This document shows, piece after piece, positions 1-64,000 of a stretch of DNA of 64,000 nucleotides. This stretch comes from an uncultured Chloroflexia bacterium (GTDB taxonomy: Bacteria > Chloroflexota > Dehalococcoidia > GIF9 > UBA5629). The notes beneath the pieces are model-generated. The model saw only the letters and a program-made list of their open reading frames with translations. It was not told the origin of the DNA and did not search any database. Both the position numbers and the translations under genes were made by a program. Where the stretch lies: the NCBI GenBank assembly GCA_963754385.1, contig CAVWGE010000001.1, forward strand, positions 328,575 to 392,574. The letters are read 5' to 3'. Position 1 is the stretch's first letter. Every line of letters begins with the position of its first letter.

Positions 1-48
1 ATTTCGACCAAACAAACTAAGAAACCAGCTGTTGAGGAGAAAATTTAG
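1..48 (+). CDS. infC: Translation initiation factor IF-3, C-terminal fragment; gene begins upstream of the window.
   Basis: Frame 1 is open to a TAG at 46-48, reading ISTKQTKKPAVEEKI*. Its position directly upstream of rpmI-rplT matches the conserved infC-rpmI-rplT order. Only 15 aa are visible. Confidence 0.35.
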   Translation: MSTKQTKKPAVEEKI

Positions 49-252
49 ATGCCGAAACTCAAGACACATAAAGGGGCTAAAAGCCGCTTCCACATCACGG
101 GCAGCGGCAAAATTATGCGTGTCAAAGGTGGCAAGAGCCATTTAAGGCGTAAGAAACCGGCTAGGACTAAGCGCCTTTATGATGATATGATTATGGTTCA
201 CCCTTCTGATAAGGTTAGGTTAAAGAGATTACTGCCCTACGGCTTGAAATAG
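49..252 (+). CDS. rpmI: 50S ribosomal protein L35
   Basis: The 67-aa protein [24 protein letters not shown] is a typical L35. ATG start is preceded by GAGGAG. Confidence 0.95.
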
Positions 253-266
253 ATTGGAGGAAATGA

Positions 267-626
267 TTGCCACGAGTTAAAGGTGGAATAGTCACTCGTC
301 GACGGCATAAAAAGGTACTGAAGTTAACTAAGGGGCACAAGGCTACCAGGCATTCTCTATTCCGGCGTGCCCATGAGTCTATGATGCATGCTTTATTTTA
401 TGCCTATCGACATCGTCGAGAGCGCAAGGGTGATATGAGGCGGTTGTGGATTATCAGGATAAATGCAGCTGCCCGGGCGGGAGGGCTTTCCTATAGCCAA
501 TTCATGGATGGCCTAAAAAAGGCCAATGTGGAGATCAACCGCAAAGCATTGGCAGAGATGGCAGTAAAAGATCCATCCAGCTTCTCTAAGTTACTAACTC
601 TAGCTTCAGCCAAACTCGAGATCTAA
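267..626 (+). CDS. rplT: 50S ribosomal protein L20
   Basis: The 119-aa protein starts [22 protein letters not shown], the L20 signature. Start codon is TTG at 267. Confidence 0.95.
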
Positions 627-643
627 AATCTCCTCCTCACATA

Positions 644-1690
644 GTGAGAATGATGCTAAATCAGGTTGAAGAGCTTGCCTCTAAAGCTTCTGAGGAGCTA
701 GGCAAAATCACTGATGTCAACGACCTTGAAGCATGGCGAATTCGCTATTTGGGCAGAAAAGGTAGTTTAATACAAATTCTGCGTTCGTTGGCAGCTTTAC
801 CGTTAAAAGAGAGGCGTGCAGTTGGGGCTCGGGCCAATGAACTTAAGAATTCTCTTGAAAGTGCCTTTACTGAGAAGAAAATCAATTTAGAGCGAACTTC
901 AGCTTTTTCTCTGCAACATGAAAGCCTAGATATCACCCTACCCGGTCAGAGGATTTCTCTTGGTCGCCTCCATCCGACAACTCAAATACTTGAGGAGATA
1001 TGTGATATTTTTAACAGCATGGGTTTTCAAGTTGTGGAGGGGCCCGAGGTGGAATGGGATTATTACAATTTCGAAGCTCTCAATATGCCAGTAGACCACC
1101 CAGCCCGTGATATGTTTGCCACATTATGGATGGACTTCGAGACTAAAACTGGCGACAGACCTATGCTTTTGAGAACTCACACCTCTCCAGTCCAGATAAG
1201 AGTTATGGAGAAATCACGCCCGCCTATAAGAATAATAGCGCCGGGACGAGTTTATAGATATGAAGCCACGGATGCTACTCACGAGTGGATGTTTTATCAA
1301 GTCGAAGGGCTGGCAGTTGACAAAAACATAACCCTGGCCGACTTGAAAGGTACCCTTTTTGAATTTGCTCGTCGCCTTTTTGGCGAAGAGAGAAAATGCC
1401 GTTTCCGCTGCGATTACTTTCCTTTTGTGGAGCCTGGTGTCGAGGTGGCAATTGATTGCATGGTGTGTCATGGTGCTGGATGTCGGCTGTGTGGAAACAG
1501 TGGTTGGATTGAAATTTTAGGTGCGGGCATGGTTCATCCTGAGGTTCTCCGGCGTGTTGATATCGACCCTGAAGTTTATTCGGGTTTCGCTTTTGGTATG
1601 GGTGTGGAACGTATTCCAATCCTTCGCTATGGCATAGAGGATATCCGCCTCTTTTATGGTAATGACCTCAGGTTTTTAAGACAATTTTGA
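644..1690 (+). CDS. pheS: Phenylalanine--tRNA ligase alpha subunit
   Basis: Contains the class II aaRS motifs [21 protein letters not shown] and [13 protein letters not shown] at 644; the ATG at 650 is an alternative start. Confidence 0.93.
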
Positions 1691-1721
1691 ACTTGGTTAT
1701 TTTGGCTCGTAGGACTTTGTA

Positions 1722-4127
1722 GTGAAAGTTTCACTTCGCTGGCTAAAAGAATATGTTGACATTTCCACGCCGCTTGAGGAGCTGTGTGAAAGGTTGACTA
1801 TGGCTGGATTGGAGGTTGGGAAGGTGGAGGTGCTTGGTGGTAACTGGAACGATATAGTGGTTGGCGAAGTAGTTGATATTAATGCCCATCCTAATGCCGA
1901 TCGTCTGAAGCTGGTGACCGTTGATTTAGGGGAACAACGTCCCACTGTAGTCTGTGGAGCACCTAATGTCGCAATCGGTTATAAGGTGGCTTTTGCCCGT
2001 GTGGGAGCTCAACTCATAGATGGTCATAGTGGTGAAGTGGTGCAATTGAAACCGGCTAAGATTCGTGGTGTTGTTTCTGAAGGGATGATTTGCTCTGAGA
2101 AGGAACTGGGGATTTCTGATAGCCATGAAGGGATTATGATTCTATCACCGGAAGCTGCTATCGGTACTCCTTTGACTGAGTGTCTTGGTGATGCGATTCT
2201 TGACCTTGACATAACACCAAACCGACCCGACTGTCTATCGGTGATAGGTATTGCCAGGGAAATAGCAGCTCTTACCGTAAGCAAGCTACATATCCCTGAG
2301 GTTTATTATCAGGAACTAGGAAGAGCCATAGATTCCTCTGCCTCAGTTGAAATTGTTGAGCCAGACTTATGTCCCAGGTACTGTGCCAGTTTGCTTACTG
2401 GGATTAAGGTAGGTTTATCACCTCAGTGGTTACAACGGCGGCTGCTGGCTTGTGGTATGCGTCCCATTAATAATATCGTTGATGTTACAAACTATGTGAT
2501 GCTGGAATATGGACAACCACTTCATGCCTTTGACTACGATGAGATACGTGGCAAACAAATTATCGTACGTCGAGCAGAAAATAGTGAGATTATAGCTACG
2601 TTGGATGGGGTCGAGCGGACTCTAAACCCGAATGTATTGGTGATTGCCGACAAAGAGCGAGCTATTGCTGTTGCTGGTCTTATGGGGGGAGCGGATACGG
2701 AGGTTACGGAGAGTACTACCACAGTTCTGATAGAATCAGCAAATTTCAATCAGGCGGTTATTCATCGGGGAGGCATTGGGCTACGGTTGGGCAGTGAAGC
2801 CTCACTACGGTTTGAGAAGGGGCTTAGCCTAGAATTACCGCTAATAGCGTTGAAGCGAGCCGCACAATTAATGGCAGAATTGGCTGGTGGGGAAATAGCT
2901 AAGGGAATTATTGATGTTTATCCTGACAAGCGGCGCAGGGAATCTATATCGCTGCACGCTGCTGATATTAAACGGCTTCTTGGCGTGGAGTTAAAGGTTA
3001 ACGAAATAACCAAGACTTTGGAGCTGTTGGGATTCAGTTGCAGACAAACTGAATCAAATTCGAAGATTCACGTAGAAGTTCCTTGGTGGCGTACAGATGT
3101 CAATTGTACTGCTGATTTAGCCGAAGAGGTAGCTCGTATCATTGGCTATGACAGAATTCCGACTACTATGCTGAGTTCACAATTGCCAAGGCATGAGCCA
3201 ACGCCGATGTTATCTCTCAAACGACAACTGCGCAATATCCTTGTTAGCTGTGGTTTTCAAGAGGTGCTTACCTATTCCTTGACTAATCTGGAGGCGCTGA
3301 GTAGGCTTTCGCCACAGCTTGACCTGATAGGTCCAACTCCGATGAAAGTGGCTAATCCGATGTCCAGGGAGCAGGAATATCTGCGTGCTACCTTGCGAGC
3401 TGGCATACTGTCGATTTTGGCTCGTAATGAGAGATATCAAGAAGACGGCATCAGGCTTTTTGAGATTGGGAAGGTGTTTTTACCCCGAGAAAGGGATTTG
3501 CCCCAGGAGAAGGAGATGCTTTGTGCTGTGTTAAGCGGTTCACAGCGCAGGTTGTCCTGGCGGAGTAAGGATGAGCCTGTTGATTTCTTTGTTGCCAAAG
3601 GAGTGCTGGAGACTGTTTTATCCCGGTTGGGATTGGTGGTGAGCTTTGAAGCAGGTGAAGATGAGAGTTTATGCCCCGGGAGCATGGCTAATGTAGTTGT
3701 TGGCAATGAAAAGTTGGGGGTTGTGGGTGAACTACATCCCAAAGTATCAGAGGTTTTTGAATTTTCTGATACCGTCTATCTTATTGAAGTCGACTTGGGT
3801 AAATTGTCGCCTTTTGCAACTGCGCTCAAAAAATATCAACCGATTCCACGATATCCGAGCACAAGCAGAGATATCGCACTGTTGGTGGATGAGCAGATAA
3901 CATATCAACAGATTTGCGATATCATTCAGAGTTTTTCTCTTGTGAATTCGGTTGCTCTTTTTGACCTTTATGTGGGCGAACAGGTGCCGGCAGGTAAAAA
4001 ATCCCTTGCTTTCAGAATTATCTATCAATCACCTGCGTATACCTTGACCGATAATGAAGTCGACAAGGTTCAGCAGCAAATTCTTGATAAATTGCAGCGC
4101 GATTTAAAGGTTTCATTGAGGAGCTGA
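1722..4127 (+). CDS. pheT: Phenylalanine--tRNA ligase beta subunit
   Basis: An 801-aa protein with the typical PheT N-terminus MKVSLRWLKEYVD. GTG start immediately downstream of pheS. Confidence 0.95.
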   Translation: MKVSLRWLKEYVDISTPLEELCERLTMAGLEVGKVEVLGGNWNDIVVGEVVDINAHPNADRLKLVTVDLGEQRPTVVCGAPNVAIGYKVAFARVGAQLIDGHSGEVVQLKPAKIRGVVSEGMICSEKELGISDSHEGIMILSPEAAIGTPLTECLGDAILDLDITPNRPDCLSVIGIAREIAALTVSKLHIPEVYYQELGRAIDSSASVEIVEPDLCPRYCASLLTGIKVGLSPQWLQRRLLACGMRPINNIVDVTNYVMLEYGQPLHAFDYDEIRGKQIIVRRAENSEIIATLDGVERTLNPNVLVIADKERAIAVAGLMGGADTEVTESTTTVLIESANFNQAVIHRGGIGLRLGSEASLRFEKGLSLELPLIALKRAAQLMAELAGGEIAKGIIDVYPDKRRRESISLHAADIKRLLGVELKVNEITKTLELLGFSCRQTESNSKIHVEVPWWRTDVNCTADLAEEVARIIGYDRIPTTMLSSQLPRHEPTPMLSLKRQLRNILVSCGFQEVLTYSLTNLEALSRLSPQLDLIGPTPMKVANPMSREQEYLRATLRAGILSILARNERYQEDGIRLFEIGKVFLPRERDLPQEKEMLCAVLSGSQRRLSWRSKDEPVDFFVAKGVLETVLSRLGLVVSFEAGEDESLCPGSMANVVVGNEKLGVVGELHPKVSEVFEFSDTVYLIEVDLGKLSPFATALKKYQPIPRYPSTSRDIALLVDEQITYQQICDIIQSFSLVNSVALFDLYVGEQVPAGKKSLAFRIIYQSPAYTLTDNEVDKVQQQILDKLQRDLKVSLRS

Positions 4128-4191
4128 CTTGTTCGTGACCAGAATTTTAAAGAACATCTCACTTGAGCGAAACTTTTGCCCAAATTTACGC

Positions 4192-4197
4192 TATAAT
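4192..4197 (+). promoter_or_regulatory. Perfect TATAAT -10-like hexamer about 40 nt upstream of the surface-protein gene. No well-spaced -35 was found.
   Basis: Reading of the sequence: cgcTATAATagg. The candidate -35 hexamers TTGAGC and TTGCCC sit at 22 and 10 nt spacing, which do not fit. Confidence 0.25.
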
Positions 4198-4233
4198 AGG
4201 ATGTGATTATTTATAGGAAGGGGGGAGACAGGC

Positions 4234-5982
4234 GTGAAAATTAGAGTTTCTGCTCCGGCTCTATGCTTAGTCTTGATTTCAGTTCTCTCTTTTGCAGTTC
4301 CTGTCCAGGCTGCTGGCATGACTCCAACGGCGGGTGTTGTTGGGGCGACGGTGACCGTATCCGAATTGATATCCGGGTCTTATTCCATTAAGTGGGATGG
4401 AGTTGAGGTCAAGCAAGGTACACTGCCAGGCGGGGGTAGTGTCACCTTTACCGTATCTGATTCCTGTGGAGGGAATCATACTGTCACAGTGGAAAATCCG
4501 ATTGGCACCCAGGTCTTTTCTGCCTCATTCTATGTTCTTCCGTCGATAGGCGTCAGCCCAAACTCAGGTGTTGCTGGTGATTCTGTCACTGTTGCGGGTA
4601 AAGGTTTTGCCAATGCTGAAGGTAGCATCAAGGTCACTTATGATGGCACAGACATGCAGACAGGAATTACTGCTAGTGATAAGGGCTCGTGGAGCGCAAC
4701 CTTTTCCGTGCCCAGCTCGGCCGAGGGTAGTCATACGGTTGATGCTTCAGGAAGTACCACTGAGGCAGGTGATGTTCCCGACGTCACCTTAACAGTCAGT
4801 CCGAAAATCAGTATCAGCCCGGTGTCTGGTGGTGTTGGTACTTCAGTCACTGTCAGTGGTACTGGCTTTGGCAAAGATGAAGGCAGCATTCGAGTTACCT
4901 ATGATGGCACTGATGCAAAAACTGGTGTCAGTGCTGACAGCAAAGGGTCATGGGATGTTACTCTTCTTGTTCCTAGCTCTATTAAAGGCGTTCATACGAT
5001 AGATGCTTCAGGTGCTTCAACCAATGCTGATGGAGTTCCTGACATCACCTTTTTTGTCTCCTCTGCTGTGGAAATTAAGCCAGAATCGGGGTATGTAGGT
5101 GATAGTATTACCATTAACGGTTGTGGTTTTGGGGGTAGCGAGAGCGGTATAACAGTTACGCTTGATGGTAATGTTGTTAAGAGTGATATCGCATCTAATG
5201 GGGAAGGTTGCTGGACCACCTCTTTGGCTATACCTGCCAGTATCGGAGGTAGCCATTTCATAGATGCTTATAGTGCTTCGACTGCTGCTAATGACGTTGC
5301 TGATGCTAAACTAACTGTTTTATCGAAAATGGTTATAGAGCCTGCTGAGGGATATGTGGGTTGCGATATTTTAGTTAGCGGCACTGCTTTTGGTGCGGAA
5401 AAAGAAGTGGCTGTTAAATATGACGACATTGCGGTGGTTACTGAATCAGTCACTGATGCTAAAGGCAACTTTCAAGCGAGTTTTAAGGCACCTAAAAGTA
5501 TAGGTGGTAAGCATAATGTAATTGCTACTGATGCTGGTGGTACCTCAGCCTCGGGTGTTTTTACCATGGAAACAACCCCACCACCATTGCCACAGATTGT
5601 ATCCCCGAAGGATGGAGGTAGAGTAGGCTTTTTCGATCGTGTTACTCCTACCTTCGAATGGGCCGATGTTTCTGACCCGAGCGGTGTTTACTATAGTTTG
5701 CAGATATCTTCTCAATCTGACTTTGCAACGACGGTGTTAAGTAAAGAAGGTTTGGTTGAGTCTAAATATACTTTGACTGATGACGAGGCTTTGCTTCGAG
5801 GAAAATATTACTGGCGGATTAAAGCTGTAGATGGCGCTGGTAATGATAGCGGTTGGAGCACATCAATACTTGTTAATGTTGGACTTATGCCGCTATGGGC
5901 GTTTATACTTATTGTCGTTGTTGCCATTGCTTTTATAGTTAGATTGGTCTTCTTTCTGAAGAATCTCAAAAGAGGGCATTAG
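4234..5982 (+). CDS. Secreted cell-surface protein with about 6 tandem IPT/TIG-like Ig-fold repeats, a conserved C-terminal module and a C-terminal TM anchor.
   Basis: GTG start follows a strong RBS (GGAAGGGGGGAGA). Signal peptide MKIRVSAPALCLVLISVLSFAVPVQAAG. Repeats of about 90 aa fit (S/E)P.SG.VG..VTV.G.GFG...S(I/V).V.YDG.....G. The C-terminus YYSLQISSQSDF..YYWRIKAVDGAGNDSGWS is followed by the hydrophobic stretch LWAFILIVVVAIAFIV. Confidence 0.8.
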   Translation: MKIRVSAPALCLVLISVLSFAVPVQAAGMTPTAGVVGATVTVSELISGSYSIKWDGVEVKQGTLPGGGSVTFTVSDSCGGNHTVTVENPIGTQVFSASFYVLPSIGVSPNSGVAGDSVTVAGKGFANAEGSIKVTYDGTDMQTGITASDKGSWSATFSVPSSAEGSHTVDASGSTTEAGDVPDVTLTVSPKISISPVSGGVGTSVTVSGTGFGKDEGSIRVTYDGTDAKTGVSADSKGSWDVTLLVPSSIKGVHTIDASGASTNADGVPDITFFVSSAVEIKPESGYVGDSITINGCGFGGSESGITVTLDGNVVKSDIASNGEGCWTTSLAIPASIGGSHFIDAYSASTAANDVADAKLTVLSKMVIEPAEGYVGCDILVSGTAFGAEKEVAVKYDDIAVVTESVTDAKGNFQASFKAPKSIGGKHNVIATDAGGTSASGVFTMETTPPPLPQIVSPKDGGRVGFFDRVTPTFEWADVSDPSGVYYSLQISSQSDFATTVLSKEGLVESKYTLTDDEALLRGKYYWRIKAVDGAGNDSGWSTSILVNVGLMPLWAFILIVVVAIAFIVRLVFFLKNLKRGH

Positions 5983-6152
5983 AGAGCTTCACCGAGCAAA
6001 TATTTACCCCTAAAATTAGTGAGCAAGTATGAATGGATAAGGTTGGTTAGCTTTGACAGCAAAGAATAGATCGGGTCTATTCTGGGTAGTGTGTTGGTTT
6101 TCGTAGCTGCTTGGTTTCAGAGGCATGTCAAATCAGAGCAGCCTTAGTTTTT

Positions 6153-7853
6153 CTAAGTTTTCTGGAGTAGCTTCTTAATCTTCGCGGTTATTCCTTCTAG
6201 GGGTACAAGTTCGGTTTGTTTTTCCTTGCGCCATTTTATCTCTATGCTCTGACTCTCCAAAGTGCGCGGGCTTAGAGTTAAGCGAAGTGGTATGCCTAGA
6301 AGGTCAGCATCGTTGAATTTAACTCCCGGAGATTCATCTCGATCATCGAAGAGCACCTCCAAGTTTTTTCTGGTTAAGTTTTGGTAAAGTTTTTCTGCAG
6401 CTTCAGCGACACCAGAATTTTCCAGGCGCAGAGGGCAAAGGTAAATGTGATAGGGGGCAATCGCTGTTGGCCAAATAATGCCTTTATCGTCGTGATTCTG
6501 CTCTATTGCAGCTGCCAATAGTCTTCCCAGTCCTATGCCGTAGGTACCCATTACTATTGGTTGTGATACACCGTTCCGGTCGAGGAAAAAAGCCCCCAGT
6601 TTCTCGCTGAGGAAGGTGCCTAGTTTGAAGACATGGCCTACCTCGATTCCATGACTGGATTGGAGTTTGCCATTGCATTTTGGACAATCATCTCCAGGGC
6701 GAGCTATGGCAATATCAGCTATAAGGTCAATTTTGAAATCACGAGGATAGTTCACGTTTTTAAGATGGGTGTCTGGTTTATTGGCACCAGCAACGAAATT
6801 AGAGCCTGAGTTTATTGAGTCATCAGCTACGATTTTAATTCCTTTTATACCGATTGGCGAAGCTGAACCAGCTACTAACCCAGCTGCTTTCACTTCGTTT
6901 TCTGTAGCCAAGCGCAACTCTGAGCATTTCAGTAAATTCTTGACTTTAGTTTCGTTGACATCGAGATCCCCCCTAATAACTACAAAGACAATCTCGGCAT
7001 CGGACGAATAAAATACAGCTTTTAGAGTTCGGCTTGCTGGCACACCAACGAAATTAGCTACCTCTTCGATGGTCTTGATGTTTGGGGTCGATAGTTCTTT
7101 TAGCGGGAGAGAGGTTTTTGTTTCCAGTTTGGGCTTGATGCTGCGGGCCTTTTCTATATTTGCGGCATAAGCGCAGTTTGAGCAATAAATGATTTCATCT
7201 TCACCGGTTTCAGCGATGAGCATAAACTCGTGGGATTCTTTGCCACCTATGGCGCCGCTGTCAGCCTCTACCACCACTGCCGGTAAGCCGCAACGGGAGT
7301 AAACGTTCTTGTAGGCTTGTATCATTTCTTGGTAGCAGAGGTCTAAATCTGCCTCGTCGATATGGAAGCTGTAGAGGTCTTTCATGATGAACTCACGGAC
7401 ACGTAGCAGCCCGCCACGAGGTCTAGGTTCATCGCGGAACTTATTCTGGATTTGGTAGAGGAGAAGGGGTAAGTCGCGGTAGCTCTGTACACAGCGTCGA
7501 ACAAGCTCGGTGATAATCTCTTCGTGGGTAGGGCCTAATACCAACGTGTGTTCTCGTCGGTCGGTAACAGTGAACAACGTTTTTCCAAAAGAGGGATATC
7601 TTCCAGATTTTTCCCATAGTTCGAAGGGTTGAAGTGTAGGCAACATCAACTCTTGCCCGCCGGCTTTGTCCATTTCCTCTCTGATTATTTGCTCTATTTT
7701 CCGGAGCACGCGCCAACCTAAAGGTAGGTAGGAATAGACACCAGCGGCTACCTGCTGAATCATTCCAGTTCTAAGTAGTAACTGGTGGCTCAAAGTGTCA
7801 GCTTCTGCTGGTATTTCTTTTAGCGTCTTGCCAAAAAGCTTGGAAAATCGCAT
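6153..7853 (-). CDS. proS: Proline--tRNA ligase, bacterial type with editing domain
   Basis: The 566-aa protein starts MRFSKLFGKTLKEIPAEADTLSHQLLLRTGMIQQVAAGVYSYLPLG, a typical ProRS N-terminus. Confidence 0.95.
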   Translation of the reverse strand: MRFSKLFGKTLKEIPAEADTLSHQLLLRTGMIQQVAAGVYSYLPLGWRVLRKIEQIIREEMDKAGGQELMLPTLQPFELWEKSGRYPSFGKTLFTVTDRREHTLVLGPTHEEIITELVRRCVQSYRDLPLLLYQIQNKFRDEPRPRGGLLRVREFIMKDLYSFHIDEADLDLCYQEMIQAYKNVYSRCGLPAVVVEADSGAIGGKESHEFMLIAETGEDEIIYCSNCAYAANIEKARSIKPKLETKTSLPLKELSTPNIKTIEEVANFVGVPASRTLKAVFYSSDAEIVFVVIRGDLDVNETKVKNLLKCSELRLATENEVKAAGLVAGSASPIGIKGIKIVADDSINSGSNFVAGANKPDTHLKNVNYPRDFKIDLIADIAIARPGDDCPKCNGKLQSSHGIEVGHVFKLGTFLSEKLGAFFLDRNGVSQPIVMGTYGIGLGRLLAAAIEQNHDDKGIIWPTAIAPYHIYLCPLRLENSGVAEAAEKLYQNLTRKNLEVLFDDRDESPGVKFNDADLLGIPLRLTLSPRTLESQSIEIKWRKEKQTELVPLEGITAKIKKLLQKT

Positions 7854-7905
7854 ATTTTTATCCTTTAAGCACGTTTTTCTCTTAAAAGGGGGACATTAGT
7901 GCTGT

Positions 7906-8187
7906 TTATTCTATACTAAAGGGCGGATATTTGTCAGTCAGAAGCAAATAATAACTACTTACTCTGGTGTACCAGCGAACATAGCCAGCAATGAAATCAA
8001 AAGCCCATTTAGGATATCTCCCGGTGAATAGAATGGCCCACCAAGCGATAAAAACGACAACACTGGCAGCTATACCGAGAGCCCAGAGAACGATCAAATG
8101 AGGTATAACCATAAAGACTCTAAAGAAAGTAGTCAGCCGCGAAAGCTTTTCTTTATGGCTTACAATGACAGTTATTGGATAGTCCAT
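7906..8187 (-). CDS. Small two-TM membrane protein, DUF4389 family
   Basis: The 93-aa sequence LSRLTTFFRVFMVIPHLIVLW...FTGRYPKWAFDF...YLLLTDKYPPFS matches my recollection of DUF4389. ATG follows a GAAGGAGAA RBS. Confidence 0.7.
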   Translation of the reverse strand: MDYPITVIVSHKEKLSRLTTFFRVFMVIPHLIVLWALGIAASVVVFIAWWAILFTGRYPKWAFDFIAGYVRWYTRVSSYYLLLTDKYPPFSIE

Positions 8188-8202
8188 TTCATTCTCCTTC
8201 TT

Positions 8203-9255
8203 TTAATTTAGAAGACTTTTCACCTCTGCCATTAGTGCGCCAAGGAAATCTTTTTCAGTAACAGTGCTCACTACCTTGCCTTTCCTGAAAATGGCACCTT
8301 TGCCTTTGCCACAGGCTATGCCGACATCAGCATCTTTTGCCTCACCCGGGCCATTAACAACACAACCCATGACGGCAACCTTGATAGGTTTGCTTATCTC
8401 TCTCAGGTTTTTATCTACGGATTCAGCAAGGCTGATGATATCTATTTCAGCCCGCCCACAGGATGGGCAGCTTATTAAGGTAGGGCCATGTTGGCGCAGG
8501 TCAAGGCTTTTCAAAATTTCGTAGGCAGTATCTACTTCTTCGCATGGGTGGGCGCTAAGGGAGACACGGATGGTATCACCGATACCTTCGTGAAGTAGTA
8601 TTCCTATGCCTACAGCACTGCGGACAGCACCAGCTCTGGGTAGTCCTGCCTCGGTTATGCCTAGATGCAAAGGGTAGGGTATTTTGGAGGCTATTGCTCT
8701 ATAAGCCTCAATAGTTGTAGGCACGTCGAAGGCTTTAAGTGAAACTTTAACCAAATCAAAGTCCAGACTCTCAAGTAAGTTGATTTGCTCCAGCGCCGCG
8801 TTAATCATATGCTCAGATATAGATAAGCATGGCTTTGAAGCAGGTGGCAGGCTTCCGGCATTGACGCCGATGCGGATTGGTGTCTGTCTTTGCTTGGCTG
8901 TCTTAACTACTTTAGCAATTTGCTCTGGATTGCGGATATTGCCTGGGTTCAGGCGCAGCCCGTCGGCGCCGGACTTCAAAGCTTCAAGAGCGAGTCGATA
9001 GTCGAAATGAATATCGGCGATTATAGGAATGGAGATATTCTTTTTAATGGTCGAAATGGCCTGTGCAGCTTCAACGTCGGGTACAGCTACTCGAACTATC
9101 TCACAGCCACAATCTGCTAGTTCCTTGATTTGAATTACTGTAGCTTGTATGTCTCTGGTATCGGTTTTGGTCATAGACTGAACTACAATAGGCGCATCGC
9201 CACCTATTATTGTTGTTCCGAATCTTAAAGGTTTGGATTGTCTGCGGATTATCAA
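8203..9255 (-). CDS. ispG: 4-hydroxy-3-methylbut-2-enyl diphosphate synthase (flavodoxin), MEP pathway
   Basis: Contains the GcpE/IspG motifs PIVVQSMTKTDTRD, the Fe-S cysteines CPSCGR and GCVVNGPGE. TTG start overlaps the rseP stop (TTGA). Confidence 0.93.
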   Translation of the reverse strand: MIIRRQSKPLRFGTTIIGGDAPIVVQSMTKTDTRDIQATVIQIKELADCGCEIVRVAVPDVEAAQAISTIKKNISIPIIADIHFDYRLALEALKSGADGLRLNPGNIRNPEQIAKVVKTAKQRQTPIRIGVNAGSLPPASKPCLSISEHMINAALEQINLLESLDFDLVKVSLKAFDVPTTIEAYRAIASKIPYPLHLGITEAGLPRAGAVRSAVGIGILLHEGIGDTIRVSLSAHPCEEVDTAYEILKSLDLRQHGPTLISCPSCGRAEIDIISLAESVDKNLREISKPIKVAVMGCVVNGPGEAKDADVGIACGKGKGAIFRKGKVVSTVTEKDFLGALMAEVKSLLN

Positions 9256-10322
9256 GGTAACACGCTCTCTCCATGAATAATGTTTGCAATATCATGGTAG
9301 CTTATTACCATAATTAAGAGTATTAGCAATACAAAACCAATTAGATGGACAAGTCCTTCTCTTTTTGGTGAAATTCTTTTTCCTCGTCGTACCCATTCTA
9401 ACGCTACAAAGATGAGCCTGCCCCCATCGAGACCGGGGAAGGGGAGCAGGTTAATTATAGCCAAGTTTATGCTAATGAGGGCAGCAAATTCGAGTAGGGG
9501 ACTTAGGCCAGCTTTAGCCATCTCACCGGTCAGCTCGGCAATACCTATCGGTCCGGTTAGCTGAGGTGCTGTTCCACTGATGAACCAGCCTACTACTTCA
9601 TTTCGGAATAAGACAAGGATTTGCCAGCAATGAATTATACTTGAAGGCACTGCCTTCCAAATGGGATAGGATTCGCGGATTATGGTGCTGTCTACTCCAG
9701 TAATAGCGATACCGGTAGCTCCCTGACCTTTTGGTGGATTCCACCTTGGTTTCAGACTTACTTCATGTTGACCGAGTTCGCCTTTCTGAAGCTGGATATT
9801 TATTTCTGAGCCGAGATTAAGCTGGATGAAATAGCCGACATCGCCGCGGTTTCTAATTGTGTGGTCGTTTATTGCCAGGATTGTATCTCCCGGCTCAATC
9901 CCAGCGATCTGAGCTGGTGAGCCTGAGGCTACTTCTTTCACCTGTACCTTCTCCAAGACCATATCATGGGGTATCATAAAGCTGATTGAAAGCAGTAATA
10001 TCGGTAGTAGAATATTCATCAGTGAGCCAGCGCTAAGAACAAGGAATCGGACGGGAATGCTCTTACTGGCTAGACTACCTGGTAGTGTTGGGTCTTCTTC
10101 TCCCAGCATTTTGGTAAAGCCACCGAGGGGTATGGCATTTATCGAATACGTTGTCTCGCCCCGTTTGAAGCTGAAAATTCTAGGTGGGAAACCGATGCCA
10201 AATTCCTCCACTTTTACTTTGGCAAGCTTAGCTGTGATGAAGTGTCCAAACTCATGGGCGAAGACAAGCAATATTAGTATGCCGATAAAACTGACAATTG
10301 TAAGTGCTATTGTTTCAAACAT
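9252..10322 (-). CDS. rseP: RIP site-2 zinc metalloprotease RseP with PDZ domain
   Basis: Carries HEFGHF (HExxH), a PDZ-like middle region and the C-terminal LDGG motif, across multiple TM segments. Confidence 0.9.
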   Translation of the reverse strand: MFETIALTIVSFIGILILLVFAHEFGHFITAKLAKVKVEEFGIGFPPRIFSFKRGETTYSINAIPLGGFTKMLGEEDPTLPGSLASKSIPVRFLVLSAGSLMNILLPILLLSISFMIPHDMVLEKVQVKEVASGSPAQIAGIEPGDTILAINDHTIRNRGDVGYFIQLNLGSEINIQLQKGELGQHEVSLKPRWNPPKGQGATGIAITGVDSTIIRESYPIWKAVPSSIIHCWQILVLFRNEVVGWFISGTAPQLTGPIGIAELTGEMAKAGLSPLLEFAALISINLAIINLLPFPGLDGGRLIFVALEWVRRGKRISPKREGLVHLIGFVLLILLIMVISYHDIANIIHGESVLP

Positions 10323-11455
10323 AGGTTTGCCTTTTCAGTAAATTTAAGTGCGGTATCTCTTGCCCAGTCATCAGCAGTTAAAATGTCATCCAAAGTGGGG
10401 TTGGTTATGCCCCGGTGTAAGCTGATGGTACTGGCTATTATCTCGGCGATGCCCGAGAAATTAATATGCTGTTTGAGAAAGAGTTCGACAGCTACCTCAT
10501 CGGCAGCACAAAGCACAGCAGGATAGGTTCCTCCTCTTTTACCAGCGTCCAGTGCCAGTTGTAAGCATGGGAACATAGAATGGTTTATTGCTTCAAAGGT
10601 TAGTGAATTCAGTTGGACCAGGTCAATATTTGGTAACCTGGGATTGGTCAATCGCTTGGGATAGGATAAAGCGTATTGGATAGGAAAACGCATATCAGGG
10701 GCGCTGAGTTGGGCCTTTAGCGAGCCATCGGCAAATTCTACCATAGAATGAATAATACTCTGGGGATGAATTACGAATTCTATTTTTTTAAATGGTATAG
10801 AAAAAAGCCAGTGAGCTTCGATTGCTTCCAGGCCTTTGTTCATTAGAGTTGCCGAGTCAATGGTCACTTTTCTGCCCATTTTCCATGTGGGATGTTGCAG
10901 AGCTTCCTCAACAGTGACTTTAGCTAACTGTGTTGGTGAACGATGATAGAAAGGCCCCCCTGAAGCTGTCAGAATAAGTCGAGCCACTTCATCTTTTTCT
11001 CCATGGAGGCATTGCCATATAGCGCTATGTTCGCTATCAATAGGCAAAATTTTGGCTTGGTGCCGTTTGGCTTCTGACATAATTATTTCACCTGCCATGA
11101 CTAGCACCTCTTTGTTGGCCAGAGCAATTTTTTTTCCAGACCTTATTGCCGCTAGTGTTGGAGCCAGCCCTGTTTTACCCGAAGTGGCTATTATAACGAT
11201 GTCGACATCAGGATGGGTAACTATCTCCTCCATTGATGAGAATTTTGTTTTATCTGGCAGGTTGAGCTTAAGCGATGAATATGCTAGTTTTGGCTGAAAT
11301 TGGCTGATTTGTTTGGCGAGTAAGCTCGTATTTTTACCGCCAGCCAATCCTACTATCCTGAATTTGTCAGGGAAGTCTTTTATTATGTCCAGGGATTGTT
11401 GTCCTATTGAGCCTGTTGAGCCAATGACAGCTAGTTTTTTAATAGTGTTGCTCAT
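10307..11455 (-). CDS. dxr: 1-deoxy-D-xylulose 5-phosphate reductoisomerase
   Basis: The Dxr N-terminus MSNTIKKLAVIGSTGSIGQQSL is present. I chose the ATG at 11455, which forms an ATGA overlap with the cdsA stop, over the ORF-track start at 11476, which would overlap cdsA by 25 nt. Confidence 0.93.
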   Translation of the reverse strand: MSNTIKKLAVIGSTGSIGQQSLDIIKDFPDKFRIVGLAGGKNTSLLAKQISQFQPKLAYSSLKLNLPDKTKFSSMEEIVTHPDVDIVIIATSGKTGLAPTLAAIRSGKKIALANKEVLVMAGEIIMSEAKRHQAKILPIDSEHSAIWQCLHGEKDEVARLILTASGGPFYHRSPTQLAKVTVEEALQHPTWKMGRKVTIDSATLMNKGLEAIEAHWLFSIPFKKIEFVIHPQSIIHSMVEFADGSLKAQLSAPDMRFPIQYALSYPKRLTNPRLPNIDLVQLNSLTFEAINHSMFPCLQLALDAGKRGGTYPAVLCAADEVAVELFLKQHINFSGIAEIIASTISLHRGITNPTLDDILTADDWARDTALKFTEKANLCLKQ

Positions 11456-12246
11456 AATGTAGCTAATGCCACACAATAGTATACTATAACTCCAGTAAAT
11501 ATGAGACTGTCAATGCGGTCTAGGATACCACCATGCCCCGGTATTAGCTTGCCTGCATCCTTGACACCTGTGTTGCGCTTAAGTAGTGATTCGGCCAAAT
11601 CTCCGAGCTGAGCGAATAGACTGATAATGCATCCTAAGATGGCTATTTGCCAGTAGTTAAAGGGCAGCGGGAAGATTGTGCGGAGAATTAATGAAGCTAT
11701 TATACTGGCTAACAGTCCACCTATGGCTCCTTCCCAGGTTTTACCTGGGCTTATGGATGGTGCTAGCGCGTGTTTACCCCAGGCCTTGCCGATGAAAAAA
11801 GCAGATGTATCGCTGGCAAATGTGGTGAACATAGCCCAGAAAACTAGCTCTTTGCCAGCCTCCAGGCTTCTGAGTTCAACCCAGTAACTGAGCATCCAGC
11901 CGATATACAGGATACCAGCCATTGTCCATGCCCAGTTAGTAAAAGCCTGTTTCCTCGGAGAACGAAACAACAGCCAGATTAGCGAGACAACTATTGCTGA
12001 AGTAATGAGAAAAGGTATTGTAGCAGCATATGGGCAATGAGGGCTGAGGATTATAAGTAGTACCCAAGCCATGCCGAGATAAGTGATTGGCTGTAGCTTT
12101 AATTGCCCAGCCATTCGGTAGAACTCCCAACTGCCAAGCATAGCCATAACAGCTATCAGAAGGGTAAACCAAGGTTCGCCGAACCAGATTATGGCAATAA
12201 GGAGTGGTAAGCCAACAACAGCAGTGAGAATTCTATACCTGAGCAT
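11452..12246 (-). CDS. cdsA: Phosphatidate cytidylyltransferase
   Basis: A 264-aa polytopic membrane protein with a CdsA-like C-terminal motif (GDLAESLLKR...GHGGILDRIDSL). Confidence 0.9.
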   Translation of the reverse strand: MLRYRILTAVVGLPLLIAIIWFGEPWFTLLIAVMAMLGSWEFYRMAGQLKLQPITYLGMAWVLLIILSPHCPYAATIPFLITSAIVVSLIWLLFRSPRKQAFTNWAWTMAGILYIGWMLSYWVELRSLEAGKELVFWAMFTTFASDTSAFFIGKAWGKHALAPSISPGKTWEGAIGGLLASIIASLILRTIFPLPFNYWQIAILGCIISLFAQLGDLAESLLKRNTGVKDAGKLIPGHGGILDRIDSLIFTGVIVYYCVALATL

Positions 12247-12393
12247 GTTTATTCTCAGACTCTGCGTGCTTTAGGTATCACTGGCTGTAGCGCGGAATGA
12301 TAAATGTTGGCAGGGCTTTTCGGTGCTGGCATGATGTTTTGTGTGTGGATTTGTTTCTTGGAAAATGGAGGGCGTGCAGAGGTTTCGGAGTTC

Positions 12394-12951
12394 TTAGACC
12401 TCCATTATCTCCGTTTCCTTGACTTGTCCTGTGTCATTGACTTTATCTATGAAGTTATCAGTTAGCTTTTGAAGTTGTTCTGAGGCACGTGTGTATTTAT
12501 CTTGGGAGATTTCTTTATTTTTCTCCGTCTGCCTCAATCTTTCTATGCCTTCACGTCTTAGATTACGAATCGCAATTCTCCCCTCTTCTACTCTTTTGTG
12601 AACTACTCTGATTAACTCTTTACGTCGTTCTTCGGTGAGTGGCGGGATGGGTATACGTATCACATTGCTATCGCTCGTTGGGTTCAGACCAAGGTCAGAT
12701 GTAAGAATAGCTTTCTCGATACTGCGAGTTGAACTGCGGTCCCATGGTTGGATAAGTATCATTTTGGCTTCGGGGATTGAGATAGAAGCTATCTGGTTGA
12801 TTGGAGTGAGGACACCGTGATAATCAGCTTTGATATGTTCAACTAAGGCCGGTGATGCACGTCCTGTGCGAATAGCTGCTAAGTCTCGGGTCAAAGCATC
12901 GACAGCTTTTTTCATTTTACCATCGATTTCAGTGAGTATTTGCTCAATCAT
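12394..12951 (-). CDS. frr: Ribosome recycling factor
   Basis: The 185-aa protein begins [40 protein letters not shown] overlap with the pyrH stop. Confidence 0.95.
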
Positions 12952-13685
12952 TTCTCTTCCTCGTTAGTGACAAAGGTGCCGACATGTTCCCCATATATGG
13001 CACGCTCCATACTTTGTTTTCCTTGGAGGTCGAAGATTATTATAGGAAGTTTATTATCCTGACATAGAGAAAAAGCGGTGCTATCCATTACCTGGAGGTG
13101 TAAGTTTAGAGCATCTCTGTGGGATAAACGGTCAAACTTCTTCGCCTTTGGATTGGTGAGAGGGTCAGAATCGTACACACCATCGACTTTATTTTTAGCT
13201 ACAAGAAGGACTTCGGCCGCGACTTCAATGGCCCGTAGTGCTGCAGCGGTATCGGTAGTCATATAAGGATTTCCTGTACCGCCGGCAAAAATAACGACTC
13301 TTTTCTTCTCCAGGTGTCGGATAGCTCGACGACGTATATATGGCTCGGCTACGGCATGCATGGTAATAGCTGACTGAGTTCTAGTAGTGACCCCTTCGCT
13401 TTCTAGCGAATCCTGAAGGACAAGAGCATTAATTACCGTAGCTAACATCCCTGCATAGTCGGCTGTGGCTCGATCCATCCCCTTAGCTTCGCTACCAGTG
13501 CCTCGCCAGAAGTTGCCTCCTCCAACGACTATAGCAACCTCAACGCCTTGCTTGATTATTTGCTTTATTTGCTGGGCTACATGTGTCAGGACTGAACGGT
13601 CGACACCAAACGTTTTCTTACCCATGAGTGCTTCGCCACTTAGCTTGAGTAAGACCCGCTTATATTTGGGCTTTTTTGTTGCCAC
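12948..13685 (-). CDS. pyrH: Uridylate kinase
   Basis: Begins [12 protein letters not shown] and carries [11 protein letters not shown] start. Confidence 0.95.
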
Positions 13686-13687
13686 TT

Positions 13688-14194
13688 CTAGTAACCTAAT
13701 TCGAATCTGATGAATCTACGTATTTTGATATTCTCTTTAACCTTGGCTATCGTCTCAGTGATGATTTCCTGGACGGTCTTGTTGGGGTCTTTGATAAAGG
13801 GCTGGAGTAAGAGACAAGCTATTTTAGGGTCTGTGTCTGTTTCTTGTGGTAGGTCTTCTGGAGAAATGAATTGTGGGGACATAGCGGCTATTTGCAGGGC
13901 TAGGTTATGTGCTAATTCTTTGAATTCGTTGGTACGGGCGACAAAGTCCGTCTCACAGTTGACTTCAACTAATGCTGCAATCTGGCCTCCTTGGTGGACA
14001 TAAGCCTCGATTATTCCTTGGTTTGCGGCGCGATCAGCTTTTTTGTGAGCCAAAGCCAATCCGCGCTGGTTGAGAATCTCGATTGCCTTTTCAAAACTTC
14101 CTTCTGCTTCGAGGAGAGCCTTTTTGCAATCTATAACACCAGCACCGGTTTTTCCCCTAAGCTCCTTTATTATTGCTGTAGTTGAAACCTGCAA
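13688..14194 (-). CDS. tsf: Elongation factor Ts, short 168-aa form
   Basis: Contains the EF-Ts UBA-like N-terminus [19 protein letters not shown] and the core [17 protein letters not shown] start follows a strong AAGGAGGT RBS. Confidence 0.9.
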
Positions 14195-14235
14195 TTATAC
14201 CTCCTTGCTGTGTAGAGTATGGCATTGCTGCCTTA

Positions 14236-15021
14236 CTATTCGCCTTCATCAGGTGCAAAAATATGGGATTCCAGTAGCTGGGTGGGTTCTGTCCCTGCTG
14301 GAGCTGGTTCAGCAGCTCCTATTTCGCCAGTCTCCTTAAGCATCTTGCCTTCGAGGACTGCGTCAGCCATTTTGCTGCATATGAGTTTGATTGCCTTTAT
14401 AGCATCATCATTAGCCGGAATAAGGTAGTCGATACCTGTTGGATCGCAGTTGGTGTCTACAACAGCTACTATTGGTATACCAACCTTTTTCGCTTCAGCC
14501 AGAGCTATTTTCTCTTTAGTTGGGTCGACAATGAATAAGGCTCCAGGGATGGTAGTCATTTCCTTAAAGCCACCCAGTAGTTTGTTGAGTCGTGCTATTT
14601 CCTTTTCGACCTTCATTTTTTCCTTCTTGGATAAGTGATCTAATTCGCCTTTATCTCTTCTATCCTCGAGACGAACAAGGTAATCTATCCTGGCTTGAAT
14701 AGTGGCGAAATTGGTTAACATTCCACCCAGCCATCTTTGGTTGACATAATACATGCCACATCGTTTTGCTTCTTCTTCTATGATTTCCTGGGCTTGCTTC
14801 TTGGTGCCGACGAGGAGAACGCTTTGCCCGTTGCTGACTAATTCTCTAACATAAGTGCAGGCTCTATCCAGCATAGTTACAGTTTGTTCTAAGTCGATGA
14901 TATGAATACCGTTGCGTTGGGTGAAAATGTAGCTTTTCATGGATGGGTGCCAGTGGCCCGTTAAGTGCCCAAAATGAGCTCCAGCTTCCAGGAGCTGTTT
15001 AACTGAAATAGACTCCGGCAA
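14236..15021 (-). CDS. rpsB: 30S ribosomal protein S2
   Basis: Carries [11 protein letters not shown] and [15 protein letters not shown] start with an AGGAGGT RBS 6 nt upstream. Confidence 0.95.
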
Positions 15022-15108
15022 ATTCTGACCTCCTAATTATATTGAACCCATGAAAAACTTAGTTTTTCAGGGGTTACTAATAACGTTCCTTAACTAAAGT
15101 TGCTCATC

Positions 15109-15137
15109 AGTATAGCATAAGGTGATTGGTAAGGCAA
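15109..15137 (-). promoter_or_regulatory. Candidate sigma70-type promoter for rpsB-tsf (TTGCCT-N17-TATACT on the minus strand).
   Basis: Reverse complement reads TTGCCTtaccaatcaccttatgcTATACT. It lies about 85 nt upstream of the rpsB start. Confidence 0.35.
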
Positions 15138-15260
15138 TTGAGTGAGAGAGGATAATAACTTATCGTTTGCCGTTATCGATGGTCTTAAGCAGGATGTGAT
15201 TTCTACTCGGGTTCTTGGTATCTAGTGAAAACTCGCTAAAATTAAATCCGTAGATAGTAC

Positions 15261-15291
15261 AAAAATGTAGCCCCTCCGGATAGGAGGGGCT
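15261..15291 (-). terminator. Rho-independent terminator downstream of the acyl-CoA dehydrogenase pair
   Basis: On the minus strand a 9-bp GC-rich stem (AGCCCCTCC, 5-nt loop, GGAGGGGCT) is followed by ACATTTTTG. It sits 30 nt after the stop of the 15321..16454 gene. Confidence 0.7.
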
Positions 15292-15320
15292 ATAGGGGAT
15301 ACTATTTACATTAAATGCGC

Positions 15321-16454
15321 TTAGATTAGCCCAATTTCCTTGGCTACCAGCTCTCTGTGGAAATCTGTGCCACCAAAGGCAGTGTCTGCAGCCTTAGACC
15401 TTCGGTAGTAGAGTTGTATATCGTGGTCATAGCTGGTGCCGATAGCACCGTGCAATCTTACTGCCCATTTACTTACATTCTTATAGACCTCGTTGACATA
15501 TGCCTTTGCTAAAGAGGCTTCTTTGGCACAGGATTGACCTTCTGATTCCATCCATGCCACTTTATAGACTAAATAACGGCTGGTTTGCATTGAGGTCCAC
15601 ATGTCAGCCATTATATGCTGAAGTGCCTGGAAGGCTCCGATAGGTCTATCATATTGAACCCTTTCTTTGGAGTACGCTACAGTCATTTCTATGCAAGTCT
15701 GCATTGCACCGATGGACTCTGCGCACTTAGCGATAGCTCCTTTACGCAACATCATTTCTACAATCGGCCATCCTTCGTCTCTCTTGCCCAACATGTTTTT
15801 CTTGGGTACAGTAACATTCTCAAAACGTACCTCGCATAATTTATCTGCGGCTATAGTGGGTATTATTTCACAGTGTATTCCCGGGGTCTTAGAGTCAACT
15901 AGAAAAAGGGTAATTCCTTTCTCTGGAGAAGTGCTGTCTTTGGTTCGAGTGACACAGATGATGTAATTGGCAACATGAGCCATTTCAACGAAGAGCTTTG
16001 TGCCATTTATTGTGAACTCATTGCCTTTGGATGTTGCTTTAATGGCGATTCCGGAAGCATTGAATATGCCTTCAGCTTCGAGAAGAGCCGTCGTAATAAT
16101 TACTTCTCCACGAGCTATTTTGGGTAGTAACTCTTTCTTTTGTTCTTCAGTCCCGGCTTCGATGATGGGGAAGGTGCTGATTACAGTAGGGATTAGCGGT
16201 CCGGGAAGGATGTTTCTACCTGTCTCCTCTAAGAGGACTGTAAGGTCCTGGAAGGTGTAACCCATACCTTCATATTTTTCAGGGATAACCAACCCCATCC
16301 ATCCGAGTTCAGCCATCTTTTTCCAAAGCTCGGGGGAATATCCCTTCTCACTCTTTTCTAGTTCTCTCACCAGAGCCTTAGGACATTCCGTGGCAAGGAA
16401 GTCTCGTGCCATTTTCTTCAAAATCTCTTGTGCTTCGGTAAATCTGAGGTCCAT
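15321..16454 (-). CDS. Acyl-CoA dehydrogenase family protein
   Basis: A 377-aa protein with ACAD N-, middle and C-terminal domains. Starts MDLRFTEAQEILKKMARDF. ATG follows an AGGAGGAACC RBS. Confidence 0.85.
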   Translation of the reverse strand: MDLRFTEAQEILKKMARDFLATECPKALVRELEKSEKGYSPELWKKMAELGWMGLVIPEKYEGMGYTFQDLTVLLEETGRNILPGPLIPTVISTFPIIEAGTEEQKKELLPKIARGEVIITTALLEAEGIFNASGIAIKATSKGNEFTINGTKLFVEMAHVANYIICVTRTKDSTSPEKGITLFLVDSKTPGIHCEIIPTIAADKLCEVRFENVTVPKKNMLGKRDEGWPIVEMMLRKGAIAKCAESIGAMQTCIEMTVAYSKERVQYDRPIGAFQALQHIMADMWTSMQTSRYLVYKVAWMESEGQSCAKEASLAKAYVNEVYKNVSKWAVRLHGAIGTSYDHDIQLYYRRSKAADTAFGGTDFHRELVAKEIGLI

Positions 16455-16477
16455 GGTTCCTCCTATCGGAATTTAAT

Positions 16478-17662
16478 TTATTTCATCCTGGGCAAGCCCA
16501 GACCATACCAGGCGATGATATTCCTTTGTATCTCATTTGTCCCCATGGAGATGGTGGTTACGAAGCACTCTTGAAACGCCTGTTCCCATGCTCCGTGCAC
16601 GGGAGCCCATCTGGAGGTTTTGACCTGGCCGTATGGACCTGCGATGTCAGTTGCCAAAAAGGCAAAACGCTCGCCTAACTCGCTGTAGAATATCTTTGCT
16701 GCCGATGAGTCCATCAAAGCCATCTCGTTCCTGTTTTGCAAGTCAGCTATTCGATATGCGATAGAACGAGCTGCTTCCAGCTCACAGGCTAGCTGTGCCA
16801 CTCGGTTACGTATTATTGGGTCTCTCGCTAAAGGTTGACCGTTACGTTCGGTTTCATTGCAATATTTTACTAGGTCTTCCAGCTCGTGGAACATATTCAT
16901 GATTTCGACCATTCCCGACCTCTCGAAACCAGCGAGAAGATTGACCACTGCCCAGCCTTCGTTTTCCTGACCGACGATATTCTTAGCCGGCACATGGACA
17001 TCGTCAAAATAAACCTCACAAAATGGGGCGCTGCCATCCATGTAAGGAATGGGTCTCACCGTTATTCCGGGCGTTTTCATATTGAGCAGAAGAAAGGAAA
17101 GGTTATGGTGTTTTCGAGCAGCTGGGTCGGTCTTGAACACTCCAAAGCCCCAATCAGCTCGCTGAGCCCCCGTATTCCAAATCTTCTGACCGTTTATAAC
17201 ATATTCGTCACCTTTTTTTATCGCTGTGGTGTTTAGAATTGCCAAGTCTGAGCCTGCATTAGGCTCGCTCCATAGCTCGCACCACATGACTTCTCCTTTT
17301 GCAATTGGCGGCAGAAATTCCTTCTTTATTGCGTCACTTGCAGCCTGTAAAAGTGTAGGTGCGAGCATTTGCACTCCGAATATATCAAACCCAGGAATCC
17401 TGTGGTATCCTCTCGCCTCTGCGAATAGGACTTGGTCCATCATGGTTCCTGTGCCGCCGTATTCGGGTGGCCAAGCTAAGGCAAGCCACCCCCTTTTAGC
17501 GAATTCCTTGGCACAGTAAAGATGAAATTCCCAACATTCGTCAATCTCATAAGTAGCCTCAAATCCTATAAAACTCGGTGGCCTTTTTTTCTCAAGCTTA
17601 TTACAGACCTCGAAAAACTCCTTTCTGTGTACCTTCTGCTCCTCAGTTAGCTCAAAATCCAT
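16478..17662 (-). CDS. Acyl-CoA dehydrogenase family protein, second tandem paralog
   Basis: A 394-aa ACAD-fold protein starting MDFELTEEQKVHRKEFFEV. ATG follows an AAGGGGGT RBS. It lies 23 nt upstream of the previous ACAD, so the two are probably co-transcribed. Confidence 0.85.
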   Translation of the reverse strand: MDFELTEEQKVHRKEFFEVCNKLEKKRPPSFIGFEATYEIDECWEFHLYCAKEFAKRGWLALAWPPEYGGTGTMMDQVLFAEARGYHRIPGFDIFGVQMLAPTLLQAASDAIKKEFLPPIAKGEVMWCELWSEPNAGSDLAILNTTAIKKGDEYVINGQKIWNTGAQRADWGFGVFKTDPAARKHHNLSFLLLNMKTPGITVRPIPYMDGSAPFCEVYFDDVHVPAKNIVGQENEGWAVVNLLAGFERSGMVEIMNMFHELEDLVKYCNETERNGQPLARDPIIRNRVAQLACELEAARSIAYRIADLQNRNEMALMDSSAAKIFYSELGERFAFLATDIAGPYGQVKTSRWAPVHGAWEQAFQECFVTTISMGTNEIQRNIIAWYGLGLPRMK

Positions 17663-17864
17663 TTGTACCCCCTTAAAACCTTAAATTCCTGTAACAGTGC
17701 CGCTGACAAAAACTGTCGTGAAGTAATCCGGCGCTGGTCAAATTTCACGCGTGGAGCTGTATAAATCTGTTTTGATAAAAACCATCGTAGGCTGAATCCC
17801 ATCTTTACGTCCGTTTTTTATAAGCAGAATTCAGAATTTGGAAAGTCTCGAATATCTTTGCAGT

Positions 17865-18698
17865 CTAAGTTAAACGGTGCTGGATATCTTCAATTTGGTA
17901 ATGCAGGATGCCGGCTGGTGCCTTAACCTCAACATTTTGCCCTTTCATCTGCCCTAACAATGCTTGCCCCATGGGGGAGGCAACGGAGATCTTGCTTTTT
18001 ATAGGGTTAGCTTCACTGGCATCAACTAACGTGTAGCTTGCTTGTTCGCCTGAAGCTAGATCTCGGAGCACTACTGTATCACCAAAAGTTATTTCTCGGC
18101 CGCTAGTCTGTTGCTCATCCACTAATGTTGCCATTTTTAAAGTTGATTCAAGTTTTCTGATTTGTGCTTCTACCTGGCCTTGGTGCTCCCTGGCTGCCTC
18201 TAGAGGTGCATTCTCGCGAAAATCCTTGTCAGACGCTGCCTTCTGGAGTTCTTCAGCTATGCTAGGCCGCGCGTTTTTGAGGGTGGCAAGTTTGGCTTTT
18301 AAATCCGCATAACCTTGGCTGGTTAGTAGTACCTTTTTGTGCGAATGTCGCTTTAAAAGTGAGGCTGATTTTGGTGGAGTCTTCTTGCTCTTGAGGTGGA
18401 CAGCCAAATTTGCCCTTGTCAAGCCCTGCTTGTGAGCATAAACAAGGAAGGTTTTGATTATCCCTAGCTTTTCAGCCACTTCAGTAGTTGAGGAAGTGAT
18501 CTGTTCAGCATAATTTGCGACTTCGGGGATAGCAAGCCCGGCTAGCGGGCGTTTTTCTCCGTACCAACGTACAAATTTATATACTTCTTGCTGGGCTCTT
18601 AGCCTTTCCTCTGAGGGCAATGTCAGTAGAAACTGGGTGGCAATCTGTCCCAAACTATAATTAGGTGGTGCCGAATCAGGCACGTTTTTTGAGGCCAT
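17865..18698 (-). CDS. greA: GreA/GreB-family transcript cleavage factor with an extra N-terminal domain of about 120 aa
   Basis: The C-terminal ~155 aa match the GreA coiled-coil (DFRENAPLEAAREHQGQVEAQIRKLESTL) and FKBP-like domain (ITFGDTVVLRDLASGEQASYTLV). The N-terminal 120 aa have no GreA counterpart. Confidence 0.75.
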   Translation of the reverse strand: MASKNVPDSAPPNYSLGQIATQFLLTLPSEERLRAQQEVYKFVRWYGEKRPLAGLAIPEVANYAEQITSSTTEVAEKLGIIKTFLVYAHKQGLTRANLAVHLKSKKTPPKSASLLKRHSHKKVLLTSQGYADLKAKLATLKNARPSIAEELQKAASDKDFRENAPLEAAREHQGQVEAQIRKLESTLKMATLVDEQQTSGREITFGDTVVLRDLASGEQASYTLVDASEANPIKSKISVASPMGQALLGQMKGQNVEVKAPAGILHYQIEDIQHRLT

Positions 18699-18785
18699 CC
18701 CTTTGCTCTAAGTCCGACTAATAATAGAACAGAGGGCGAGCTATGTCAAATATTGCTGAGATTGGAACTGCTGCCTATTTGCCTC

Positions 18786-19664
18786 TTATGTTACAGCGTA
18801 GCCGATAAGCTTATAGGCTAATTTGGCTGCTAGGAAAGCGCAAGAAGCAGGGCCTTCCTTAGGGCACAGTTCTACCAGATCAAAACCAATAACGCGTTTA
18901 TGCAAAGTTACTGTTCTTAATAAATTCAGAACTTCATGCCATTGCATGCCACCTGGTTCGGGGGTGCCTACTGCTGGCACAATCGAAGGATCAAAGACGT
19001 CTAGGTCAATAGATACATAAACATTGTCACGCAGTGAAGCTGTTATTTCCTCCGGCGAAGCTAAATCTGAGCCAGGTATTGCAGAGAAAAGATGCATGTT
19101 TTTTTGAGTCAGAAACTTCTGTTCCTCCCAGCTTAGGCTACGTATTCCAACTTGTACAATAGGGCAAAGCTCAAGAATGCGACGCATTACACAGGCATGA
19201 CTATATTTAGTTCCTAAATATTCGTCGCGTAGGTCGGCATGTGCGTCTAGTTGTAACACGCAAATGTCTTGATTTTTTTCTTTTAGGGCTTGAACCATTC
19301 CTAGACTAAGAGAGTGTTCCCCTCCGAACATAACCAAGAATTTCGCTTGTTTAGCTAATTCTGCAGCTATGCGGTAAACTCTGTCAATCATCCCCTCCGG
19401 GCTGCTCAATAAAGGTTGGACTTTAGGTAGAGTATGAATTCCAACCTTATATATTTCCCTCTTGAGCTCAATGTCATAAAATTCTAAATATTGTGAAGCA
19501 TCAATGATGGCTTGCGGTCCTTCGCGGGTACCGCTGTGCCACTCGGTAGTACTATCGTAAGGCACTGGCAAAATCACCACTTTAGCGGTTGGTAAGTCGG
19601 CGTAGGGGGACATCAGGCCAGCGAAGTTTTGTAAGGGGGAAAGCAGGTCTTCTATGTTTTGCAT
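18786..19664 (-). CDS. speB: Agmatinase (ureohydrolase/arginase family)
   Basis: Carries the Mn-binding motifs GGEHS, DAHAD and SIDLDVFDP. Confidence 0.9.
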   Translation of the reverse strand: MQNIEDLLSPLQNFAGLMSPYADLPTAKVVILPVPYDSTTEWHSGTREGPQAIIDASQYLEFYDIELKREIYKVGIHTLPKVQPLLSSPEGMIDRVYRIAAELAKQAKFLVMFGGEHSLSLGMVQALKEKNQDICVLQLDAHADLRDEYLGTKYSHACVMRRILELCPIVQVGIRSLSWEEQKFLTQKNMHLFSAIPGSDLASPEEITASLRDNVYVSIDLDVFDPSIVPAVGTPEPGGMQWHEVLNLLRTVTLHKRVIGFDLVELCPKEGPASCAFLAAKLAYKLIGYAVT

Positions 19665-19667
19665 GTC

Positions 19668-20063
19668 TCAAACTGAGTGTAACTGGGGTATGTCAGCAGC
19701 TTCGGTAAGGTCTGCCATCTTCCAATCCCGATTGATCAGGCGACTTGACAATTTAGTTAATTGAAATTTATCTTTTAAGTCTTTAATAACCTGCTCGGCA
19801 TTGAAATCCTTGCAGGAGAAGACGTCAATATTGATATAACGCCGTTCGACGAAGGTGTGAATGCTGATATGACTCTCGGCGATAAAAACAAATCCAGAGA
19901 TTCCCCAGTCTTCAGGTCTAGAGCCGATGTACCTGAAAACGAGGGGAGAAGAAATCTTGGTCATTCCAATCTGTGCAGGATAGGAATCCAGCAGTTGATA
20001 GAGAAATTGCTCATCCTGCATAACTTTTGGATTGTCCCCGTAGCCATCAATAATCAGGTGCAT
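19668..20063 (-). CDS. speH: Pyruvoyl-dependent S-adenosylmethionine decarboxylase proenzyme family protein (SpeH/class 1b). The substrate could be AdoMet or arginine.
   Basis: A 131-aa protein carrying the self-processing motif AESHISIHTF and DVFSCKDF. It ends 4 nt before the speB start. Confidence 0.8.
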   Translation of the reverse strand: MHLIIDGYGDNPKVMQDEQFLYQLLDSYPAQIGMTKISSPLVFRYIGSRPEDWGISGFVFIAESHISIHTFVERRYINIDVFSCKDFNAEQVIKDLKDKFQLTKLSSRLINRDWKMADLTEAADIPQLHSV

Positions 20064-20071
20064 GGTTCCCC

Positions 20072-21295
20072 CTAAAGCAAGATTCTTCTTAGCTCGAAAA
20101 GTGCCGATGTGACCGCTCTTTGCTTTACTTGTAATCGGTTGCCGGGATAGTTTCTGGCAAGACTTTGTCTGTGCTGTCCATCGTTGAGACCGACAAAGAT
20201 GGTACCCGCTGGTTTGCCCTCAATTTCCATGGGCCCCATAACTCCAGTGAGACCAACGCCGATAGATGTTCCCAGCTTTTCTCTGGTTATTGTTGCCATA
20301 GTCTCAGCTGCTTCGGCGCTAATGGTTCCATATCGAGATATAAGCTGCGGGTCGAAGCCAAAAGCTGTCCTGGACTCATCAGTGTAGGCAACTAGGCCTC
20401 CCCTAAAGTATTTCGAGCTTCCTGGAATATTTGTGATTACACTAGCTAGAAAACCACCGGTGTAAGACTCCATGGTGGCCAGAGTCAGTTCTTTTGCTGT
20501 GAGCAAGCTTCCAACAATGCTCTCGAGACTATCAGAATTCACCCCCCAGATGTAGTCATTAAAAATCGCCCTAATTTCAGCTTCACGTTTGGCAATAAGT
20601 TCTTTCGCTTTATTTTCAGTATCTGTCTTGGCTGTGATACGCAGGTAAATGCCATCAATTTTAGCGTATGTGGCCAAAGTCGGATTTGTAGCGGAAAGAA
20701 AAGGACCTGCTCGCTCGTCCACCTCGGCTTCGGTTAGGCCGAAAATCTTTAGTGTTTTGGAGATAATCACAGCGCTAGCCACTTTTTGTTTTAATTTGGG
20801 CAAAATTTCTTTTGTCCACATTCGCTGCATTTCGCGTGGTGGGCCAGGCATAGTTATAAGTGTTCGATTATCACGTTCTACCCACCAACCTGGCGCGGTG
20901 CCTTGAGGATTCTGGATAATTTTTGCCGAGGGAATTACTGCCGCTTGCTTTATATTGCTTGGCGGCATTTCTATCTTGTAATATCTGAATAACTCCTCGA
21001 ATTTCTGGACTAGAGTGTTATCAATCGTAAGCTTCTCACCGAGGAACTCCGCTATAGCTTCGCGAGTTATATCATCTTGAGTAGGACCTAAACCACCAGT
21101 AGTGATAATGATGTCAGACCTTTGCCAGGCTTGTTTCAGGGTCTCAATTAGCCTGTGCTGGTTGTCACCGACTGTGGATATGAAGTTAAGGTCGAGGCCG
21201 AGCAAAGGTAGTTGGCTGGCAAGATAAGCAGAGTTTGTGTTAGTTATCTCCCCTAAAAGGAGTTCGGTACCAATAGAAATTATTTCTGTCTTCAT
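20072..21295 (-). CDS. cinA: Competence/damage-inducible protein CinA (MocF-binding domain plus CinA C-terminal domain)
   Basis: Starts MKTEIISIGTELLLGEITNTNSAYLA and is 407 aa long. Confidence 0.9.
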   Translation of the reverse strand: MKTEIISIGTELLLGEITNTNSAYLASQLPLLGLDLNFISTVGDNQHRLIETLKQAWQRSDIIITTGGLGPTQDDITREAIAEFLGEKLTIDNTLVQKFEELFRYYKIEMPPSNIKQAAVIPSAKIIQNPQGTAPGWWVERDNRTLITMPGPPREMQRMWTKEILPKLKQKVASAVIISKTLKIFGLTEAEVDERAGPFLSATNPTLATYAKIDGIYLRITAKTDTENKAKELIAKREAEIRAIFNDYIWGVNSDSLESIVGSLLTAKELTLATMESYTGGFLASVITNIPGSSKYFRGGLVAYTDESRTAFGFDPQLISRYGTISAEAAETMATITREKLGTSIGVGLTGVMGPMEIEGKPAGTIFVGLNDGQHRQSLARNYPGNRLQVKQRAVTSALFELRRILL

Positions 21296-21315
21296 CTTGA
21301 GCCATACTCATGAAG

Positions 21316-22611
21316 TCAACATTTGATTGCCGAGATTCCCAGGTATTTCTCTACCAGTGCCATGGCACAAAATTTGCCGCACATACTACAAGTTTGCCCG
21401 GTAGTGGTATATTTATTGTGAACTAGCCGGACCTTTTCGGGGTCTAAAGACAACTCAGCCTGTGATTCCCAATCAAGGTTCTTTCTAGCAATAGACATTT
21501 TCCTGTCCCAGTCGCTTGCTCTTTTCGTGCCTCTAACAATGTCAGCAGCATGGGCGGCAATACGCGAAGCTATAACACCTATTTTTACATCTTCAATGTC
21601 TGGTAGCGAAAGATGTTCTGAAGGTGTAACATAACATAGAAAGTCAGCCCCTGAGGCGGCAGCAATAGCGCCGCCGATAGCGGCGGTGATATGGTCATAT
21701 CCGGCGGCAATGTCAGTTACCAGAGGGCCAAGGACATAAAATGGAGCTCCGTGGCAGAGGTTTTTTTCTAATTGAACGTTGGTAGCAATTTGATCCAGCG
21801 GTAGATGCCCTGGTCCCTCTACCATTGTTTGTACGCCAGCTTCTCTAGCTCGTTCCACCAGTTCACCGAGGGTAATCAGTTCCTCAACTTGAGCTCGGTC
21901 AGTTGCATCAGCTATGCTGCCTGGGCGCATGCCGTCTCCCAGGCTTAAAGTTACGTCAAATTTACGGGCTATATCTAATAAGCGGTCAAAGTATTCGTAC
22001 AGCGGGTTTTCACGGTCGTTGTGTAACATCCAACCGATAAGAAATGCGCCTCCTCGGGAAACGACATCGGTCAGTCTACGCTGGTGTTTTAGCCGTGCGA
22101 TAGCTGCTTGAGTAACGCCGCAATGAACAGTCATAAAATCTACGCCATCTTTAGCTTGCTGCTCAATAACAGCGAAGAGTTCATCCGTAGGCATGTTTAC
22201 TATTGCACCATGCCGTTCAATAGCTTCAATTCCTGCCTGATATATAGGCACAGTACCTATAGGTAAATTGCTAGCAGCGATGATAGCTTGACGGATGGCT
22301 GGGATGTCACCACCGGTACTCAAGTCCATAACCGTATCAGTGCCAAATTGGGCAGCAATTCGCAATTTCTCCAATTCACCGTTGAGATTGCCGTAATCTG
22401 ATGAAGTGCCGATATTAGCGTTGACTTTGACAGTGAGTCCCTTGCCAATGCCGCAGGGAACCAGATTGGTGTGATTCACATTGGACGGAATTACGATTTT
22501 GCCTTCAGTTGTATATTGCTGTACGACATCTTGGCTCACGTATTCCTGTTGAGCTACTTGCTTTATTTGGGGTGATATTACACCCTGTTTTGCTAATTCT
22601 AGCTGGGTCAT
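21316..22611 (-). CDS. thiC: Phosphomethylpyrimidine synthase ThiC
   Basis: A 431-aa protein with the C-terminal Fe-S motif CSMCGKFCA and typical ThiC core blocks. Confidence 0.95.
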
Positions 22612-22623
22612 CCTATCTCCTAA

Positions 22624-22668
22624 AGAAAAAAACCAAGAGCTTTAGTAACCACTACTAAACCCTTGGTC
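22624..22668 (-). terminator. Intrinsic terminator serving as the expression platform of the thiC TPP riboswitch
   Basis: On the minus strand an imperfect long hairpin (ACCAAGGGTTTAGTAGTGGTTACTAAAGCTCTTGGT) is followed by a TTTTTTT run. The RBS AGGAGA and the ATG follow the U-tract. Confidence 0.65.
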
Positions 22669-22675
22669 AAATTTA

Positions 22676-22773
22676 CCGCTTCCCTACGCTTGCATTACCA
22701 AGGTCAGGTTCTGACGGTTCTCCGCGATAGCAGAGTCTCAGCCTGGATTGTTTCCTCCGGGCACCCCCAGCGG
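22676..22773 (-). ncRNA. TPP (THI-box) riboswitch aptamer upstream of thiC
   Basis: Minus-strand sequence is CCGCUGGGGGUGCCCGGAGG...GCUGAGA...GAACCUGACC...GGUAAUGCAAGCGUAGGGAAGCGG. It contains the conserved GGGGUGCC, CUGAGA and ACCUGA blocks plus a closing P1 (CCGCU/AGCGG). Confidence 0.85.
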
Positions 22774-22849
22774 TTAACTAAAACCTCTATTCAATATAAC
22801 ATATAATAACACCAAGAAACAAGCAAGGCTTAATTGAATCTGTTACTTA

Positions 22850-24472
22850 TTATCTTATTGTCTTGTGCTTTCGCCAGGCTAGCATTCCTGCTGCCAATAT
22901 TGCGGCAATGACAAGTATCGGAATAGTTATTGACAGAATGAGGGCTTGATTCGACATAAGAATTAAGTCAAATTTCCGAACATCCGACCATTGACTTTCA
23001 TTGCCGATGTCATCCACAGCTTTCACTCTCCAGCTGTATAGGCCCTTGGTCGAGATGTCATTTTGGGACAAGGTATATTCTGAGTCTAGTAAATTTTCCT
23101 TCAGTAAAACCTGTGATGAAAAGTCGTCACCGCGGGCAATCTGTAAGGTATAGCTTACTTTGCCTTCGGCATTAGCATCTGACCAGTCAAAAGTGGCTAT
23201 AGGTGAGCCAAAACCCTGTTGTCTATAATCTTTGAACGTAATAATTCCGATCAGGCTTTTAGCGGGTACGAGAAATACATCCCCAACTGAGTTAAAGACT
23301 TCCAGCTTAGCTCCTTGCTGGGGAGATAATAGTGTTGGTGTGAGGGGTGCGATTTTCTCTGTAATAAACATAGCCTCAGCCGAATTACCAGCGCTTCCCA
23401 TAGCTTGCACTCTGTTGTTTTTTACTGTGCCTTGAGGAACCTCAAAGGCAGCACTAAAACTACCCGCATTGTCGGCAATGGCTTTTACATTGAGAGACTT
23501 ATCCTCAAAGTTTAAGGTAATTGCCTCATCACTAGCGAAGCCAGCCCCATTAACCGTTACCTTGGTTCCCTTGTTACCTGAAGTCGGCTGCAGCCCAATG
23601 TGTGGAACTACGTTGAAGTCGGTATCAGGAACAATTCCCTTCGGTGTAAAACTACTGCCGTAGACACCTATTGTGTGATAGCCTTTAGTGCAAGGCGGGA
23701 TATTTAATGTAGTATTCCAGCTACCATCCGTCCCCCCTACTAAATTGCACAGGATTATTTCACCATCCCAAGTTATGGTGATACCGTCTTCACCACTCCG
23801 AAAGCCAAATCCATCGATTGTAATTTCTGTGCCCACTGGCCCTGAGGTTGGTTCTACCTTTGCAAACGGAGCCACGATAAATCTGTGCTCACCAATTTCT
23901 GACGAATCAGTCGAATTGCTGAAAGCGCCGATAGAATATTCGCCCTTTTTCGTCTCCGGGACATCAAAATTGATGCTCCATGTACCGAGATTATTGGCAG
24001 TGGCAGAAGCGGGTAAGACAGTGCCGTCCCAGGTTATTCTAATGTCATTTTCGGAGGCAGCGAAGCCGTTCCCGATGACCGTAACTCTCGTATACGTTCG
24101 ACCAATGCGTGGGGAGGTTGTTATCCCTGGCAACACGGTAAATGTAGCCGATGCTGTGCTGGCAGTCCAATTGCTATCATCTGTAATTTTAATGATATGG
24201 TCGCCCCTGCAGGCAGGCGGGACTTTCAAATCGCACGTTAGCTCGCCTGTTTCAGATATAGGTATCTTGCTAAGCGCAATTTGGTCATCCCAGTGAATGG
24301 TAGCTAGGCGGCCAGAGAAGCCATTCCCATTTATCTGTATAGATGTGCCAACTGTACCGGAAGCAGGAACTACACTTATGTTGACAGCATAAACGGGAGC
24401 AGGAGACACTAGAAGTATCAGTGGAAGGGTGACAGCTAAAGCTAGTAATACAGATAGAACTTTGGAATGCAT
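22850..24472 (-). CDS. Secreted IPT/TIG-repeat cell-surface protein with a C-terminal TM anchor, paralog of 4234..5982
   Basis: Start at the ATG giving MHSKVLSVLLALAVTLPLILLVSPAPVYA (signal peptide). The ORF track extends to 24511. Tandem Ig-like repeats (G.G.VTVNGAGF...). The C-terminus YTLQIARGDDF..YSWRVKAVDDIGNESQWS is followed by a TM helix. Confidence 0.75.
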   Translation of the reverse strand: MHSKVLSVLLALAVTLPLILLVSPAPVYAVNISVVPASGTVGTSIQINGNGFSGRLATIHWDDQIALSKIPISETGELTCDLKVPPACRGDHIIKITDDSNWTASTASATFTVLPGITTSPRIGRTYTRVTVIGNGFAASENDIRITWDGTVLPASATANNLGTWSINFDVPETKKGEYSIGAFSNSTDSSEIGEHRFIVAPFAKVEPTSGPVGTEITIDGFGFRSGEDGITITWDGEIILCNLVGGTDGSWNTTLNIPPCTKGYHTIGVYGSSFTPKGIVPDTDFNVVPHIGLQPTSGNKGTKVTVNGAGFASDEAITLNFEDKSLNVKAIADNAGSFSAAFEVPQGTVKNNRVQAMGSAGNSAEAMFITEKIAPLTPTLLSPQQGAKLEVFNSVGDVFLVPAKSLIGIITFKDYRQQGFGSPIATFDWSDANAEGKVSYTLQIARGDDFSSQVLLKENLLDSEYTLSQNDISTKGLYSWRVKAVDDIGNESQWSDVRKFDLILMSNQALILSITIPILVIAAILAAGMLAWRKHKTIR

Positions 24473-24600
24473 TAATTCTGCCTTTTCTGAAGATTTTATC
24501 GCTGGAAGCATAGTTTATATTGCCCTGGAGAAAAAATCAAATCTAGCCTTGAAAGGTGGCATCTAATTGTTGGCTTGTCCAAATATGCGAAGTAACTGGC

Positions 24601-24630
24601 TTGACATGGTGAACATCATGTTGATAGACT
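24601..24630 (+). promoter_or_regulatory. Candidate sigma70 promoter for tRNA-Asp (TTGACA-N18-TAGACT)
   Basis: Reads cTTGACAtggtgaacatcatgttgaTAGACT, ending about 40 nt upstream of the tRNA. Confidence 0.4.
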
Positions 24631-24673
24631 TCTGCAGGCGTGGATTGTTTCGGCTGAGGGACTTCATTAGCGC

Positions 24674-24750
24674 GGCCCCGTGGTGTAGCGGACTAACATG
24701 CCACCCTGTCACGGTGGAGATCGTGGGTTCGAATCCCATCGGGGTCGCCA
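24674..24750 (+). tRNA. tRNA-Asp (anticodon GTC), CCA encoded
   Basis: Manual cloverleaf: acceptor GGCCCCG/CGGGGTC, D-arm GTGT/ACAT, anticodon stem CCACC/GGTGG with loop CTGTCAC, T-arm GTGGG-TTCGAAT-CCCAT, discriminator G, then CCA. Confidence 0.88.
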
Positions 24751-24883
24751 TTTATCGTTGAGTGGTTTCGGATACAGACTTCTATACAGCCAGTGGAGAG
24801 AAACATTTTTAGATCGATGGCTTAGGAAGAGGCCTTTTCTTCCACCCGAAGTTATGGTAGATGTTTAGCCTCTAATTTGGTTC

Positions 24884-26482
24884 TTAACCCAGATTTCGCA
24901 ATTCTGCTCTTAGCACCTTGCCCAAAAGGTTTTTGGGCAATGACTCCATAAATAGCACTTTTTTCGGTACCTTAAAGGTGGGCAGGTGTTTCTTACAAAA
25001 GGCGATTATTTCTTCCTCGCTGGCTTGTTCTCTTGGTTCAAGAACCACGAAAGCCTTTATCTCTTCTCCGTAAACCTTATCAGGTATGCCGATTATCCCT
25101 GCTTCGACAATCTTGGGATGTTGGCAAAGAATCTCCTCCACTTCTCTTGGTGATACGTTTTCTCCTCCCCTGATGATTAAATCTTTCTTGCGGTCGGTGA
25201 TGTAAACGTAGCCCTCTTCATCTATATAGCCTATATCGCCTGTGTAAAGCCAGCCGTCCTTCATGGTTTGGGCCGTATCCTCGGGCAGCTTCCAATAACC
25301 CTTCATTGCTGTAGGGCCTTTGACTACGATTTCGCCTTGCTGTCCTGGCGGAAGCTCGCGACTGTCATTGTCGAAGACTTTAATGGTATTGCATTTTAAT
25401 AAACACTTGCCTACAGAACCGTACTTAGGCGGGAGGTCAGCTGGCTGTCCTGTGGTAATAGCTCCTGACTCGGTTAGACCCCAGCCTTCCCTTATGTCGA
25501 CACCTGTCTTTTGTTTCCACCTCAGTGCTACCTCCACGGGAAGTGCCGCTCCCCCAGAATTGCAGTCTTCGAGTGAACTCAAATCGTACTCATCAAGGTC
25601 GGGGTAGTCCAGCATCTGGATATACATGGTGGGCACTGCTGCCATGTGAGTAACCCGGAATGCCTGGATGCTCTTCAGTGCTTCCTCAACATTCCACCAC
25701 TTGAGCACAATTGCCCTTCCACCTACAAAATAGCCTGTATTGCTGAACGCAATGCCATACGAGTGAGACAGGGGCAGCACTCCCATGCTAACCATAGTCC
25801 GGTTAACACCGGTAACGCATTGAGTTGCCTCGATTGGTTTAAGTGTTTTGGGGTCTATGGACTGGCTTGTTTGGCGTAGGGTCATTGGGCGGTGGATAAG
25901 GATATATTCATAGAATGACAAGGCATTGATGTAGAGGGAATAGTGGGTGTGCATTACCCCCTTAGGTTTTCCTGTGGTACCTGCGGTATATAATAGAGCG
26001 GCAACGTCGTCATTGTCTGTCTCTTCTATTACAAGGTCATCTGAGCTAGCTGACATAAGCTCACGATATGGGATGGTGCCAGGAGCGTCGTCTCGGTCGG
26101 TTAATAGGATGTGTTTTAAAGTTGGGACCTGGCTTTGTGCATCCTTAATCCAGTCCAGATAATCAGAACTGGTCAGGATAGCTTTTGCTCCACAGTCATG
26201 GTATATGTAGGAGGCTTGGTCAGGCCTCAGCAATGGGTTCAATGGCACGACTATACCACCTATCTTATATATGGCGGGGAAAGCCGAGAATACCGGTGGG
26301 CTATTGGGCATCTGTACTACTACTCGATCCCCTCTGCCGATGCCGAGTGCCTTGAGTGCATTGCCCAATCGATTAGCGTTGCGATTTGCCTCGGTATTGG
26401 TATACCATTTCCCCTCGAAGTGGACACTTTCGTATTCGCCGAACCTCTTGATGTTATCTTCGATGAGACTGCCGATGTTCAT
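24884..26482 (-). CDS. AMP-dependent synthetase/ligase (acyl-CoA synthetase family)
   Basis: A 532-aa protein with the AMP-binding motif YTAGTTGKPKGV and the C-terminal linker motif GEIVVKG. Confidence 0.9.
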   Translation of the reverse strand: MNIGSLIEDNIKRFGEYESVHFEGKWYTNTEANRNANRLGNALKALGIGRGDRVVVQMPNSPPVFSAFPAIYKIGGIVVPLNPLLRPDQASYIYHDCGAKAILTSSDYLDWIKDAQSQVPTLKHILLTDRDDAPGTIPYRELMSASSDDLVIEETDNDDVAALLYTAGTTGKPKGVMHTHYSLYINALSFYEYILIHRPMTLRQTSQSIDPKTLKPIEATQCVTGVNRTMVSMGVLPLSHSYGIAFSNTGYFVGGRAIVLKWWNVEEALKSIQAFRVTHMAAVPTMYIQMLDYPDLDEYDLSSLEDCNSGGAALPVEVALRWKQKTGVDIREGWGLTESGAITTGQPADLPPKYGSVGKCLLKCNTIKVFDNDSRELPPGQQGEIVVKGPTAMKGYWKLPEDTAQTMKDGWLYTGDIGYIDEEGYVYITDRKKDLIIRGGENVSPREVEEILCQHPKIVEAGIIGIPDKVYGEEIKAFVVLEPREQASEEEIIAFCKKHLPTFKVPKKVLFMESLPKNLLGKVLRAELRNLG

Positions 26483-26644
26483 GGTTCCACTTTCTACAAT
26501 TCCCGCATTTTTTAGCTGGGAATGAGGTTGTTTGCGGTTTTATTGCTTTGGAGATTGATAGTACACCTGTGGCTTTTAGACGTCAAGCGCATATCTTTAA
26601 TTATATTTTTTCATCGGCGAGTTTGTTTGTGTGGTGTCTAGAGT

Positions 26645-26673
26645 TTGACAGGATACGGGGCCTGTGGTAGATT
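26645..26673 (+). promoter_or_regulatory. Candidate sigma70 promoter (TTGACA-N17-TAGATT) for the HMGCS-like/thiolase/SDR module
   Basis: Reads agagtTTGACAggatacggggcctgtggTAGATTgcc, about 40 nt upstream of the ATG at 26715. Confidence 0.45.
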
Positions 26674-26714
26674 GCCTGTTGGCAAATAAACGCTGATTTC
26701 ACGAGGTTCAATTA

Positions 26715-28157
26715 ATGGTAGGTATCAAATCATACGGAGCTTATATCCCGCGATATCGAATGAACCACAATACTATCTTCTTGGCTGTTGGATTTTTGGG
26801 TACATTTCCTGCACCTGGGGAGAATGCAATTGCAAACTATGATGAAGATACGCTTAGTATGGCAGTAGCTGCTGGTATTGACTGCTTGAGTGGTATGAAA
26901 CGGGAAAAGGTGGACGGCTTATATCTTGCAACTACCAGTCAGCCTTACATGCTGCGACAAAATTCTGCCATTGTAGCTACGGCTCTCGACCTACAGCCTG
27001 GCATAAGAACAGCTGACTTTACTGGCTCTGCAAAAGCGGGGACTAGTGCTTTACTCTCTGCTTTTGATGCCGTAAAGGGTGAAACATCCAGCAGTGTCCT
27101 GGTCTGTACTTCCGACTGCCGGTTAAGCAAGCCAGGTAGTTCTCAGGAACCTTTGTATGGTGATGGTGCAGCAGCTCTCCTTGTAGGAAGTGATGATGTG
27201 ATTGCTACCTTTGAAGGTTCTTATTCTGTGTCATATGATTTTCCCGACCGCTGGAGAGCAGCAGGAGAGAAATTTGAGCGTGCCTGGGAGGACAGGTTCA
27301 TTCGTGATGAGGGCTATGCAAGAGTAATTCCTGAGATAATCTCAGGGCTGTTGAAGAAATATAATCTGAACATCAATGACTTTGCTAAAATAGCGTACCC
27401 AGGCCTTTATGCCAGGGAACATGGTGCGATAGCAAAGCGTCTGGGTGTCGAGCCAAGTCGGATTCAAGATACCTTGCTTGATAAAATAGGTGATACCGGT
27501 TCGGCTTCGCCTTTAATGATGCTGGCAGCAGCGCTTGAAGATGCTAAGCCAGGAGACAAGATTCTGGTTGCCAGCTTCGGGAATGGCGGCGATGCTCTGT
27601 TTTTTCAAGTGACTGAGAAGATAAAGGGGTTGGCAGATAGGCGAGGAGTCAAGAAAAATCTAGCGTCGAAGAAGGAACTTTCTAGCTATGAGAAATATCT
27701 TGCTTTCCGAAATCTAGCACCAATGGACTTAGGTATGCGTGGCGAGGAAAGCGTTCGTACTCCGATGTCCACTCTGTTCAGGGAACGCAAGTCGATTTTA
27801 TCGCTTTGCGGTTCGAAATGTAAACGCTGTGGCACTCCTCAGTACCCTGCTCAGAGAGTATGTGTGAACCCGGATTGTGGAGCTGTTGATGAGATGGAAA
27901 GTTATCGCTTCTCAGACAAGAATGGTGTTCTATTCACCTATACTGGTGATAACCTTGCCGCTAGTATCGACCCGCCGGCAATCTATGGCATTATAGATTT
28001 TGAAGGTGGCGGTAGATTTTGGTTTGACCTCACTGATTGTGACCTTGACTCGGTTAAGGTGGGCATGCCGGTGCAGATGACATTCCGTAGGAGATATGTT
28101 GATGAGGCCAGTGGAGTTTATGGTTACTCTTGGAAGGCAACACCGATACGTGCCTGA
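26715..28157 (+). CDS. Fusion protein with an N-terminal HMG-CoA synthase-like (thiolase-superfamily) domain and a C-terminal DUF35 Zn-ribbon/OB-fold domain. The HMGCS-like domain appears non-catalytic.
   Basis: The N-terminus MVGIKSYGAYIPRYR is the archaeal-HMGCS hallmark. The C-terminal ~130 aa carry CGSKCKRCG...CVNPDCG (a rubredoxin-like zinc ribbon) plus the DUF35 OB-fold. Aligned from memory to S. aureus MvaS, Glu79 is Thr (ATTS versus ATES) and Cys111 is Ala (GSAKAGT versus EACYAAT). Confidence 0.8.
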   Translation: MVGIKSYGAYIPRYRMNHNTIFLAVGFLGTFPAPGENAIANYDEDTLSMAVAAGIDCLSGMKREKVDGLYLATTSQPYMLRQNSAIVATALDLQPGIRTADFTGSAKAGTSALLSAFDAVKGETSSSVLVCTSDCRLSKPGSSQEPLYGDGAAALLVGSDDVIATFEGSYSVSYDFPDRWRAAGEKFERAWEDRFIRDEGYARVIPEIISGLLKKYNLNINDFAKIAYPGLYAREHGAIAKRLGVEPSRIQDTLLDKIGDTGSASPLMMLAAALEDAKPGDKILVASFGNGGDALFFQVTEKIKGLADRRGVKKNLASKKELSSYEKYLAFRNLAPMDLGMRGEESVRTPMSTLFRERKSILSLCGSKCKRCGTPQYPAQRVCVNPDCGAVDEMESYRFSDKNGVLFTYTGDNLAASIDPPAIYGIIDFEGGGRFWFDLTDCDLDSVKVGMPVQMTFRRRYVDEASGVYGYSWKATPIRA

Positions 28158-28187
28158 AGCAAACGAATAAATACGGAAGAGATAGAA

Positions 28188-29390
28188 ATGGCAGAAGGTA
28201 TAAAAGACAAGGTGGCTATCATAGGCATGGGCTGCACGAAGTTTGGCGAGTTGTGGGATAAGGGTGCTGAGGACCTGATGGTCGATGCATTCAAAGAATG
28301 CATCGAGGATGCCGGCGTAGAAAAGAAGGATATTCAGGCTGCCTGGTTTGGTATACATTTTGAAGAGCAGAGTGTAGGAAAGGGAGCTACACCTTTGGCA
28401 TTGACGCTGAAGTTGCCTTTTATCCCGGTAACTAGGGTAGAAAACTTTTGTGCTACCGGTACAGAAGCCTTGAGAGGAGCTTGTTATGCTGTGGCTTCTG
28501 GGGCCTATAATATTGCTTTGGCTTTAGGCGTGGAAAAGCTTAAGGATACCGGGTATGGTGGTCTTCCTGGGTTTCGTAATCTGATGGGAGCCAAAAATGC
28601 GCTAATCATGCCCAAGTTGACTGCCCCGGGCTGTTTTGCCATGATGGCTACCAGATATTTTGCTGTCTATGGTTTGAGCCCGGATGAGGGCAAGAGGATG
28701 CTGGCCAAGGTATCAGTTAAAAGTCATCATAATGGTTCTTTGAATCCGAAGGCACACCTGCGCCGCGAGGTCACCGAAGAGCAAGTAATGAATGCCCCCA
28801 TCATTGCTTGGCCGCTTGGGCTTTTTGACTGCTGTGGGGTTAGTGATGGTTCTGCGGCAGCCATTGTTACCAGAGCTGACATGGCTAAAAATTTTAGACC
28901 TGACCCAGTTTACATCAAATCTTTACAGGTTGCTCTAAGTTCGGGCGAGGAGTTGATGTACACGAATTGGGATGGTGCCCATGTTGAAACTGGGTATCGT
29001 GCTGGGGTCCTAGCTTATAATGAGGCAGGAATAAAGAACCCACGTAAAGAGGTAAGCATGGCTGAAATACACGATTGTTTCTCTATTACTGAAGCGGTAA
29101 CTATGGAGGATTTGCAGTTTAGCCCCAGAGGACGGGTTAAGGATGATATCGAGGCTGGTCGTTTTAACCTGGATGGTGAACAGCCTATTCAGCCAGATGG
29201 CGGATTGAAGTGTTTCGGGCATCCTATCGGTGCCTCTGGCCTGAGGATGATGTATGAGATGTATAAACAGCTGCAAGGTAAAGCTCAACAGCCGGAGCGA
29301 CAGTTGAAGAATCCTAAGATTGGGTTAACGCATAACATGGGTGGCTTCCCAGCCATGAACGTTGTTAGTGTTGCCATCGTAGGCCTGTGA
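28188..29390 (+). CDS. Thiolase, SCP-x/archaeal acetoacetyl-CoA thiolase-like
   Basis: A 400-aa protein starting VAIIGMGCTKFGE. The nucleophile Cys sits in ENFCATGTEAL and the C-terminal motif is GHPIGASGLRM. Confidence 0.9.
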   Translation: MAEGIKDKVAIIGMGCTKFGELWDKGAEDLMVDAFKECIEDAGVEKKDIQAAWFGIHFEEQSVGKGATPLALTLKLPFIPVTRVENFCATGTEALRGACYAVASGAYNIALALGVEKLKDTGYGGLPGFRNLMGAKNALIMPKLTAPGCFAMMATRYFAVYGLSPDEGKRMLAKVSVKSHHNGSLNPKAHLRREVTEEQVMNAPIIAWPLGLFDCCGVSDGSAAAIVTRADMAKNFRPDPVYIKSLQVALSSGEELMYTNWDGAHVETGYRAGVLAYNEAGIKNPRKEVSMAEIHDCFSITEAVTMEDLQFSPRGRVKDDIEAGRFNLDGEQPIQPDGGLKCFGHPIGASGLRMMYEMYKQLQGKAQQPERQLKNPKIGLTHNMGGFPAMNVVSVAIVGL

Positions 29391-29447
29391 TACAAATTTA
29401 ACGAAATGTTAATATGTAAATTAAGATAAAAAAGGAGAAGTCAAAAG

Positions 29448-30356
29448 ATGGGTGATAGGTTAAAGGACAGAGTAGCTATAGTTACTGGCTCGGGTCAAGG
29501 AATTGGAAGAGCCATAGCAGTAGCCTTGGCTGAAGAAGGTGCCAAGGTAGTGACTAACAACCGTCGGCCAGATACTCCAGGTGGAGATGCTGGAACTACA
29601 GCTAAGCAGATTACAGATATGGGTGGTCAGGCTATGCCTTTCTTCGGTAGCGTCTCTGATTTTGAGCTGGCTGGCAAACTGATACAGGCGACAGTGGACA
29701 AATTTGGCAGGCTGGACATATTGGTGAACAATGCCGGTGCTGACCGACCCCACATGGTCTGGAATATGACGGAAGAGGAATGGGATACGTGCGTGGACTC
29801 CTTTCTTAAAGGCACCTTTAACTGTACTAGATTTGCCTGTGGCGTAATGAGAGAACAAAAGTGGGGGCGGATAATAAATACCACTTCTACTGCCTGGCTA
29901 GGTGCCGTAGGACACTGCAATTATTGCGCCGCTAAGGCTGGTATCGTAGGCCTAACCAGAGGTGTAGCCAGGGAGATGGGCAGATATGGAGTGACCTGCA
30001 ATGCCTATGCTCCAACCGCGGCAACACGGTTTACACTTAGTGAGGACGTAGTGGCTGGTTTCAAAAAAAGGTTAGAAACAGGGCTTATAACCAAGGAGAG
30101 ATACGAAGAGCTGACCAACCCACCCAGCCCGGAAACAGTAACTCCTTTCATACTTTATCTCTGCGCTGAAGAGGCGGCTGACATAAACGGGCAGATGTTT
30201 GATGTCACCGGCGGTAATATCGCCATTTACTCAGAGCCGGTAAAGAAGAAGACCATCACTAAAAAAGAGGGCTTGTGGACGATAGAAGAGTTGGTAGAAC
30301 TGGTGCCAAAGGTATTACTGGAAGGATATAGTAATCCTTCACCGCCTCAGCAGTAA
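29448..30356 (+). CDS. Short-chain dehydrogenase/reductase (SDR) family oxidoreductase
   Basis: Carries TGSGQGIGRAIA (the Rossmann TGxxxGIG motif), NNAG and YCAAKAG (YxxxK). Confidence 0.9.
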   Translation: MGDRLKDRVAIVTGSGQGIGRAIAVALAEEGAKVVTNNRRPDTPGGDAGTTAKQITDMGGQAMPFFGSVSDFELAGKLIQATVDKFGRLDILVNNAGADRPHMVWNMTEEEWDTCVDSFLKGTFNCTRFACGVMREQKWGRIINTTSTAWLGAVGHCNYCAAKAGIVGLTRGVAREMGRYGVTCNAYAPTAATRFTLSEDVVAGFKKRLETGLITKERYEELTNPPSPETVTPFILYLCAEEAADINGQMFDVTGGNIAIYSEPVKKKTITKKEGLWTIEELVELVPKVLLEGYSNPSPPQQ

Positions 30357-30371
30357 GCTATTGACATATTA

Positions 30372-30380
30372 TGATATAAT
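30372..30380 (+). promoter_or_regulatory. Extended -10 promoter element (TGaTATAAT) upstream of the ABC transporter operon
   Basis: Reads attgacatattaTGaTATAATtttt. The TTGACA at 30361 is too close (8 nt) to act as the -35. Confidence 0.3.
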
Positions 30381-30572
30381 TTTTGTATCCCCCCAGGGGC
30401 TTGTTTGATTCCTCTCGACTTTGTTATGAACCAGCGCGATATGTGCGCAATAAAAACTTGGTGGAAGGAGGTGGTAGTATCGAGTGACTATAACTTTGGG
30501 TGCTGGCGGAGGCAATTTATGGTCGAAGAGCGCTTGCCAGCGGAAATATAATCAAGACTATAAAGGAGGTTA

Positions 30573-32417
30573 ATGGCTGAAGTGAAAAAATTTTTATTTT
30601 TGTTTTTTACCTGTCTTTTGTTGGTGGCATTTGTGCTTCCTGCCTGTGCTGCGCCTGCTGCGGAAAACGTCATAAAAGTCGGTATTATTGGGCCAATGAC
30701 ATTCCCGGAAGGTGAGCATCAGTGGATGGGAGCCCAGCTGGGAGCCAAGAAGGTCAATGATGGCGGTGGCATAAAAATAGGCGACAAAACGTATACCATC
30801 CAATTGATCAAGGCGGACGACAACGAAGTGCTAAGCACTACGGACGCGGCTGCAGCCATGGAAAAACTGATAACTGTGGACAAGGCGGACTTTATATATG
30901 GTGGCTTCAGGACAGAAGCTGTATACCCCATGCAAGACGTAGCTATGAACTACAAGAAGATATTCTTCGATTATGGGGCTGCTACAGCGGCGCTCTGTGG
31001 TAAGGTAAGTGAGGATTACGACCACTACAAGTACTTCTTCAAAGGGACTCCATTCAACGAGTACTATCTGGTCAATAATATTTTCATGGTTACGGCTATG
31101 GTTAATGACCAACTCAAAAAGGAGCTGAATATAGACCATGTTAAGGTCGCTATAATAGCCGAGAAACTAGAGTGGGCCGAAGCGATGGTAGCTATTGCCG
31201 AGGCACAGCTGCCGGAAATGGGAATGGAGGTAGTCGGCACGTGGAGACCGTCAGATACAGCCACAGATGTCAGTGCTGAGCTGACAGCCATCGCAGCTAA
31301 AGAGCCGCAGATGATTTTCTGCATATTCTCCGGTCCGGTAGGCATCACTTTTGCAAAGCAGCAAGTGGAGTTAGATGTACCCGCCTGTTCCCTAGGTATT
31401 TTCGTCGAAGCACAGAAAAGCGCCTTCATGGAGGCAACAGGTGGCAAGGGTCTATATTTTACTACGTTGAATACCTACACAAGGGAAGTTGCATATAATG
31501 ACCTGACCCAACCCTTCGTCACTGAATTCGTGAATACATATAACCAAGTCCCGCTATATACTGCTGCTACCTATGATGGTATGTTGCTTCTAAAGACTGC
31601 CCTGGAAAAGGCGCAAAGCTTGGATGCCGATACTTTAGTCCCGGTTATTGAAGAGACATCGTCGCCGATTACAGCTGGTAAGGCAGCCTACTATAAGCTG
31701 GGCGATGATTGTCCCCCAAACTGTGCACATGACCTGGTGTACGGCCCCGGTTATGTGACCGGCGTCTGCACTCAATGGCAGAGTACTGACCCAATCATGG
31801 GGTCGAAGGCTATCTGGCCGCAGTCTTATACAGGTGTGCCTGATGAGTGGAAAGATTTAAAGTATGGGGGGACATATCCATACGTGATACCGCCTAACGT
31901 AATCGCGAAGTTCAAGCAAGAAGGGGCACCAGCCCCACCACCAGCACCGCCGGCTCCACCACCGGCACCACCGGCGGGCGGGCTATCGTTTGAGGCTGCT
32001 GAATATACCAATGCTGAGCTTGGTTTCTCCGTCAAGTACCCTAAGGATTGGGCACAGCAGCCATCGGAGGACGTATTGTTCTACGCTGCAGCTCCGAAAA
32101 AAGTTCCACTTTTATTCGTTGATGCTAAGGAAGGTGCTACCTTTACTGAAGCGCTCACAAAATCACTGGAGGCAGTTGGTGGCAAAAACGTTAAAATGAA
32201 GCCTGAGAGTGAGATAACTCTGGCAGATGGTACTAAAGCCATCCAGGCTATAGGCAAGTTCAGTCATCCGGCCGCTCCAGTGGCAATGGACATCTTGTCT
32301 GTAGGAGCGATGAAGGACAATAAGTGGGTTATCGTTACGGTGGCTACTGTAGGGATGCTGGCAAAGTTCGATGAAGCCAAGTTTTCGGAAATAGCCCGTA
32401 CATTGCAATTCAAGTAG
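30573..32417 (+). CDS. Substrate-binding lipoprotein of a Liv-type ABC transporter (periplasmic binding protein type I), carrying a Pro/Ala-rich linker and an extra C-terminal domain of about 150 aa
   Basis: ATG follows TAAAGGAGGT. The signal peptide has a lipobox (LPAC). A LivK-like body runs to about aa 450, then APAPPPAPPAPPPAPPAGG, then a C-terminal domain (FSVKYPKDWAQQ...). Confidence 0.85.
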   Translation: MAEVKKFLFLFFTCLLLVAFVLPACAAPAAENVIKVGIIGPMTFPEGEHQWMGAQLGAKKVNDGGGIKIGDKTYTIQLIKADDNEVLSTTDAAAAMEKLITVDKADFIYGGFRTEAVYPMQDVAMNYKKIFFDYGAATAALCGKVSEDYDHYKYFFKGTPFNEYYLVNNIFMVTAMVNDQLKKELNIDHVKVAIIAEKLEWAEAMVAIAEAQLPEMGMEVVGTWRPSDTATDVSAELTAIAAKEPQMIFCIFSGPVGITFAKQQVELDVPACSLGIFVEAQKSAFMEATGGKGLYFTTLNTYTREVAYNDLTQPFVTEFVNTYNQVPLYTAATYDGMLLLKTALEKAQSLDADTLVPVIEETSSPITAGKAAYYKLGDDCPPNCAHDLVYGPGYVTGVCTQWQSTDPIMGSKAIWPQSYTGVPDEWKDLKYGGTYPYVIPPNVIAKFKQEGAPAPPPAPPAPPPAPPAGGLSFEAAEYTNAELGFSVKYPKDWAQQPSEDVLFYAAAPKKVPLLFVDAKEGATFTEALTKSLEAVGGKNVKMKPESEITLADGTKAIQAIGKFSHPAAPVAMDILSVGAMKDNKWVIVTVATVGMLAKFDEAKFSEIARTLQFK

Positions 32418-32438
32418 TAAGTGATTTAGCGTTTGAGT

Positions 32439-32478
32439 GAGTACCCCCGGGTTGCTTGAAATAGCCCCGGGGGTACTC
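32439..32478 (+). other. Stable intercistronic stem-loop (13-bp perfect GC-rich stem) between the binding-protein and permease genes
   Basis: GAGTACCCCCGGG (32439-32451) pairs with CCCGGGGGTACTC (32466-32478). There is no U-tract. This is typical of a differential mRNA-stability element or partial terminator in an ABC operon. Confidence 0.55.
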
Positions 32479-32525
32479 AAAAGTGCGTAAAGAAATTTGT
32501 TAAGCAATACAAATTGGTATAAACC

Positions 32526-33398
32526 ATGATTCAGGCATTTGTAATTCAGATGCTGGTAACAGGTGGGATATATGCCATGCTGGCTGTTGGCTTCGCACTT
32601 ATCTTTGGTGTAGCCCGAATGATAAACCTGGCACATACCTCGTTCCTGATGCTGGCAGCCTACGGTATGTTTTACTCCACTTATAGACTTGGTTTAGACA
32701 TTATCCCAGCGATAGCCATATCACTTGTCGGTACCACATTCATAGGTGTAGCGAGTTACAAGTTATTCATTGACCGGATACGCGAGCATCAGGTAACCGT
32801 GATGCTGGTAACCATTGCTCTTGCTATAGTTTTCCAGGAATGCATGCTTTTAGCCTTTGCTGCTCACTTTCGTGAGGCCCCGCTTCTTATCAAGGGGTTC
32901 GTGGAGATAGCGGGTGTGAGGATTACCAACGAACAATTACTGACGCTGGCTGTGGTCCTGGTTGTATTGATTGGCATATGGGCGCTTTTGTCAAAGACAA
33001 AATTGGGAATTGCTATTCGAGCCACCGCTCAGGATACTGAAATCGCTAATCTTATGGGGATAAGCGTTTCTAGGATACTCTTGATAACTATGGGCATGGC
33101 TACGGCATTGGCGGCAGTTGCTGGCATTGTGGTGGCTCCGCTATGGGTTGTTTTCCCCTATATGTGGCTAAATCCATTGGTAACAGTTATGGCGATCGTT
33201 GTCTTAGGTGGCTTGGGGAGTGTTAAGGGTAGTCTCATCGGCGCCTTTATCATATCGTTCGTTCAAACAGCGGTTGTATTCTTCCTCCCTGGAGGCGCCT
33301 TCCTGAATACGGCTTTTGCCTTGCTGGTTATGGTAATAATACTTGTAGTCAGACCTGAAGGTCTGTTCGGCGTGGTTTTTGAAGAGGAGAGATTATAA
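32526..33398 (+). CDS. livH: Branched-chain amino acid-type ABC transporter permease (LivH family)
   Basis: A 290-aa polytopic protein with typical LivH topology and N-terminus (MIQAFVIQMLVTGGIYAMLAVGFALIFGV). Confidence 0.88.
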   Translation: MIQAFVIQMLVTGGIYAMLAVGFALIFGVARMINLAHTSFLMLAAYGMFYSTYRLGLDIIPAIAISLVGTTFIGVASYKLFIDRIREHQVTVMLVTIALAIVFQECMLLAFAAHFREAPLLIKGFVEIAGVRITNEQLLTLAVVLVVLIGIWALLSKTKLGIAIRATAQDTEIANLMGISVSRILLITMGMATALAAVAGIVVAPLWVVFPYMWLNPLVTVMAIVVLGGLGSVKGSLIGAFIISFVQTAVVFFLPGGAFLNTAFALLVMVIILVVRPEGLFGVVFEEERL

Positions 33399-34436
33399 TT
33401 GTTAAGGCGGCTGTTTAAGGATTTCCAGGGTGACGTGCTGGCTATTCCAGGCAGGCTTATCGCCCTTATTTTCTTTTTACTTTTGTTTCTTTTACCTCTG
33501 ATAACACAAGAACCTTACACCCTTCGCATTCTGATTCTTGCCAATGTTTTCGTTATTTTCGCTGTTAGCTGGGACTTTATATCCGGCTATACGGGACAGA
33601 TAAACTTCGGTCATGCCCTGTTCTTTGGTGCTGCGGCCTACAGTACAGCTTTGCTAGGTAAATACCTTGGTTTACAGCCCTGGCTGACTATACCGATTGG
33701 GGCTATTGTTGCCGTAGGAGCTGGGATGCTTATGTGTCTGCCGGCATTAAGGCTGAGAGGCCCTTATTTGTCGCTGGTGACTTTAGCTTTTCCCCTCATT
33801 TTGCTTGGTGTCATCAAGGCTTTTCCTGATGTTACTGGCGGTGAACATGGTATTTCTGGTCTACCCGCACTTTCTGATTCTCGAGTAGTTGAATACTACA
33901 TAGCTCTGCCTATCATGATTGTTTCCGTGCTCATAATGTGGAAGCTTACCGATGCCAAAAGTGCTCTTGTCAGGACAGGCATCATTCTTCATGCCATCCG
34001 TGAAGATGAGATTGCGGCTCGTGCCAGTGGAATCAACACCATAAGATATAAGATGTTCGCTTTCGCCGTAGGTGGTTTCTTTGCCGGGGTTGCCGGCGGT
34101 TTATACGCTCACTTTTTGAGAATCGCTGGTCCATCAAGTCTCGACATGATGCTGTCATTCCAGGCAATAATATGGACGGTTTTTGGCGGCATTGTCAGCA
34201 TTTATGGCGCAGTGGTTGGGGTTTACATTCTGTATCCTCTGATGGAATTCTTGCGGGTTATCCCTGAGTTAAGGATTCTGATTTTTGCAGCTATAGTAAT
34301 AGTTATTCTTCTCTTTATGCCCGAGGGGATTGCGGTTTGGATAAGAGACAAAATTGAGCGCGAGTGCCCTCGTTGCAAGTTAACTAATGTGGCTTGGCGT
34401 CGTACCTGTAGAGCCTGTGGCGCTTCTCTGTACTGA
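33399..34436 (+). CDS. livM: Branched-chain amino acid-type ABC transporter permease (LivM family) with a C-terminal CxxC...CxxC zinc-ribbon tail
   Basis: TTG start abuts the livH stop. A LivM-like TM core is followed by a cytoplasmic tail ECPRCKLTNVAWRRTCRACGASLY. Confidence 0.85.
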   Translation: MLRRLFKDFQGDVLAIPGRLIALIFFLLLFLLPLITQEPYTLRILILANVFVIFAVSWDFISGYTGQINFGHALFFGAAAYSTALLGKYLGLQPWLTIPIGAIVAVGAGMLMCLPALRLRGPYLSLVTLAFPLILLGVIKAFPDVTGGEHGISGLPALSDSRVVEYYIALPIMIVSVLIMWKLTDAKSALVRTGIILHAIREDEIAARASGINTIRYKMFAFAVGGFFAGVAGGLYAHFLRIAGPSSLDMMLSFQAIIWTVFGGIVSIYGAVVGVYILYPLMEFLRVIPELRILIFAAIVIVILLFMPEGIAVWIRDKIERECPRCKLTNVAWRRTCRACGASLY

Positions 34437-34449
34437 GCGAAGTCAGGTT

Positions 34450-35199
34450 CTAAAGACCTAGATATGTCTTTCTGATAGTCTCGTCTTTTAGTAATTCTTT
34501 AGCTGTTCCCTGGGCGATTATGTGTCCCCGGGACATAACGTAGCTTCTTCTTGACAGGTCGAAAGCGAAGCTGATGTCTTGCTCGGCCAGTAGTATGGTA
34601 ACACCCAGCTCGTGATAAATTTCCTCTATGCGCTTAAACAGGTCTTCTTTGAGCCTTGGTGCCAGTCCACTTGAAGGCTCATCAACTAACATGAACTTGG
34701 GCTTACGCATTAGTGCCCTACCTATAGCCAGCATTTGGCGTTCCCCCCCAGATAACGTCCCCGATACTTGGTTTTGTCTGTCCTTCAGCGTTGGAAACAA
34801 TTCGTAGACCTTGTTGAGACTATCGTTGACTACCTTCTTATCCTTAACCAGATAAGCGCCGGCTAGCAAGTTATCCTTGACCGTCATTTCAACAAACGGT
34901 CTGCCTCTCTCGGGGCAAAGGAGCAAGCCTCTCTTGGCTATTTCAGAGGCGGAGAGTTTTTCAATTCTCTCGCCTTCGAACTCTATACTGCCTTTAAAGG
35001 TTATGTCTGCCTGCCTTGTCCCCTTTGATACCTCCTTCTCCCAGTTTATCAATCCTGCTATAGCTCGTAGCAGTGTCGTTTTTCCGGCGCCGTTGGGACC
35101 GACGAGCCCGACTAATTCGCCTTTTTCAACCATAAGGCTGGCGTCATCTAATACCATAGCTGTGTCATAAGAGACGGTCACATCTTTTATTTCAAGCAA
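34450..35199 (-). CDS. livF: ABC transporter ATP-binding protein (LivF family)
   Basis: Walker A GPNGAGKTTL, signature LSGGERQ. I chose TTG at 35199 (protein MLEIKDVTVSYD...), preceded by AAGGAGGTG. The ORF-track start at 35229 is also TTG and lacks an RBS. Confidence 0.8.
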   Translation of the reverse strand: MLEIKDVTVSYDTAMVLDDASLMVEKGELVGLVGPNGAGKTTLLRAIAGLINWEKEVSKGTRQADITFKGSIEFEGERIEKLSASEIAKRGLLLCPERGRPFVEMTVKDNLLAGAYLVKDKKVVNDSLNKVYELFPTLKDRQNQVSGTLSGGERQMLAIGRALMRKPKFMLVDEPSSGLAPRLKEDLFKRIEEIYHELGVTILLAEQDISFAFDLSRRSYVMSRGHIIAQGTAKELLKDETIRKTYLGL

Positions 35200-35962
35200 T
35201 GAGCACCTCCTTACCCGTGTAGGCTTCAATCACCTGCTTATTCTTAGATATTTCTTCAGGTGTGCCTTGGGTGAGGACTTCACCAAAGTTAATTACAATC
35301 ACCCTGTTAACTATCTTCATCAGTTCACTAAGCTTGTGTTCTATGATGAGCATAGCTGGACCTTCGCTGTGAAGTCTGCCGAATCTTCCGCCCTTGTGCA
35401 ATCTTCTCATCGACTTGGCAACAAGCTCTGTTTCTGCTGGATTTAGGCCGCCGAACGGCTCATCGAGGATAAGCAGCTCCGGTTCGGTGGCAATTGCCCT
35501 GGCAACCTCCAGCCTTTTTAAATCACCGTGCGACAGAATGGAAGCCGGTTCGAGAGCCATGTCAGCGATACCGACGAACTCTAAAGCATCTCGTGCTTTT
35601 ACTTCGACTCTTTTGACCCATTCGCCACGCTTGGTTATCCGTGGGCAGAGACAACCTACCATAACATTGGCAATAATTGGCAGATGGCGGAATGGCTTGA
35701 CTACCTGAAAAGTCCCTACCATACCCCTTTGCACGATCTCCCAGGGGCGGCGTTTAGTTATATCTTCGCCATTAAATAGGACTTTTCCTGAATCAGGTTT
35801 TAATATGCCGAGTATGCATCGGATAAGGGTAGTTTTTCCGGCGCCATTGGGGCCAATGAGACCAACGATTTCGTCCCTTTCTATCTTGAAGCTTACGTTG
35901 TTGACAGCAAGCAGTCCGCCAAAGCGTTTGGTTAAATTTTCAACCTCGAGAAACGGTACCAT
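35192..35962 (-). CDS. livG: ABC transporter ATP-binding protein (LivG family)
   Basis: Starts MVPFLEVENLTKRFGGLLAVNNVSF, Walker A GPNGAGKTT. ATG follows a GGGAGGAGG RBS. Confidence 0.9.
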   Translation of the reverse strand: MVPFLEVENLTKRFGGLLAVNNVSFKIERDEIVGLIGPNGAGKTTLIRCILGILKPDSGKVLFNGEDITKRRPWEIVQRGMVGTFQVVKPFRHLPIIANVMVGCLCPRITKRGEWVKRVEVKARDALEFVGIADMALEPASILSHGDLKRLEVARAIATEPELLILDEPFGGLNPAETELVAKSMRRLHKGGRFGRLHSEGPAMLIIEHKLSELMKIVNRVIVINFGEVLTQGTPEEISKNKQVIEAYTGKEVLIA

Positions 35963-35963
35963 T

Positions 35964-37679
35964 TTACAGGTCCTCCTCCCTCAGCTCACGGCGTGATACC
36001 TTGCCGACATCCGTCTTAGGCACCTCCCCCCTGAACTCTACAATTTTGGGACATTTGTAGTGGGCTATCCTTTCAGCGCAATATTTCATAATTTCCTCTT
36101 CTGAGACTTTGCCTCTTGCCTCCGTTTCCAGAACAACAATCGCTTTAACTTTTTCCCCAACTTCCGGGTCTGGGATTCCGATGACACCGGCCTCTTTAAC
36201 CTGTGGGTGGCTGGCTAATACTTCTTCTACTTCGCGAGCAAATACAGCCAGCCCTTTATACTTAATCATATCTCTTTTTCTATCATAGAAATAGAAGTAG
36301 CCTTCCTCATCCATTCTGACTAAATCGCCGGTTCTGACCCATCTCTCACCGTCAATTTCTACAAACATTTTCTTCGTTTCATCAGGATTTTTCCAGTAGC
36401 CTTTCACCACTTCTGGCCCCTTTATTGCCAGTTCGCCTATCTCACCGACGGGGAGAAACTTGACACTTTCAGAGTCAAGTATGGCGCCTACAGTGTTAGA
36501 TAATGGTACACCAAAAGAGCCGTATTTTGGTCTCCCGTATGGGCTGACCATCCCAATTGAGGTGGTCTCGGTCATACCCCAACCTTCGTGGATTTTAGCA
36601 CCTGTCCGCTTTTCCCAACCTGTTGCGGTATCTTCAAGAAGGGCATCGGCGCCGGAGACGAGCACCTTTATTCGCTTCCAATTGACTCTGTCGGTGCGGT
36701 GATAATCTCTGAGGTATTCGTACAGAGACGGGACGCTGTAGAAAATGGTTGCCTTGTAACTTTCAATAGAGTTCAAGATGTCGTCAAGGTCTGGAGTGGT
36801 AAATATAACCAGTGTATAACCCTGCGATAGTGACCCTAGCATAACTACAGCCTGACCGTAGATATGGTAAAACGGCAAGTAGGCTAATACGATTTCCTTG
36901 CCCTCCTGAACGATGTCACCCCAGAATTTCTCAGTCAGGTAACGGGCAGCAGTAATATTGTAGTGGCTTATCATAGCCCCCTTGGGCAGCCCTGTTGTGC
37001 CTCCGGTGTATTGAAGTGTTACCAAGTCCTCTTTAATGTTGTATTCAACTTTCGGCGGATTCGGTGGGTAGTTCTTTATCAAGTCCTGTAATTGATAGAA
37101 TCCCTCTCTTTCGAAGAGCTCGGCAGGTGGCACTGCCATCTTTTGATATACAGCTCGGAGCACACTGCTGCCCAGGAACTTTTTCATGCCTGGCAGGTAC
37201 TCAGAAATACTAGTTAAGATGACCTTATCTAGCTTGACTCCTGTCCGCTCAAAATTGTCGTAAAGAATATCCTGACAGACGATGATTCTGGCTCCGCTGT
37301 CTTCAAGTTGGTGTTTGATCTCAGGGCTGACATAAACAGGGCTGATCGCGGTTAGCGTAGCTCCAGCTTTCAGTGCTGCGAAATAAGCTATAATGAATTG
37401 AGGCGAGTTCAGGAGGAGTAAAGCAACCCGGTCTCCCTTTTTGACACCTAAATCATGCAGGGCTGTGGCAAATCTATCGACGTGGTCTCTTAACTCGCTA
37501 TAGCTTATCTTCTTGCCGTAAAATACTATAGCGGTTCTGTCCTTCCATTTATCCGTGGCTTCATCAAATGTGTCGACCGCAGACTTTTGCGGGATTTCAA
37601 CATCTGGCGGTACCTCTTTGAGATAAAACTTCAACCATGGTCTTGATTCATATTTTGCTTTGTTCGGATTCGCTGCCAT
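35964..37679 (-). CDS. AMP-dependent synthetase/ligase (long-chain-fatty-acid--CoA ligase-like)
   Basis: Start at the ATG at 37679 (MAANPNKAKYESRPW...), preceded by AGGAGGTGA. The ORF track extends to a TTG at 37718. AMP-binding motif LQYTGGTTGLPKGA. Confidence 0.9.
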   Translation of the reverse strand: MAANPNKAKYESRPWLKFYLKEVPPDVEIPQKSAVDTFDEATDKWKDRTAIVFYGKKISYSELRDHVDRFATALHDLGVKKGDRVALLLLNSPQFIIAYFAALKAGATLTAISPVYVSPEIKHQLEDSGARIIVCQDILYDNFERTGVKLDKVILTSISEYLPGMKKFLGSSVLRAVYQKMAVPPAELFEREGFYQLQDLIKNYPPNPPKVEYNIKEDLVTLQYTGGTTGLPKGAMISHYNITAARYLTEKFWGDIVQEGKEIVLAYLPFYHIYGQAVVMLGSLSQGYTLVIFTTPDLDDILNSIESYKATIFYSVPSLYEYLRDYHRTDRVNWKRIKVLVSGADALLEDTATGWEKRTGAKIHEGWGMTETTSIGMVSPYGRPKYGSFGVPLSNTVGAILDSESVKFLPVGEIGELAIKGPEVVKGYWKNPDETKKMFVEIDGERWVRTGDLVRMDEEGYFYFYDRKRDMIKYKGLAVFAREVEEVLASHPQVKEAGVIGIPDPEVGEKVKAIVVLETEARGKVSEEEIMKYCAERIAHYKCPKIVEFRGEVPKTDVGKVSRRELREEDL

Positions 37680-37886
37680 TGTGTCACCTCCTGCTTTGCT
37701 GGAAGCAAAGCATACCACATTATCTGTATTCTGGCAATGTAGGAATGTGTGCGGTTGTGCTATTTGATTAATTGAGAAACCTACCCCTAATTGATTTTCC
37801 GCCCTTCACAGAGTTACTCCGACGGTAGCTATGATTGACCTTCTAATTATGAGCCGGCTGGCATATAGAGCCATTAATATATAAAG

Positions 37887-37915
37887 GTGACAGTTTGCTT
37901 TTTTCACAGTATAAT
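37887..37915 (+). promoter_or_regulatory. Candidate sigma70 promoter (GTGACA-N17-TATAAT) for the lipoprotein gene
   Basis: Reads aagGTGACAgtttgcttttttcacagTATAATcaagc, about 40 nt upstream of the GTG at 37957. Confidence 0.4.
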
Positions 37916-37956
37916 CAAGCAGATTGTTTAAGAAATTACACCACAAGGAGGTTAGA

Positions 37957-38454
37957 GTGAGGAATAGCAGAAAATATTGTCTTCTACTTCTGGGGCTTAT
38001 TAGCTTGTTGATTAGCTCCATCGTTGCTTGCGGTATGCCTGGTTTCACTACATATACCAATGATAAGGCTGGGTATACCATCAGCCATCCAGTAAATTGG
38101 AATGTTGAGGTGTCTGCAGACGGGACAAAATGCCTCATAACGTCTCCTACACGCCAAGGTTCAATCATGATAGATGTTGTGGAAGGCGTGACAGCTAGAG
38201 AAGCTGCCCAGCGCTGGCTTATTTCCATCGGAACTACCTGGAGCGAAGTGGTAAAACCTGAAGATAAGCCGATGAAGGGCTCTTGGGACTGGTATCTTTC
38301 TTATGATTATGAGACAAACTTTGGTACGTTTCATGGGGAAGCTTACTTTAAGCAGACGGAGACACACGTGTATAAATTAGACACGGCAGGGCTTAAACAA
38401 GAGTATTCCACCTATCCTTTTAATACAATGATATCGTCATTCAAGTTGCAGTAG
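37957..38454 (+). CDS. Hypothetical lipoprotein. Its fold resembles the C-terminal domain of the 30573..32417 binding protein.
   Basis: GTG start follows an AAGGAGG RBS. The ORF track starts at a TTG at 37924. Signal peptide with lipobox LLLLGLISLLISSIVAC. The mature part contains GYTISHPVNWNVEVSADG. Confidence 0.6.
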   Translation: MRNSRKYCLLLLGLISLLISSIVACGMPGFTTYTNDKAGYTISHPVNWNVEVSADGTKCLITSPTRQGSIMIDVVEGVTAREAAQRWLISIGTTWSEVVKPEDKPMKGSWDWYLSYDYETNFGTFHGEAYFKQTETHVYKLDTAGLKQEYSTYPFNTMISSFKLQ

Positions 38455-38556
38455 TTAAGTGACGTAGCCCTATTGTTTCACGCGGTTGGCGATCTTACCC
38501 CTTGCTGCTATCTCTTGAAGAGATGGCTCTGCTCATTGGTGTTGGACAAGTAGATA

Positions 38557-38630
38557 TCGGGGTGGCCGGATTTGAACCGGCGACCACCTGAACCCCATTC
38601 AGGTGCGCTACCAGGCTGCGCTACACCCCG
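38557..38630 (-). tRNA. tRNA-Pro (anticodon GGG)
   Basis: Minus strand: CGGGGTG-TA-GCGC-AGCCTGGTA-GCGC-A-CCTGA-ATGGGGT-TCAGG-TGGTC-GCCGG-TTCAAAT-CCGGC-CACCCCG-A. The anticodon loop has GGG at positions 34-36. No CCA is encoded. Confidence 0.88.
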
Positions 38631-38649
38631 TGGCTTTGAGTTAGCCAAT

Positions 38650-38678
38650 ATGTTATCATAAGTGGCTAAGTGAGACAA
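38650..38678 (-). promoter_or_regulatory. Candidate promoter for tRNA-Pro (TTGTCT-N17-TAACAT on the minus strand)
   Basis: Reverse complement reads TTGTCTcacttagccacttatgaTAACAT, ending about 20 nt upstream of the tRNA 5' end. Confidence 0.3.
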
Positions 38679-38688
38679 AGTAAGTGTT

Positions 38689-40014
38689 TTGCTTAAGTCA
38701 TATTCACCCAAGAAAGGGACTCAGGCTTTGGCTAAGAAGCATATAAAAACCGAATTGAAACGGCCACCCACTAAGCGTCAATTGTCTAGGTGGCAGCGCC
38801 AGCAACGTATTCAGCGTATCATAGTCATTGTGGGGATCATCTTTTTTGCCTTGGTTGTGGGTTATATCGGCTATGGATATTATAATGAGCAGGTTAAACC
38901 GCTCCATCAGCCTGTGGTTAAAATAAATGATACTGTCTTCGATATGGATTATTACGTAAAATTGCTTGAGCTTTCCACTCGTGGTGAGGATTCTACTGCG
39001 ACCTCGTCTAGGGCAGACGAGCTTATTAACGTCATCGAATCCAGTGAGTTAATAGGGGAGGTGTCTACAGATCTCGGTTTTGGTGTGAGTGCAGACGAAA
39101 TAAATAGCGAGCTTAGAAGTCTGGGGTTTCCTAATGAGAAGGTGTATAGGGATGTGGTTGGTTCTAGACTGCTGGCAACCAGATTACTTCAGAACTACTT
39201 CGACCCGAAAGTGCCGACTGAGTGCGAACAGGTGCAGGTTCAAGCATTATTTGTGGAGAGCACGGATGTAGCTAAGCGGGTGGCAGACAGGCTGGGGGCA
39301 GGAGATAATTTTACTGCACTGGCGAAGGAATATTCGCTGGAACCGATTACTAAGGATAAAGGTGGCGACCTGGGCTGGCTGCCTAAAGATTTTGCGGATA
39401 TATTACTGGGGAACTTGGGTGGGAATTTAGGCAATTCGAAGCTCAAAGACATTCCTTTTAATCTCGAGCCGGGAGTGCTCAGCGAGCCGACTTATGACGG
39501 GTCAGTCACCAAAGGAATAGGTTATTGGCTGGTGGATGTGACGGAAAAGGACGAGGAAAAGGGTATTCATGTTAGAGGCATTCTGTTGGGGAGTCGGCAG
39601 GAGGCAGGAGAGATAAGAGCCAGGATAGAAGCCGGTGAGGATTTTGGTGCTTTGGCTAAGGAATATTCCCAAGATTTAGCGAGCAAGGAGCAGGGGGGTG
39701 ATTTGGGTTGGACTAAAGAAACAGTAATTAGCAGCAGGGTTGTTCTGTCACTTGCTATGCAGCTTGAACCAGGTGTTGTAAGCCAACCGACAGCCGATAA
39801 CTCTGTTCAAACCAAGGGAGGTTATTGGTTGGTTAGAGTTTTAAACAAAGATGAAAATCGGGCGCTAGACGATAATACCAGACAAACGCTGAAAACGAAA
39901 CTTTTTGAAAACTTGCTTAGTGAACAGAGCAAAAAGGACTCGATAGAGACGTATTTGACCGAAGAGCAGAAGTCTTGGGCAGTGGCTCAGGTTCTCAAGA
40001 GCAGAGGGCAATAG
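38689..40014 (+). CDS. Membrane-anchored peptidyl-prolyl cis-trans isomerase with two parvulin (PpiC) domains, SurA/PrsA-like
   Basis: A K/R-rich N-terminal tail, one TM helix (IIVIVGIIFFALVVGYIGY) and two rotamase domains with GGDLGWLPKDF and GGDLGWTKE. The start is uncertain: TTG at 38689 (longest) or TTG at 38728 (better RBS, AAAGGGA). Confidence 0.75.
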   Translation: MLKSYSPKKGTQALAKKHIKTELKRPPTKRQLSRWQRQQRIQRIIVIVGIIFFALVVGYIGYGYYNEQVKPLHQPVVKINDTVFDMDYYVKLLELSTRGEDSTATSSRADELINVIESSELIGEVSTDLGFGVSADEINSELRSLGFPNEKVYRDVVGSRLLATRLLQNYFDPKVPTECEQVQVQALFVESTDVAKRVADRLGAGDNFTALAKEYSLEPITKDKGGDLGWLPKDFADILLGNLGGNLGNSKLKDIPFNLEPGVLSEPTYDGSVTKGIGYWLVDVTEKDEEKGIHVRGILLGSRQEAGEIRARIEAGEDFGALAKEYSQDLASKEQGGDLGWTKETVISSRVVLSLAMQLEPGVVSQPTADNSVQTKGGYWLVRVLNKDENRALDDNTRQTLKTKLFENLLSEQSKKDSIETYLTEEQKSWAVAQVLKSRGQ

Positions 40015-40015
40015 C

Positions 40016-41314
40016 ATGGTAGACAAGCAAATTATTGGTATCGGTTTGATGGGTTTGGGTGTAATTGGTGGTGGCGTGGCCAAGGTCTTGATGGACAAAC
40101 CGGACACGTTGGCAAGAGAAGCAGGCAGCAAACTGGTCTTGAAGAAGGTTTTAGAGCAAGACTTAGCTAAACACGGCTCATTGGGAATGGAGCGTGGTAT
40201 TTTTGTTACTCAGCTTGAGGAGCTAGTTAGCCATCCTGATGTGGATATAGTCGTGGAACTTATTGGTGGTGAATATCCTGCCTTTGAGTATGTAAGAGAA
40301 GCTCTAACTCGCGGCAAGCATGTTGTTACTGCTAATAAAGAAGTTATGTCCAAACACTGGAGCGAGCTTCTGACTGTGGCTCGAGACCATCAAGTAGCTC
40401 TTCGCTATGAAGCTAGTGTTGGTGGTGGTATACCTCTAATTGCTCCATTTCAAGAAGACCTGGCGGCTAATGATATTTCAGCTATTTATGCGATTGTTAA
40501 TGGAACAACTAATTATATTTTGACTCGAATGGCCAAGGAAGGGCTGGATTTTTCTGTGGCTTTGAAAAAGGCTCAGGAGTTAGGCTATGCTGAAGCTGAC
40601 CCAGCCAAGGATATAGAAGGAGTTGATGCTGCCTATAAGCTAGCGATTCTGGCAACTATCGCTTTCGGTACTGAAGTTAAGCCAGAGAATGTATATCATG
40701 AGGGAATTTCACGGCTACAGGCTCGGGATTTCCGCTATGCTCGGGAATTAGGTTATGCCATAAAGCTTTTGGCTATTGCTAAACGATTTGGGGATTCTAT
40801 TGAAGCCCGTGTTCATCCTGTATTTATTCCTGAGGATTCTTTGCTAGCCAAGGTAGATGGCGTTTACAATGCCATTCATGTAGAAGGCGATTTGGTGGGT
40901 AAAGTCATATTTTATGGTGAGGGAGCTGGTCCTAGAGCAACTTCAAGTGCGGTTGTTTCCGATATTATCAAGATAGCTCAGAATATCAACCGTGGAACGA
41001 CTGATATTCCAAAGTTACCTTTTGCAAGCAAACGGACTGTTAAACCTATGGCTGAGATAGAGACTCGATATTATATGAGAATGAGTATTGCTGACCAAGC
41101 AGGTGTTTTGGCGCAAATCTCTAAAGTATTGGGTGACCACGCCATTAGTATTTCCTCGGTAATTCAGAAAGAGACCGACCCATCTACTCAGATTGCTGAG
41201 ATTGTGATAATGACTCATCCAGCTAAAGAGCAAGCAGTCCAGCAGGCCCTCAAGAAAACCGAGCGTTTGACTGTAGTCAAGGAAATCACTAATTTTGTTC
41301 GGGTAGAGGCTTAG
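40016..41314 (+). CDS. hom: Homoserine dehydrogenase with C-terminal ACT domain
   Basis: Starts [19 protein letters not shown] (NAD-binding) and has a C-terminal ACT region. ATG is 1 nt after the upstream stop. Confidence 0.93.
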
Positions 41315-41322
41315 GAAAGAAA

Positions 41323-42375
41323 ATGGGACGTGGTGTTATAATTAGATACCGTGACTTTCTGCCGATTACCCCGGCTACTCCTTTGATAACGCTGGGTGAG
41401 GGAGATACTCCTCTGGTTAAGTCCGTTGCCCTAGAGCAGGAGCTTGGCTGTGGTGAGCTTTATTTTAAGCTTGAGGGGTGTAATCCCAGTGGCTCTTTCA
41501 AAGATCGTGGCATGGTTGTAGCCATAGCCAAGGCAGTTGAAGACGGCAGTCGCTGTGTTATTTGCGCTTCTACTGGGAATACCAGTGCTTCAGCAGCTGC
41601 TTATGGGGCTAGATTTGGTCTTGATGTTGTAGTTATTGTACCAAAAGGGAAGATAGCCTTAGGGAAGTTGGCTCAGGCTATTGCTTACGGGGCTAAGATC
41701 ATCGCCATACAGGGTAACTTTGACCAGGCTCTCCAGATAGTTCGCAGCCTGGTTCAAAAACATCCGGTTACGCTGGTTAATTCGGTTAATCCATACCGAA
41801 TTGAAGGGCAGAAGACATCAGCTTTTGAGATTGTAGACGATTTGGGTGATGCGCCTGATTATTTCTTTATCCCAGTGGGCAATGCCGGCAATATCACCGC
41901 CTATTGGAAGGGCTTTGTCGAATATAAGCAGGCCGATAAGGCTAGCCGACTCCCCAAGATGATGGGTTTTCAAGCCGAAGGGGCAGCGCCTATAGTCAAG
42001 GGCAAAATTGTCAAAAGGCCAAAAACCTTGGCTACGGCGATTCGAATTGGTAATCCAGCTAGTTGGCAAGGAGCAATAGCTGCTAGGGATCAGTCAGGTG
42101 GGGTGATTGACTGCGTCAGCGATGATGAGATTCTAGCTGCCTATAAGCTTCTGGCGAGGAAGGAAGGGATTTTCGGTGAGCCAGCCTCAGCAGCTTCTGT
42201 GGCTGGTCTTATTAAGATGGCTGGGCAAGGGCTGAAGCTTTCAGGTAAAAAGGTGGTCTGCATTATTACTGGCACCGGGCTAAAAGACCCCACTCTCCCG
42301 GCAAAGTTTGTTGAACCATTCCCAGAACTGCCTGCCGACGTAAGGATAGTTGAACGAACTTTGGGTTGGGCTTGA
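41323..42375 (+). CDS. thrC: Threonine synthase
   Basis: PLP-lysine motif PSGSFKDRG, 350 aa. Confidence 0.93.
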
Positions 42376-42429
42376 CCGTGATGACTATAGAAGACACTGG
42401 CGGATAATATAACCAAAGAGGAGACAGCA

Positions 42430-42996
42430 GTGGTTGACTTAGCTAAGATTGAAACAGCAGTACTATCTATAATTGAGGCTATCGGCGATGACCCTCGAAG
42501 GGAAGGGTTGCAGGGTACGCCACAACGGATTTCTGAGATGTATGCTGAGATTTTTTCCGGGTTGGATATGGATGCCAGAGCAGAATTAACTGTAGGTTTT
42601 GAAGTGGGGCATCGTGAGATGGTGATTTTGAAGGATATCCCCTTTCACTCTATGTGTGAGCATCATCTCCTGCCATTTTATGGTGTAGTTCATGTCGGCT
42701 ATATTCCTAATAAAGAGGGACGAGTTGTTGGGGTGAGCAAGTTGGCGCGAGTGGTAGAGGTATTCGCCAAGCGTCCCCAGTTACAGGAGAGGATGACATC
42801 GCAGATTGCTGATGCTATTCTCGAGGCTTTGCAGCCAGATGGTGTTGCTGTGGTCGTTCAAGCAGAACACCTGTGTATGACGATGCGTGGCATCAAGAAG
42901 CCGGGAAGCAATGTTCTTACCTCGGCAACTAGAGGGCTTTTTCGGACTCGGGCGGCAACGCGCGCTGAGTTTCTGTCTTTAGTCCAGGGTAAATAA
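42430..42996 (+). CDS. folE: GTP cyclohydrolase I
   Basis: Carries [21 protein letters not shown] (the zinc site) and QERMT. GTG start follows an AGAGGAGA RBS. Confidence 0.93.
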
Positions 42997-42999
42997 GTT

Positions 43000-44235
43000 C
43001 TACTCGTGGCGCAGGGATTCAATTGGGTCGAGTCTAGCAGCTCTATAGGCGGGGTAAATGCCAGAAGCTAGCCCTACAAATACTGCCACAGAGATGGCAA
43101 TGATTACGATGTCAAGTGACATGGGAGCTTTGACGGGGTATGGTCCAAGTTGTACTCCGGTAACCGCCCAGGTTCCCAGCGCAGCTATAGTAAGGCCGAT
43201 TATCCCACCGGTAAGACTAAGCATAGCCGATTCTACCAGGAACTGACGAAGAATATCCCTTCGTTTGGCACCCACGGCTTTTCGGATGCCGATTTCCCGT
43301 GTGCGTTCGGTTACTGAGACTAGCATTATGTTCATGATGCCGATGCCGCCGACAAGGAGAGAGATAGCTCCAACACTGCCCAGGAATACTTGCATAATGC
43401 CGAGCACTTGACGCATCCGATTGAGGATTTCCTGCATATCGATGACGGTGAAGTCGTCATCCTCATTTTCTCTGATATGATGCCGCTGACGCAAGATGGC
43501 AGTAACATCTTCCCTGGCGGCATCTATTTGGTCGGTACTCATTGCCTTAACAGCGATAGTCTGGATAGGCCGCCCCCGTGCGGTTGTTTCACCTAGCAGT
43601 CTCGCCTGCATTGTGGTTATGGGGATCATGATGAAGTCATCCGCAGAGCCTATAAAACCGCCTTTCTTCTCAAAAACGCCGATGACCCCGAACTGAGTTC
43701 CGCCTATCCTGATGGTTTTGCCTAACGGACTTTCCGTTTTAAAGAGGTCCGTGGCTGTCTTACTCCCAAGTACAGCGACCCTGGCTCCTCTCTTTACATC
43801 CTGCTCAGAAATGGATTCACCTTCGGCCACGGTATAGCTAATAATTTGTGAAATTTCGGGCGTAGTACCCATGATATCAACATTAGTGTTTTCATTGCCG
43901 TAAACAACTTTGGCTAATTTTTCTGATATGGGAGCAACCAAGGCTACAGATGGGGCACGGTTGGGATTAGCTAGAGCTTCGGCATCTTCGAGAGTGATAC
44001 TTCCCGTAGCTCCTGACATTCCCTGTGTCATGCTGCTTGCGCTGGTGATGTAGATGGCATTAGCGCCCATGCTCTCGAAGATGCCCGTGATATTGGCTTC
44101 ATGTCCCCTGCCAAACGATACCAGGAAGACTACAGCGCTGACGCCAATTACGATGCCAAGTATGGTCAGGCTAGACCGCATCTTGTTAGTGTATAGGACT
44201 TGCCATGAACTGATAATGCTTTCCCAGAGGTTCAT
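43000..44235 (-). CDS. ABC transporter permease, MacB/FtsX family, with a large extracytoplasmic domain
   Basis: A 411-aa protein with an N-terminal TM helix, a MacB-type periplasmic domain and a C-terminal FtsX 3-TM bundle. 4-nt overlap with the ATPase gene. Confidence 0.88.
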   Translation of the reverse strand: MNLWESIISSWQVLYTNKMRSSLTILGIVIGVSAVVFLVSFGRGHEANITGIFESMGANAIYITSASSMTQGMSGATGSITLEDAEALANPNRAPSVALVAPISEKLAKVVYGNENTNVDIMGTTPEISQIISYTVAEGESISEQDVKRGARVAVLGSKTATDLFKTESPLGKTIRIGGTQFGVIGVFEKKGGFIGSADDFIMIPITTMQARLLGETTARGRPIQTIAVKAMSTDQIDAAREDVTAILRQRHHIRENEDDDFTVIDMQEILNRMRQVLGIMQVFLGSVGAISLLVGGIGIMNIMLVSVTERTREIGIRKAVGAKRRDILRQFLVESAMLSLTGGIIGLTIAALGTWAVTGVQLGPYPVKAPMSLDIVIIAISVAVFVGLASGIYPAYRAARLDPIESLRHE

Positions 44236-44900
44236 CTCTTTTTCTCACTAACAATCTTACCATCTCTAAGATAAATCGTGCGTTGTGTATAGGCAGCGAT
44301 GTCTTCTTCATGAGTGACGAGTACGATAGTGATGCCCTGGCTGTTGAGTCGCTGCAAAAGAAGCATAATGCCTTGGCTTGTCTGTGTGTCCAGATTACCG
44401 GTGGGTTCGTCAGCTAGAATAAGGGACGGGTTGTTGACCAGCGCTCTGGCTATGGCTACCCGCTGCTGCTCGCCGCCAGAGATCTCAGATGGGCGGTGAG
44501 TAGCCCGCTGAGCCATGCCCACTAGTTCCAAAGCTTCAAAAGCACGCTGATGTTTATTGCCGACGCCGCTGTAGACTAGAGGTAGCTCGACATTAGCCAC
44601 AGTCGTGGCCTGGGGTAATAAGTTGAAAGACTGGAAAACGAAGCCTATTTTCTTGTTCCTTATCTCAGCCAGTTGGTCATCATTTAGGCTGCTAACGTCT
44701 GTTCCGTCCAGCATGTATTTTCCAGAGGTTGGTCTGTCCAAACAGCCGATGAGATTCATCAAGGTAGATTTTCCTGAGCCTGATGGTCCCATAATAGAGA
44801 CCATCTCTCCTGTCTCGATGCGACAGTCTACGCCATTCAGGGCAATAACCTCGACATCCCCTAATTTATAGATTTTTACTATACTTTTCAGGTCAATCAT
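44232..44900 (-). CDS. ABC transporter ATP-binding protein, MacB/LolD-type
   Basis: Start at the ATG at 44900 ([14 protein letters not shown]...). The ORF-track extension to 45011 would overlap the upstream gene. Walker [10 protein letters not shown], signature SGGEQQR. Confidence 0.88.
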
Positions 44901-44952
44901 TGCTGTTACAGGTAATAAAGTAACTCTATGCCATTTAGGATGGTGACTATTC

Positions 44953-46725
44953 TCAGAAAGATGTGGGCACTCGACCACGAGTTGCCTCGACGATAATTTT
45001 TTCTCCCTCACTGAGCCCTGAGATTACCTCGCTGAACTGGTCGTTCTGAGCGCCTAAGACAACCGGTCTTTTTTCGGTTGTCATTGTTTTCTCGTCCAGT
45101 ATTACTTCCACCCAGTAGTTTCCCGGAGAGCCTTTGATAGACCGGTTGGGTACCAATAGCACATCTTCATGTTTTTCCACAATTATGTCAGCGGTTGCGG
45201 TCAAGCCTCCTTTAAGCTCTACTTCAGCGGGCTCAATGGAGATTTTAACTGGGAATTCTACAACTCCGGCTGTCTGCGTACCAAAAGGTGAGATGAAGGT
45301 CACCTTGCCTTTCAACTCTACATTGGGCAGGGCGTCCACAGTTATAATGGCTTCCTGTCCTACTTTGACTTTGTAAATATCTACCTCATCCATTACCCCA
45401 TCCATCTCCACCGTGCTGGTGTCTACCAGGTGAACTGCGGTCTTGGATGAATAGTCGAAAGAGGAAAGCTGGTCGTTTTCTTTCACGCCGATATCAACCA
45501 CGGTGCCATCGAATGGCGCCAGTATTTCAGTTTTCATAAGCTCGTCCTTATACCGCTTTAAGTCTAGTTCGGCGATTTGTAAATTTAAGTTGTAGCCCCT
45601 CAAGGCTTTCAGGTTAACTCCACTTCGAAAAATCAGCTCGTTGTTCTCGAGTATCGTTTGGCTCATATCCACATCATGCTGAGCCATGCGCAGCAGCGTG
45701 GCCAGTTCCAATGCGTTACAACTATTTTCATCTTTGCATGCCTGTATCTTTTGCAGCTCCTCTTCAACTTGCTTCAGCCAATCAAGTGTGGTTGAGGTAT
45801 CTGGATAGGGTAGTGGCATTAAGCCTGTTGCTGACATTTCATAATAATATGGTGTAGGGTTGTAGTTAGGGATAGTAGGATTAGGCTGGTAAAGAGGGTT
45901 AGGGACCAGATTCTGTGTCGTCACTTGCCCACAACACTCTCCGATTCTTTGTGATACTATTATCCTGCCGCTCAGACTTTTGACCAGAATATGAGTTTCG
46001 TTCAACTTATCTTGTTCGGTATTCAATTTAGCCTTAGCATCGTCATAGCTTCCCTGCTTAATGAGCGTTTGCATTTCGGCTAATCTTGCCAGGTCTTCTT
46101 CCAGTAGCTTTATTGCCTTAGAGATATCGGGATAGTTGTCGACCTGCATATACGGGATTTCACCCTGTCTCTGCAGGGACATAGCTATTTCCGGAACATT
46201 GAACATTTTGTAGCTTGCATCAAGGTCATGCTGAGCCAGGCGTAGTTCAGCTGCAGCCTCTTGATATCCTCCTTGCTCGAGGAATTTTTGTGCCTGTCCC
46301 AGCTCACCTTGAGCCTGTTCCACACAAAGGACGGTGCTGGCATCAGGATACATTTCAGGGTAGCCCATTAGTGCCGGGTGTATCTTTTCCACCAGTTCAT
46401 TCATAGCTAACTCTACATTATACTGAGCTGAGGCTATGGCTAGCTTTTGAGTTGTATCATCCAGCTTGGCTAATAGTGTACCCTCTTTGACCTTCTGTCC
46501 CTCAACTACGAAAATCTCCTTTACCGTACCAGGAGTGCCAAATTTCAATGCAACTTGGCGAGGCATATCCAAATTGCCATCAGCAGAGACAGTGACAGTG
46601 AGGTCGCCAAGTTCCACCGTGGTTATCTGTTTCTCAGTATCCTGTGGAGTACTGCGGCAACCGGCAAAGCCTAGCGTTGACATAATTATAAGAAGGATAA
46701 TTGCTGTGATTAATTTGTTCTTCAT
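44953..46725 (-). CDS. Membrane-fusion/periplasmic adaptor lipoprotein (HlyD/MacA family), unusually long at 590 aa with an extended coiled-coil insert
   Basis: Lipoprotein signal MKNKLITAIILLIIMSTLGFAGC. A biotinyl-lipoyl-like N-lobe (VKEGTLLAKLDD) is followed by about 300 aa of helical/coiled-coil sequence, then a beta-barrel/MP domain. Confidence 0.82.
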   Translation of the reverse strand: MKNKLITAIILLIIMSTLGFAGCRSTPQDTEKQITTVELGDLTVTVSADGNLDMPRQVALKFGTPGTVKEIFVVEGQKVKEGTLLAKLDDTTQKLAIASAQYNVELAMNELVEKIHPALMGYPEMYPDASTVLCVEQAQGELGQAQKFLEQGGYQEAAAELRLAQHDLDASYKMFNVPEIAMSLQRQGEIPYMQVDNYPDISKAIKLLEEDLARLAEMQTLIKQGSYDDAKAKLNTEQDKLNETHILVKSLSGRIIVSQRIGECCGQVTTQNLVPNPLYQPNPTIPNYNPTPYYYEMSATGLMPLPYPDTSTTLDWLKQVEEELQKIQACKDENSCNALELATLLRMAQHDVDMSQTILENNELIFRSGVNLKALRGYNLNLQIAELDLKRYKDELMKTEILAPFDGTVVDIGVKENDQLSSFDYSSKTAVHLVDTSTVEMDGVMDEVDIYKVKVGQEAIITVDALPNVELKGKVTFISPFGTQTAGVVEFPVKISIEPAEVELKGGLTATADIIVEKHEDVLLVPNRSIKGSPGNYWVEVILDEKTMTTEKRPVVLGAQNDQFSEVISGLSEGEKIIVEATRGRVPTSF

Positions 46726-47107
46726 TTTAATCGCTCTCCGTTTTATCAGAATGACAGCCGAACGTTATCTTAATGTTGTCCCCGTGCGAAGTCCTTATAA
46801 AATACTTTGTGGTAATCCAAATTCTGTGCCTCTCATCTGCAGGCCGTGTTCAATTTTAACACCGAATCGAGAAATTATAATACTTTCGTAAAAAGTACGC
46901 TATAGTAGTGATTAAAATCGTATATTAACTTACCCTCTTAATCACTCTTCTCCTTAATTCGGACAGGTCTAAAGACCTGCACCTATATTATCTATCTTTT
47001 CTAGGGAGATGGTAAAGGCTCTTGAACAGTCGTAGGGGCTGACCTTCAGGTCTGACTGCTTATAATTGAAACCAGCGTTGTGAAGATGTATTCTATCAAG
47101 CAAACAA

Positions 47108-47791
47108 ATGGAAACTAAAGACGTAATCCCAGAGTTTATTTCACAAGTCAAGGGATTTCTTGCTGAGGAGGAAGGACTGAAGCTATTCGAATTGGCTTCT
47201 GAGGCGTGTTCGCTTGGCCCTTGTCTTGAGGTGGGGAGCTTTTGTGGGAAGTCCACAGTTTATCTCGGTATTGCTTGTAAAATAAAGGGGAAAACGCTTT
47301 TTACCATTGACTACCATCGAGGGTCTGAAGAGCAGCAACCCGGACAAACATACTTTGACTCTGACCTTTTAGATAGCAGAACCGGTCTAATTGATAGTTT
47401 TCCAGGTTTTAGAGCTACAATGCAAAAAGCCGGTTTAGAAGAATTTGTTGTGCCTATGATTACCAAATCAAATGTGGCAGCTAGAGATTGGGCTACTCCC
47501 CTGGGTTTGGTTTTCATAGATGGTGGCCATAGTTATGAAGCAGTTATAACAGACTATAGATGCTGGTATCCTCATCTGCTTCCTGGCGGGTTTTTCGTTT
47601 TTCATGATATCTTTTTAGACCCGGCAGATGGTGGACGAGCTCCCTACGAGGTTTATAAGGTGGCGCTGGCTTCAGGACAATTTGAAGAACTGCCGATGAC
47701 GAAGACACTGGGGGTGCTACGGCGTCGCCGATCCATGGTGGTCAAGAAGCAGGCTTGTCGGAGACATGGGTCTGAGCATGTCAGCTGCTAG
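47108..47791 (+). CDS. Class I SAM-dependent methyltransferase (O-methyltransferase family 3/CmcI-like)
   Basis: Carries LEVGSFCGKST (SAM-binding motif I) and FIDGGHSYEAV...GGFFVFHDI. Its 3' end overlaps the convergent 47717..48751 gene by 75 nt. Confidence 0.75.
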   Translation: METKDVIPEFISQVKGFLAEEEGLKLFELASEACSLGPCLEVGSFCGKSTVYLGIACKIKGKTLFTIDYHRGSEEQQPGQTYFDSDLLDSRTGLIDSFPGFRATMQKAGLEEFVVPMITKSNVAARDWATPLGLVFIDGGHSYEAVITDYRCWYPHLLPGGFFVFHDIFLDPADGGRAPYEVYKVALASGQFEELPMTKTLGVLRRRRSMVVKKQACRRHGSEHVSC

Positions 47792-48751
47792 CACTACCGC
47801 TGCTGATGTCCAGGTTGGCTTTTCTTCTGGCCAGATCTCTTTCTTTGGCAGTGCCATGCCATACCAGTAAGCACCGTCATCATCACGCATCTGGTGAACC
47901 CAGTTGAAGACAGTAGCTGAGTGTTCATATTCACCGTGAACTGCCAGGGCAATCGCCAGTTCACTTGTCTCTGCGGCGGTGACCCATTCCTGTTCTAAAC
48001 TACAGAGCGAGCCCAGACCGTTGATGACAAATTTATCCCAGCCGCTGAACAGACGTTGCCTCGCTTCGTTACCATTGATAACACAACACATCGCCGGATA
48101 ATACCAGTCCATGGCAAACGTAGGTTTGTTTTCTTGAGGCGGGTTAAACAGGTATGGCATTTTTTGAAGTGCCTTTGCCAGAGTGATACTTGCCTCTTTC
48201 CAGTCAGTTCTTTCTTCGCCTAGAATTGAAGCAATAGAAAGCGCGCTCTTGATGCTCAAGTATGTCGAACTACAACTGCTTATCAATGCGGTTGGGTATA
48301 TAACACCGGTGCTATCTCTGGCCCAGTAAATCTCGCCGTTAGGTCCTCTCATGCCCAATACGAAATCTATCGCAGCACGGACAGTCGGCCACATTCTATT
48401 GAGAAAAGAGAGCTCGCTGGTTGTCAGGTAATGGTGCCAGACTCCTACTGCAATATAAGAAATGACATGTGATAGCTTGGAGGTATCGAGTGGTTCTCCA
48501 TCCTTGTACGAAGCATGCCAGCTCCCGTCTTCCAGTTGAATTGTGGCGAGCCAGTCATAGGCGCGTTCGGCTTCGGCACGATAGTTGCCGATATCTATCG
48601 CCATAGCATTTTCAACATGAGTCCACGGGTCTGTAATTTCTCCTTGAAGCCAGGGGATTGAACCATCTGCCTGTTGCATAGAAAGGATGGAATTGACTGT
48701 GGGGTCCAGGTATTTTTTTGAGAGGAAATCATCCGAGAGCTTCAGTTTCAT
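47717..48751 (-). CDS. Alpha/alpha-toroid repeat protein (prenyltransferase/squalene-oxidase-like QxxDGSW repeats); function unknown, possibly glycan-related
   Basis: Has the repeats QQADGSIPW, LEDGSWHASY, RGPNGEIYWARD and DDDGAYWYG. Co-directional with, and adjacent to, the two GT4 genes. Confidence 0.65.
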   Translation of the reverse strand: MKLKLSDDFLSKKYLDPTVNSILSMQQADGSIPWLQGEITDPWTHVENAMAIDIGNYRAEAERAYDWLATIQLEDGSWHASYKDGEPLDTSKLSHVISYIAVGVWHHYLTTSELSFLNRMWPTVRAAIDFVLGMRGPNGEIYWARDSTGVIYPTALISSCSSTYLSIKSALSIASILGEERTDWKEASITLAKALQKMPYLFNPPQENKPTFAMDWYYPAMCCVINGNEARQRLFSGWDKFVINGLGSLCSLEQEWVTAAETSELAIALAVHGEYEHSATVFNWVHQMRDDDGAYWYGMALPKKEIWPEEKPTWTSAAVVLAADMLRPMSPTSLLLDHHGSATP

Positions 48752-48777
48752 TTTGAGCCACTCCTTGGATTAAATAT

Positions 48778-50028
48778 CTACCGCGCTTCAAAGCTGTATT
48801 GGCACTCGATAGCTTCCTTGTACACGTCAGCCGTATGTTTAGCTGTGTTTTTCCAGTTAAACATTTGCATTACTCGTCTGTGTCCAATTCCACCGAGATG
48901 TCTACGCCTGTCCGGATTATCCAGGAGGCTTCCAATTGCCTCGACCAGTGCTCCGGTATCAGCTGGAGGTACCAGTATACCGGCATCTCCGACAATCTCA
49001 GGTAGAGCTCCAGCGGTCGTTGAAATTACGGGTGTGCTACAGCACATAGCCTCAGCAGCCGGTAGCCCGAAGCCTTCGTAAACGGATGGTACAACAACCA
49101 TTGTAGCCATTGAATATTGACGGACAAGCTCTGCTGTGTCTATATGTCCAGCATGGGTAACACAATCAGCAATGCCTAAACTGTCAACCAGCCCCTGTGT
49201 GTAGCCATTTTTCATTGGTTTTCCCACTATCACAAGCTCTATCTTACGTTTTGAGCGCAAAGCGGCAACGGCTTCCAGCAAATATTTCAAGCCCTTCAGA
49301 GGTGTATCTCCGCTGTTTATTACGAGCAGGCGGTTTTCTGAGCGTTCAACTTCAGGAGCCCGAGTGAAGACAGAGCTATCAACTCCATCATAAATAATGC
49401 GGAGGCTATCTTTTGGCAACTTAAAAGTATCGATGATCTGACGATAGGAATTCTGTGAACCTGTAATAAAATGCGAAAGCTTCTTGGCAACTTTGAGTTG
49501 CATATTGGCGAACGAATACCATCGCCTGATGCCCATTTTTTCCCATGATGACTTAGCTGCTTTTATGGCTAAGTCTCGATCGATGGAGATAGGGTGATGA
49601 ATGGTTGTTACCACGGGGACGCCGAGCCCCTTTATTTTCAGGATGCCGTATGACAGGCTTTGATTGTCATGAATAACATCATATTTTTTAAACCGGTTAT
49701 TGCTGTGTAGGAAACTGTAGGCACGCATGCCGAAAGTCAATGGCTCGGTGAGAAATCCACAACAGACGCCGAGCCATTCGGTGAAATTGGGCAGTGAATT
49801 CAGCTTGCGATGATTTATGAAGAAGCGCTGCCTTTCCGGCAGAGAGTATAGGTCGAGACTAGGCAGCTTAATGAGTTTTATCCCATCGTCCAGTTCTGGA
49901 TAAGGCGGTCCTGATATTACTTCGATATCGTGACCGAGCTCGCGGAGGGAACGGCTCAAATAGCGGACATAAATGCCTTGTCCGCCAGAATAGCGATAGC
50001 ATCTATAACTAAGCAAACATATACGCAC
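48778..50028 (-). CDS. Glycosyltransferase family 4 (GT-B fold)
   Basis: I chose the GTG at 50028 (MRICLLSYRCYRYSGGQGIY...), which aligns with the paralog's N-terminus. The ORF-track start at 50055 is also GTG and adds 9 aa. C-terminal GT4 motif EGFGLPAAEAM. Confidence 0.82.
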   Translation of the reverse strand: MRICLLSYRCYRYSGGQGIYVRYLSRSLRELGHDIEVISGPPYPELDDGIKLIKLPSLDLYSLPERQRFFINHRKLNSLPNFTEWLGVCCGFLTEPLTFGMRAYSFLHSNNRFKKYDVIHDNQSLSYGILKIKGLGVPVVTTIHHPISIDRDLAIKAAKSSWEKMGIRRWYSFANMQLKVAKKLSHFITGSQNSYRQIIDTFKLPKDSLRIIYDGVDSSVFTRAPEVERSENRLLVINSGDTPLKGLKYLLEAVAALRSKRKIELVIVGKPMKNGYTQGLVDSLGIADCVTHAGHIDTAELVRQYSMATMVVVPSVYEGFGLPAAEAMCCSTPVISTTAGALPEIVGDAGILVPPADTGALVEAIGSLLDNPDRRRHLGGIGHRRVMQMFNWKNTAKHTADVYKEAIECQYSFEAR

Positions 50029-50174
50029 TTGATAATCCGCCCAAATGCCAGGCACTCAGACCTAAAAAACACAAAAGTCCCGAGACATTTTACCTTTGTT
50101 TAATGGATATGGCAATATATTTAAAAGGAAATAGCAGGCGAAGATGAAATTTTAGGAATTTTAACGGGTAAGAA

Positions 50175-51425
50175 CTACCCCTTGCGTTTCAAGTAGTTCT
50201 GGAATTTAATTGCCTCGGTATAGACGTCGGCAGTGCGCTGGGCTGTATTTCGCCAGTTAAACATTTGCATGACCCTCTTGCGTCCCATCTCGCTCAGATG
50301 TTTACGTTTATTCGGACTAACTACAAGTGCCGAAATCGCTTCTGCTAAAGCCTTTGCGTCAGCAGGGGGCACCAGTATTCCGGTATCTCCTACTACCTCA
50401 GGTAAAGCCCCGGCAGTTGTAGAGACTACTGGAACTCCGCAAGCCATGGCCTCAGCAGCGGGTAAGCCAAAACCCTCGTATATTGATGGAATGACTACAA
50501 TGTTGGCTAACCTGTACTGGTTTACAAGTTCAGCAGTATCTATCTCATCAATAAACTTCACATAATCTTTTATACCGAGATTAGTAATAAGCTCCTGTGT
50601 TGTACTATTAGCTGTTTCTTTTGCCACCACTATTAGTTCAAGATTGTGCTTCTGCCGTAATATTGCTAATGCTTCCAGTATGTATCTCAAACCTTTAACG
50701 GCTGTGTCTCTGCTTATTACTACCAGGAGCCTGTTTTCCAGGTGGTTCACTTTCGGGGAAGGGCTGAAAATATCTGTGTCGATCCCGTTATATATGACTC
50801 GCAGTTTGGCTTCAGAAATTCCGAAGGTTTTGGCAATGTGCTGGCAAGCAGTCTGTGAAACTGTAATAATGTGAGAAAGCCGGCGAGCGACTTTGATCTG
50901 CATATTGATAAAGAGAAACCACCTTCTCAGCCCCAGCTTATCTTTTAAGGAGGTTGCTGACTTAATTGCTAGATCACGGTCGATGATTACAGGATGGTGG
51001 ATGGTCTCAACGACCGGGTAACCGAGTTCCTGGATTTTGAGTACACCATATGCCATTGTCTGATTATCATGAACAATGTCGTATTTGTTGTTTTCACTAT
51101 TACGTATAAGCTCATACGCTCTCATGCCAAATGTCAGGGGTTCTGAGAAGTAACCGCTTATGACACCGAGCCATTCAACCAGGCTTGGGAGCGTATTTAA
51201 TTTGCGCGGGTTTATGAGTAGTCGTCGGTTGGGTGGCATTGAATATAGGTCAAGGCTAGGCAATTTAATCAGTCGTATCCCGTCGTCCAAGTCTGGATAT
51301 GGTGGTCCTGAAATTACATCAATCTGATGGCCGAGGTCACGGAGGGAACGGCTTAGATAGCGAAGGTAAATACCCTGTCCGCCAGAGTAGCGATAGCTCC
51401 GGTAACTAAGCAAGCAGACACGCAT
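50175..51425 (-). CDS. Glycosyltransferase family 4, tandem paralog of 48778..50028
   Basis: Starts MRVCLLSYRSYRYSGGQGIYLRY and carries EGFGLPAAEAMACGVPVV. By eye it is about 60% identical to the neighbor. Confidence 0.85.
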   Translation of the reverse strand: MRVCLLSYRSYRYSGGQGIYLRYLSRSLRDLGHQIDVISGPPYPDLDDGIRLIKLPSLDLYSMPPNRRLLINPRKLNTLPSLVEWLGVISGYFSEPLTFGMRAYELIRNSENNKYDIVHDNQTMAYGVLKIQELGYPVVETIHHPVIIDRDLAIKSATSLKDKLGLRRWFLFINMQIKVARRLSHIITVSQTACQHIAKTFGISEAKLRVIYNGIDTDIFSPSPKVNHLENRLLVVISRDTAVKGLRYILEALAILRQKHNLELIVVAKETANSTTQELITNLGIKDYVKFIDEIDTAELVNQYRLANIVVIPSIYEGFGLPAAEAMACGVPVVSTTAGALPEVVGDTGILVPPADAKALAEAISALVVSPNKRKHLSEMGRKRVMQMFNWRNTAQRTADVYTEAIKFQNYLKRKG

Positions 51426-51554
51426 TTGACTGTTTGTCTCTATCTAAAAGCGAGCAAAATCGAATACGAGAAGACAAGTAACATTTTACCTTACGAGAAA
51501 TAGCTATTACAATGGTGTATTGGCAATCCCGGGTGGGCTATTTCCCAAGGTATC

Positions 51555-51974
51555 TTATTCGCCCAAGAGTTGTAGGATGATTTCTCTGGCTCTTGGGCGA
51601 TTATCGAAGTCTACTACTACAATCTGTTGCCAGGTTCCGAGCGTCATCTTTTTGTTGGCAAAGGGCACGACCAGTGATGGGCCTTGAAGTGAAGCTCTCA
51701 CGTGTGAGTATCCATTTCCGTCTTCCCATCTGCGGTCATGCTGGTAGGGTAGGTTCAAAGGTACATTTCGGTCCCACATGTCCTTGAAATCGCTAATCAA
51801 TCCATTCTCGTACTCAATAGTTGTTATGCCGGCAGTTGAACCGGCGATAAAAATGGTGGCTATACCGTTGCCAATGTTCGAGTTGCTGATTTCCCTGGCT
51901 ATTTCTGCGGTTATATCTACCATGTTGCAATTCCCTTTGGTGCTTAGGCGTATGGTTTTGCTTATCGCCGTCAT
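51555..51974 (-). CDS. YjbQ/UPF0047 family protein (secondary thiamine-phosphate synthase-like)
   Basis: A 139-aa protein whose core (GIATIFIAGSTAGITTIEYE...GNGYSHVRASLQGPSLVVP) matches the YjbQ family as I recall it. Confidence 0.75.
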   Translation of the reverse strand: MTAISKTIRLSTKGNCNMVDITAEIAREISNSNIGNGIATIFIAGSTAGITTIEYENGLISDFKDMWDRNVPLNLPYQHDRRWEDGNGYSHVRASLQGPSLVVPFANKKMTLGTWQQIVVVDFDNRPRAREIILQLLGE

Positions 51975-52792
51975 ATTTTCACCTCCTCCAATATAACGTC
52001 ATCTAAGTTGAAAACAGGGCCATCGCGGCATACCCGTTTCATGCCATTTTTTGTTTTTATGCTGCAGCTAAAGCAAGCCCCAATACCACAGCCCATCCGT
52101 ACTTCCAGTGATACCTGTATTGGTTTCTTTCCTTGCCATTTTTGCCTTTGTTTGGCTATTTCTTTGTACATGGCTAACGGACCACAGGCGTAGATTTGGT
52201 CAGCCCAATCGACGTACTCGCGGACGAATTTGCTCACCATGCCCTTTTTGCCAAAAGTGCCGTCATCGGTAGTAAAGACCGTCTCGATTCCATTTGGCAG
52301 AAGTTCTTTGTGATAAAGGGCATCTTGTTTGCGTGCGCCTAAGAGCAGCTTTACGGACCTTCCTTCATCCAATGCTTTTTGAGCAAGAAAGACCAGGGGG
52401 GCAATGCCTATTCCGCCGGCAATCAAGAGCAATTTCTTTGATGCTGTCTCGATAGAGAAGCCATTACCTAGAGGTCCGAGTAAGTCTAGTGTTTCATCTT
52501 TCTGGCGCTGTGATAGCCACTGGGTGCCTCTACCGACGACAGCGAAAAGCATAGACAGTTGATTTGGATTATCCACTCGATGGATGCTCAGGGGACGACG
52601 TAATATGAGGTCTGCGCCACATCTTACTGTGACGAATTGTCCAGGTCTGGCTTCTGAAGCTATGTCAGAAGCCTCGACGCAAATGAGATGATATGTTACA
52701 GTGAGGGGTCCAGCAGTATATTTTATTAGCGGTATATTAGAAGCTATAGTAGCTGCAACTTGTTTCAATTGGTGAACTGCTTCAACCTCCAT
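51971..52792 (-). CDS. pyrK: Dihydroorotate dehydrogenase electron-transfer subunit (FAD/NAD-binding, 2Fe-2S)
   Basis: Has a ferredoxin-reductase-like fold and a C-terminal Fe-S cluster motif CGIGACFSC. Adjacent to carB. Confidence 0.82.
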   Translation of the reverse strand: MEVEAVHQLKQVAATIASNIPLIKYTAGPLTVTYHLICVEASDIASEARPGQFVTVRCGADLILRRPLSIHRVDNPNQLSMLFAVVGRGTQWLSQRQKDETLDLLGPLGNGFSIETASKKLLLIAGGIGIAPLVFLAQKALDEGRSVKLLLGARKQDALYHKELLPNGIETVFTTDDGTFGKKGMVSKFVREYVDWADQIYACGPLAMYKEIAKQRQKWQGKKPIQVSLEVRMGCGIGACFSCSIKTKNGMKRVCRDGPVFNLDDVILEEVKI

Positions 52793-52794
52793 AT

Positions 52795-55700
52795 CTATTT
52801 TATGTCCGCGTGGTAGCTTTGCAGTGATTTGACCTCTAGTTTACCGTTGCGATATGCGGCAATCCCCTTGGCAGCGGCAGCAGCGGCAGCAAGTGTTGTT
52901 ATGTAAGCCACCTTATACTTAATTGCTGCCTTGCGGATGTAAGAATCGTCGTATTTGCTCAGTTTGCCGCTGGGAGTGTTGATTACTAGCTGGATTTCCC
53001 TATTCATGATTCCATCCACGATGTTGGGCCGTCCTTCATGCATCTTGAGTATTAGCTCAGACTTGATGCCATGTCTGGCTAGAAATTTATGGGTGCCTCG
53101 TGTTGTCTTGATTTTCAAACCGAGCTCGGCGAATCGCTTCGCTACTTCTAGTGTAGCAGGCATGTCTTTGCTGAACAGACTTATCAAGATCGTCCCATTT
53201 TTGGGGAGCAATTGCTGTGCAGCCACCTGCGCCTTGAAAAAGGCAAGGCCGAAGGAATCGGCAATTCCCAGCACCTCGCCGGTCGACCGCATCTCCGGCC
53301 CGAGTATGGGGTCTACCTCAGGGAACATGGGAAACGGGAATACCGCTTCCTTGACACCGAAGTGAGGAATCCGACGTGGCTTGAGATTTAGCTTTGAGAG
53401 TTTTTTACCCAGCATTATCTGGGTTGCAAGGCGTGCCATTGATACATTACAGACTTTCGAGACCAGCGGCACAGTTCGTGATGCTCTGGGATTGGCTTCT
53501 AGCACATAGACAACATCCTTAGCTATAGCGTATTGCATGTTCATTAAGCCTATGACATTAAGTTCCGTGGCGATTCTCTGGGTGTACTCGTTGATGGTAT
53601 CAATGTGTTTTTGAGGTATGCTGACAGGTGGGATGACACAGGCTGAATCACCGGAGTGGACGCCGGCTAACTCGATGTGTTCCATGACTGCCGGCACAAA
53701 GGCATCGGTTCCGTCAGCTATGGCATCCGCCTCGGCCTCAATTGCGTTTTCGAGAAACTTGTCAATTAGGATGGGACGGTCAGGGGTTACATCTACTGCC
53801 GCAGCAACGTACTCTTTGAGCATCTCCTCATCATGTACTACTTCCATACCACGACCGCCCAATACGTATGATGGCCGCACCATCAGTGGATACCCGATTT
53901 GCTTGGCAACGCTTAGTGCCTCCTCCAAATTGCTGGCCATTCCAGATTCTGGCATGGGGATGTTAAGCTCTTGCATCATTTGACGGAAGCGGCCTCTATC
54001 CTCGGCAAGGTCTATGGCTTCAGGCGATGTGCCTAATATTTTTACGCCAGCTTCAGCTAATTCGTTGGCAATGTTTAAGGGGGTTTGACCGCCGAACTGG
54101 ACAATGACGCCTTCAGGTTTTTCCTTTTCGTAGATGCTCAAGACGTCTTCAACCGTGAGCGGTTCAAAGTAAAGCTTATCTGAAGTGTCGTAATCCGTTG
54201 ACACTGTTTCGGGGTTACAGTTGACCATTATAGTCTCGTAGCCTTCGTCGCGCAGGGCAAAAGCTGCGTGGACACAGCAGTAATCAAATTCTATGCCCTG
54301 GCCGATGCGGTTGGGCCCGCCACCTAATATCATTACTTTGCGTCTATTGCTGCTTGTTGTCTTGTCCGGCGCGTTGTAGGTTGAGAAGTAATATGCCGCG
54401 TTTTCTACACCGCTGACAGGGACAGGCTCCCAGCTTTCAACCACCCCAAGCGAAACACGTTTTCGGCGAATCTCTTTTTCTGGCACGCCAAGAATCTGTG
54501 ACAGATAACGGTCTGAAAACCCGTCTTTTTTAGCCTGAATAAGCAGGTTGTCAGGTAGTGCCTTTCCTTTGTGGTGAGGAATTTCTTCCTCCAGTTCGAC
54601 CAGCTCTTTCATTTGATTGATAAACCATGGCTTGATGTAAGTCTTCTCGTAGAGGTTTTGCACATCAGCACCTTTACGCAGAGCTTCATACATTATGAAC
54701 TGGCGCTCGCTTGTTGGTTCGTTCAGCATGCTTATCAACTCATCCAGCGATTTTTTGTGGAAATCCTTGGCAAAGCCCAGGCCATAGCGACCATTCTCCA
54801 GGGAACGGATTGCCTTCTGGAGCGCTTCCTTGTAAGTTTTTCCGATGCTCATAACCTCGCCGACAGCGCGCATTTGAGTGCCTAGTTTGTCCTCAGCATA
54901 CTTGAATTTTTCGAAAGCCCAGCGGGCAAACTTAACTACTACGTAATCACCTGATGGCGTATATTTCTCGAGGGTACCGTCACGCCAGTAAGGGATTTCG
55001 TTGAGTGTGAGGCCAGCTGCTAGCTTCGCGGAAACAAGAGCGATTGGGAAGCCGGTTGCTTTGGAGGCGAGCGCTGACGAGCGCGAAGTTCTAGGGTTGA
55101 TTTCAATTACTACAACACGGCCTGTCTTGGGGTCATGCGCAAACTGAATGTTAGTGCCACCTATTATACGTATTGCCTCCACGATTCTATAGGAATACTC
55201 CTGGAGGCGTTTCTGCAATTCGGTATCGATTGTAAGCATAGGAGCCGTACAAAAAGAGTCGCCGGTGTGAACACCCATGGCGTCTACATTCTCGATAAAG
55301 CATACGGTAATCATCTGGTTCTTGGAATCACGGACGACCTCCAGTTCCAGCTCTTCCCACCCCAAAACTGACTCCTCTACCAGTACCTGCCCGATAAGGC
55401 TTACTGAAATGCCGCGGCTGGCAACGGTGCGTAATTCTTCCACGTTGTAGACAAGTCCACCGCCGGTTCCACCCATGGTATATGCTGGGCGGATAACTAC
55501 GGGATACCCGAGCTCAGCCGCGACCTTTTCTGCGTCCTCGACGCTGTAGACAGCTTGACTTTGGGGCATCTCTATACCCAAACGGTTCATTGTCTCCTTG
55601 AAGACAGTGCGGTCTTCGCCGCTTTTAATGGCATCAACATCGACACCAATGACTTGGACTCCATATTTGTTAAGGACTCCCGAACGTGCCAGTTCGGCGC

Positions 55701-55995
55701 TGAGATTGAGACCTGTTTGGCCACCCAGATTTGGCAGTAGAGCATCAGGCCGTTCTTTTTCGATGATCTGGGTCATCATTTCTAGATTAAGCGGTTCAAT
55801 ATATGTTACGTCTGCCATTCCCGGGTCAGTCATAATAGTCGCTGGGTTCGAGTTTACCAGCACGATTTCATAGCCGAGGCTTCGAAGGGCTTTGCAAGCC
55901 TGCGTTCCAGAGTAGTCAAATTCGCAGGCCTGTCCTATCACAATAGGGCCGGAGCCGATAATCATTACCTTCTTGATATCGTTACGCCTCGGCAT
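52795..55995 (-). CDS. carB: Carbamoyl-phosphate synthase large subunit
   Basis: A 1066-aa protein with two ATP-grasp halves plus an MGS-like C-terminal domain. Starts KVMIIGSGPIVIGQACEFDYSGTQA. Confidence 0.95.
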   Translation of the reverse strand: MPRRNDIKKVMIIGSGPIVIGQACEFDYSGTQACKALRSLGYEIVLVNSNPATIMTDPGMADVTYIEPLNLEMMTQIIEKERPDALLPNLGGQTGLNLSAELARSGVLNKYGVQVIGVDVDAIKSGEDRTVFKETMNRLGIEMPQSQAVYSVEDAEKVAAELGYPVVIRPAYTMGGTGGGLVYNVEELRTVASRGISVSLIGQVLVEESVLGWEELELEVVRDSKNQMITVCFIENVDAMGVHTGDSFCTAPMLTIDTELQKRLQEYSYRIVEAIRIIGGTNIQFAHDPKTGRVVVIEINPRTSRSSALASKATGFPIALVSAKLAAGLTLNEIPYWRDGTLEKYTPSGDYVVVKFARWAFEKFKYAEDKLGTQMRAVGEVMSIGKTYKEALQKAIRSLENGRYGLGFAKDFHKKSLDELISMLNEPTSERQFIMYEALRKGADVQNLYEKTYIKPWFINQMKELVELEEEIPHHKGKALPDNLLIQAKKDGFSDRYLSQILGVPEKEIRRKRVSLGVVESWEPVPVSGVENAAYYFSTYNAPDKTTSSNRRKVMILGGGPNRIGQGIEFDYCCVHAAFALRDEGYETIMVNCNPETVSTDYDTSDKLYFEPLTVEDVLSIYEKEKPEGVIVQFGGQTPLNIANELAEAGVKILGTSPEAIDLAEDRGRFRQMMQELNIPMPESGMASNLEEALSVAKQIGYPLMVRPSYVLGGRGMEVVHDEEMLKEYVAAAVDVTPDRPILIDKFLENAIEAEADAIADGTDAFVPAVMEHIELAGVHSGDSACVIPPVSIPQKHIDTINEYTQRIATELNVIGLMNMQYAIAKDVVYVLEANPRASRTVPLVSKVCNVSMARLATQIMLGKKLSKLNLKPRRIPHFGVKEAVFPFPMFPEVDPILGPEMRSTGEVLGIADSFGLAFFKAQVAAQQLLPKNGTILISLFSKDMPATLEVAKRFAELGLKIKTTRGTHKFLARHGIKSELILKMHEGRPNIVDGIMNREIQLVINTPSGKLSKYDDSYIRKAAIKYKVAYITTLAAAAAAAKGIAAYRNGKLEVKSLQSYHADIK

Positions 55996-56014
55996 ACAGA
56001 ACCTAGCTCCTTTC

Positions 56015-57349
56015 TTATTCTGAATTGTCCCTATAGACTATTTTCCCAGCTACTAGGGCCACTATTACTCTGCCTTTGAAATGGCAGCCATCAAATGGGG
56101 TGTTCTTGCCTTTAGAAGCGAAGTCACGGCTGTCGACTATCCATTCCTTATTCGGATCGAAAAGAGTAACATCAGCTCGGCAGCCAGGCTTTAATATGCC
56201 AAGCTCTCCATATCTGCTGCCGATAATTCTAGCTGGCTCGAATGTGAGCTTGGAGATTATAGTCTTCAGGTCTAGTTGATTGCTATGTACCAGGCTCATG
56301 AGACAGGCTAAAGCTGTTTCCAATCCGCTGATACCAAAAGCTGCCAGCCCAAACTCGCACATTTTGTCCACCGAGGTGTGGGGGGCATGGTCGGTAGCGA
56401 TGGCATCGATAGTGCCATCTTTAAGCCCTTTGATTAAAGCGGCAATATCTTCTTTGGTACGTAGTGGCGGGTTGACTTTAGCGTTGGTATCGTACCTTAG
56501 GTGGCTATTTTTCTCTAGCTGGTCGCCCATTACTCGTTCCTCAGTCAGGGTCAGGTGGTGGGGAGTGACTTCGGCAGTGACTGAGATACCTTTTTCTTTG
56601 GCTTGGCGGATAAGTTCTACTGAGCCCTCTGTGCTAACATGGGCGACATGGAGCTTAGCGCCAGTGAGCTTAGCTAAAGCAAGGTCACGGGCGACTATAA
56701 TTTCCTCAGCAGCTTTAGGCATACCTTTAAGCCCCAGACGCGCTGATACCCAGCCATCGTTCATAAAGCCGCCATCGCTCAGTTCCTTATCTTCACAGTG
56801 GTCGATAATTGGCAATCCCAAGGCATGGCTGTAATCCATAGCCAGTGCCATAATTCGTGAGCTGGCTACCGTGTTACCATCGTCGCTGAAACCAATGACT
56901 CCTATCTTGGCCAGTTCGCTCATTTCGGTCAGCTCTTTGCCTTGCCTTCCCTTGGTGATGCAGCCTATCGGCAGCACTTGAACCGTCCCCTCAGATTCAG
57001 CCGTCTTCTTTACATAATCTATGGAGGCCTGAGTGTCTAGAGGGGGATTTGTATTTGGCATGCAGCAGACGGTGGTGAAACCTCCTTTAGCGGCAGCTTT
57101 AGTGCCGGTAGCTATAGTTTCCTTGTCTTCAAAGCCTGGTTCGCGCAGATGGCAGTGGAGGTCGATAAATCCGGGGCAGACGATGCGGCCAGTGGCATCG
57201 ATGGTGGTTAAGTCGGCGTGTGATGGTGCGGTGCCTTTATCCCCGAGCCAGGTGATTTTGCCTTTGGTTATAAGCAAGTCCGCAATTCTGTCTATTCCTT
57301 GGCCAGGGTCGATTATTCGGCCACCGTTTATTAGTATGTTAGGGGGCAT
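56015..57349 (-). CDS. pyrC: Dihydroorotase
   Basis: Carries PGFIDLHCHLREPG (the amidohydrolase metal site) and is 444 aa long. Confidence 0.9.
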   Translation of the reverse strand: MPPNILINGGRIIDPGQGIDRIADLLITKGKITWLGDKGTAPSHADLTTIDATGRIVCPGFIDLHCHLREPGFEDKETIATGTKAAAKGGFTTVCCMPNTNPPLDTQASIDYVKKTAESEGTVQVLPIGCITKGRQGKELTEMSELAKIGVIGFSDDGNTVASSRIMALAMDYSHALGLPIIDHCEDKELSDGGFMNDGWVSARLGLKGMPKAAEEIIVARDLALAKLTGAKLHVAHVSTEGSVELIRQAKEKGISVTAEVTPHHLTLTEERVMGDQLEKNSHLRYDTNAKVNPPLRTKEDIAALIKGLKDGTIDAIATDHAPHTSVDKMCEFGLAAFGISGLETALACLMSLVHSNQLDLKTIISKLTFEPARIIGSRYGELGILKPGCRADVTLFDPNKEWIVDSRDFASKGKNTPFDGCHFKGRVIVALVAGKIVYRDNSE

Positions 57350-58359
57350 TATTTGTTTTTACCTCCGGCGATTAGGTAGAGCAATGCCATTCGTATAGCT
57401 ACACCATTGGTTACCTGCTCTTCGATTACCGATTGGGTTCCGTGGGCGACTTCAGGGCTGATTTCAATGCCTTCGTTAATAGGTCCGGGGTGCATAACCA
57501 AAACTTGTGGTTTGGACATGGAAAGTCGTTCCGTGGTTAGCTGGTAAAGCTGGATGTACTCTCGCAGACTGGGCAACAGCCCGCTTTGTTGTCTTTCCAT
57601 CTGCAGCCTTAGGGGCATTACCACATCGGCATTTTCCAAGGCAGGCTCAATCTCAGTTTCAATGCTGACATTTGGCAGCTGACAGTTGGCGATAAAGCTG
57701 TCTAAGCCACGAGGTAGAAGGGTAGGTGGGGCACATAGTACTACCTTGGCTCCCATGGTAGTCATGCCCCAGATGTTAGAACGGGCTACCCGGCTATGCG
57801 TAATGTCGCCGATAATGGTCACTTTAAGATTAGCTAGTGTACCCAGATGGCGGCGGATGGTATAGAGGTCGAGAAGGGCTTGAGAAGGATGGGCATGCCA
57901 GCCGTCTCCAGCGTTTATCATGCTGCAGTTTACATGTTGTATGGCGAGATAAGGGGCGCCAGATTGTGAATGCCGCATGACTATAATGTCGGCGCCTAAA
58001 GCTTGAATAGTGCGCAAGCTATCAATCAAGGATTCTCCCTTGACGATGCTGCTCTTGGAGGCATCGAGGCTTACTGTATCGGCGCTTAGATTTTTAGCTG
58101 CCAGCTCGAATGAGGCACGAGTGCGTGTGCTTGGCTCGTGGAACAGGGTAACAACCGTCTTGCCTCTTAACGTCGGCACCCTTTTTACTTCCCTGGTGAG
58201 TACCTCCGCCATAGCGTCAGCTGTTTCTAAGACAAGCTCGATTTCTTCTCGGGTAAAGTCATCTAAATCGAGTACATGACGATGTTGCCAGACAGCTATG
58301 GATGGCGGCGGGAAAGTCTCTGGAGTTGTGATACTCGAATTAGGTTCAATCGTTTTCAT
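57349..58359 (-). CDS. pyrB: Aspartate carbamoyltransferase catalytic subunit
   Basis: Carries FHEPSTRTR (the carbamoyl-phosphate site) and HPGP. 14-nt overlap with pyrR. Confidence 0.93.
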
Positions 58360-58906
58360 CGGTCGCCCCTTTGTTAGGTGAAAGTATGGTCACCTTATCT
58401 TCACCATCTACCTCTTTAACATATACCTTTATTTCCTCATTGTTTGATGTGGGTATGTTCTTGCCCACATAGTCGGCACGGATGGGTAGTTCGCGATGAC
58501 CTCGGTCGACAAGAACTGCTAGCTGGATGGATTGAGGCCGTCCCAAATCTATAATGGCATCCATGGCTGCACGGATGCTGCGTCCGGTATAGAAGACGTC
58601 ATCAATCAAAATTACTTGTTTGTTGGTAACATCGGTTGGGATATCAGTGCGGTGAATTACAGGCTTCAGGTGTAACGATGAAATATCATCGCGGTACAGG
58701 CCGATGTCCAGTGAGCCAACCGGAACGGTAATTTCCTCAAGGCTTTGGATAGTAGTGGCTAGCCGCTTGGATAAGGGGACTCCCCGGGTTTGCATGCCTA
58801 CGAGGACTATATCCTTGGCGCCTTTGTTTCTTTCCACAATTTCGTGGGCAAGGCGGATCAAGGCTCTCTGTATGTCCTCGGGGGACATGAGAGTTCTCTC
58901 AGGCAT
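58346..58906 (-). CDS. pyrR: Bifunctional pyrimidine operon regulator/uracil phosphoribosyltransferase PyrR
   Basis: A 186-aa protein with a PRTase fold ([12 protein letters not shown]) and the PyrR N-terminus [21 protein letters not shown]. Confidence 0.9.
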
Positions 58907-58912
58907 AAGAAA

Positions 58913-58941
58913 AACCTCCTGCCGAGAACTGGCAAGAGGTT
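58913..58941 (-). promoter_or_regulatory. Terminator-like hairpin whose 3' arm contains the pyrR Shine-Dalgarno sequence (attenuator expression platform)
   Basis: On the minus strand AACCUCUUGCC-AGUUCUC-GGCAGGAGGUU is followed by UUUUCUU-AUG. AGGAGG lies inside the stem. Confidence 0.6.
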
Positions 58942-58995
58942 TTCAAACAAAGAATCTGAGACGGAAGCTTTGTAGAGCTACAATCTTTTATCATA

Positions 58996-59020
58996 TTTCC
59001 CTTGCCAGCCTCTCTGGACT
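58996..59020 (-). ncRNA. PyrR-binding RNA element in the pyr operon leader
   Basis: Minus-strand sequence AGUCCAGAGAGGCUGGCAAGGGAAA matches the conserved PyrR box (UCCAGAGAGGCU..GCAAGG). It lies about 90 nt upstream of pyrR. Confidence 0.8.
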
Positions 59021-59096
59021 GACTTAAAGGCCTCACTTGTAGACTAGTATACCATATGGTTGCCTGACAATGCAATGTCTCTGGCAACAAAAATTG

Positions 59097-60053
59097 CTAA
59101 AAAAGCTGGACGATGACTTTTCCGAAGACAGGTCCGACGAAGTGGCGCATGAAGGGTAGAAAGCCCGAGCCATATTGTTTTGCCAACTCCTTGGAATAGT
59201 CCTTAAGGTAGTCGGCAAAAGTATGTCGCTGGAATTTAAGAAGTCTCTGTGATTTGGTTGTATCGTACCAGTCGAGATAATAAGGCTGTGTGGTGAACTT
59301 CCGAGCCGGCGGTATCGGCAATCCCAAAATTCCCATCATGGCGCGAATCATATCTTTGTATAGCATTCTTTGCTCGGGCCCGCCGCTGATGACTAGTATA
59401 TTTCTCTTTACCTTGTCGAAGTTTTTGATAGCATTTAATATCGCCGATGCGGTGTCGTTTGGGTGGCAGTATTCAACACGATTGTTCAGCGGAACGGTAA
59501 ACATTCGCCTGAGGTCACTTATTTTAAAGGATAAGTACATGGTTGCAGTGAGACGTAAGATTACATAGTCAATTCCTGATTCCTTAATGAGGTTTTCAGC
59601 TTGGAGCTTGGTCTCGCCGTAGGCTCCTTTGGGGGTGCACACATTTTTGTCGGGGCAGAGTGGTTTGGCGGCGTGGGGAGTAGGACCAAACGCGGCTACC
59701 GACGAAGTGAAAAGGAAAGGAATATTGCCACCTCTTTCTTTTATCAGGTCGACGATTATTCTGGTACCACCCACGTTGACCTTGGCGGCTAGTTCAGGTT
59801 TTTCGTATGCCACCGGCGGCAAGATGCCAGCCATGTGGACTATCGCATCTACTCCCTCTATTGCCTTCCGAACTGAATCGGGTCGTGTGATGTCACCCCA
59901 CAGAACCTCAGCTTTCCCGTTAAGTCCTTTGACACTCCTTCTGTTTCCGGAGGTGTCCAAATCAAACACGCGGACATGATACCCGTCTCGTAAGAAGGCT
60001 TTGCACACGGTTATGCCTAACCGGCCAGCTCCGCCTGTGATAAGTACTCGCAT
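59097..60053 (-). CDS. NAD-dependent epimerase/dehydratase (extended SDR) family protein
   Basis: Start at the ATG at 60053 (MRVLITGGAGRLG...), preceded by AAAGGAGAA. The ORF-track start at 60113 would overlap the upstream gene. Carries the Rossmann TGGAGxxG motif. Confidence 0.82.
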   Translation of the reverse strand: MRVLITGGAGRLGITVCKAFLRDGYHVRVFDLDTSGNRRSVKGLNGKAEVLWGDITRPDSVRKAIEGVDAIVHMAGILPPVAYEKPELAAKVNVGGTRIIVDLIKERGGNIPFLFTSSVAAFGPTPHAAKPLCPDKNVCTPKGAYGETKLQAENLIKESGIDYVILRLTATMYLSFKISDLRRMFTVPLNNRVEYCHPNDTASAILNAIKNFDKVKRNILVISGGPEQRMLYKDMIRAMMGILGLPIPPARKFTTQPYYLDWYDTTKSQRLLKFQRHTFADYLKDYSKELAKQYGSGFLPFMRHFVGPVFGKVIVQLF

Positions 60054-60070
60054 TTTATTCTCCTTTAGCT

Positions 60071-60946
60071 TTATTCGATGTCTGTCAGAGTTCTGACTGT
60101 CCAGCTTGTCCATTGGGAACGCAGGTTTCCTCTGAGAAGTGGTGTGGTGTGGAAACCGCCCTTAGCCAGAAGCAGTTCCTTAGGCTGACAAGCTGCCTCA
60201 TAAACGAGCGCAGATTTCTGATAGGGTGTCACCTTATCGCCTTCGCAAAAGACGAAGAGTTTAGAGCAGTCCTCCAGCTTTTGTAGTATCTCGGACATTC
60301 TCATCTGTGGGAAAGCTTCGGAGAATTTTTGCCAGTCAACGCGGACATTAAAGCGACCTAGGTACATCCAGCCTCTGCACATTAAGGCAGCGACACCCTT
60401 TAACCACGGAAAAGAGCCGTGTCTGGGATATTCGGCAACAGCGTTAGTATTCTGTCCCCATCGTCCTATATTGTTTGGCTCATCAGCTAAGAGTTGGCTA
60501 TCTACCTCAGGTGGGCAAGCTAAGGCAACCAGAGCCCGGGGATTGCTCACTCTTTTTGCAGCCATAATTATTGACATAGCTCCCAGACTGTGTCCGACGA
60601 GGCCCATCCGGTTGCTGTCCACTTCAGGGAGTTGAGATAGAAGACTCCAGGCGTCAACAACGTCTTCGGCCATTTTACCATCGGCGGCACCTTCGCTGGA
60701 GCCATGACCGCGGAAATCGAAGATAAGGGCAGCTATTCCCTGAGCCGCCATAGTCCGAGCACTAGCTTCCATAGCCCGGTGTCCAGCTCCAAAGCCGTGA
60801 CATAAGACAGCACCAGGCACAGGTTCATCTGCTTTCGAGTTTTTGGGAAGAAGAATTTTGCCCTTTAATTTCAGGCCATGACTACCAAAGACAATTGGGA
60901 ACTCTTTGATTTCAACTGCTTTTTCTTTATCCCTTTTGTTGAACAT
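60071..60946 (-). CDS. Alpha/beta hydrolase (dienelactone hydrolase/esterase-like)
   Basis: Carries HGFGAGH and the nucleophile elbow GHSLGAMS. 291 aa. Confidence 0.8.
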   Translation of the reverse strand: MFNKRDKEKAVEIKEFPIVFGSHGLKLKGKILLPKNSKADEPVPGAVLCHGFGAGHRAMEASARTMAAQGIAALIFDFRGHGSSEGAADGKMAEDVVDAWSLLSQLPEVDSNRMGLVGHSLGAMSIIMAAKRVSNPRALVALACPPEVDSQLLADEPNNIGRWGQNTNAVAEYPRHGSFPWLKGVAALMCRGWMYLGRFNVRVDWQKFSEAFPQMRMSEILQKLEDCSKLFVFCEGDKVTPYQKSALVYEAACQPKELLLAKGGFHTTPLLRGNLRSQWTSWTVRTLTDIE

Positions 60947-61123
60947 GTAAAACCCCTGCTGCTAAACAGTTAGTTAAAGTTTATACTACTGACTTCGCTC
61001 TGTAATCGAGAGGATGGCTGGTTTTGTGTTGAAAAGGGGGTTGAATTCAGCGTCAGGCCTTTTGATGATGCACGGTCATACTTTAGTATGACTGGGAGTA
61101 TTTCTCCTGTAATGGGAGCGGGC

Positions 61124-61921
61124 TTAAGGCCGAATTAAAAAGTTGATGAAGTCATTACCCCAGAATAACGTTACCATGGCGGCTAAGGACAGGAAAGGAC
61201 CGAAGGGTATGGCATCTTTTCGGCTTTTCAATTTGGATAGCAGCAGAATTGCAGCTGTTAAGCCACCGCTGATTATGGCTAAAAATATAGCTATAAAAAC
61301 AAATGGGAAGCCGGTGACCAGACCTATTAATGCCGCAAGCTTGACGTCTCCCCAACCCATGCCCCCGCGATAAAAGAGGGCTGGAAGAAGTAGCAGCACA
61401 AAGCCGATGCCGCCGCCGATAGCTGCATCGACAATCCAAAGACGAAAGCCCGCGTTGGCAATTTCCCTCGGTTCAAAGCCGAATATAGAGCCCAGAGCGG
61501 CTATAACTATGGCAAAAACCATTGCCGGGTAAACTATCTTATTCGGCAGTATGTTGTGCTCAAGGTCAATGAGCAAAAGGACAATGAACACGCAGCAGTA
61601 GAAGGCAACTAGTGCCAGTTCCCAGTTAAGTCCATAATGCCAGTATAAGAAGGCAAATAAAATTGCTGTGCCTAATTCTACCCAGAACAGACGCAGAGGA
61701 ATAGCTGCACCACAGTTGCGACAATGGCCTCTAAGCCAGAGATAGCTGAATATAGGGATATTATCTCTGGCGGGAATTTTGTACTGACATTCAGAGCAAT
61801 GCGATGGCGGTGAAATAATCGACTTGCCTGCCGGCAGACGGTCAGCAACTACATTGATAAAGCTGCCCAACACAGCGCCGAGCAAGAAGAACAGAGCTAA
61901 CCACAAAGCGGTCATTAGCAA
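61124..61921 (-). CDS. Prepilin (type IV leader) peptidase, A24 family
   Basis: Starts LGAVLGSFINVVADRLP, has a Cys-rich cytoplasmic loop (CSECQ...CRNCG), a catalytic Asp region and GWGDVKL. A TTG is at 61921. The ATG at 61915 is an alternative start with a TATAAT directly upstream. Confidence 0.85.
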   Translation of the reverse strand: MLMTALWLALFFLLGAVLGSFINVVADRLPAGKSIISPPSHCSECQYKIPARDNIPIFSYLWLRGHCRNCGAAIPLRLFWVELGTAILFAFLYWHYGLNWELALVAFYCCVFIVLLLIDLEHNILPNKIVYPAMVFAIVIAALGSIFGFEPREIANAGFRLWIVDAAIGGGIGFVLLLLPALFYRGGMGWGDVKLAALIGLVTGFPFVFIAIFLAIISGGLTAAILLLSKLKSRKDAIPFGPFLSLAAMVTLFWGNDFINFLIRP

Positions 61922-62145
61922 TATTATACCCCACTCTGATAATTATTTGGTGTAGCCACATCAGAAAAGCAAAAGTCAAAAGTTAAAAATCAAAATGACA
62001 TATAAAAAATGCAAAATTCATTACTGAGGTTTTCAGTCATGGAATTTGGGGTTTTGAATTCGTTTAGAGTTTAGAAATTCGGATTTAGGATTTCCTAATA
62101 TGTGGTCATGAGGTTATAGAACTTCACAACGATCGATGGCATTTT

Positions 62146-63045
62146 TTAATGCCTGCTCAGTTCGATTTTGTCGGCGATACCTTCCATAGCGTCCAGTATG
62201 AGAAGATGGTTACGAATTGGTTTCCCGACTCCTGTAATAATCTTGACTATTTCCTGGGCCTGCCATGCGGCAATCATTGCCGGTGTAGCTGATGGGTTGC
62301 CGATTTTCACTTCTATGCCCTGCTCAGGAAGGCTGTCAGAGTGACCATAAATGCAAGACAGCCCTGCATCTTCCGGAAAGATGCTCATTAGCTGTCCGAT
62401 GAAGCCGGCAATCGTTCCGTAGACATAGGGAATCCCTAAATCCCGGCAAGCTTTCTCAACTGCAAAACGTGATGACAAATTATCCAGTCCATCAGCCACT
62501 ACCTCGGCATCCTTGAGTAGCCTATGAGCATTCTCCTTGGTTAGTCTTTTTAAAGATGTCGTAACTTTGACTGCTGAGTTTATGTCCTTAACTCTTTTTG
62601 CCGCCGCGGTGGCCTTGTAGTCGCCCAGGTTCTTTTCTGTGGACATAAGTTGCCTGTTTAAATTCTGTTCGGCAAAACGGTCGTTATCAATAATGATAAT
62701 ATGCCCTATCCCTTGCCTGGCCAGTAGTTCTATTATAGTGCTGCCTAACCCACCTGCCCCCACTACAGCCACAGTTGACTGCAATAACTTTATCTGTCCG
62801 TCCAGGCCAATTGTGCCTGTATTACGGATATAACGCCAGGGGGTGATGCCCTGCTTTAAGGCGGCTATTTCTACCTCTCTAGTTGGGATTATCTGCACTT
62901 GAGCAATAGAATTCACAGCTTTCAGGTTGATGACAGTATATTTCTCGCCATCCGGGGCGACATATATCTCTGTAGATTCTGCGATATGCTGAATAATATC
63001 CTTGCCTCTCATGCCGCTTTTTCCGAAGGTATCTCTACTGCTCAA
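62146..63045 (-). CDS. ThiF/MoeB/HesA-family E1-like adenylyltransferase with a 55-65-aa N-terminal extension
   Basis: The canonical ThiF region starts at WRYIRNTGTIGLDGQIKLLQSTVAVVGAGGLGS. The N-terminal extra domain is (M)RGKDIIQHIAESTEIYVAPDGEKYTVINLKAVNSIAQVQIIPTREVEIAALKQG. TTG at 63045 or ATG at 63012. Confidence 0.78.
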   Translation of the reverse strand: MSSRDTFGKSGMRGKDIIQHIAESTEIYVAPDGEKYTVINLKAVNSIAQVQIIPTREVEIAALKQGITPWRYIRNTGTIGLDGQIKLLQSTVAVVGAGGLGSTIIELLARQGIGHIIIIDNDRFAEQNLNRQLMSTEKNLGDYKATAAAKRVKDINSAVKVTTSLKRLTKENAHRLLKDAEVVADGLDNLSSRFAVEKACRDLGIPYVYGTIAGFIGQLMSIFPEDAGLSCIYGHSDSLPEQGIEVKIGNPSATPAMIAAWQAQEIVKIITGVGKPIRNHLLILDAMEGIADKIELSRH

Positions 63046-63335
63046 GTTATTTTGTTACGTTCAGCCGGAGACCTTTAGGTATGGTATGGCAATATGATAG
63101 CAAAACGGGGCGAATTTGGCATCAAAGGCGAACTTAAATCGAAAGTTAAAAATCAAAATGACAGATGAAAATGTAAAAATTCGTTTTTTCCTCCTGTCAT
63201 TCTGCTTTTCCCCTTCTGTCATTCTGAGCGAAGCGAAGAATCTGGGCACGACCTTAAAATGTCGGTACTGTGCCAAATGACGGTAGGGGAGTAGTTTACA
63301 TAATGTTAAATAGCTAAAGACTGATGGTGGGATGC

Positions 63336-64000
63336 TTATTTTGTATTGCCTACCAATCGGTCAAATGCAGGGAGCAATATGTCTCTCTCCGGACTCTGGG
63401 CTAACTTGGCTCGCCATTCAGCAGCCACGCCGGGGAGAGCTTTTTTGAAAGATGGGCTTATAGTGGAGAGCCTTAAAATGGCGCGGAAAAGGTGTCCAGC
63501 ATCGCTATCCGGCACCCACAGCATAGCACTGTTGAATTCGTCGAGGCTCTTATCAACATTGTTACTGAACAAGCTGGTGACCCCGAGCATGGCATGGGCA
63601 GTCCAATCGTCAGGCGATTCCTGTGTGTAGATTTCCAAAGAATCTCTTAGCGGGTTTACCATGTCGTAAACAGCAAGATCAAGGCACAGGTCAATGAAGT
63701 AATCGAGATTGGCAGGGTTGTCCTGTATCGGCGCGGTAATCTTAAGCACAGCTTCGTCATGTTTTCCTTCCTTGGCTAGAAGAAGGCCGGAGAGGAATGA
63801 GGTCTCTGCCCAATCAGGGTCAATAGATGCCGCATAGTCAAGCTTTGTTTGCGCCTGGCTGAAGTCTCCTTTGATGATTAGGGCCAGCGACCACATATTC
63901 AATATAACGGCGTTACGAGGGATTAGCTGCGAAGCTTTGTCATACAGGGACAGAGCCATGGGCCATTTATCTACAGCCCCCTCATTTGCCCAATAGGTGT
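63336..64000 (-). CDS. TPR-repeat protein; N-terminus probably lies beyond the window edge
   Basis: The frame stays open from 63959 to the window end (…TYWANEGAVDKWPMALSLYDKA…). Contains TPR-like helical repeats. Confidence 0.55.
   Translation of the reverse strand, partial: TYWANEGAVDKWPMALSLYDKASQLIPRNAVILNMWSLALIIKGDFSQAQTKLDYAASIDPDWAETSFLSGLLLAKEGKHDEAVLKITAPIQDNPANLDYFIDLCLDLAVYDMVNPLRDSLEIYTQESPDDWTAHAMLGVTSLFSNNVDKSLDEFNSAMLWVPDSDAGHLFRAILRLSTISPSFKKALPGVAAEWRAKLAQSPERDILLPAFDRLVGNTK

Follow-up and report, generated by a model that had tools for sequence, protein, structure and literature searches.

It is probable that the 64,000-nucleotide stretch of DNA analysed here (the window), from an uncultured Dehalococcoidia bacterium, carries a conserved, vertically inherited chromosomal locus by which an organic acid is scavenged, imported, activated to its CoA ester and shortened by a beta-oxidation-type cycle. 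The pathway is of an ordinary kind, and the only unusual part of the locus is a thiolase paired with an HMG-CoA-synthase-like scaffold protein that is predicted to be catalytically dead.

According to our model, a Liv/HAAT-type ABC importer (lipoprotein binding protein, two permeases, two ATPases) would take up the acid and two FadD-like ligases would form the acyl-CoA. The first oxidation would probably be catalyzed by an alpha/beta acyl-CoA dehydrogenase (ACAD) pair encoded 7 kb upstream, and a hydratase would be supplied from elsewhere in the genome. The plus-strand operon would complete an (R)-specific beta-oxidation turn, with an MFE-2-type 3-hydroxyacyl-CoA dehydrogenase for the penultimate step and an SCP2-type thiolase for the last one. 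The latter would be held on the dead HMG-CoA-synthase-like/DUF35 fusion, which may serve as scaffold or CoA-binding partner. We infer that thiolase and fusion form a complex, that the thiolase works in the thiolytic direction, that import and activation are coupled and that an acid, not an amino acid, is the substrate.

Gene content and strand layout

Open reading frames and Pfam/NCBIfam domains placed ten genes at positions 24884-37679, and these matched the gene content (CoA ligases, HMGCS*-DUF35, thiolase, SDR, Liv transporter) that an earlier note had read from the letters alone. The features are as follows:

15321..16454, minus strand: ACADb, candidate non-catalytic partner subunit (Pfam ACAD domains)
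16478..17662, minus strand: ACADa, candidate for the catalytic subunit of an acyl-CoA dehydrogenase of the alpha2beta2 type (Pfam ACAD domains)
24884..26482, minus strand: ACS1, AMP-binding CoA ligase, FadD-like and AMP-forming, 532 aa, transcribed away from the thiolase operon
26483..26714, no strand: divergent intergenic region, 232 bp, containing a promoter-like site for each transcription unit
26715..28157, plus strand: fusion of an HMGS/KASIII-like domain with zf-ChsH2 and OB_ChsH2_C (DUF35) (Pfam)
28188..29390, plus strand: SCP2-type thiolase, 400 aa (Pfam Thiolase_N and Thiolase_C_1)
29448..30356, plus strand: SDR of the MFE-2 / (3R)-hydroxyacyl-CoA dehydrogenase type, 302 aa (Pfam adh_short)
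30573..32417, plus strand: substrate-binding lipoprotein of the Liv/HAAT ABC family, 614 aa (Pfam Peripla_BP_6)
32526..33398, plus strand: LivH/UrtB-like permease (Pfam BPD_transp_2; NCBIfam UrtB/LivH models below cut-off)
33399..34436, plus strand: LivM/UrtC-like permease (Pfam BPD_transp_2; NCBIfam LivM model below cut-off)
34450..35199 (longest ORF from 35229), minus strand: LivF-like ABC ATPase (Pfam ABC_tran; NCBIfam LivF/UrtE)
35192..35962, minus strand: LivG-like ABC ATPase (Pfam ABC_tran and BCA_ABC_TP_C; NCBIfam LivG)
35964..37679, minus strand: ACS2, second FadD-like acyl-CoA ligase, 571 aa (Pfam AMP-binding)

The transporter had been described as five genes on the plus strand. This applies to the binding protein and the two permeases, but the two ATPase genes are located on the minus strand. 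Here, ACS2 is the first gene of a tight operon (ACS2, ATPase, ATPase), in which 1 nt separates the ACS2 stop from the start of the LivG-like ATPase gene and the latter shares 8 nt with the second ATPase gene. In this arrangement ACS2 would be transcribed together with the ABC ATPases, and translational coupling to them is probable. The LivF-like ATPase gene, the start of which (249 aa) was taken from an independent gene call in a related assembly (L077), is convergent with the permease genes, and the latter abut with zero gap.

The end coordinate 37679 was confirmed as the true ACS2 start, since the ATG follows the AGGAGGTGA RBS and both homologue N-termini and independent gene calls agree. 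A promoter-like site lies ahead of it (37737-37709, minus strand; consensus match). The ACS1/fusion intergenic region contains two further promoter-like sites, identified by consensus match only: TTGACA-17-TAGATT (26645-26673, plus strand) and TTGACG-17-TACTAT (26586-26558, minus strand). When the intergenic regions were aligned, GGTTTGACA and the CGTCAAG/GATRGTAC blocks were conserved among relatives.

Proposed acid uptake and activation

ACS1 carries AMP-binding and AMP-binding_C domains (Pfam), and its best NCBIfam model (PRK06187, long-chain-fatty-acid--CoA ligase) scored 461.7 bits, just short of the cut-off of 476. The best PDB matches of this enzyme were FadD13, malonyl-CoA synthetase and 4-coumarate ligases. 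For ACS2, FadD-1 of A. fulgidus (3g7s) was the best PDB match and no NCBIfam cut-off was reached. Both ligases are FadD-like and stay under every NCBIfam equivalog cut-off. Neither of them matched the NCBIfam models of acetyl- or propionyl-CoA synthetases, the housekeeping enzymes that the earlier note had named as evidence against its catabolic reading.

In the binding protein, Peripla_BP_6 (Pfam) spans residues 34-363, a lipobox-like LPAC motif is conserved and a Pro/Ala linker leads to a C-terminal PsbP-like domain (31980-32414). The AF2 model (pLDDT 90.9) has a LivJ-like fold, and the model of the C-terminal domain (pLDDT 97) matched CyanoP in Foldseek (2xb3, TM 0.73). No ligand call was obtained from the binding-protein fold in the AF2 model. 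In R. palustris, fatty, dicarboxylic and aromatic acids are ligands of Liv-type (COG0683) binding proteins, the genes of which adjoin beta-oxidation and CoA-ligase genes (PMC3223731).

All five transporter genes belong to the Liv/HAAT family, and the system might import branched-chain (or other) amino acids, with the module completing the breakdown of 2-methyl-branched acyl-CoAs (e.g., isoleucine via 2-methylacetoacetyl-CoA to acetyl-CoA and propionyl-CoA). SCP2-thiolase and MFE-2-type enzymes are peroxisomal 2-methyl-branch specialists, and we counted this in favor of amino-acid import. Moreover, in three related loci (L024, L028, L037) genes for a 2-oxoacid:ferredoxin oxidoreductase and a class-III aminotransferase precede the thiolase operon on the same strand. 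However, the locus is flanked by two acyl-CoA ligases, one of them in the ATPase operon, and such ligases are needed for free acids only. The window contains neither a transaminase nor an oxoacid oxidoreductase, and the L024 aminotransferase is class III, not branched-chain class IV. Taken together, we consider amino-acid import unlikely.

Candidate beta-oxidation genes in the window and in related loci

Our Pfam scans covered the 44 long, non-nested ORFs of the window (at least 110 aa). Among these there was no regulator and no hydratase domain, in agreement with the earlier note, and MaoC/hot-dog proteins of relatives had no match in the window when they were used as tblastn queries. Since a hydratase gene is absent from the window, the cluster is not self-contained.

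The tandem ACAD pair at 15.3-17.7 kb, which had been suggested to supply the dehydrogenase step, is real (15321-17662, Pfam ACAD domains). It belongs to the alpha/beta type seen in the pairs that follow the thiolase in relatives and is the likely dehydrogenase of the proposed pathway. ACADa shares 38% identity with ACAD400, which follows the thiolase module in relatives. It best matched ChsE4 (4x28_A, E 3e-56) and Tcur3483 in the PDB and keeps the Glu aligned with E247 of ChsE4 (FERSG). ACADb, with 51% identity to ACAD377 of relatives, matches Tcur3481 and carries no Glu at either the MCAD-type or the IVD/ChsE4-type position. The pair is separated from the cluster by 7 kb with six housekeeping genes and is a possible partner outside the cluster.

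We compared 76 related loci, 34 of which had at least 7.5 kb downstream. The thiolase gene directly followed the fusion gene in 57/61 loci. In the stretch directly downstream of the thiolase, the 34 loci carried MaoC/hot-dog hydratase genes (21/34), SDRs (26/34) and an ACAD pair (24/34). Most Dehalococcoidia have a MaoC hydratase pair, NAD-type SDRs and an alpha/beta ACAD pair after the fusion-thiolase pair, and judging by sequence these make up a full beta-oxidation set. Because relatives hold this set and Desulfobacteraceae have transporters and ligases beside the fusion-thiolase pair, the catabolic reading is supported, and the core of the earlier proposal (uptake, CoA activation, beta-oxidation-like pathway) survived the comparison. 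The enzyme types involved (alpha2beta2 ACAD, MaoC hydratase, MFE-2 SDR, SCP2 thiolase) serve 2-methyl-branched or bulky acyl-CoAs elsewhere. The genome does belong to the Dehalococcoidia, as had been suspected, and the beta-oxidation potential of non-dehalogenating members is already in the literature (PMC3971608).

The full ten-gene order was also present in three other assemblies (L001, L077, L078). This recurrence and the fusion-thiolase adjacency go beyond what chance would give. Widely conserved is only the core of ACS1, fusion and thiolase, with an ACS1 homologue ahead of the fusion gene in divergent orientation in 22/55 loci, mostly close Dehalococcoidia relatives. Transporter and ACS2 are joined to this core in some lineages only, downstream in 6/34 loci and upstream in three Desulfobacteraceae loci (L055, L066, L071), where genes for Liv permeases, ATPases, an ACS and a binding protein lie ahead of the fusion-thiolase pair. 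In L010, L011 and L025, binding-protein and permease genes come after the ACADs. Between thiolase and binding protein, close relatives have no gene, SDR259, a hot-dog/MaoC/SDR259 set or SDR302. The attachment of the transporter in a minority of loci and the variable gene after the thiolase were counted against our best explanation, as were the missing hydratase and the separated ACADs.

It is distinctly improbable that the locus is no functional unit, i.e., that the conserved core stands next to an unrelated ABC importer and second ligase. The low count of downstream joining would be in line with this, as would the 216-bp gap between the SDR and binding-protein genes and the identities between window and L001 (binding protein 55%, first permease 77%, neighbours about 90%). 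However, the association recurs in three arrangements (window type, L010 type, Desulfobacteraceae) and two phyla, and ACS2 is part of the ATPase operon. The locus had also been called an island. If this term is taken to mean horizontal acquisition, it should be dropped because the composition is flat (tetranucleotide distance 0.0068 vs 0.0066 ± 0.0005 for same-size windows) and the synteny with the housekeeping genes thiC, cinA and greA is conserved.

The thiolase, the SDR and the HMG-CoA-synthase-like fusion

The thiolase scored 624.6 bits with NCBIfam PRK06157 (cut-off 403). Its best PDB match was an archaeal acetoacetyl-CoA thiolase (6esq_A, E 3.5e-58), and BbsB (7pxp_C) was matched with E 1.6e-36. 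All 69 homologues compared share C88, H295-D-x-F and G-H345, and the enzyme is predicted to be catalytically competent. The SDR best matched the (3R)-hydroxyacyl-CoA dehydrogenase of yeast MFE-2 (2et6, E 6.5e-70), and 17beta-HSD4 and BbsD were matched too. This SDR302 has the S-Y-x3-K motif and a C-terminal extension. At the end of beta2 it reads VVTNNRR, whereas the related SDR259 and SDR310 carry an NAD-type Asp. N-N-R-R is NADP-like, which would be more in keeping with reduction than with oxidation; this was counted against our best explanation, as was the condensing direction in which DUF35-thiolase assemblies of archaea run.

These features would fit a biosynthetic direction, with thiolase-DUF35 scaffold and SDR (plus MaoC elsewhere) as the bacterial equivalent of the fatty-acid synthase complex that works independently of ACP in archaea, elongating imported or activated acids. 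In Sulfolobus, a ketothiolase/DUF35 pair, a ketoacyl-CoA reductase of the SDR type and a MaoC dehydratase constitute such a complex (bioRxiv 10.1101/2024.07.05.601840), and Dehalococcoidia operons have the same component types. In L010 and L025, a MarR gene and an NMO/FabK-family gene adjoin. However, relatives carry ACAD pairs in place of MDR-type enoyl-CoA reductases, together with NAD-type SDRs, and the one characterised fused pseudo-HMGS complex performs only thiolysis. Catabolism or assimilation fits importer and ligases, and the Saci_1120-type DUF35 was reported as archaea-restricted. We rate the biosynthetic direction as quite improbable and retain the catabolic reading.

The fusion protein consists of an HMG-CoA-synthase-like domain (residues 1-~340) and a DUF35 zinc-ribbon/OB domain (residues ~355-480), with Pfam matches to ACP_syn_III_C, zf-ChsH2 and OB_ChsH2_C. 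The catalytic E/C/H/N of HMGS correspond to T74/A106/P229/D260, and among 67 homologues Glu, Cys and His are kept in none and Asn in only five. In the same comparison, the zinc-ribbon cysteines (C369/C372/C383/C388) were invariant or nearly so. Homologues share a median identity of 79% with the protein, which is therefore strongly constrained. These data suggest that the "HMGCS" gene encodes a catalytically dead pseudo-enzyme, and we propose that it is a non-catalytic scaffold of the thiolase.

Homologues are publicly annotated as "hydroxymethylglutaryl-CoA synthase", and the best matches include all three chains of the archaeal complex 6esq (6esq_I for HMGS, 6esq_E for DUF35) and the NCBIfam HMGS model PRK04262. 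Nevertheless, a thiolase/HMG-CoA synthase/DUF35 complex making HMG-CoA for mevalonate entry, as in archaea, is extremely improbable. This reading is contradicted by the replacement of all four catalytic residues, of which Glu, Cys and His are replaced throughout the family, and the archaeal enzyme with the equivalent four exchanges has no activity. Moreover, the PRK04262 score (226.8 bits) is under the cut-off of 244, and genes for Dxr and IspG, enzymes of the MEP pathway, are present in the window.

The top PDB match of the HMGS-like domain was PhlA (9skh, 5m3k), which itself is without the catalytic tetrad. A PhlACB/MucABC-like Friedel-Crafts C-acyltransferase of a secondary-metabolite pathway is disfavoured as very improbable, since the HDxF histidine is present in the thiolase here but lost in PhlC and MucB. 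The thiolase scored 201 bits against archaeal ACAT and 75 bits against PhlC, and there were no PKS or NRPS genes in the window or the related loci examined. The ACAT/HMGS-DUF35 complex of Pseudomonas fluorescens, characterised in 2026, cleaves acetoacetyl-CoA and makes neither acetoacetyl-CoA nor HMG-CoA; this thiolysis-only complex came without an assigned pathway (PMC12960953). With its fused tetrad-less HMGS and HDxF thiolase, it has the architecture of the locus described here (PMC12960953).

Gene organization and chromosomal setting

The cluster consists of ten genes, which are organized in three transcription units as indicated by ORF analysis and Pfam/NCBIfam searches. These genes and their surrounding features are given below.

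Features of the cluster and its surroundings (window positions)
8203-9255, ispG (MEP pathway)
10307-11476, dxr (MEP pathway)
15321-16454, minus strand, ACADb, acyl-CoA dehydrogenase
16478-17662, minus strand, ACADa, acyl-CoA dehydrogenase
24674-24750, plus strand, tRNA-Asp(GTC), one bracket of the cluster
24884-26482, minus strand, ACS1, acyl-CoA ligase, own transcription unit
26715-34436, plus strand, series of HMGS-like/DUF35 fusion (26715-28157), SCP2-type thiolase (28188-29390), SDR (29448-30356), Peripla_BP_6 binding protein (30573-32417) and two BPD_transp_2 permeases
37679 to 34450, minus strand, operon of ACS2 (acyl-CoA ligase), LivG-like ATPase and LivF-like ATPase
38557-38630, minus strand, tRNA-Pro(GGG), other bracket of the cluster

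The earlier note had described this locus as a catabolic-looking island for uptake, CoA activation and beta-oxidation-like degradation of an organic acid. Its ten-gene inventory could be reproduced, but not its assignment of all five transporter genes to the plus strand. The two ATPase genes are located on the minus strand, where they follow ACS2 tightly (1 nt behind its stop codon, 8-nt overlap between both ATPase genes) and converge on the permease genes. The cluster end at 37679 is the true start of ACS2, as indicated by the AGGAGGTGA ribosome-binding site, the N-termini of homologues and independent gene calls of 571 aa.

Both flanks are made up of core housekeeping genes. Upstream, we found rplT, pheST, proS, ispG, rseP, dxr, cdsA, frr, pyrH, tsf and rpsB followed by the ACAD pair. 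Between this pair and ACS1 there are greA, an agmatinase-family gene, speD, cinA, thiC (TPP riboswitch), a TIG-domain protein and tRNA-Asp, and on the downstream side tRNA-Pro, a PPIase gene, hom, thrC and folE are found. The GC content of the cluster is flat (0.46-0.48) and similar to that of the flanks, and its tetranucleotide distance from the window average (0.0068) is within one standard deviation of the value for all same-size windows (0.0066 ± 0.0005). No integrase was found. Six relatives share both the tRNA-Asp/ACS1 junction and the synteny from greA to ACS1 and thus, this junction does not mark a recent insertion. Horizontal acquisition was ruled out by the composition, the conserved housekeeping synteny and the conserved tRNA-Asp junction. 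The cluster is a resident chromosomal locus and the label "island" was abandoned.

According to the previous description, the window lacks genes for a regulator and for an enoyl-CoA hydratase, and our Pfam scans of 44 long, non-nested ORFs of at least 110 aa confirmed this. Crotonase and MaoC/hot-dog genes were not detected in the window, and tblastn with the MaoC/hot-dog proteins of relatives was likewise empty. With the hydratase missing, the window does not hold a complete beta-oxidation operon. When the divergent intergenic region between ACS1 and the fusion gene was aligned among relatives, only promoter-like blocks were conserved and no conserved operator was found.

Several other elements were recorded in the surroundings. 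A TPP riboswitch upstream of thiC (22664-22778, minus strand) and a PyrR-binding element (58906-59034, minus strand) upstream of a pyrR/pyrB/pyrC/carB operon both scored above the Rfam gathering threshold. Large IPT/TIG (and Big_13) domain proteins, which are probably located at the cell surface, are encoded at 4234-5982 (plus strand) and 22850-24511 (minus strand), and no gene of the syntenic block is less conserved than the latter (51-82% identity in relatives). The ORFs at 37806-38228 (minus strand)/37924-38454 (plus strand) and at 47717-48751 (minus strand) gave no Pfam match at E ≤ 0.01, and beyond ACS2 the plus-strand ORF (165 aa) is favoured by independent gene calls in the related locus L077.

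The fusion protein and the adjacent thiolase

The fusion gene is a single 480-aa ORF carrying the Pfam domains ACP_syn_III_C, zf-ChsH2 and OB_ChsH2_C, so that an HMGS-like domain and DUF35 are combined in one polypeptide. In PDB searches, HMGS/PhlA matches covered residues 2-333 and DUF35 matches residues 355-478. For the N-terminal 340 residues, PhlA (9skh, 5m3k) and archaeal HMG-CoA synthase (6esq_I) were matches of similar quality (E ~1e-35), and the C-terminus matched the DUF35 chain of 6esq. From the alignment with 6esq_I it can be seen that the HMGS residues E82, C114, H238 and N270 are replaced by T74, A106, P229 and D260. Among 67 full-length homologues (36-90% identical), not a single one carries Glu, Cys or His at the HMGS catalytic positions. 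The four zinc-ribbon cysteines are invariant except for one sequence with Ala at C388, and both halves of the protein are strongly conserved (median identity 78% and 83%), which argues for a constrained non-catalytic module and against a decaying gene. The NCBIfam HMGS models remained below their cut-offs (226.8 vs 244; 150.7 vs 353), and an exact-sequence look-up of the protein returned no record. Since the catalytic tetrad is replaced, the "HMGCS" of the earlier note is a non-catalytic module and not an enzyme.

The best PDB match of the thiolase was 6esq_A, the archaeal partner (E 3.5e-58); BbsB (E 1.6e-36) and PhlC (E 9e-20) were also retrieved, and the cut-off of NCBIfam PRK06157 was passed. 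C88, H295-D-x-F (here H295-D-C-F) and G344-H345 are invariant across 69 homologues. The C88 motif reads CAT in the window thiolase and CxS/T across the family.

Two functional roles suggested by the structural matches lack their defining features. The archaeal mevalonate complex involves a competent HMG-CoA synthase, which the fusion protein is not. Moreover, no mevalonate-pathway genes were found in the window and dxr and ispG of the MEP pathway are present instead, which is a further argument. Thus, the lost tetrad and the MEP genes rule out a mevalonate role. Similarly, a PhlACB/MucABC-like Friedel-Crafts acylase was ruled out because the thiolase retains HDxF, whose histidine is lost in the thiolase subunit of such acylases, and there is no PKS or NRPS nearby; PKS/NRPS domains were absent from every scanned neighbour in the window and in the related loci.

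Gene order in related loci and direction of the pathway

A genome scan yielded 76 related loci, mostly from Dehalococcoidia MAGs, with a few from Desulfobacteraceae, Bacillota, an actinobacterium and an archaeon. In 57 of 61 loci the thiolase gene comes directly after the fusion gene, and an ACS1 homologue lies divergently upstream of the fusion in 22 of 55, mostly in closer relatives. In the loci with at least 7.5 kb of downstream sequence (n = 34), we found a two-gene hot-dog hydratase (FAS1_DH_region + MaoC) in 21, SDRs in 26, the ACAD pair in 24 and a Liv-type binding protein in 6. The common order in Dehalococcoidia is ACS (set apart), fusion, thiolase, hot-dog, MaoC, SDR259, SDR310, ACAD400, ACAD377, which makes up a full beta-oxidation set.

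Relatives sharing the window synteny differ in what lies between thiolase and binding protein. L027 and L032 have no gene there, L030 has SDR259, L043 and L016 have hot-dog + MaoC + SDR259, and the window, L001 and L077 have SDR302. The closest named relative, the Black Sea MAG BS750m-G42, carries two paralogous fusion genes, which are 90% (L001, JADHXB010000008.1) and 76% (L038, JADHXB010000079.1) identical to that of the window. The chloride-channel gene upstream of the second copy (L038) matches L035/L036-type loci, which hold the complete beta-oxidation set. From this second copy and its neighbour we infer that the window's genome also encodes the missing hydratase elsewhere. Multiple pseudo-HMGS-DUF35/thiolase pairs per genome seem to be common. 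On one 8-kb contig (L045), three fusion-type genes were observed.

Among solved structures, the window SDR is closest to the yeast MFE-2 (3R)-hydroxyacyl-CoA dehydrogenase (2et6), and 17beta-HSD4 and BbsD were also among the matches. At the end of beta2 (residues ~35-41) the enzyme reads VVTNNRR, with two Arg and no Asp, which is an NADP-like signature. SDR259 and SDR310 of the other loci carry the NAD-type Asp at this position (VFVSD, VVVND). Cofactor preference, and possibly reaction direction, of the window SDR may therefore differ from those of SDR259 and SDR310. This signature and the precedent of an archaeal DUF35-mediated synthase complex would suit a biosynthetic direction of the thiolase/SDR machinery. 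On the other hand, this direction is contradicted by the ACADs and the two ligases, by the importer, by the NAD-type SDRs of the relatives and by the biochemistry of the Pseudomonas complex.

As for these ACADs, ACADa finds its best relatives in ChsE4 (4x28) and Tcur3483, two subunits of steroid alpha2beta2 ACADs. Only in ACADa is the catalytic Glu retained (FERSG, at the position of ChsE4 E247); ACADb has no Glu at either known catalytic-base position. The same split is seen in the ACAD400/ACAD377 pairs, so that the tandem genes (15321-17662, minus strand) look like a candidate alpha2beta2 heteromer of the ChsE4-ChsE5 type. The pair lies between rpsB and greA and this position is kept in relatives whose DNA extends there (ACADa only, at the locus edge).

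In L024 (also in L028 and L037), a three-subunit 2-oxoacid:ferredoxin oxidoreductase and a class-III aminotransferase (5783-9937) precede a full beta-oxidation operon on the same strand. The operon is followed (18706-20840) by a weak match to Met_synt_B12, the activation domain of B12-dependent methionine synthase, and by an MttB-family methyltransferase. In the lake-water MAG loci L010 (2247-9533) and L025, the region upstream of the fusion gene contains, divergently to the thiolase operon, genes for a MarR regulator and an NMO/FabK-family flavoenzyme. Ahead of these lie genes for a QueG-like Fer4/HEAT protein and for three proteins of 334-404 aa that carry 2x[4Fe-4S] motifs at the C-terminus. 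The oxidoreductase and aminotransferase upstream of the operon in L024-type loci would fit an amino-acid substrate, but the two CoA ligases at the window locus speak against it.

Importer, CoA ligases and comparison with known systems

The transporter genes have the composition of a Liv/HAAT importer (Pfam): a Peripla_BP_6 binding protein, two BPD_transp_2 permeases and LivG- and LivF-type ATPases, the LivG-like one carrying a BCA_ABC_TP_C motif. None of them reached the NCBIfam equivalog cut-offs for LivJ/H/M/G/F or Urt. Linkage of the transporter to the fusion/thiolase pair occurs in three different arrangements: as in the window (L001, L027, L032, L077, L078; in part L030, L043), after the ACADs (L010, L011, L025) and upstream of the pair in Desulfobacteraceae (L055, L066, L071). 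In the latter the order is ACS, permeases, ATPases, ACS-like gene, binding protein, fusion, thiolase and ACAD pair, with a crotonase also present in L066.

A lipobox-like LPAC motif is conserved in the binding protein, for which AF2 confidently predicts a LivJ-like fold. Its fold did not disclose the ligand, as the Foldseek matches, at 13-20% identity, include binders of aromatic acids, urea, amino acids and pyroglutamate, and only one marginal match was obtained with PDB sequences. When the window was compared with L001, the binding protein was 55% and the first permease 77% identical, but all neighbouring genes 89-95%; compared with L077, every gene including the binding protein was 90-96% identical. 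The binding-protein cassette (30573-33398) thus looks as if it had been replaced or rapidly diversified between close relatives. The protein also carries a Pro/Ala-rich linker and an extra 145-aa C-terminal domain (31980-32414) of PsbP/Mog1p-like fold (AF2 pLDDT 97; Foldseek CyanoP 2xb3, TM 0.73), which resembles M. tuberculosis MTC28, Apa and LpqN as well as DcrB. Homologues with this domain have ~600-640 aa and those without it ~440 aa, and a stand-alone linker + PsbP-like domain adjoins the binding protein in L027 (14997-15680), L032 (15012-15683) and L043 (16916-17584).

The ligases did not reveal the substrate either: no NCBIfam equivalog cut-off was reached and the PDB neighbours comprise fatty-acyl, malonyl, coumaroyl and benzoyl ligases. 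A grouping with housekeeping acetyl/propionyl-CoA synthetases, which the earlier note had named as an argument against its interpretation, was not observed. The best NCBIfam matches are FadD-like subfamilies; the acetate-CoA ligase model PRK04319 scored 236 bits on ACS2 (cut-off 729) and was outside the top 25 for ACS1. The catabolic interpretation is supported once the role of "HMGCS", the completeness of the pathway and the island label have been corrected.

The cluster belongs to two known kinds of systems. One couples a Liv-type importer to CoA ligases and beta-oxidation genes, and the other is the pseudo-HMGS-DUF35/thiolase complex. For the first kind, R. palustris has Liv-type binding proteins whose annotation names branched-chain amino acids; their ligands are mostly fatty, dicarboxylic or aromatic acids, and they adjoin pimFABCDE or a coumarate ligase (PMC3223731), so that the general importer + ligase design is well known. 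The pimFABCDE and couAB/CouP clusters share with the window a Liv-family importer genomically coupled to a CoA ligase and beta-oxidation. They differ in the types of thiolase, hydratase and dehydrogenase, and in the window the binding protein has a PsbP-like domain and one ligase resides inside the ATPase operon.

For the second kind, the ACAT/HMGS-DUF35 complex of P. fluorescens (Nat Commun, January 2026) cleaves acetoacetyl-CoA and forms neither acetoacetyl-CoA nor HMG-CoA; its authors regard it as an evolutionary intermediate and did not define its pathway (PMC12960953). Both systems share an HMGS-like domain fused to DUF35 with loss of the E-C-H-N tetrad, an adjacent SCP2-type thiolase retaining Cys, HDxF and GHx, and the lack of PKS/NRPS neighbours. 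However, the window belongs to another phylum, and here and in the relatives the pair is located inside beta-oxidation operons with CoA ligases and sometimes an ABC importer. By analogy, the window pair is probably thiolytic. From the P. fluorescens data only, fusion and thiolase would form a physical complex that carries out thiolysis without Claisen condensation.

If the degradative interpretation is right, the "orphan" bacterial ACAT/pseudo-HMGS-DUF35 complexes gain a pathway context as the thiolase of a conserved (R)-type beta-oxidation operon. This operon occurs very widely, and with strong conservation (about 80% identity), among uncultured Dehalococcoidia from sediments, groundwater and anoxic water columns. 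The analysis also corrects the common mis-annotation "hydroxymethylglutaryl-CoA synthase", which could falsely imply a mevalonate pathway in such genomes. Our literature search combining Dehalococcoidia, thiolase and DUF35 found no paper. By 2013 at the latest, beta-oxidation had been inferred for such Dehalococcoidia (PMC3971608), and as heterotrophic acid oxidation in non-dehalogenating members is already accepted, the gain is incremental. The added value, pathway context for a recent complex and a corrected annotation, is modest.

The archaeal thiolase/HMG-CoA synthase/DUF35 complex has the same three modules, and it provided the best or near-best sequence matches for all three. In contrast, the HMGS module of the window is catalytically dead and fused to DUF35, MEP genes are present and the direction is likely degradative. 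The DUF35-mediated fatty-acid synthase of Sulfolobus acidocaldarius (bioRxiv 10.1101/2024.07.05.601840) also combines ketothiolase, DUF35 and SDR (+ MaoC in our relatives). In analogy to this synthase, the fusion might be the hub of a bacterial multi-enzyme acyl-CoA machine, to which thiolase, SDR and, in relatives, MaoC are docked, with the window variant condensing and reducing so as to elongate imported acids. This would be ACP-independent chain elongation in Bacteria. The NADP-like SDR, an operon without ACAD or hydratase and a ligase wired to the importer are consistent with this scenario, but we consider it very improbable. The Sulfolobus complex is a synthetic system that employs an MDR enoyl-CoA reductase, whereas ACADs, ligases and importer of the window point to degradation.

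For a degradative pathway, the benzoylsuccinyl-CoA thiolase BbsAB (7pxp; bbs operon with BbsCD and BbsG), which serves beta-oxidation of a bulky substituted acyl-CoA, offers a further comparison. It also consists of a DUF35 protein and an SCP2-type HDxF thiolase with SDR and ACAD partners, and BbsD is among the matches of the window SDR. However, BbsA has no HMGS-like domain and bbs activation proceeds via a CoA-transferase instead of ligases; no such transferase was found among the scanned neighbouring genes. Steroid side-chain beta-oxidation (ChsE4-ChsE5 alpha2beta2 ACAD, ChsH1-ChsH2 MaoC/DUF35 hydratase, Hsd4A, Ltp2) differs in that the window DUF35 is fused to the pseudo-HMGS and not to MaoC, no steroid-ring degradation genes are present and the similarity is at the family level only (E 1e-36 to 1e-70). 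With this system and with peroxisomal MFE-2/SCPx, the locus shares a heteromeric ACAD with one catalytic subunit, an MFE-2-type SDR, a two-gene hot-dog hydratase (in relatives) and an SCP2-type thiolase with DUF35. Heteromeric ACAD, MaoC hydratase, MFE-2-type SDR and SCP2-type thiolase with DUF35 constitute a toolkit for 2-methyl-branched or bulky acyl-CoAs, which is employed in peroxisomes, in steroid side-chain degradation and in the bbs pathway. By analogy, the enzyme types suggest, but do not prove, such a 2-methyl-branched or bulky acyl-CoA as substrate of the window locus.

Follow-up and report, generated by a model that had tools for sequence, protein, structure and literature searches.

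An HMG-CoA-synthase-like domain without its catalytic tetrad, fused to DUF35 and encoded with a thiolase and a dehydrogenase in a Dehalococcoidia genome: a probable beta-oxidation module

Introduction

The archaeal thiolase/HMG-CoA synthase (HMGS)/DUF35 complex (PDB 6esq) consists of three separate proteins, contains an active HMGS (catalytic residues E82, C114, H238 and N270) and belongs to the mevalonate pathway. PhlACB, MucABC and CsATase (PDB 5M3K/5MG5, 9VBO/9VBT, 9SKH) have a tripartite make-up of separate polypeptides with an inactive HMGS-like subunit; their thiolase-like subunit lacks the HDxF motif and acylates small-molecule acceptors, and they are encoded in PKS or NRPS-PKS clusters. 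A fused kind was first characterised in P. fluorescens, where a single HMGS-DUF35 polypeptide without the Glu-Cys-His-Asn tetrad neighbours a thiolase (PfACAT/HMGS-DUF35; Liao et al., Nat Commun 2026, PMC12960953). This protein makes no HMG-CoA, and the complex forms no acetoacetyl-CoA but thiolyses acetoacetyl-CoA, an activity that is abolished by mutating the His of HDxF. A family member had also surfaced in 2020 as the unexplained “HMG-CoA synthase” EGO55_13555 of the oestrogen-degradation (edc) cluster of N. tardaugens (PMC7793797).

Here we analyse a 64,000-nt stretch of DNA (the window) from an uncultured bacterium of the Dehalococcoidia (Chloroflexota), a different phylum from that of PfACAT/HMGS-DUF35. 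The original prediction for this DNA did not recognise the arrangement as a described system, a view that the fused type of 2026, the inactive subunits of PhlACB and MucABC, and the oestrogen-cluster member of 2020 have made outdated. What comparative context adds is a probable role in beta-oxidation for the fusion family; Liao et al. saw no pathway for their complex (PMC12960953). The complex is probably a 3-ketoacyl-CoA thiolase that closes an (R)-specific, MFE-2-style round of beta-oxidation, with the non-catalytic fusion as its scaffold.

Results

Pfam and NCBIfam domains confirm the predicted architecture, an HMGS-like domain fused to DUF35 and followed by an SCP-x-type thiolase and a short-chain dehydrogenase (SDR), and a check of the open reading frames returned exactly the predicted coordinates (Table 1). 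The gap between the fusion gene and the downstream thiolase gene is 30 nt.

Table 1. Features of the fusion locus and other genes of the window
Feature	Position	Strand	Basis or remark
Promoter-like site, TTGACA-17-TAGATT, with TG	26645..26673	+	~40 nt upstream of fusion gene; consensus scan, matches only
GAGG Shine-Dalgarno-like motif	~8 nt before ATG of fusion gene		Sequence read; consensus match only
Fusion gene, 480 aa	26715-28157	+	ORF check
HMG-CoA-synthase-like (thiolase-superfamily) domain, residues 1-334	26715..27716	+	PRK04262, 6esq_I/PhlA alignments, AF2/Foldseek
Linker from HMGS-like domain to DUF35, residues 335-364	27717..27806	+	Between Pfam/NCBIfam domain boundaries
DUF35 module, Cys4 zinc ribbon and OB fold	27807..28157	+	Pfam zf-ChsH2 and OB_ChsH2_C
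SCP2/SCP-x-type thiolase, 400 aa	28188..29390	+	ORF check; NCBIfam PRK06157, PDB match, motifs
MFE-2-like SDR, 302 aa, C-terminal extension	29448..30356	+	ORF check; Pfam adh_short
AMP-forming acyl-CoA ligase	24884..26482	-	Pfam AMP-binding; divergent from fusion operon
Liv-type ABC importer genes	30573..34436	+	Substrate-binding protein and two permeases
Importer substrate-binding protein	30573-32417	+	Pfam Peripla_BP_6
Importer permeases, two	32526-33398, 33399-34436	+	BPD_transp_2 on syntenic genes of related locus L001
ABC ATPases, two	34450-35229, 35192-35962	-	ABC_tran on syntenic genes
Second AMP-forming acyl-CoA ligase	35964-37718	-	Pfam AMP-binding
Acyl-CoA dehydrogenase (ACAD) gene pair, 394 aa then 377 aa	15321..17662	-	Pfam; candidate distant partner of fusion
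dxr (MEP pathway)	10307-11476
ispG (MEP pathway)	8203-9255

The archaeal HMG-CoA synthase model PRK04262 (NCBIfam) covers residues 1-334 of the fusion at 226.8 bits, under its cut-off of 244, and Pfam places ACP_syn_III_C at residues 214-291. In a HMMER alignment to M. thermolithotrophicus HMGS (6esq_I, E 1.4e-35), the N-terminus MVGIKSYGAYIPRYR is aligned with the archaeal IGIVGYGSYIPKYRI, in agreement with the archaeal hallmark proposed earlier; N-terminal YIPxYR and DED motifs are common to both proteins. The catalytic columns, read from this alignment and rechecked by residue counting, show that E82 is replaced by Thr74 (ATTSQPY), C114 by Ala106 (GSAKAGT), H238 by Pro229 and N270 by Asp260. 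The original prediction had named the Glu and Cys replacements and found the His not clearly conserved; profile alignment upholds all three and adds the Asn. Neither the catalytic Glu nor the catalytic Cys was recovered in any of 151 family sequences, whose Glu column holds Thr in 123 and whose Cys column holds Leu, Gln and other residues. The AF2 model of the fusion protein (pLDDT 94.8, pTM 0.94) predicts an HMGS-like domain whose top Foldseek match is the archaeal HMGS (6esq/6et9; TM 0.90, rmsd 2.4 Å), with PhlA next and then MucA. By sequence, the archaeal HMGS ranks second among PDB matches and is roughly tied with PhlA-type 9skh_A (E 5.4e-36), and 5m3k_A also matches (E 3.4e-34). As judged from these alignments, the domain has an archaeal-type fold, all four tetrad residues are replaced, and it is non-catalytic.

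The DUF35 module comprises zf-ChsH2 (residues 365-390) and OB_ChsH2_C (402-458) and ends in a conserved Y-x-W-K motif before the stop codon. Across 50 diverse homologues, each of the zinc-ribbon cysteines C369, C372, C383 and C388 shows 90% conservation or more, and the module finds its top PDB match in the archaeal DUF35 subunit (6esq_E, E 1.4e-16). The block of lowest pLDDT in the AF2 model (80; residues 341-350) falls within the linker. The original prediction had raised the possibility that the fusion is a frameshift artefact. However, the protein is exactly 480 aa long in 102 of the 120 closest cluster representatives, the full fusion recurs in 134 of the 150 best representatives (33-52% identity), and tblastn gave one match spanning residues 1-~479 per locus at nearly all of 80 genome loci. 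These counts rule out a frameshift artefact, and the 480-aa reading frame is one real HMGS-DUF35 protein.

The thiolase scores 624.6 bits against NCBIfam PRK06157 (cut-off 403), and its top PDB match is the thiolase of the archaeal complex (6esq_A, E 3.5e-58). Since the archaeal complex gives the closest match to the HMGS-like domain by structure and to DUF35 and the thiolase by sequence, all three parts derive from a complex of that type. The nucleophile predicted in NFCATGT is kept (Cys88), and His295 and Cys297 (HDCF) and His345 (GHP) are also intact; by published description, PfACAT likewise has the catalytic Cys, HDxF and GHx, and the latter two motifs occur in the archaeal thiolase. All four residues are invariant in 69/69 aligned thiolases, namely that of the window and 68 encoded at related loci. 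The thiolase is predicted to be the sole catalytic centre of the complex.

The thiolase motifs bear on the possibility that the complex is a Friedel-Crafts C-acyltransferase, CoA-independent or acetyl-CoA-dependent, like PhlACB, MucABC and CsATase. PhlA-type proteins rank high among the matches of the fusion in both sequence and structure, and the change of N270 to Asp (GDTGSAS) is common to this group (GDTGAAS in PhlA). This reading is nevertheless highly improbable: HDxF is lost in PhlC and MucB (PMC12960953) but HDCF is kept in the window thiolase and in 68/68 thiolases of related loci, and the thiolase matches PhlC weakly, at 74.6 bits versus 201 bits for the archaeal thiolase. Moreover, the window contains no PKS or NRPS genes, as is also the case around PfACAT/HMGS-DUF35, and the subunits that are separate in PhlACB, MucABC and CsATase are fused here.

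The intact Cys88, HDCF and GHP also argue against a retro-aldolase of the Ltp2/Sal type, because the canonical thiolase nucleophile is described as missing from those enzymes. In steroid side-chain degradation, DUF35 proteins are known to partner thiolase-like aldolases, and public annotations label relatives of the fusion “hydroxymethylglutaryl-CoA synthase”, which would instead suit a genuine mevalonate enzyme. With four catalytic residues gone, HMGS models under their cut-offs and dxr and ispG in the window, on which the original prediction had already judged a mevalonate role unlikely, we give very little credence to either a genuine HMG-CoA synthase or an aldolase.

The fusion module is real and very widespread in bacteria. 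Representatives of 50%-identity clusters number 3,529 at E<=1e-3 and 673 at E<=1e-30, and more than 120 clusters within the lineage are at least 77% identical to the fusion. In genomes from many phyla, 58 of 67 evaluable loci have a thiolase gene directly downstream on the same strand. Within four genes of the fusion, an SDR is found at 49% of loci, a MaoC/MFE-2 hydratase at 43% and an ACAD at 40%, approximate figures that come from a crude in-house ORF caller; ETF, CoA-transferases, CoA ligases and TetR regulators also recur. At 22 of 72 loci, proteins of ~910 aa join pseudo-HMGS and DUF35 to an MFE-2-type SDR and SCP2. With its MFE-2-type dehydrogenases, MaoC hydratases and ACADs, the family context looks like an (R)-specific beta-oxidation module.

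This context is difficult to reconcile with an evolutionary relic, an intermediate no longer able to make HMG-CoA and serving no physiological pathway of its own. Liao et al. interpret PfACAT/HMGS-DUF35 in this way, and secondary-metabolism neighbours were absent at 1,001 of the 1,030 bacterial loci that they surveyed (PMC12960953). We consider a relic quite unlikely, given a family size unexpected for a functionless protein, tight conservation and conserved synteny within the lineage, and recurrence in beta-oxidation clusters with fusion to SDR and SCP2 domains.

The oestrogen cluster of Novosphingobium sp. ES2-1 provides a catabolic setting. IM701_RS20355, the counterpart of N. tardaugens EGO55_13555, is a full-length fusion in which Thr occupies the Glu site and Leu the Cys site; residues 3-477 align at 32% identity. 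On either side of it lie an SDR (33% identity, C-terminal extension included) and a thiolase (41%) homologous to those of the window, so the same three-gene module is found in a catabolic operon. The ES2-1 cluster differs in its gene order (SDR-fusion-thiolase), its aerobic alphaproteobacterial host and its neighbours (ACAD, ECH, Ltp/DUF35, CYP450 and meta-cleavage genes), and steroid ring fragments are known to be its class of substrate.

Discussion

By homology with the archaeal complex, PhlACB, MucABC and PfACAT/HMGS-DUF35, the fusion would assemble with the thiolase encoded downstream, providing a scaffold and forming part of the CoA-binding chamber, and all chemistry would take place at the thiolase (Cys88 as nucleophile, HDCF and GHP). 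The adjacent SDR, predicted from sequence to interconvert (3R)-hydroxyacyl-CoA and 3-ketoacyl-CoA, would deliver the 3-ketoacyl-CoA that the thiolase complex then cleaves. The top PDB matches of the SDR are (3R)-hydroxyacyl-CoA dehydrogenases of MFE-2 (2et6, 1zbq, 1gz6 and 3oml). The earlier proposal of a pseudo-HMGS scaffold adapted to thiolysis agrees with the P. fluorescens biochemistry (PMC12960953) and with the beta-oxidation context, and for this organism it remains a likely reading.

The SDR also lends support to the reverse direction, in which the thiolase would condense acyl-CoA with acetyl-CoA and the SDR would reduce the 3-ketoacyl-CoA to (R)-3-hydroxyacyl-CoA. In its cofactor motif VVTNNRRPD, Asn38-Arg39-Arg40 take the place of the Asp-Leu-Gly seen in NAD-dependent MFE-2 enzymes and the other partner SDRs; the motif looks NADP(H)-like and would suit reduction better. 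An NADPH-dependent reduction could replace the HMGS reaction as thermodynamic pull, the archaeal parent complex itself serving to drive an unfavourable condensation, and the system would then be akin to PhaA/PhaB or to the ACP-independent archaeal fatty-acid synthase (ketothiolase/DUF35 with an (R)-specific SDR). That archaeal pathway of KT/DUF35, SDR, MaoC and MDR is a precedent (bioRxiv 10.1101/2024.07.05.601840), and the absence of a hydratase or ACAD from the operon is in keeping with biosynthesis. However, the SDRs that adjoin or are fused to the fusion elsewhere have the NAD-type Asp, including the one in the same slot of an equally syntenic sister lineage (L002), and family neighbours are ACADs and ETF, CoA ligases and transferases, TetR regulators and importers rather than enoyl reductases. 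Members also occur in oestrogen catabolic clusters, and the P. fluorescens complex gave no acetoacetyl-CoA from acetyl-CoA (PMC12960953). Biosynthesis is therefore unlikely, and thiolysis is preferred.

The module has partial parallels. The peroxisomal MFE-2 (HSD17B4)/SCPx thiolase system and the archaeal KT/DUF35 synthase are functional analogies only. Both unite an (R)-specific hydroxyacyl-CoA dehydrogenase or reductase of MFE-2/SDR type with a MaoC-type hydratase, an SCP2 domain and a thiolase of SCP2 type, and each of these four domain types is met repeatedly as a neighbour of the fusion family or joined to it. HMGS-like and DUF35 subunits are missing from the eukaryotic system, and the archaeal one, which uses an MDR enoyl reductase, operates in synthesis and contains no pseudo-HMGS. 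BbsAB (benzoylsuccinyl-CoA thiolase) and the steroid aldolases Ltp2-ChsH2 and Sal-Shy share a thiolase-fold enzyme of SCP2 type that depends on a DUF35 zinc-ribbon/OB-fold partner in beta-oxidation-like catabolism. They differ in having no HMGS-like subunit, and DUF35 stands alone in BbsA and is fused to a MaoC hydratase in ChsH2 and Shy; Ltp2 and Sal act as aldolases rather than thiolases. The comparison with BbsAB-type pairs drawn originally holds as a loose likeness, but the NCBIfam models score far under their cut-offs (BbsA, 18.5 versus 250; BbsB, 132.5 versus 750).

In the window, unlike at PfACAT/HMGS-DUF35, an MFE-2-like SDR gene follows the pair, and CoA ligase and ABC importer genes flank the module, a setting that points to import of an organic acid followed by its activation with CoA and its shortening. 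The module most likely acts in the breakdown of organic acids. The divergent ligase scores 461.7 bits against NCBIfam PRK06187 (cut-off 476) and keeps its synteny in related loci L001 and L002; the second ligase is under the cut-off of all NCBIfam long-chain-fatty-acid-CoA ligase models. The 64-kb window holds no gene for a MaoC or crotonase hydratase, and the closest ACADs are 9 kb from the operon, so a full round of beta-oxidation is not encoded locally. These ACADs are possibly linked to the fusion operon, as they are 36-45% identical, in a BLAST comparison, to ACAD pairs directly adjoining fusion-thiolase genes in other Chloroflexota and Desulfosarcina. The pair also gives weak PimC/PimD-like matches.

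An HMG-CoA synthase-like domain without the catalytic tetrad

The original prediction described an HMG-CoA synthase (HMGS)-like domain fused to DUF35, followed by a thiolase and an SDR, and three closely spaced ORFs were found on the forward strand exactly at the predicted coordinates. The HMGS-like domain and DUF35 lie in a single ORF, for which Pfam reported ACP_syn_III_C (the C-terminal domain of the thiolase superfamily), a ChsH2-type zinc ribbon and a ChsH2-type OB fold (formerly DUF35). HMGS family models all scored below their cut-offs: the archaeal HMGS model PRK04262 (NCBIfam NF003274) gave 226.8 bits over residues 1-334 against a cut-off of 244, TIGR00748 gave 150.7 against 353, and TIGR01835 gave 64.5 against 360.

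Catalytic positions were read from a HMMER alignment to the HMGS of Methanothermococcus thermolithotrophicus (6esq_I; E = 1.4e-35), combined with residue counting; the alignment is unambiguous around every one of them. Relative to 6esq_I, E82 is replaced by Thr74, C114 by Ala106, H238 by Pro229 and N270 by Asp260. The same four residues form the E-C-H-N tetrad of HMGS mutated in the "mut4" control of Liao et al. (Nat Commun 2026, PMC12960953). The losses of Glu, Cys and His suspected from a hand alignment were confirmed in this way, and the loss is more complete than had been claimed, with the Asn gone too. A genuine HMGS was rejected, given the replacement of all four catalytic residues and the sub-threshold family scores. 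Both dxr and ispG are present within the window, and no mevalonate-pathway gene was found among its Pfam-scanned ORFs (those of at least 150 aa, all but 52795-55995 and 63336-63959).

Features of the window discussed in the text
Feature	Position	Strand	Description
IPT/TIG protein, first paralogue	4234-5982	+	~550-580 aa; repeated IPT/TIG and Ig-like domains, C-terminal membrane anchor
ACAD pair	15321-17662	-	394 + 377 aa; adjacent genes; weakly PimC/PimD-like (large/small subunits)
GreA/GreB-family protein	17865-18698	-	277 aa
TPP riboswitch	22664-22778	-	upstream of thiC (21316-22611); above Rfam gathering threshold
IPT/TIG protein, second paralogue	22850-24511	-	~550-580 aa; domains as in first paralogue
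tRNA-Asp(GTC)	24674-24750	+	one border of 13-kb block
Promoter-like site	26645-26673		upstream of fusion ORF; GAGG motif also precedes ORF
HMGS-like-DUF35 fusion	26715-28157	+	480 aa
Thiolase	28188-29390	+	400 aa; 30 nt downstream of fusion
SDR	29448-30356	+	302 aa; 57 nt beyond thiolase; Pfam adh_short
Liv-type substrate-binding protein	30573-32417		614 aa
tRNA-Pro(GGG)	38557-38630	-	other border of 13-kb block
PyrR binding site	58906-59034	-	upstream of PRTase/pyrB/pyrC-like genes (56015-58906); above Rfam gathering threshold

An intact thiolase

The adjacent thiolase has both Pfam thiolase domains (N and C) and scored 624.6 against the SCP2/SCP-x-type NCBIfam model PRK06157 ("acetyl-CoA acetyltransferase"), well above the cut-off of 403; its PDB matches include the SCP2-thiolases 6hsj and 3zbg. 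The nucleophile is kept, as had been predicted, as Cys88 in NFCATGT, and the other thiolase motifs are also intact: His295-Asp-Cys297-Phe (HDCF) and Gly-His345-Pro. An alignment with 68 thiolases from related loci showed Cys88, His295, Cys297 and His345 in all 69 sequences, and the complete HDCF motif is likewise shared by the window thiolase and 68/68 of the others.

Conservation of the dead site across the fused family

Among 5.8 billion proteins searched, more than 120 clusters (at 90% identity) had at least 77% identity to the fusion, and 102 of these are exactly 480 aa long. They carry the source names of Dehalococcoidia or Chloroflexi MAGs, and synteny with the window is complete across ~21 kb in two close-relative contigs. 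When 1.84 billion cluster representatives were searched exhaustively with HMMER, 3,529 relatives emerged, 673 of them at E ≤ 1e-30; the complete HMGS-like plus DUF35 architecture is present in 134 of the 150 best, at 33-52% identity. The fusion, which is thus found in close and distant homologues alike, is not a frameshift artefact, a concern raised with the original prediction, and the family is extremely common in metagenomes.

Among 151 aligned sequences, the Glu column holds Thr in 123 and never Glu, and the Cys column holds Leu (84 sequences), Gln, Thr, Met, Pro, Arg or Ala, never Cys. The zinc-ribbon cysteines C369, C372, C383 and C388 are each at least 90% conserved across 50 diverse homologues. 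With no catalytic Glu or Cys in these columns and the zinc cysteines kept, the whole fused family therefore consists of pseudo-HMGSs with an intact DUF35. This family-wide absence of catalytic residues corrects "HMG-CoA synthase" annotations in anaerobes that use the MEP pathway. The public label "hydroxymethylglutaryl-CoA synthase" can wrongly imply a mevalonate pathway, and the taxa at risk of such a misreading include Dehalococcoidia, sulfate reducers, syntrophs and other uncultured anaerobes.

Some family members are attributed to archaeal MAGs, one to Hadesarchaea (locus L039) and one, 80% identical, to a source labelled Methanomethyliaceae archaeon (protein P0086). The Hadesarchaea context is beta-oxidation-like, with ETF, CoA-transferase, acyl-CoA dehydrogenase (ACAD) and thiolase genes. 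Horizontal transfer or mis-binning may account for these archaeal members.

Structural similarity and descent

An AlphaFold2 model of the fusion, built from a 50-sequence alignment, had a pLDDT of 94.8 and a pTM of 0.94, values which indicate that the two domains are held in a fixed arrangement. When this fusion was compared with the PDB using Foldseek, the archaeal HMGS of 6esq/6et9 ranked first (TM 0.90 on target, rmsd 2.3-2.5 Å), followed by PhlA (5mg5, 5m3k, 9skh) and MucA (9vbo, 9vbt) of the Friedel-Crafts C-acyltransferases PhlACB and MucABC. Each of these top matches is a component of a thiolase/HMGS-like/DUF35 complex; lower ranks went to free-standing bacterial HMGS and FabH. By sequence, the DUF35 part is nearest to 6esq_E, the DUF35 subunit of the archaeal complex, with the C-terminal motif included (E = 1.4e-16), and the thiolase is nearest to 6esq_A, the thiolase of that complex (E = 3.5e-58). 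The HMGS-like, DUF35 and thiolase parts are all nearest to parts of the archaeal complex and thus all descend from an archaeal-type tripartite complex.

Relationship to described systems

Liao et al. reported 1,030 bacterial loci with co-localised genes for HMGS-like, thiolase (ACAT) and DUF35 proteins, of which 1,001 are without secondary-metabolism neighbours (PMC12960953). The complex that they characterised from P. fluorescens has a fused HMGS-DUF35 protein that lacks the E-C-H-N tetrad, and an ACAT that retains Cys, HDxF and GHx (PMC12960953). When supplied with acetyl-CoA, this complex made neither HMG-CoA nor acetoacetyl-CoA; it cleaved acetoacetyl-CoA thiolytically, and mutation of the HDxF His nearly abolished thiolysis (PMC12960953). 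The authors proposed that the complex is an evolutionary intermediate without a defined pathway (PMC12960953).

The window module shares with this type the HMGS-like domain and DUF35 in one polypeptide, the loss of the tetrad, and an adjacent thiolase with Cys, HDxF and GHx; PKS or NRPS neighbours are likewise absent among the Pfam-scanned ORFs of the window. Judged by the published features, it has every sequence-level characteristic of the fused type. The original prediction was therefore largely right in reading a dead HMGS-like fusion beside an intact thiolase, but not in regarding the system as undescribed, since modules of this kind have been published (PMC12960953). Literature searches turned up no account of the module from Dehalococcoidia, nor from anaerobic degradation pathways of Desulfobacterota. 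What is added here is the demonstration of a dead site across the family, the correction of annotation, and evidence that the module functions in beta-oxidation and is not a relic.

Inactive HMGS-like subunits were known earlier from PhlACB and MucABC, where the thiolase-like subunit has also lost HDxF (PMC12960953). An acyltransferase of this type was rejected for the window module: HDCF is kept, the match of PhlC to the window thiolase is weak (74.6 bits), and the scanned window ORFs include no genes of the type III PKS or NRPS-PKS clusters in which such enzymes are located. An orthologue of the benzoylsuccinyl-CoA thiolase BbsAB was also rejected (BbsA scored 18.5 against a cut-off of 250, BbsB 132.5 against 750), as was an Ltp2-like aldolase.

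Gene context across genomes

One genome per GTDB species was scanned with the peptide pattern DED[SAT][LIV]T, which gave at least 525 loci, and the best 80 were examined. The corresponding DEDTLS of the window does not fit the pattern, so its closest relatives are absent from the scan, and the best genome match is 64% identical. The best 80 loci span Dehalococcoidia, other Chloroflexota, many Desulfobacterota (Desulfosarcina alkanivorans, Syntrophaceae, Smithella and Desulfatiglandales), Bacillota (Syntrophomonas and Dethiosulfatibacter), Actinomycetota, Myxococcota and a Hadesarchaea MAG.

Neighbourhoods were delineated with a custom ORF caller, BLAST clustering and Pfam searches of cluster representatives, so that percentages are approximate. 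The thiolase is the next same-strand gene after the fusion in 58 of 67 evaluable loci. An SDR lies within four genes of the fusion in 49% of loci, and the figure is 43% for a MaoC/MFE-2-hydratase-2 protein and 40% for an ACAD; other neighbours are ETF, family-III CoA-transferases, AMP-forming ligases, crotonases, an OYE-type reductase, thioesterases and TetR regulators. In 22/72 loci the fusion is extended to ~910 aa by an MFE-2-type SDR and an SCP2 lipid-binding domain, and this larger protein mostly follows a ~710-aa MaoC-hydratase-SDR-SCP2 protein and precedes the thiolase and an ACAD. The very large size of the family and its recurrence with MFE-2-type dehydrogenases, MaoC hydratases, SCP2 domains and ACADs argue for a working beta-oxidation thiolase module. 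Gene context and domain fusions thus favor a working unit over the "evolutionary intermediate" proposed for the sole characterised member.

Individual loci showed further arrangements. One (L062) encodes tandem giant beta-oxidation proteins, a 715-aa MFE-2 with the hydratase first (hydratase-2/MaoC, SDR and SCP2; 5818-7965) and a 909-aa protein with pseudo-HMGS, DUF35, SDR and SCP2 (8001-10730), preceded by a TetR gene and followed by thiolase and ACAD genes; ~20 Desulfobacterota loci are similar. Three others (L013, L015, L018) have a second thiolase (~388 aa) and a stand-alone 143-aa DUF35 protein directly upstream of the fusion-thiolase pair, with ACAD and ETF beta/alpha genes after, placing the classical pair and the pseudo-HMGS version side by side. 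The chromosome of Desulfosarcina alkanivorans PL12, a cultured alkane-degrading sulfate reducer and possible experimental host, carries at least two paralogous fusion copies (L037 and L055) ~32 kb apart; the order at L037 is ACAD, ligase, ACAD, fusion, thiolase, SDR, MFE-2 hydratase, ACAD, ACAD.

Ibero et al. (2020) assigned no role to the "HMG-CoA synthase" EGO55_13555 in the oestrogen-degradation cluster of Novosphingobium tardaugens, which sits between a thiolase and a 3-hydroxyacyl-CoA dehydrogenase (PMC7793797). The order SDR-MaoC-fusion-thiolase was found in a plasmid record of Sphingomonas paeninsulae, and ACAD-SDR-fusion-thiolase-ECH-ECH-…-Ltp-DUF35-CYP450-TetR-FadD3 in one of Novosphingobium sp. 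ES2-1. The latter agrees with the edc genes listed by Ibero et al. (PMC7793797), and identity to the window proteins is 33% for its SDR, 32% for its fusion and 41% for its thiolase. From these counterparts and the plasmid and genome loci, the three-gene unit of the window is therefore a module conserved across phyla, which offers a possible explanation for the "HMG-CoA synthase" of oestrogen-degradation clusters.

Proposed function and reaction direction

In the best-supported model, the 480-aa fusion would be a pseudo-enzyme scaffold that assembles with the thiolase via its DUF35 module and helps form a CoA-binding chamber, with the chemistry done by the thiolase. The module would supply the dehydrogenase and thiolase steps by which an organic acid, once imported and activated with CoA, is degraded through (R)-specific beta-oxidation. 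The best PDB matches of the SDR are (3R)-hydroxyacyl-CoA dehydrogenase domains of MFE-2 (2et6, 1zbq, 1gz6, 3oml); the resemblance includes the C-terminal extension, and the alignment with the partner SDR of ES2-1 extends to residue 290.

An alternative is that in this Dehalococcoidia lineage the three proteins work in the condensing direction, with an apparently NADP(H)-type reductase functionally replacing the dead HMGS site. The adjacent MFE-2-like reductase would pull an unfavourable Claisen condensation forward, giving an ACP-independent machine for chain elongation or (R)-3-hydroxyacyl-CoA formation. Residues 33-42 of the window SDR read VVTNNRRPD, where MFE-2 enzymes and other partner SDRs of the family have VVVNDLGG or VVVSDLD. 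The Asp that closes strand beta-2 in NAD+-type enzymes (VVVND) is absent, and Asn38-Arg39-Arg40 occupies the place of the Asp-Leu-Gly of NAD-type partners, which looks like an NADP(H) signature. While this substitution and the precedent of the archaeal KT/DUF35 fatty-acid synthase (bioRxiv 10.1101/2024.07.05.601840) are consistent with condensation, a sister lineage with the same synteny (L002) has a different, 259-aa NAD-type SDR in that slot, and the gene neighbours of the family are oxidative (ACAD, ETF). Condensation is an improbable reading; if true, it would make the trio a bacterial counterpart of the archaeal synthase on a pseudo-enzyme scaffold.

That the acyl chains handled by the family are bulky, branched or alicyclic is suggested by its SCP2 fusions, its heteromeric-looking ACAD pairs and its presence in oestrogen clusters. 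These considerations raise the questions of which substrates require such a thiolase and why the thiolase has a dead partner.

Genomic setting in the window

The genes on either side of the fusion operon encode an acyl-CoA ligase, transcribed divergently, as well as a Liv-type ABC importer and another acyl-CoA ligase. Together these genes (ligase, fusion, thiolase, SDR, ABC transporter, ligase) form a 13-kb block bracketed by tRNA genes, which is syntenic in related MAGs and does not differ clearly from its flanks in base composition. No hydratase to complete the beta-oxidation set was found among the Pfam-scanned ORFs of the 64-kb window. A ligase, the SDR and the thiolase would suffice for an imported (R)-3-hydroxy acid; such a substrate is speculative, and is consistent with the local genes. 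The ACAD pair of the window is 36-45% identical to ACAD pairs that adjoin the fusion-thiolase genes in other Chloroflexota and Desulfosarcina (L017, L023, L026, L037), which suggests a heteromeric ACAD that is part of the module but set apart from it here by housekeeping genes.

The Liv-type substrate-binding protein is unusually long: Peripla_BP_6 is followed by a proline-rich linker (APAPPPAPPAPPPAPPAGG) and then by a C-terminal domain of ~150 aa that has weak similarity to PsbP, and no NCBIfam model matched the protein at E ≤ 1e-20. The two IPT/TIG paralogues are probably cell-surface proteins, and one of them directly adjoins the fusion cluster. The GreA/GreB-family protein has its GreA domains at residues 124-273, preceded by a ~120-aa N-terminal extension without a Pfam match, and is of the same length in the two syntenic relatives (L001, L002).
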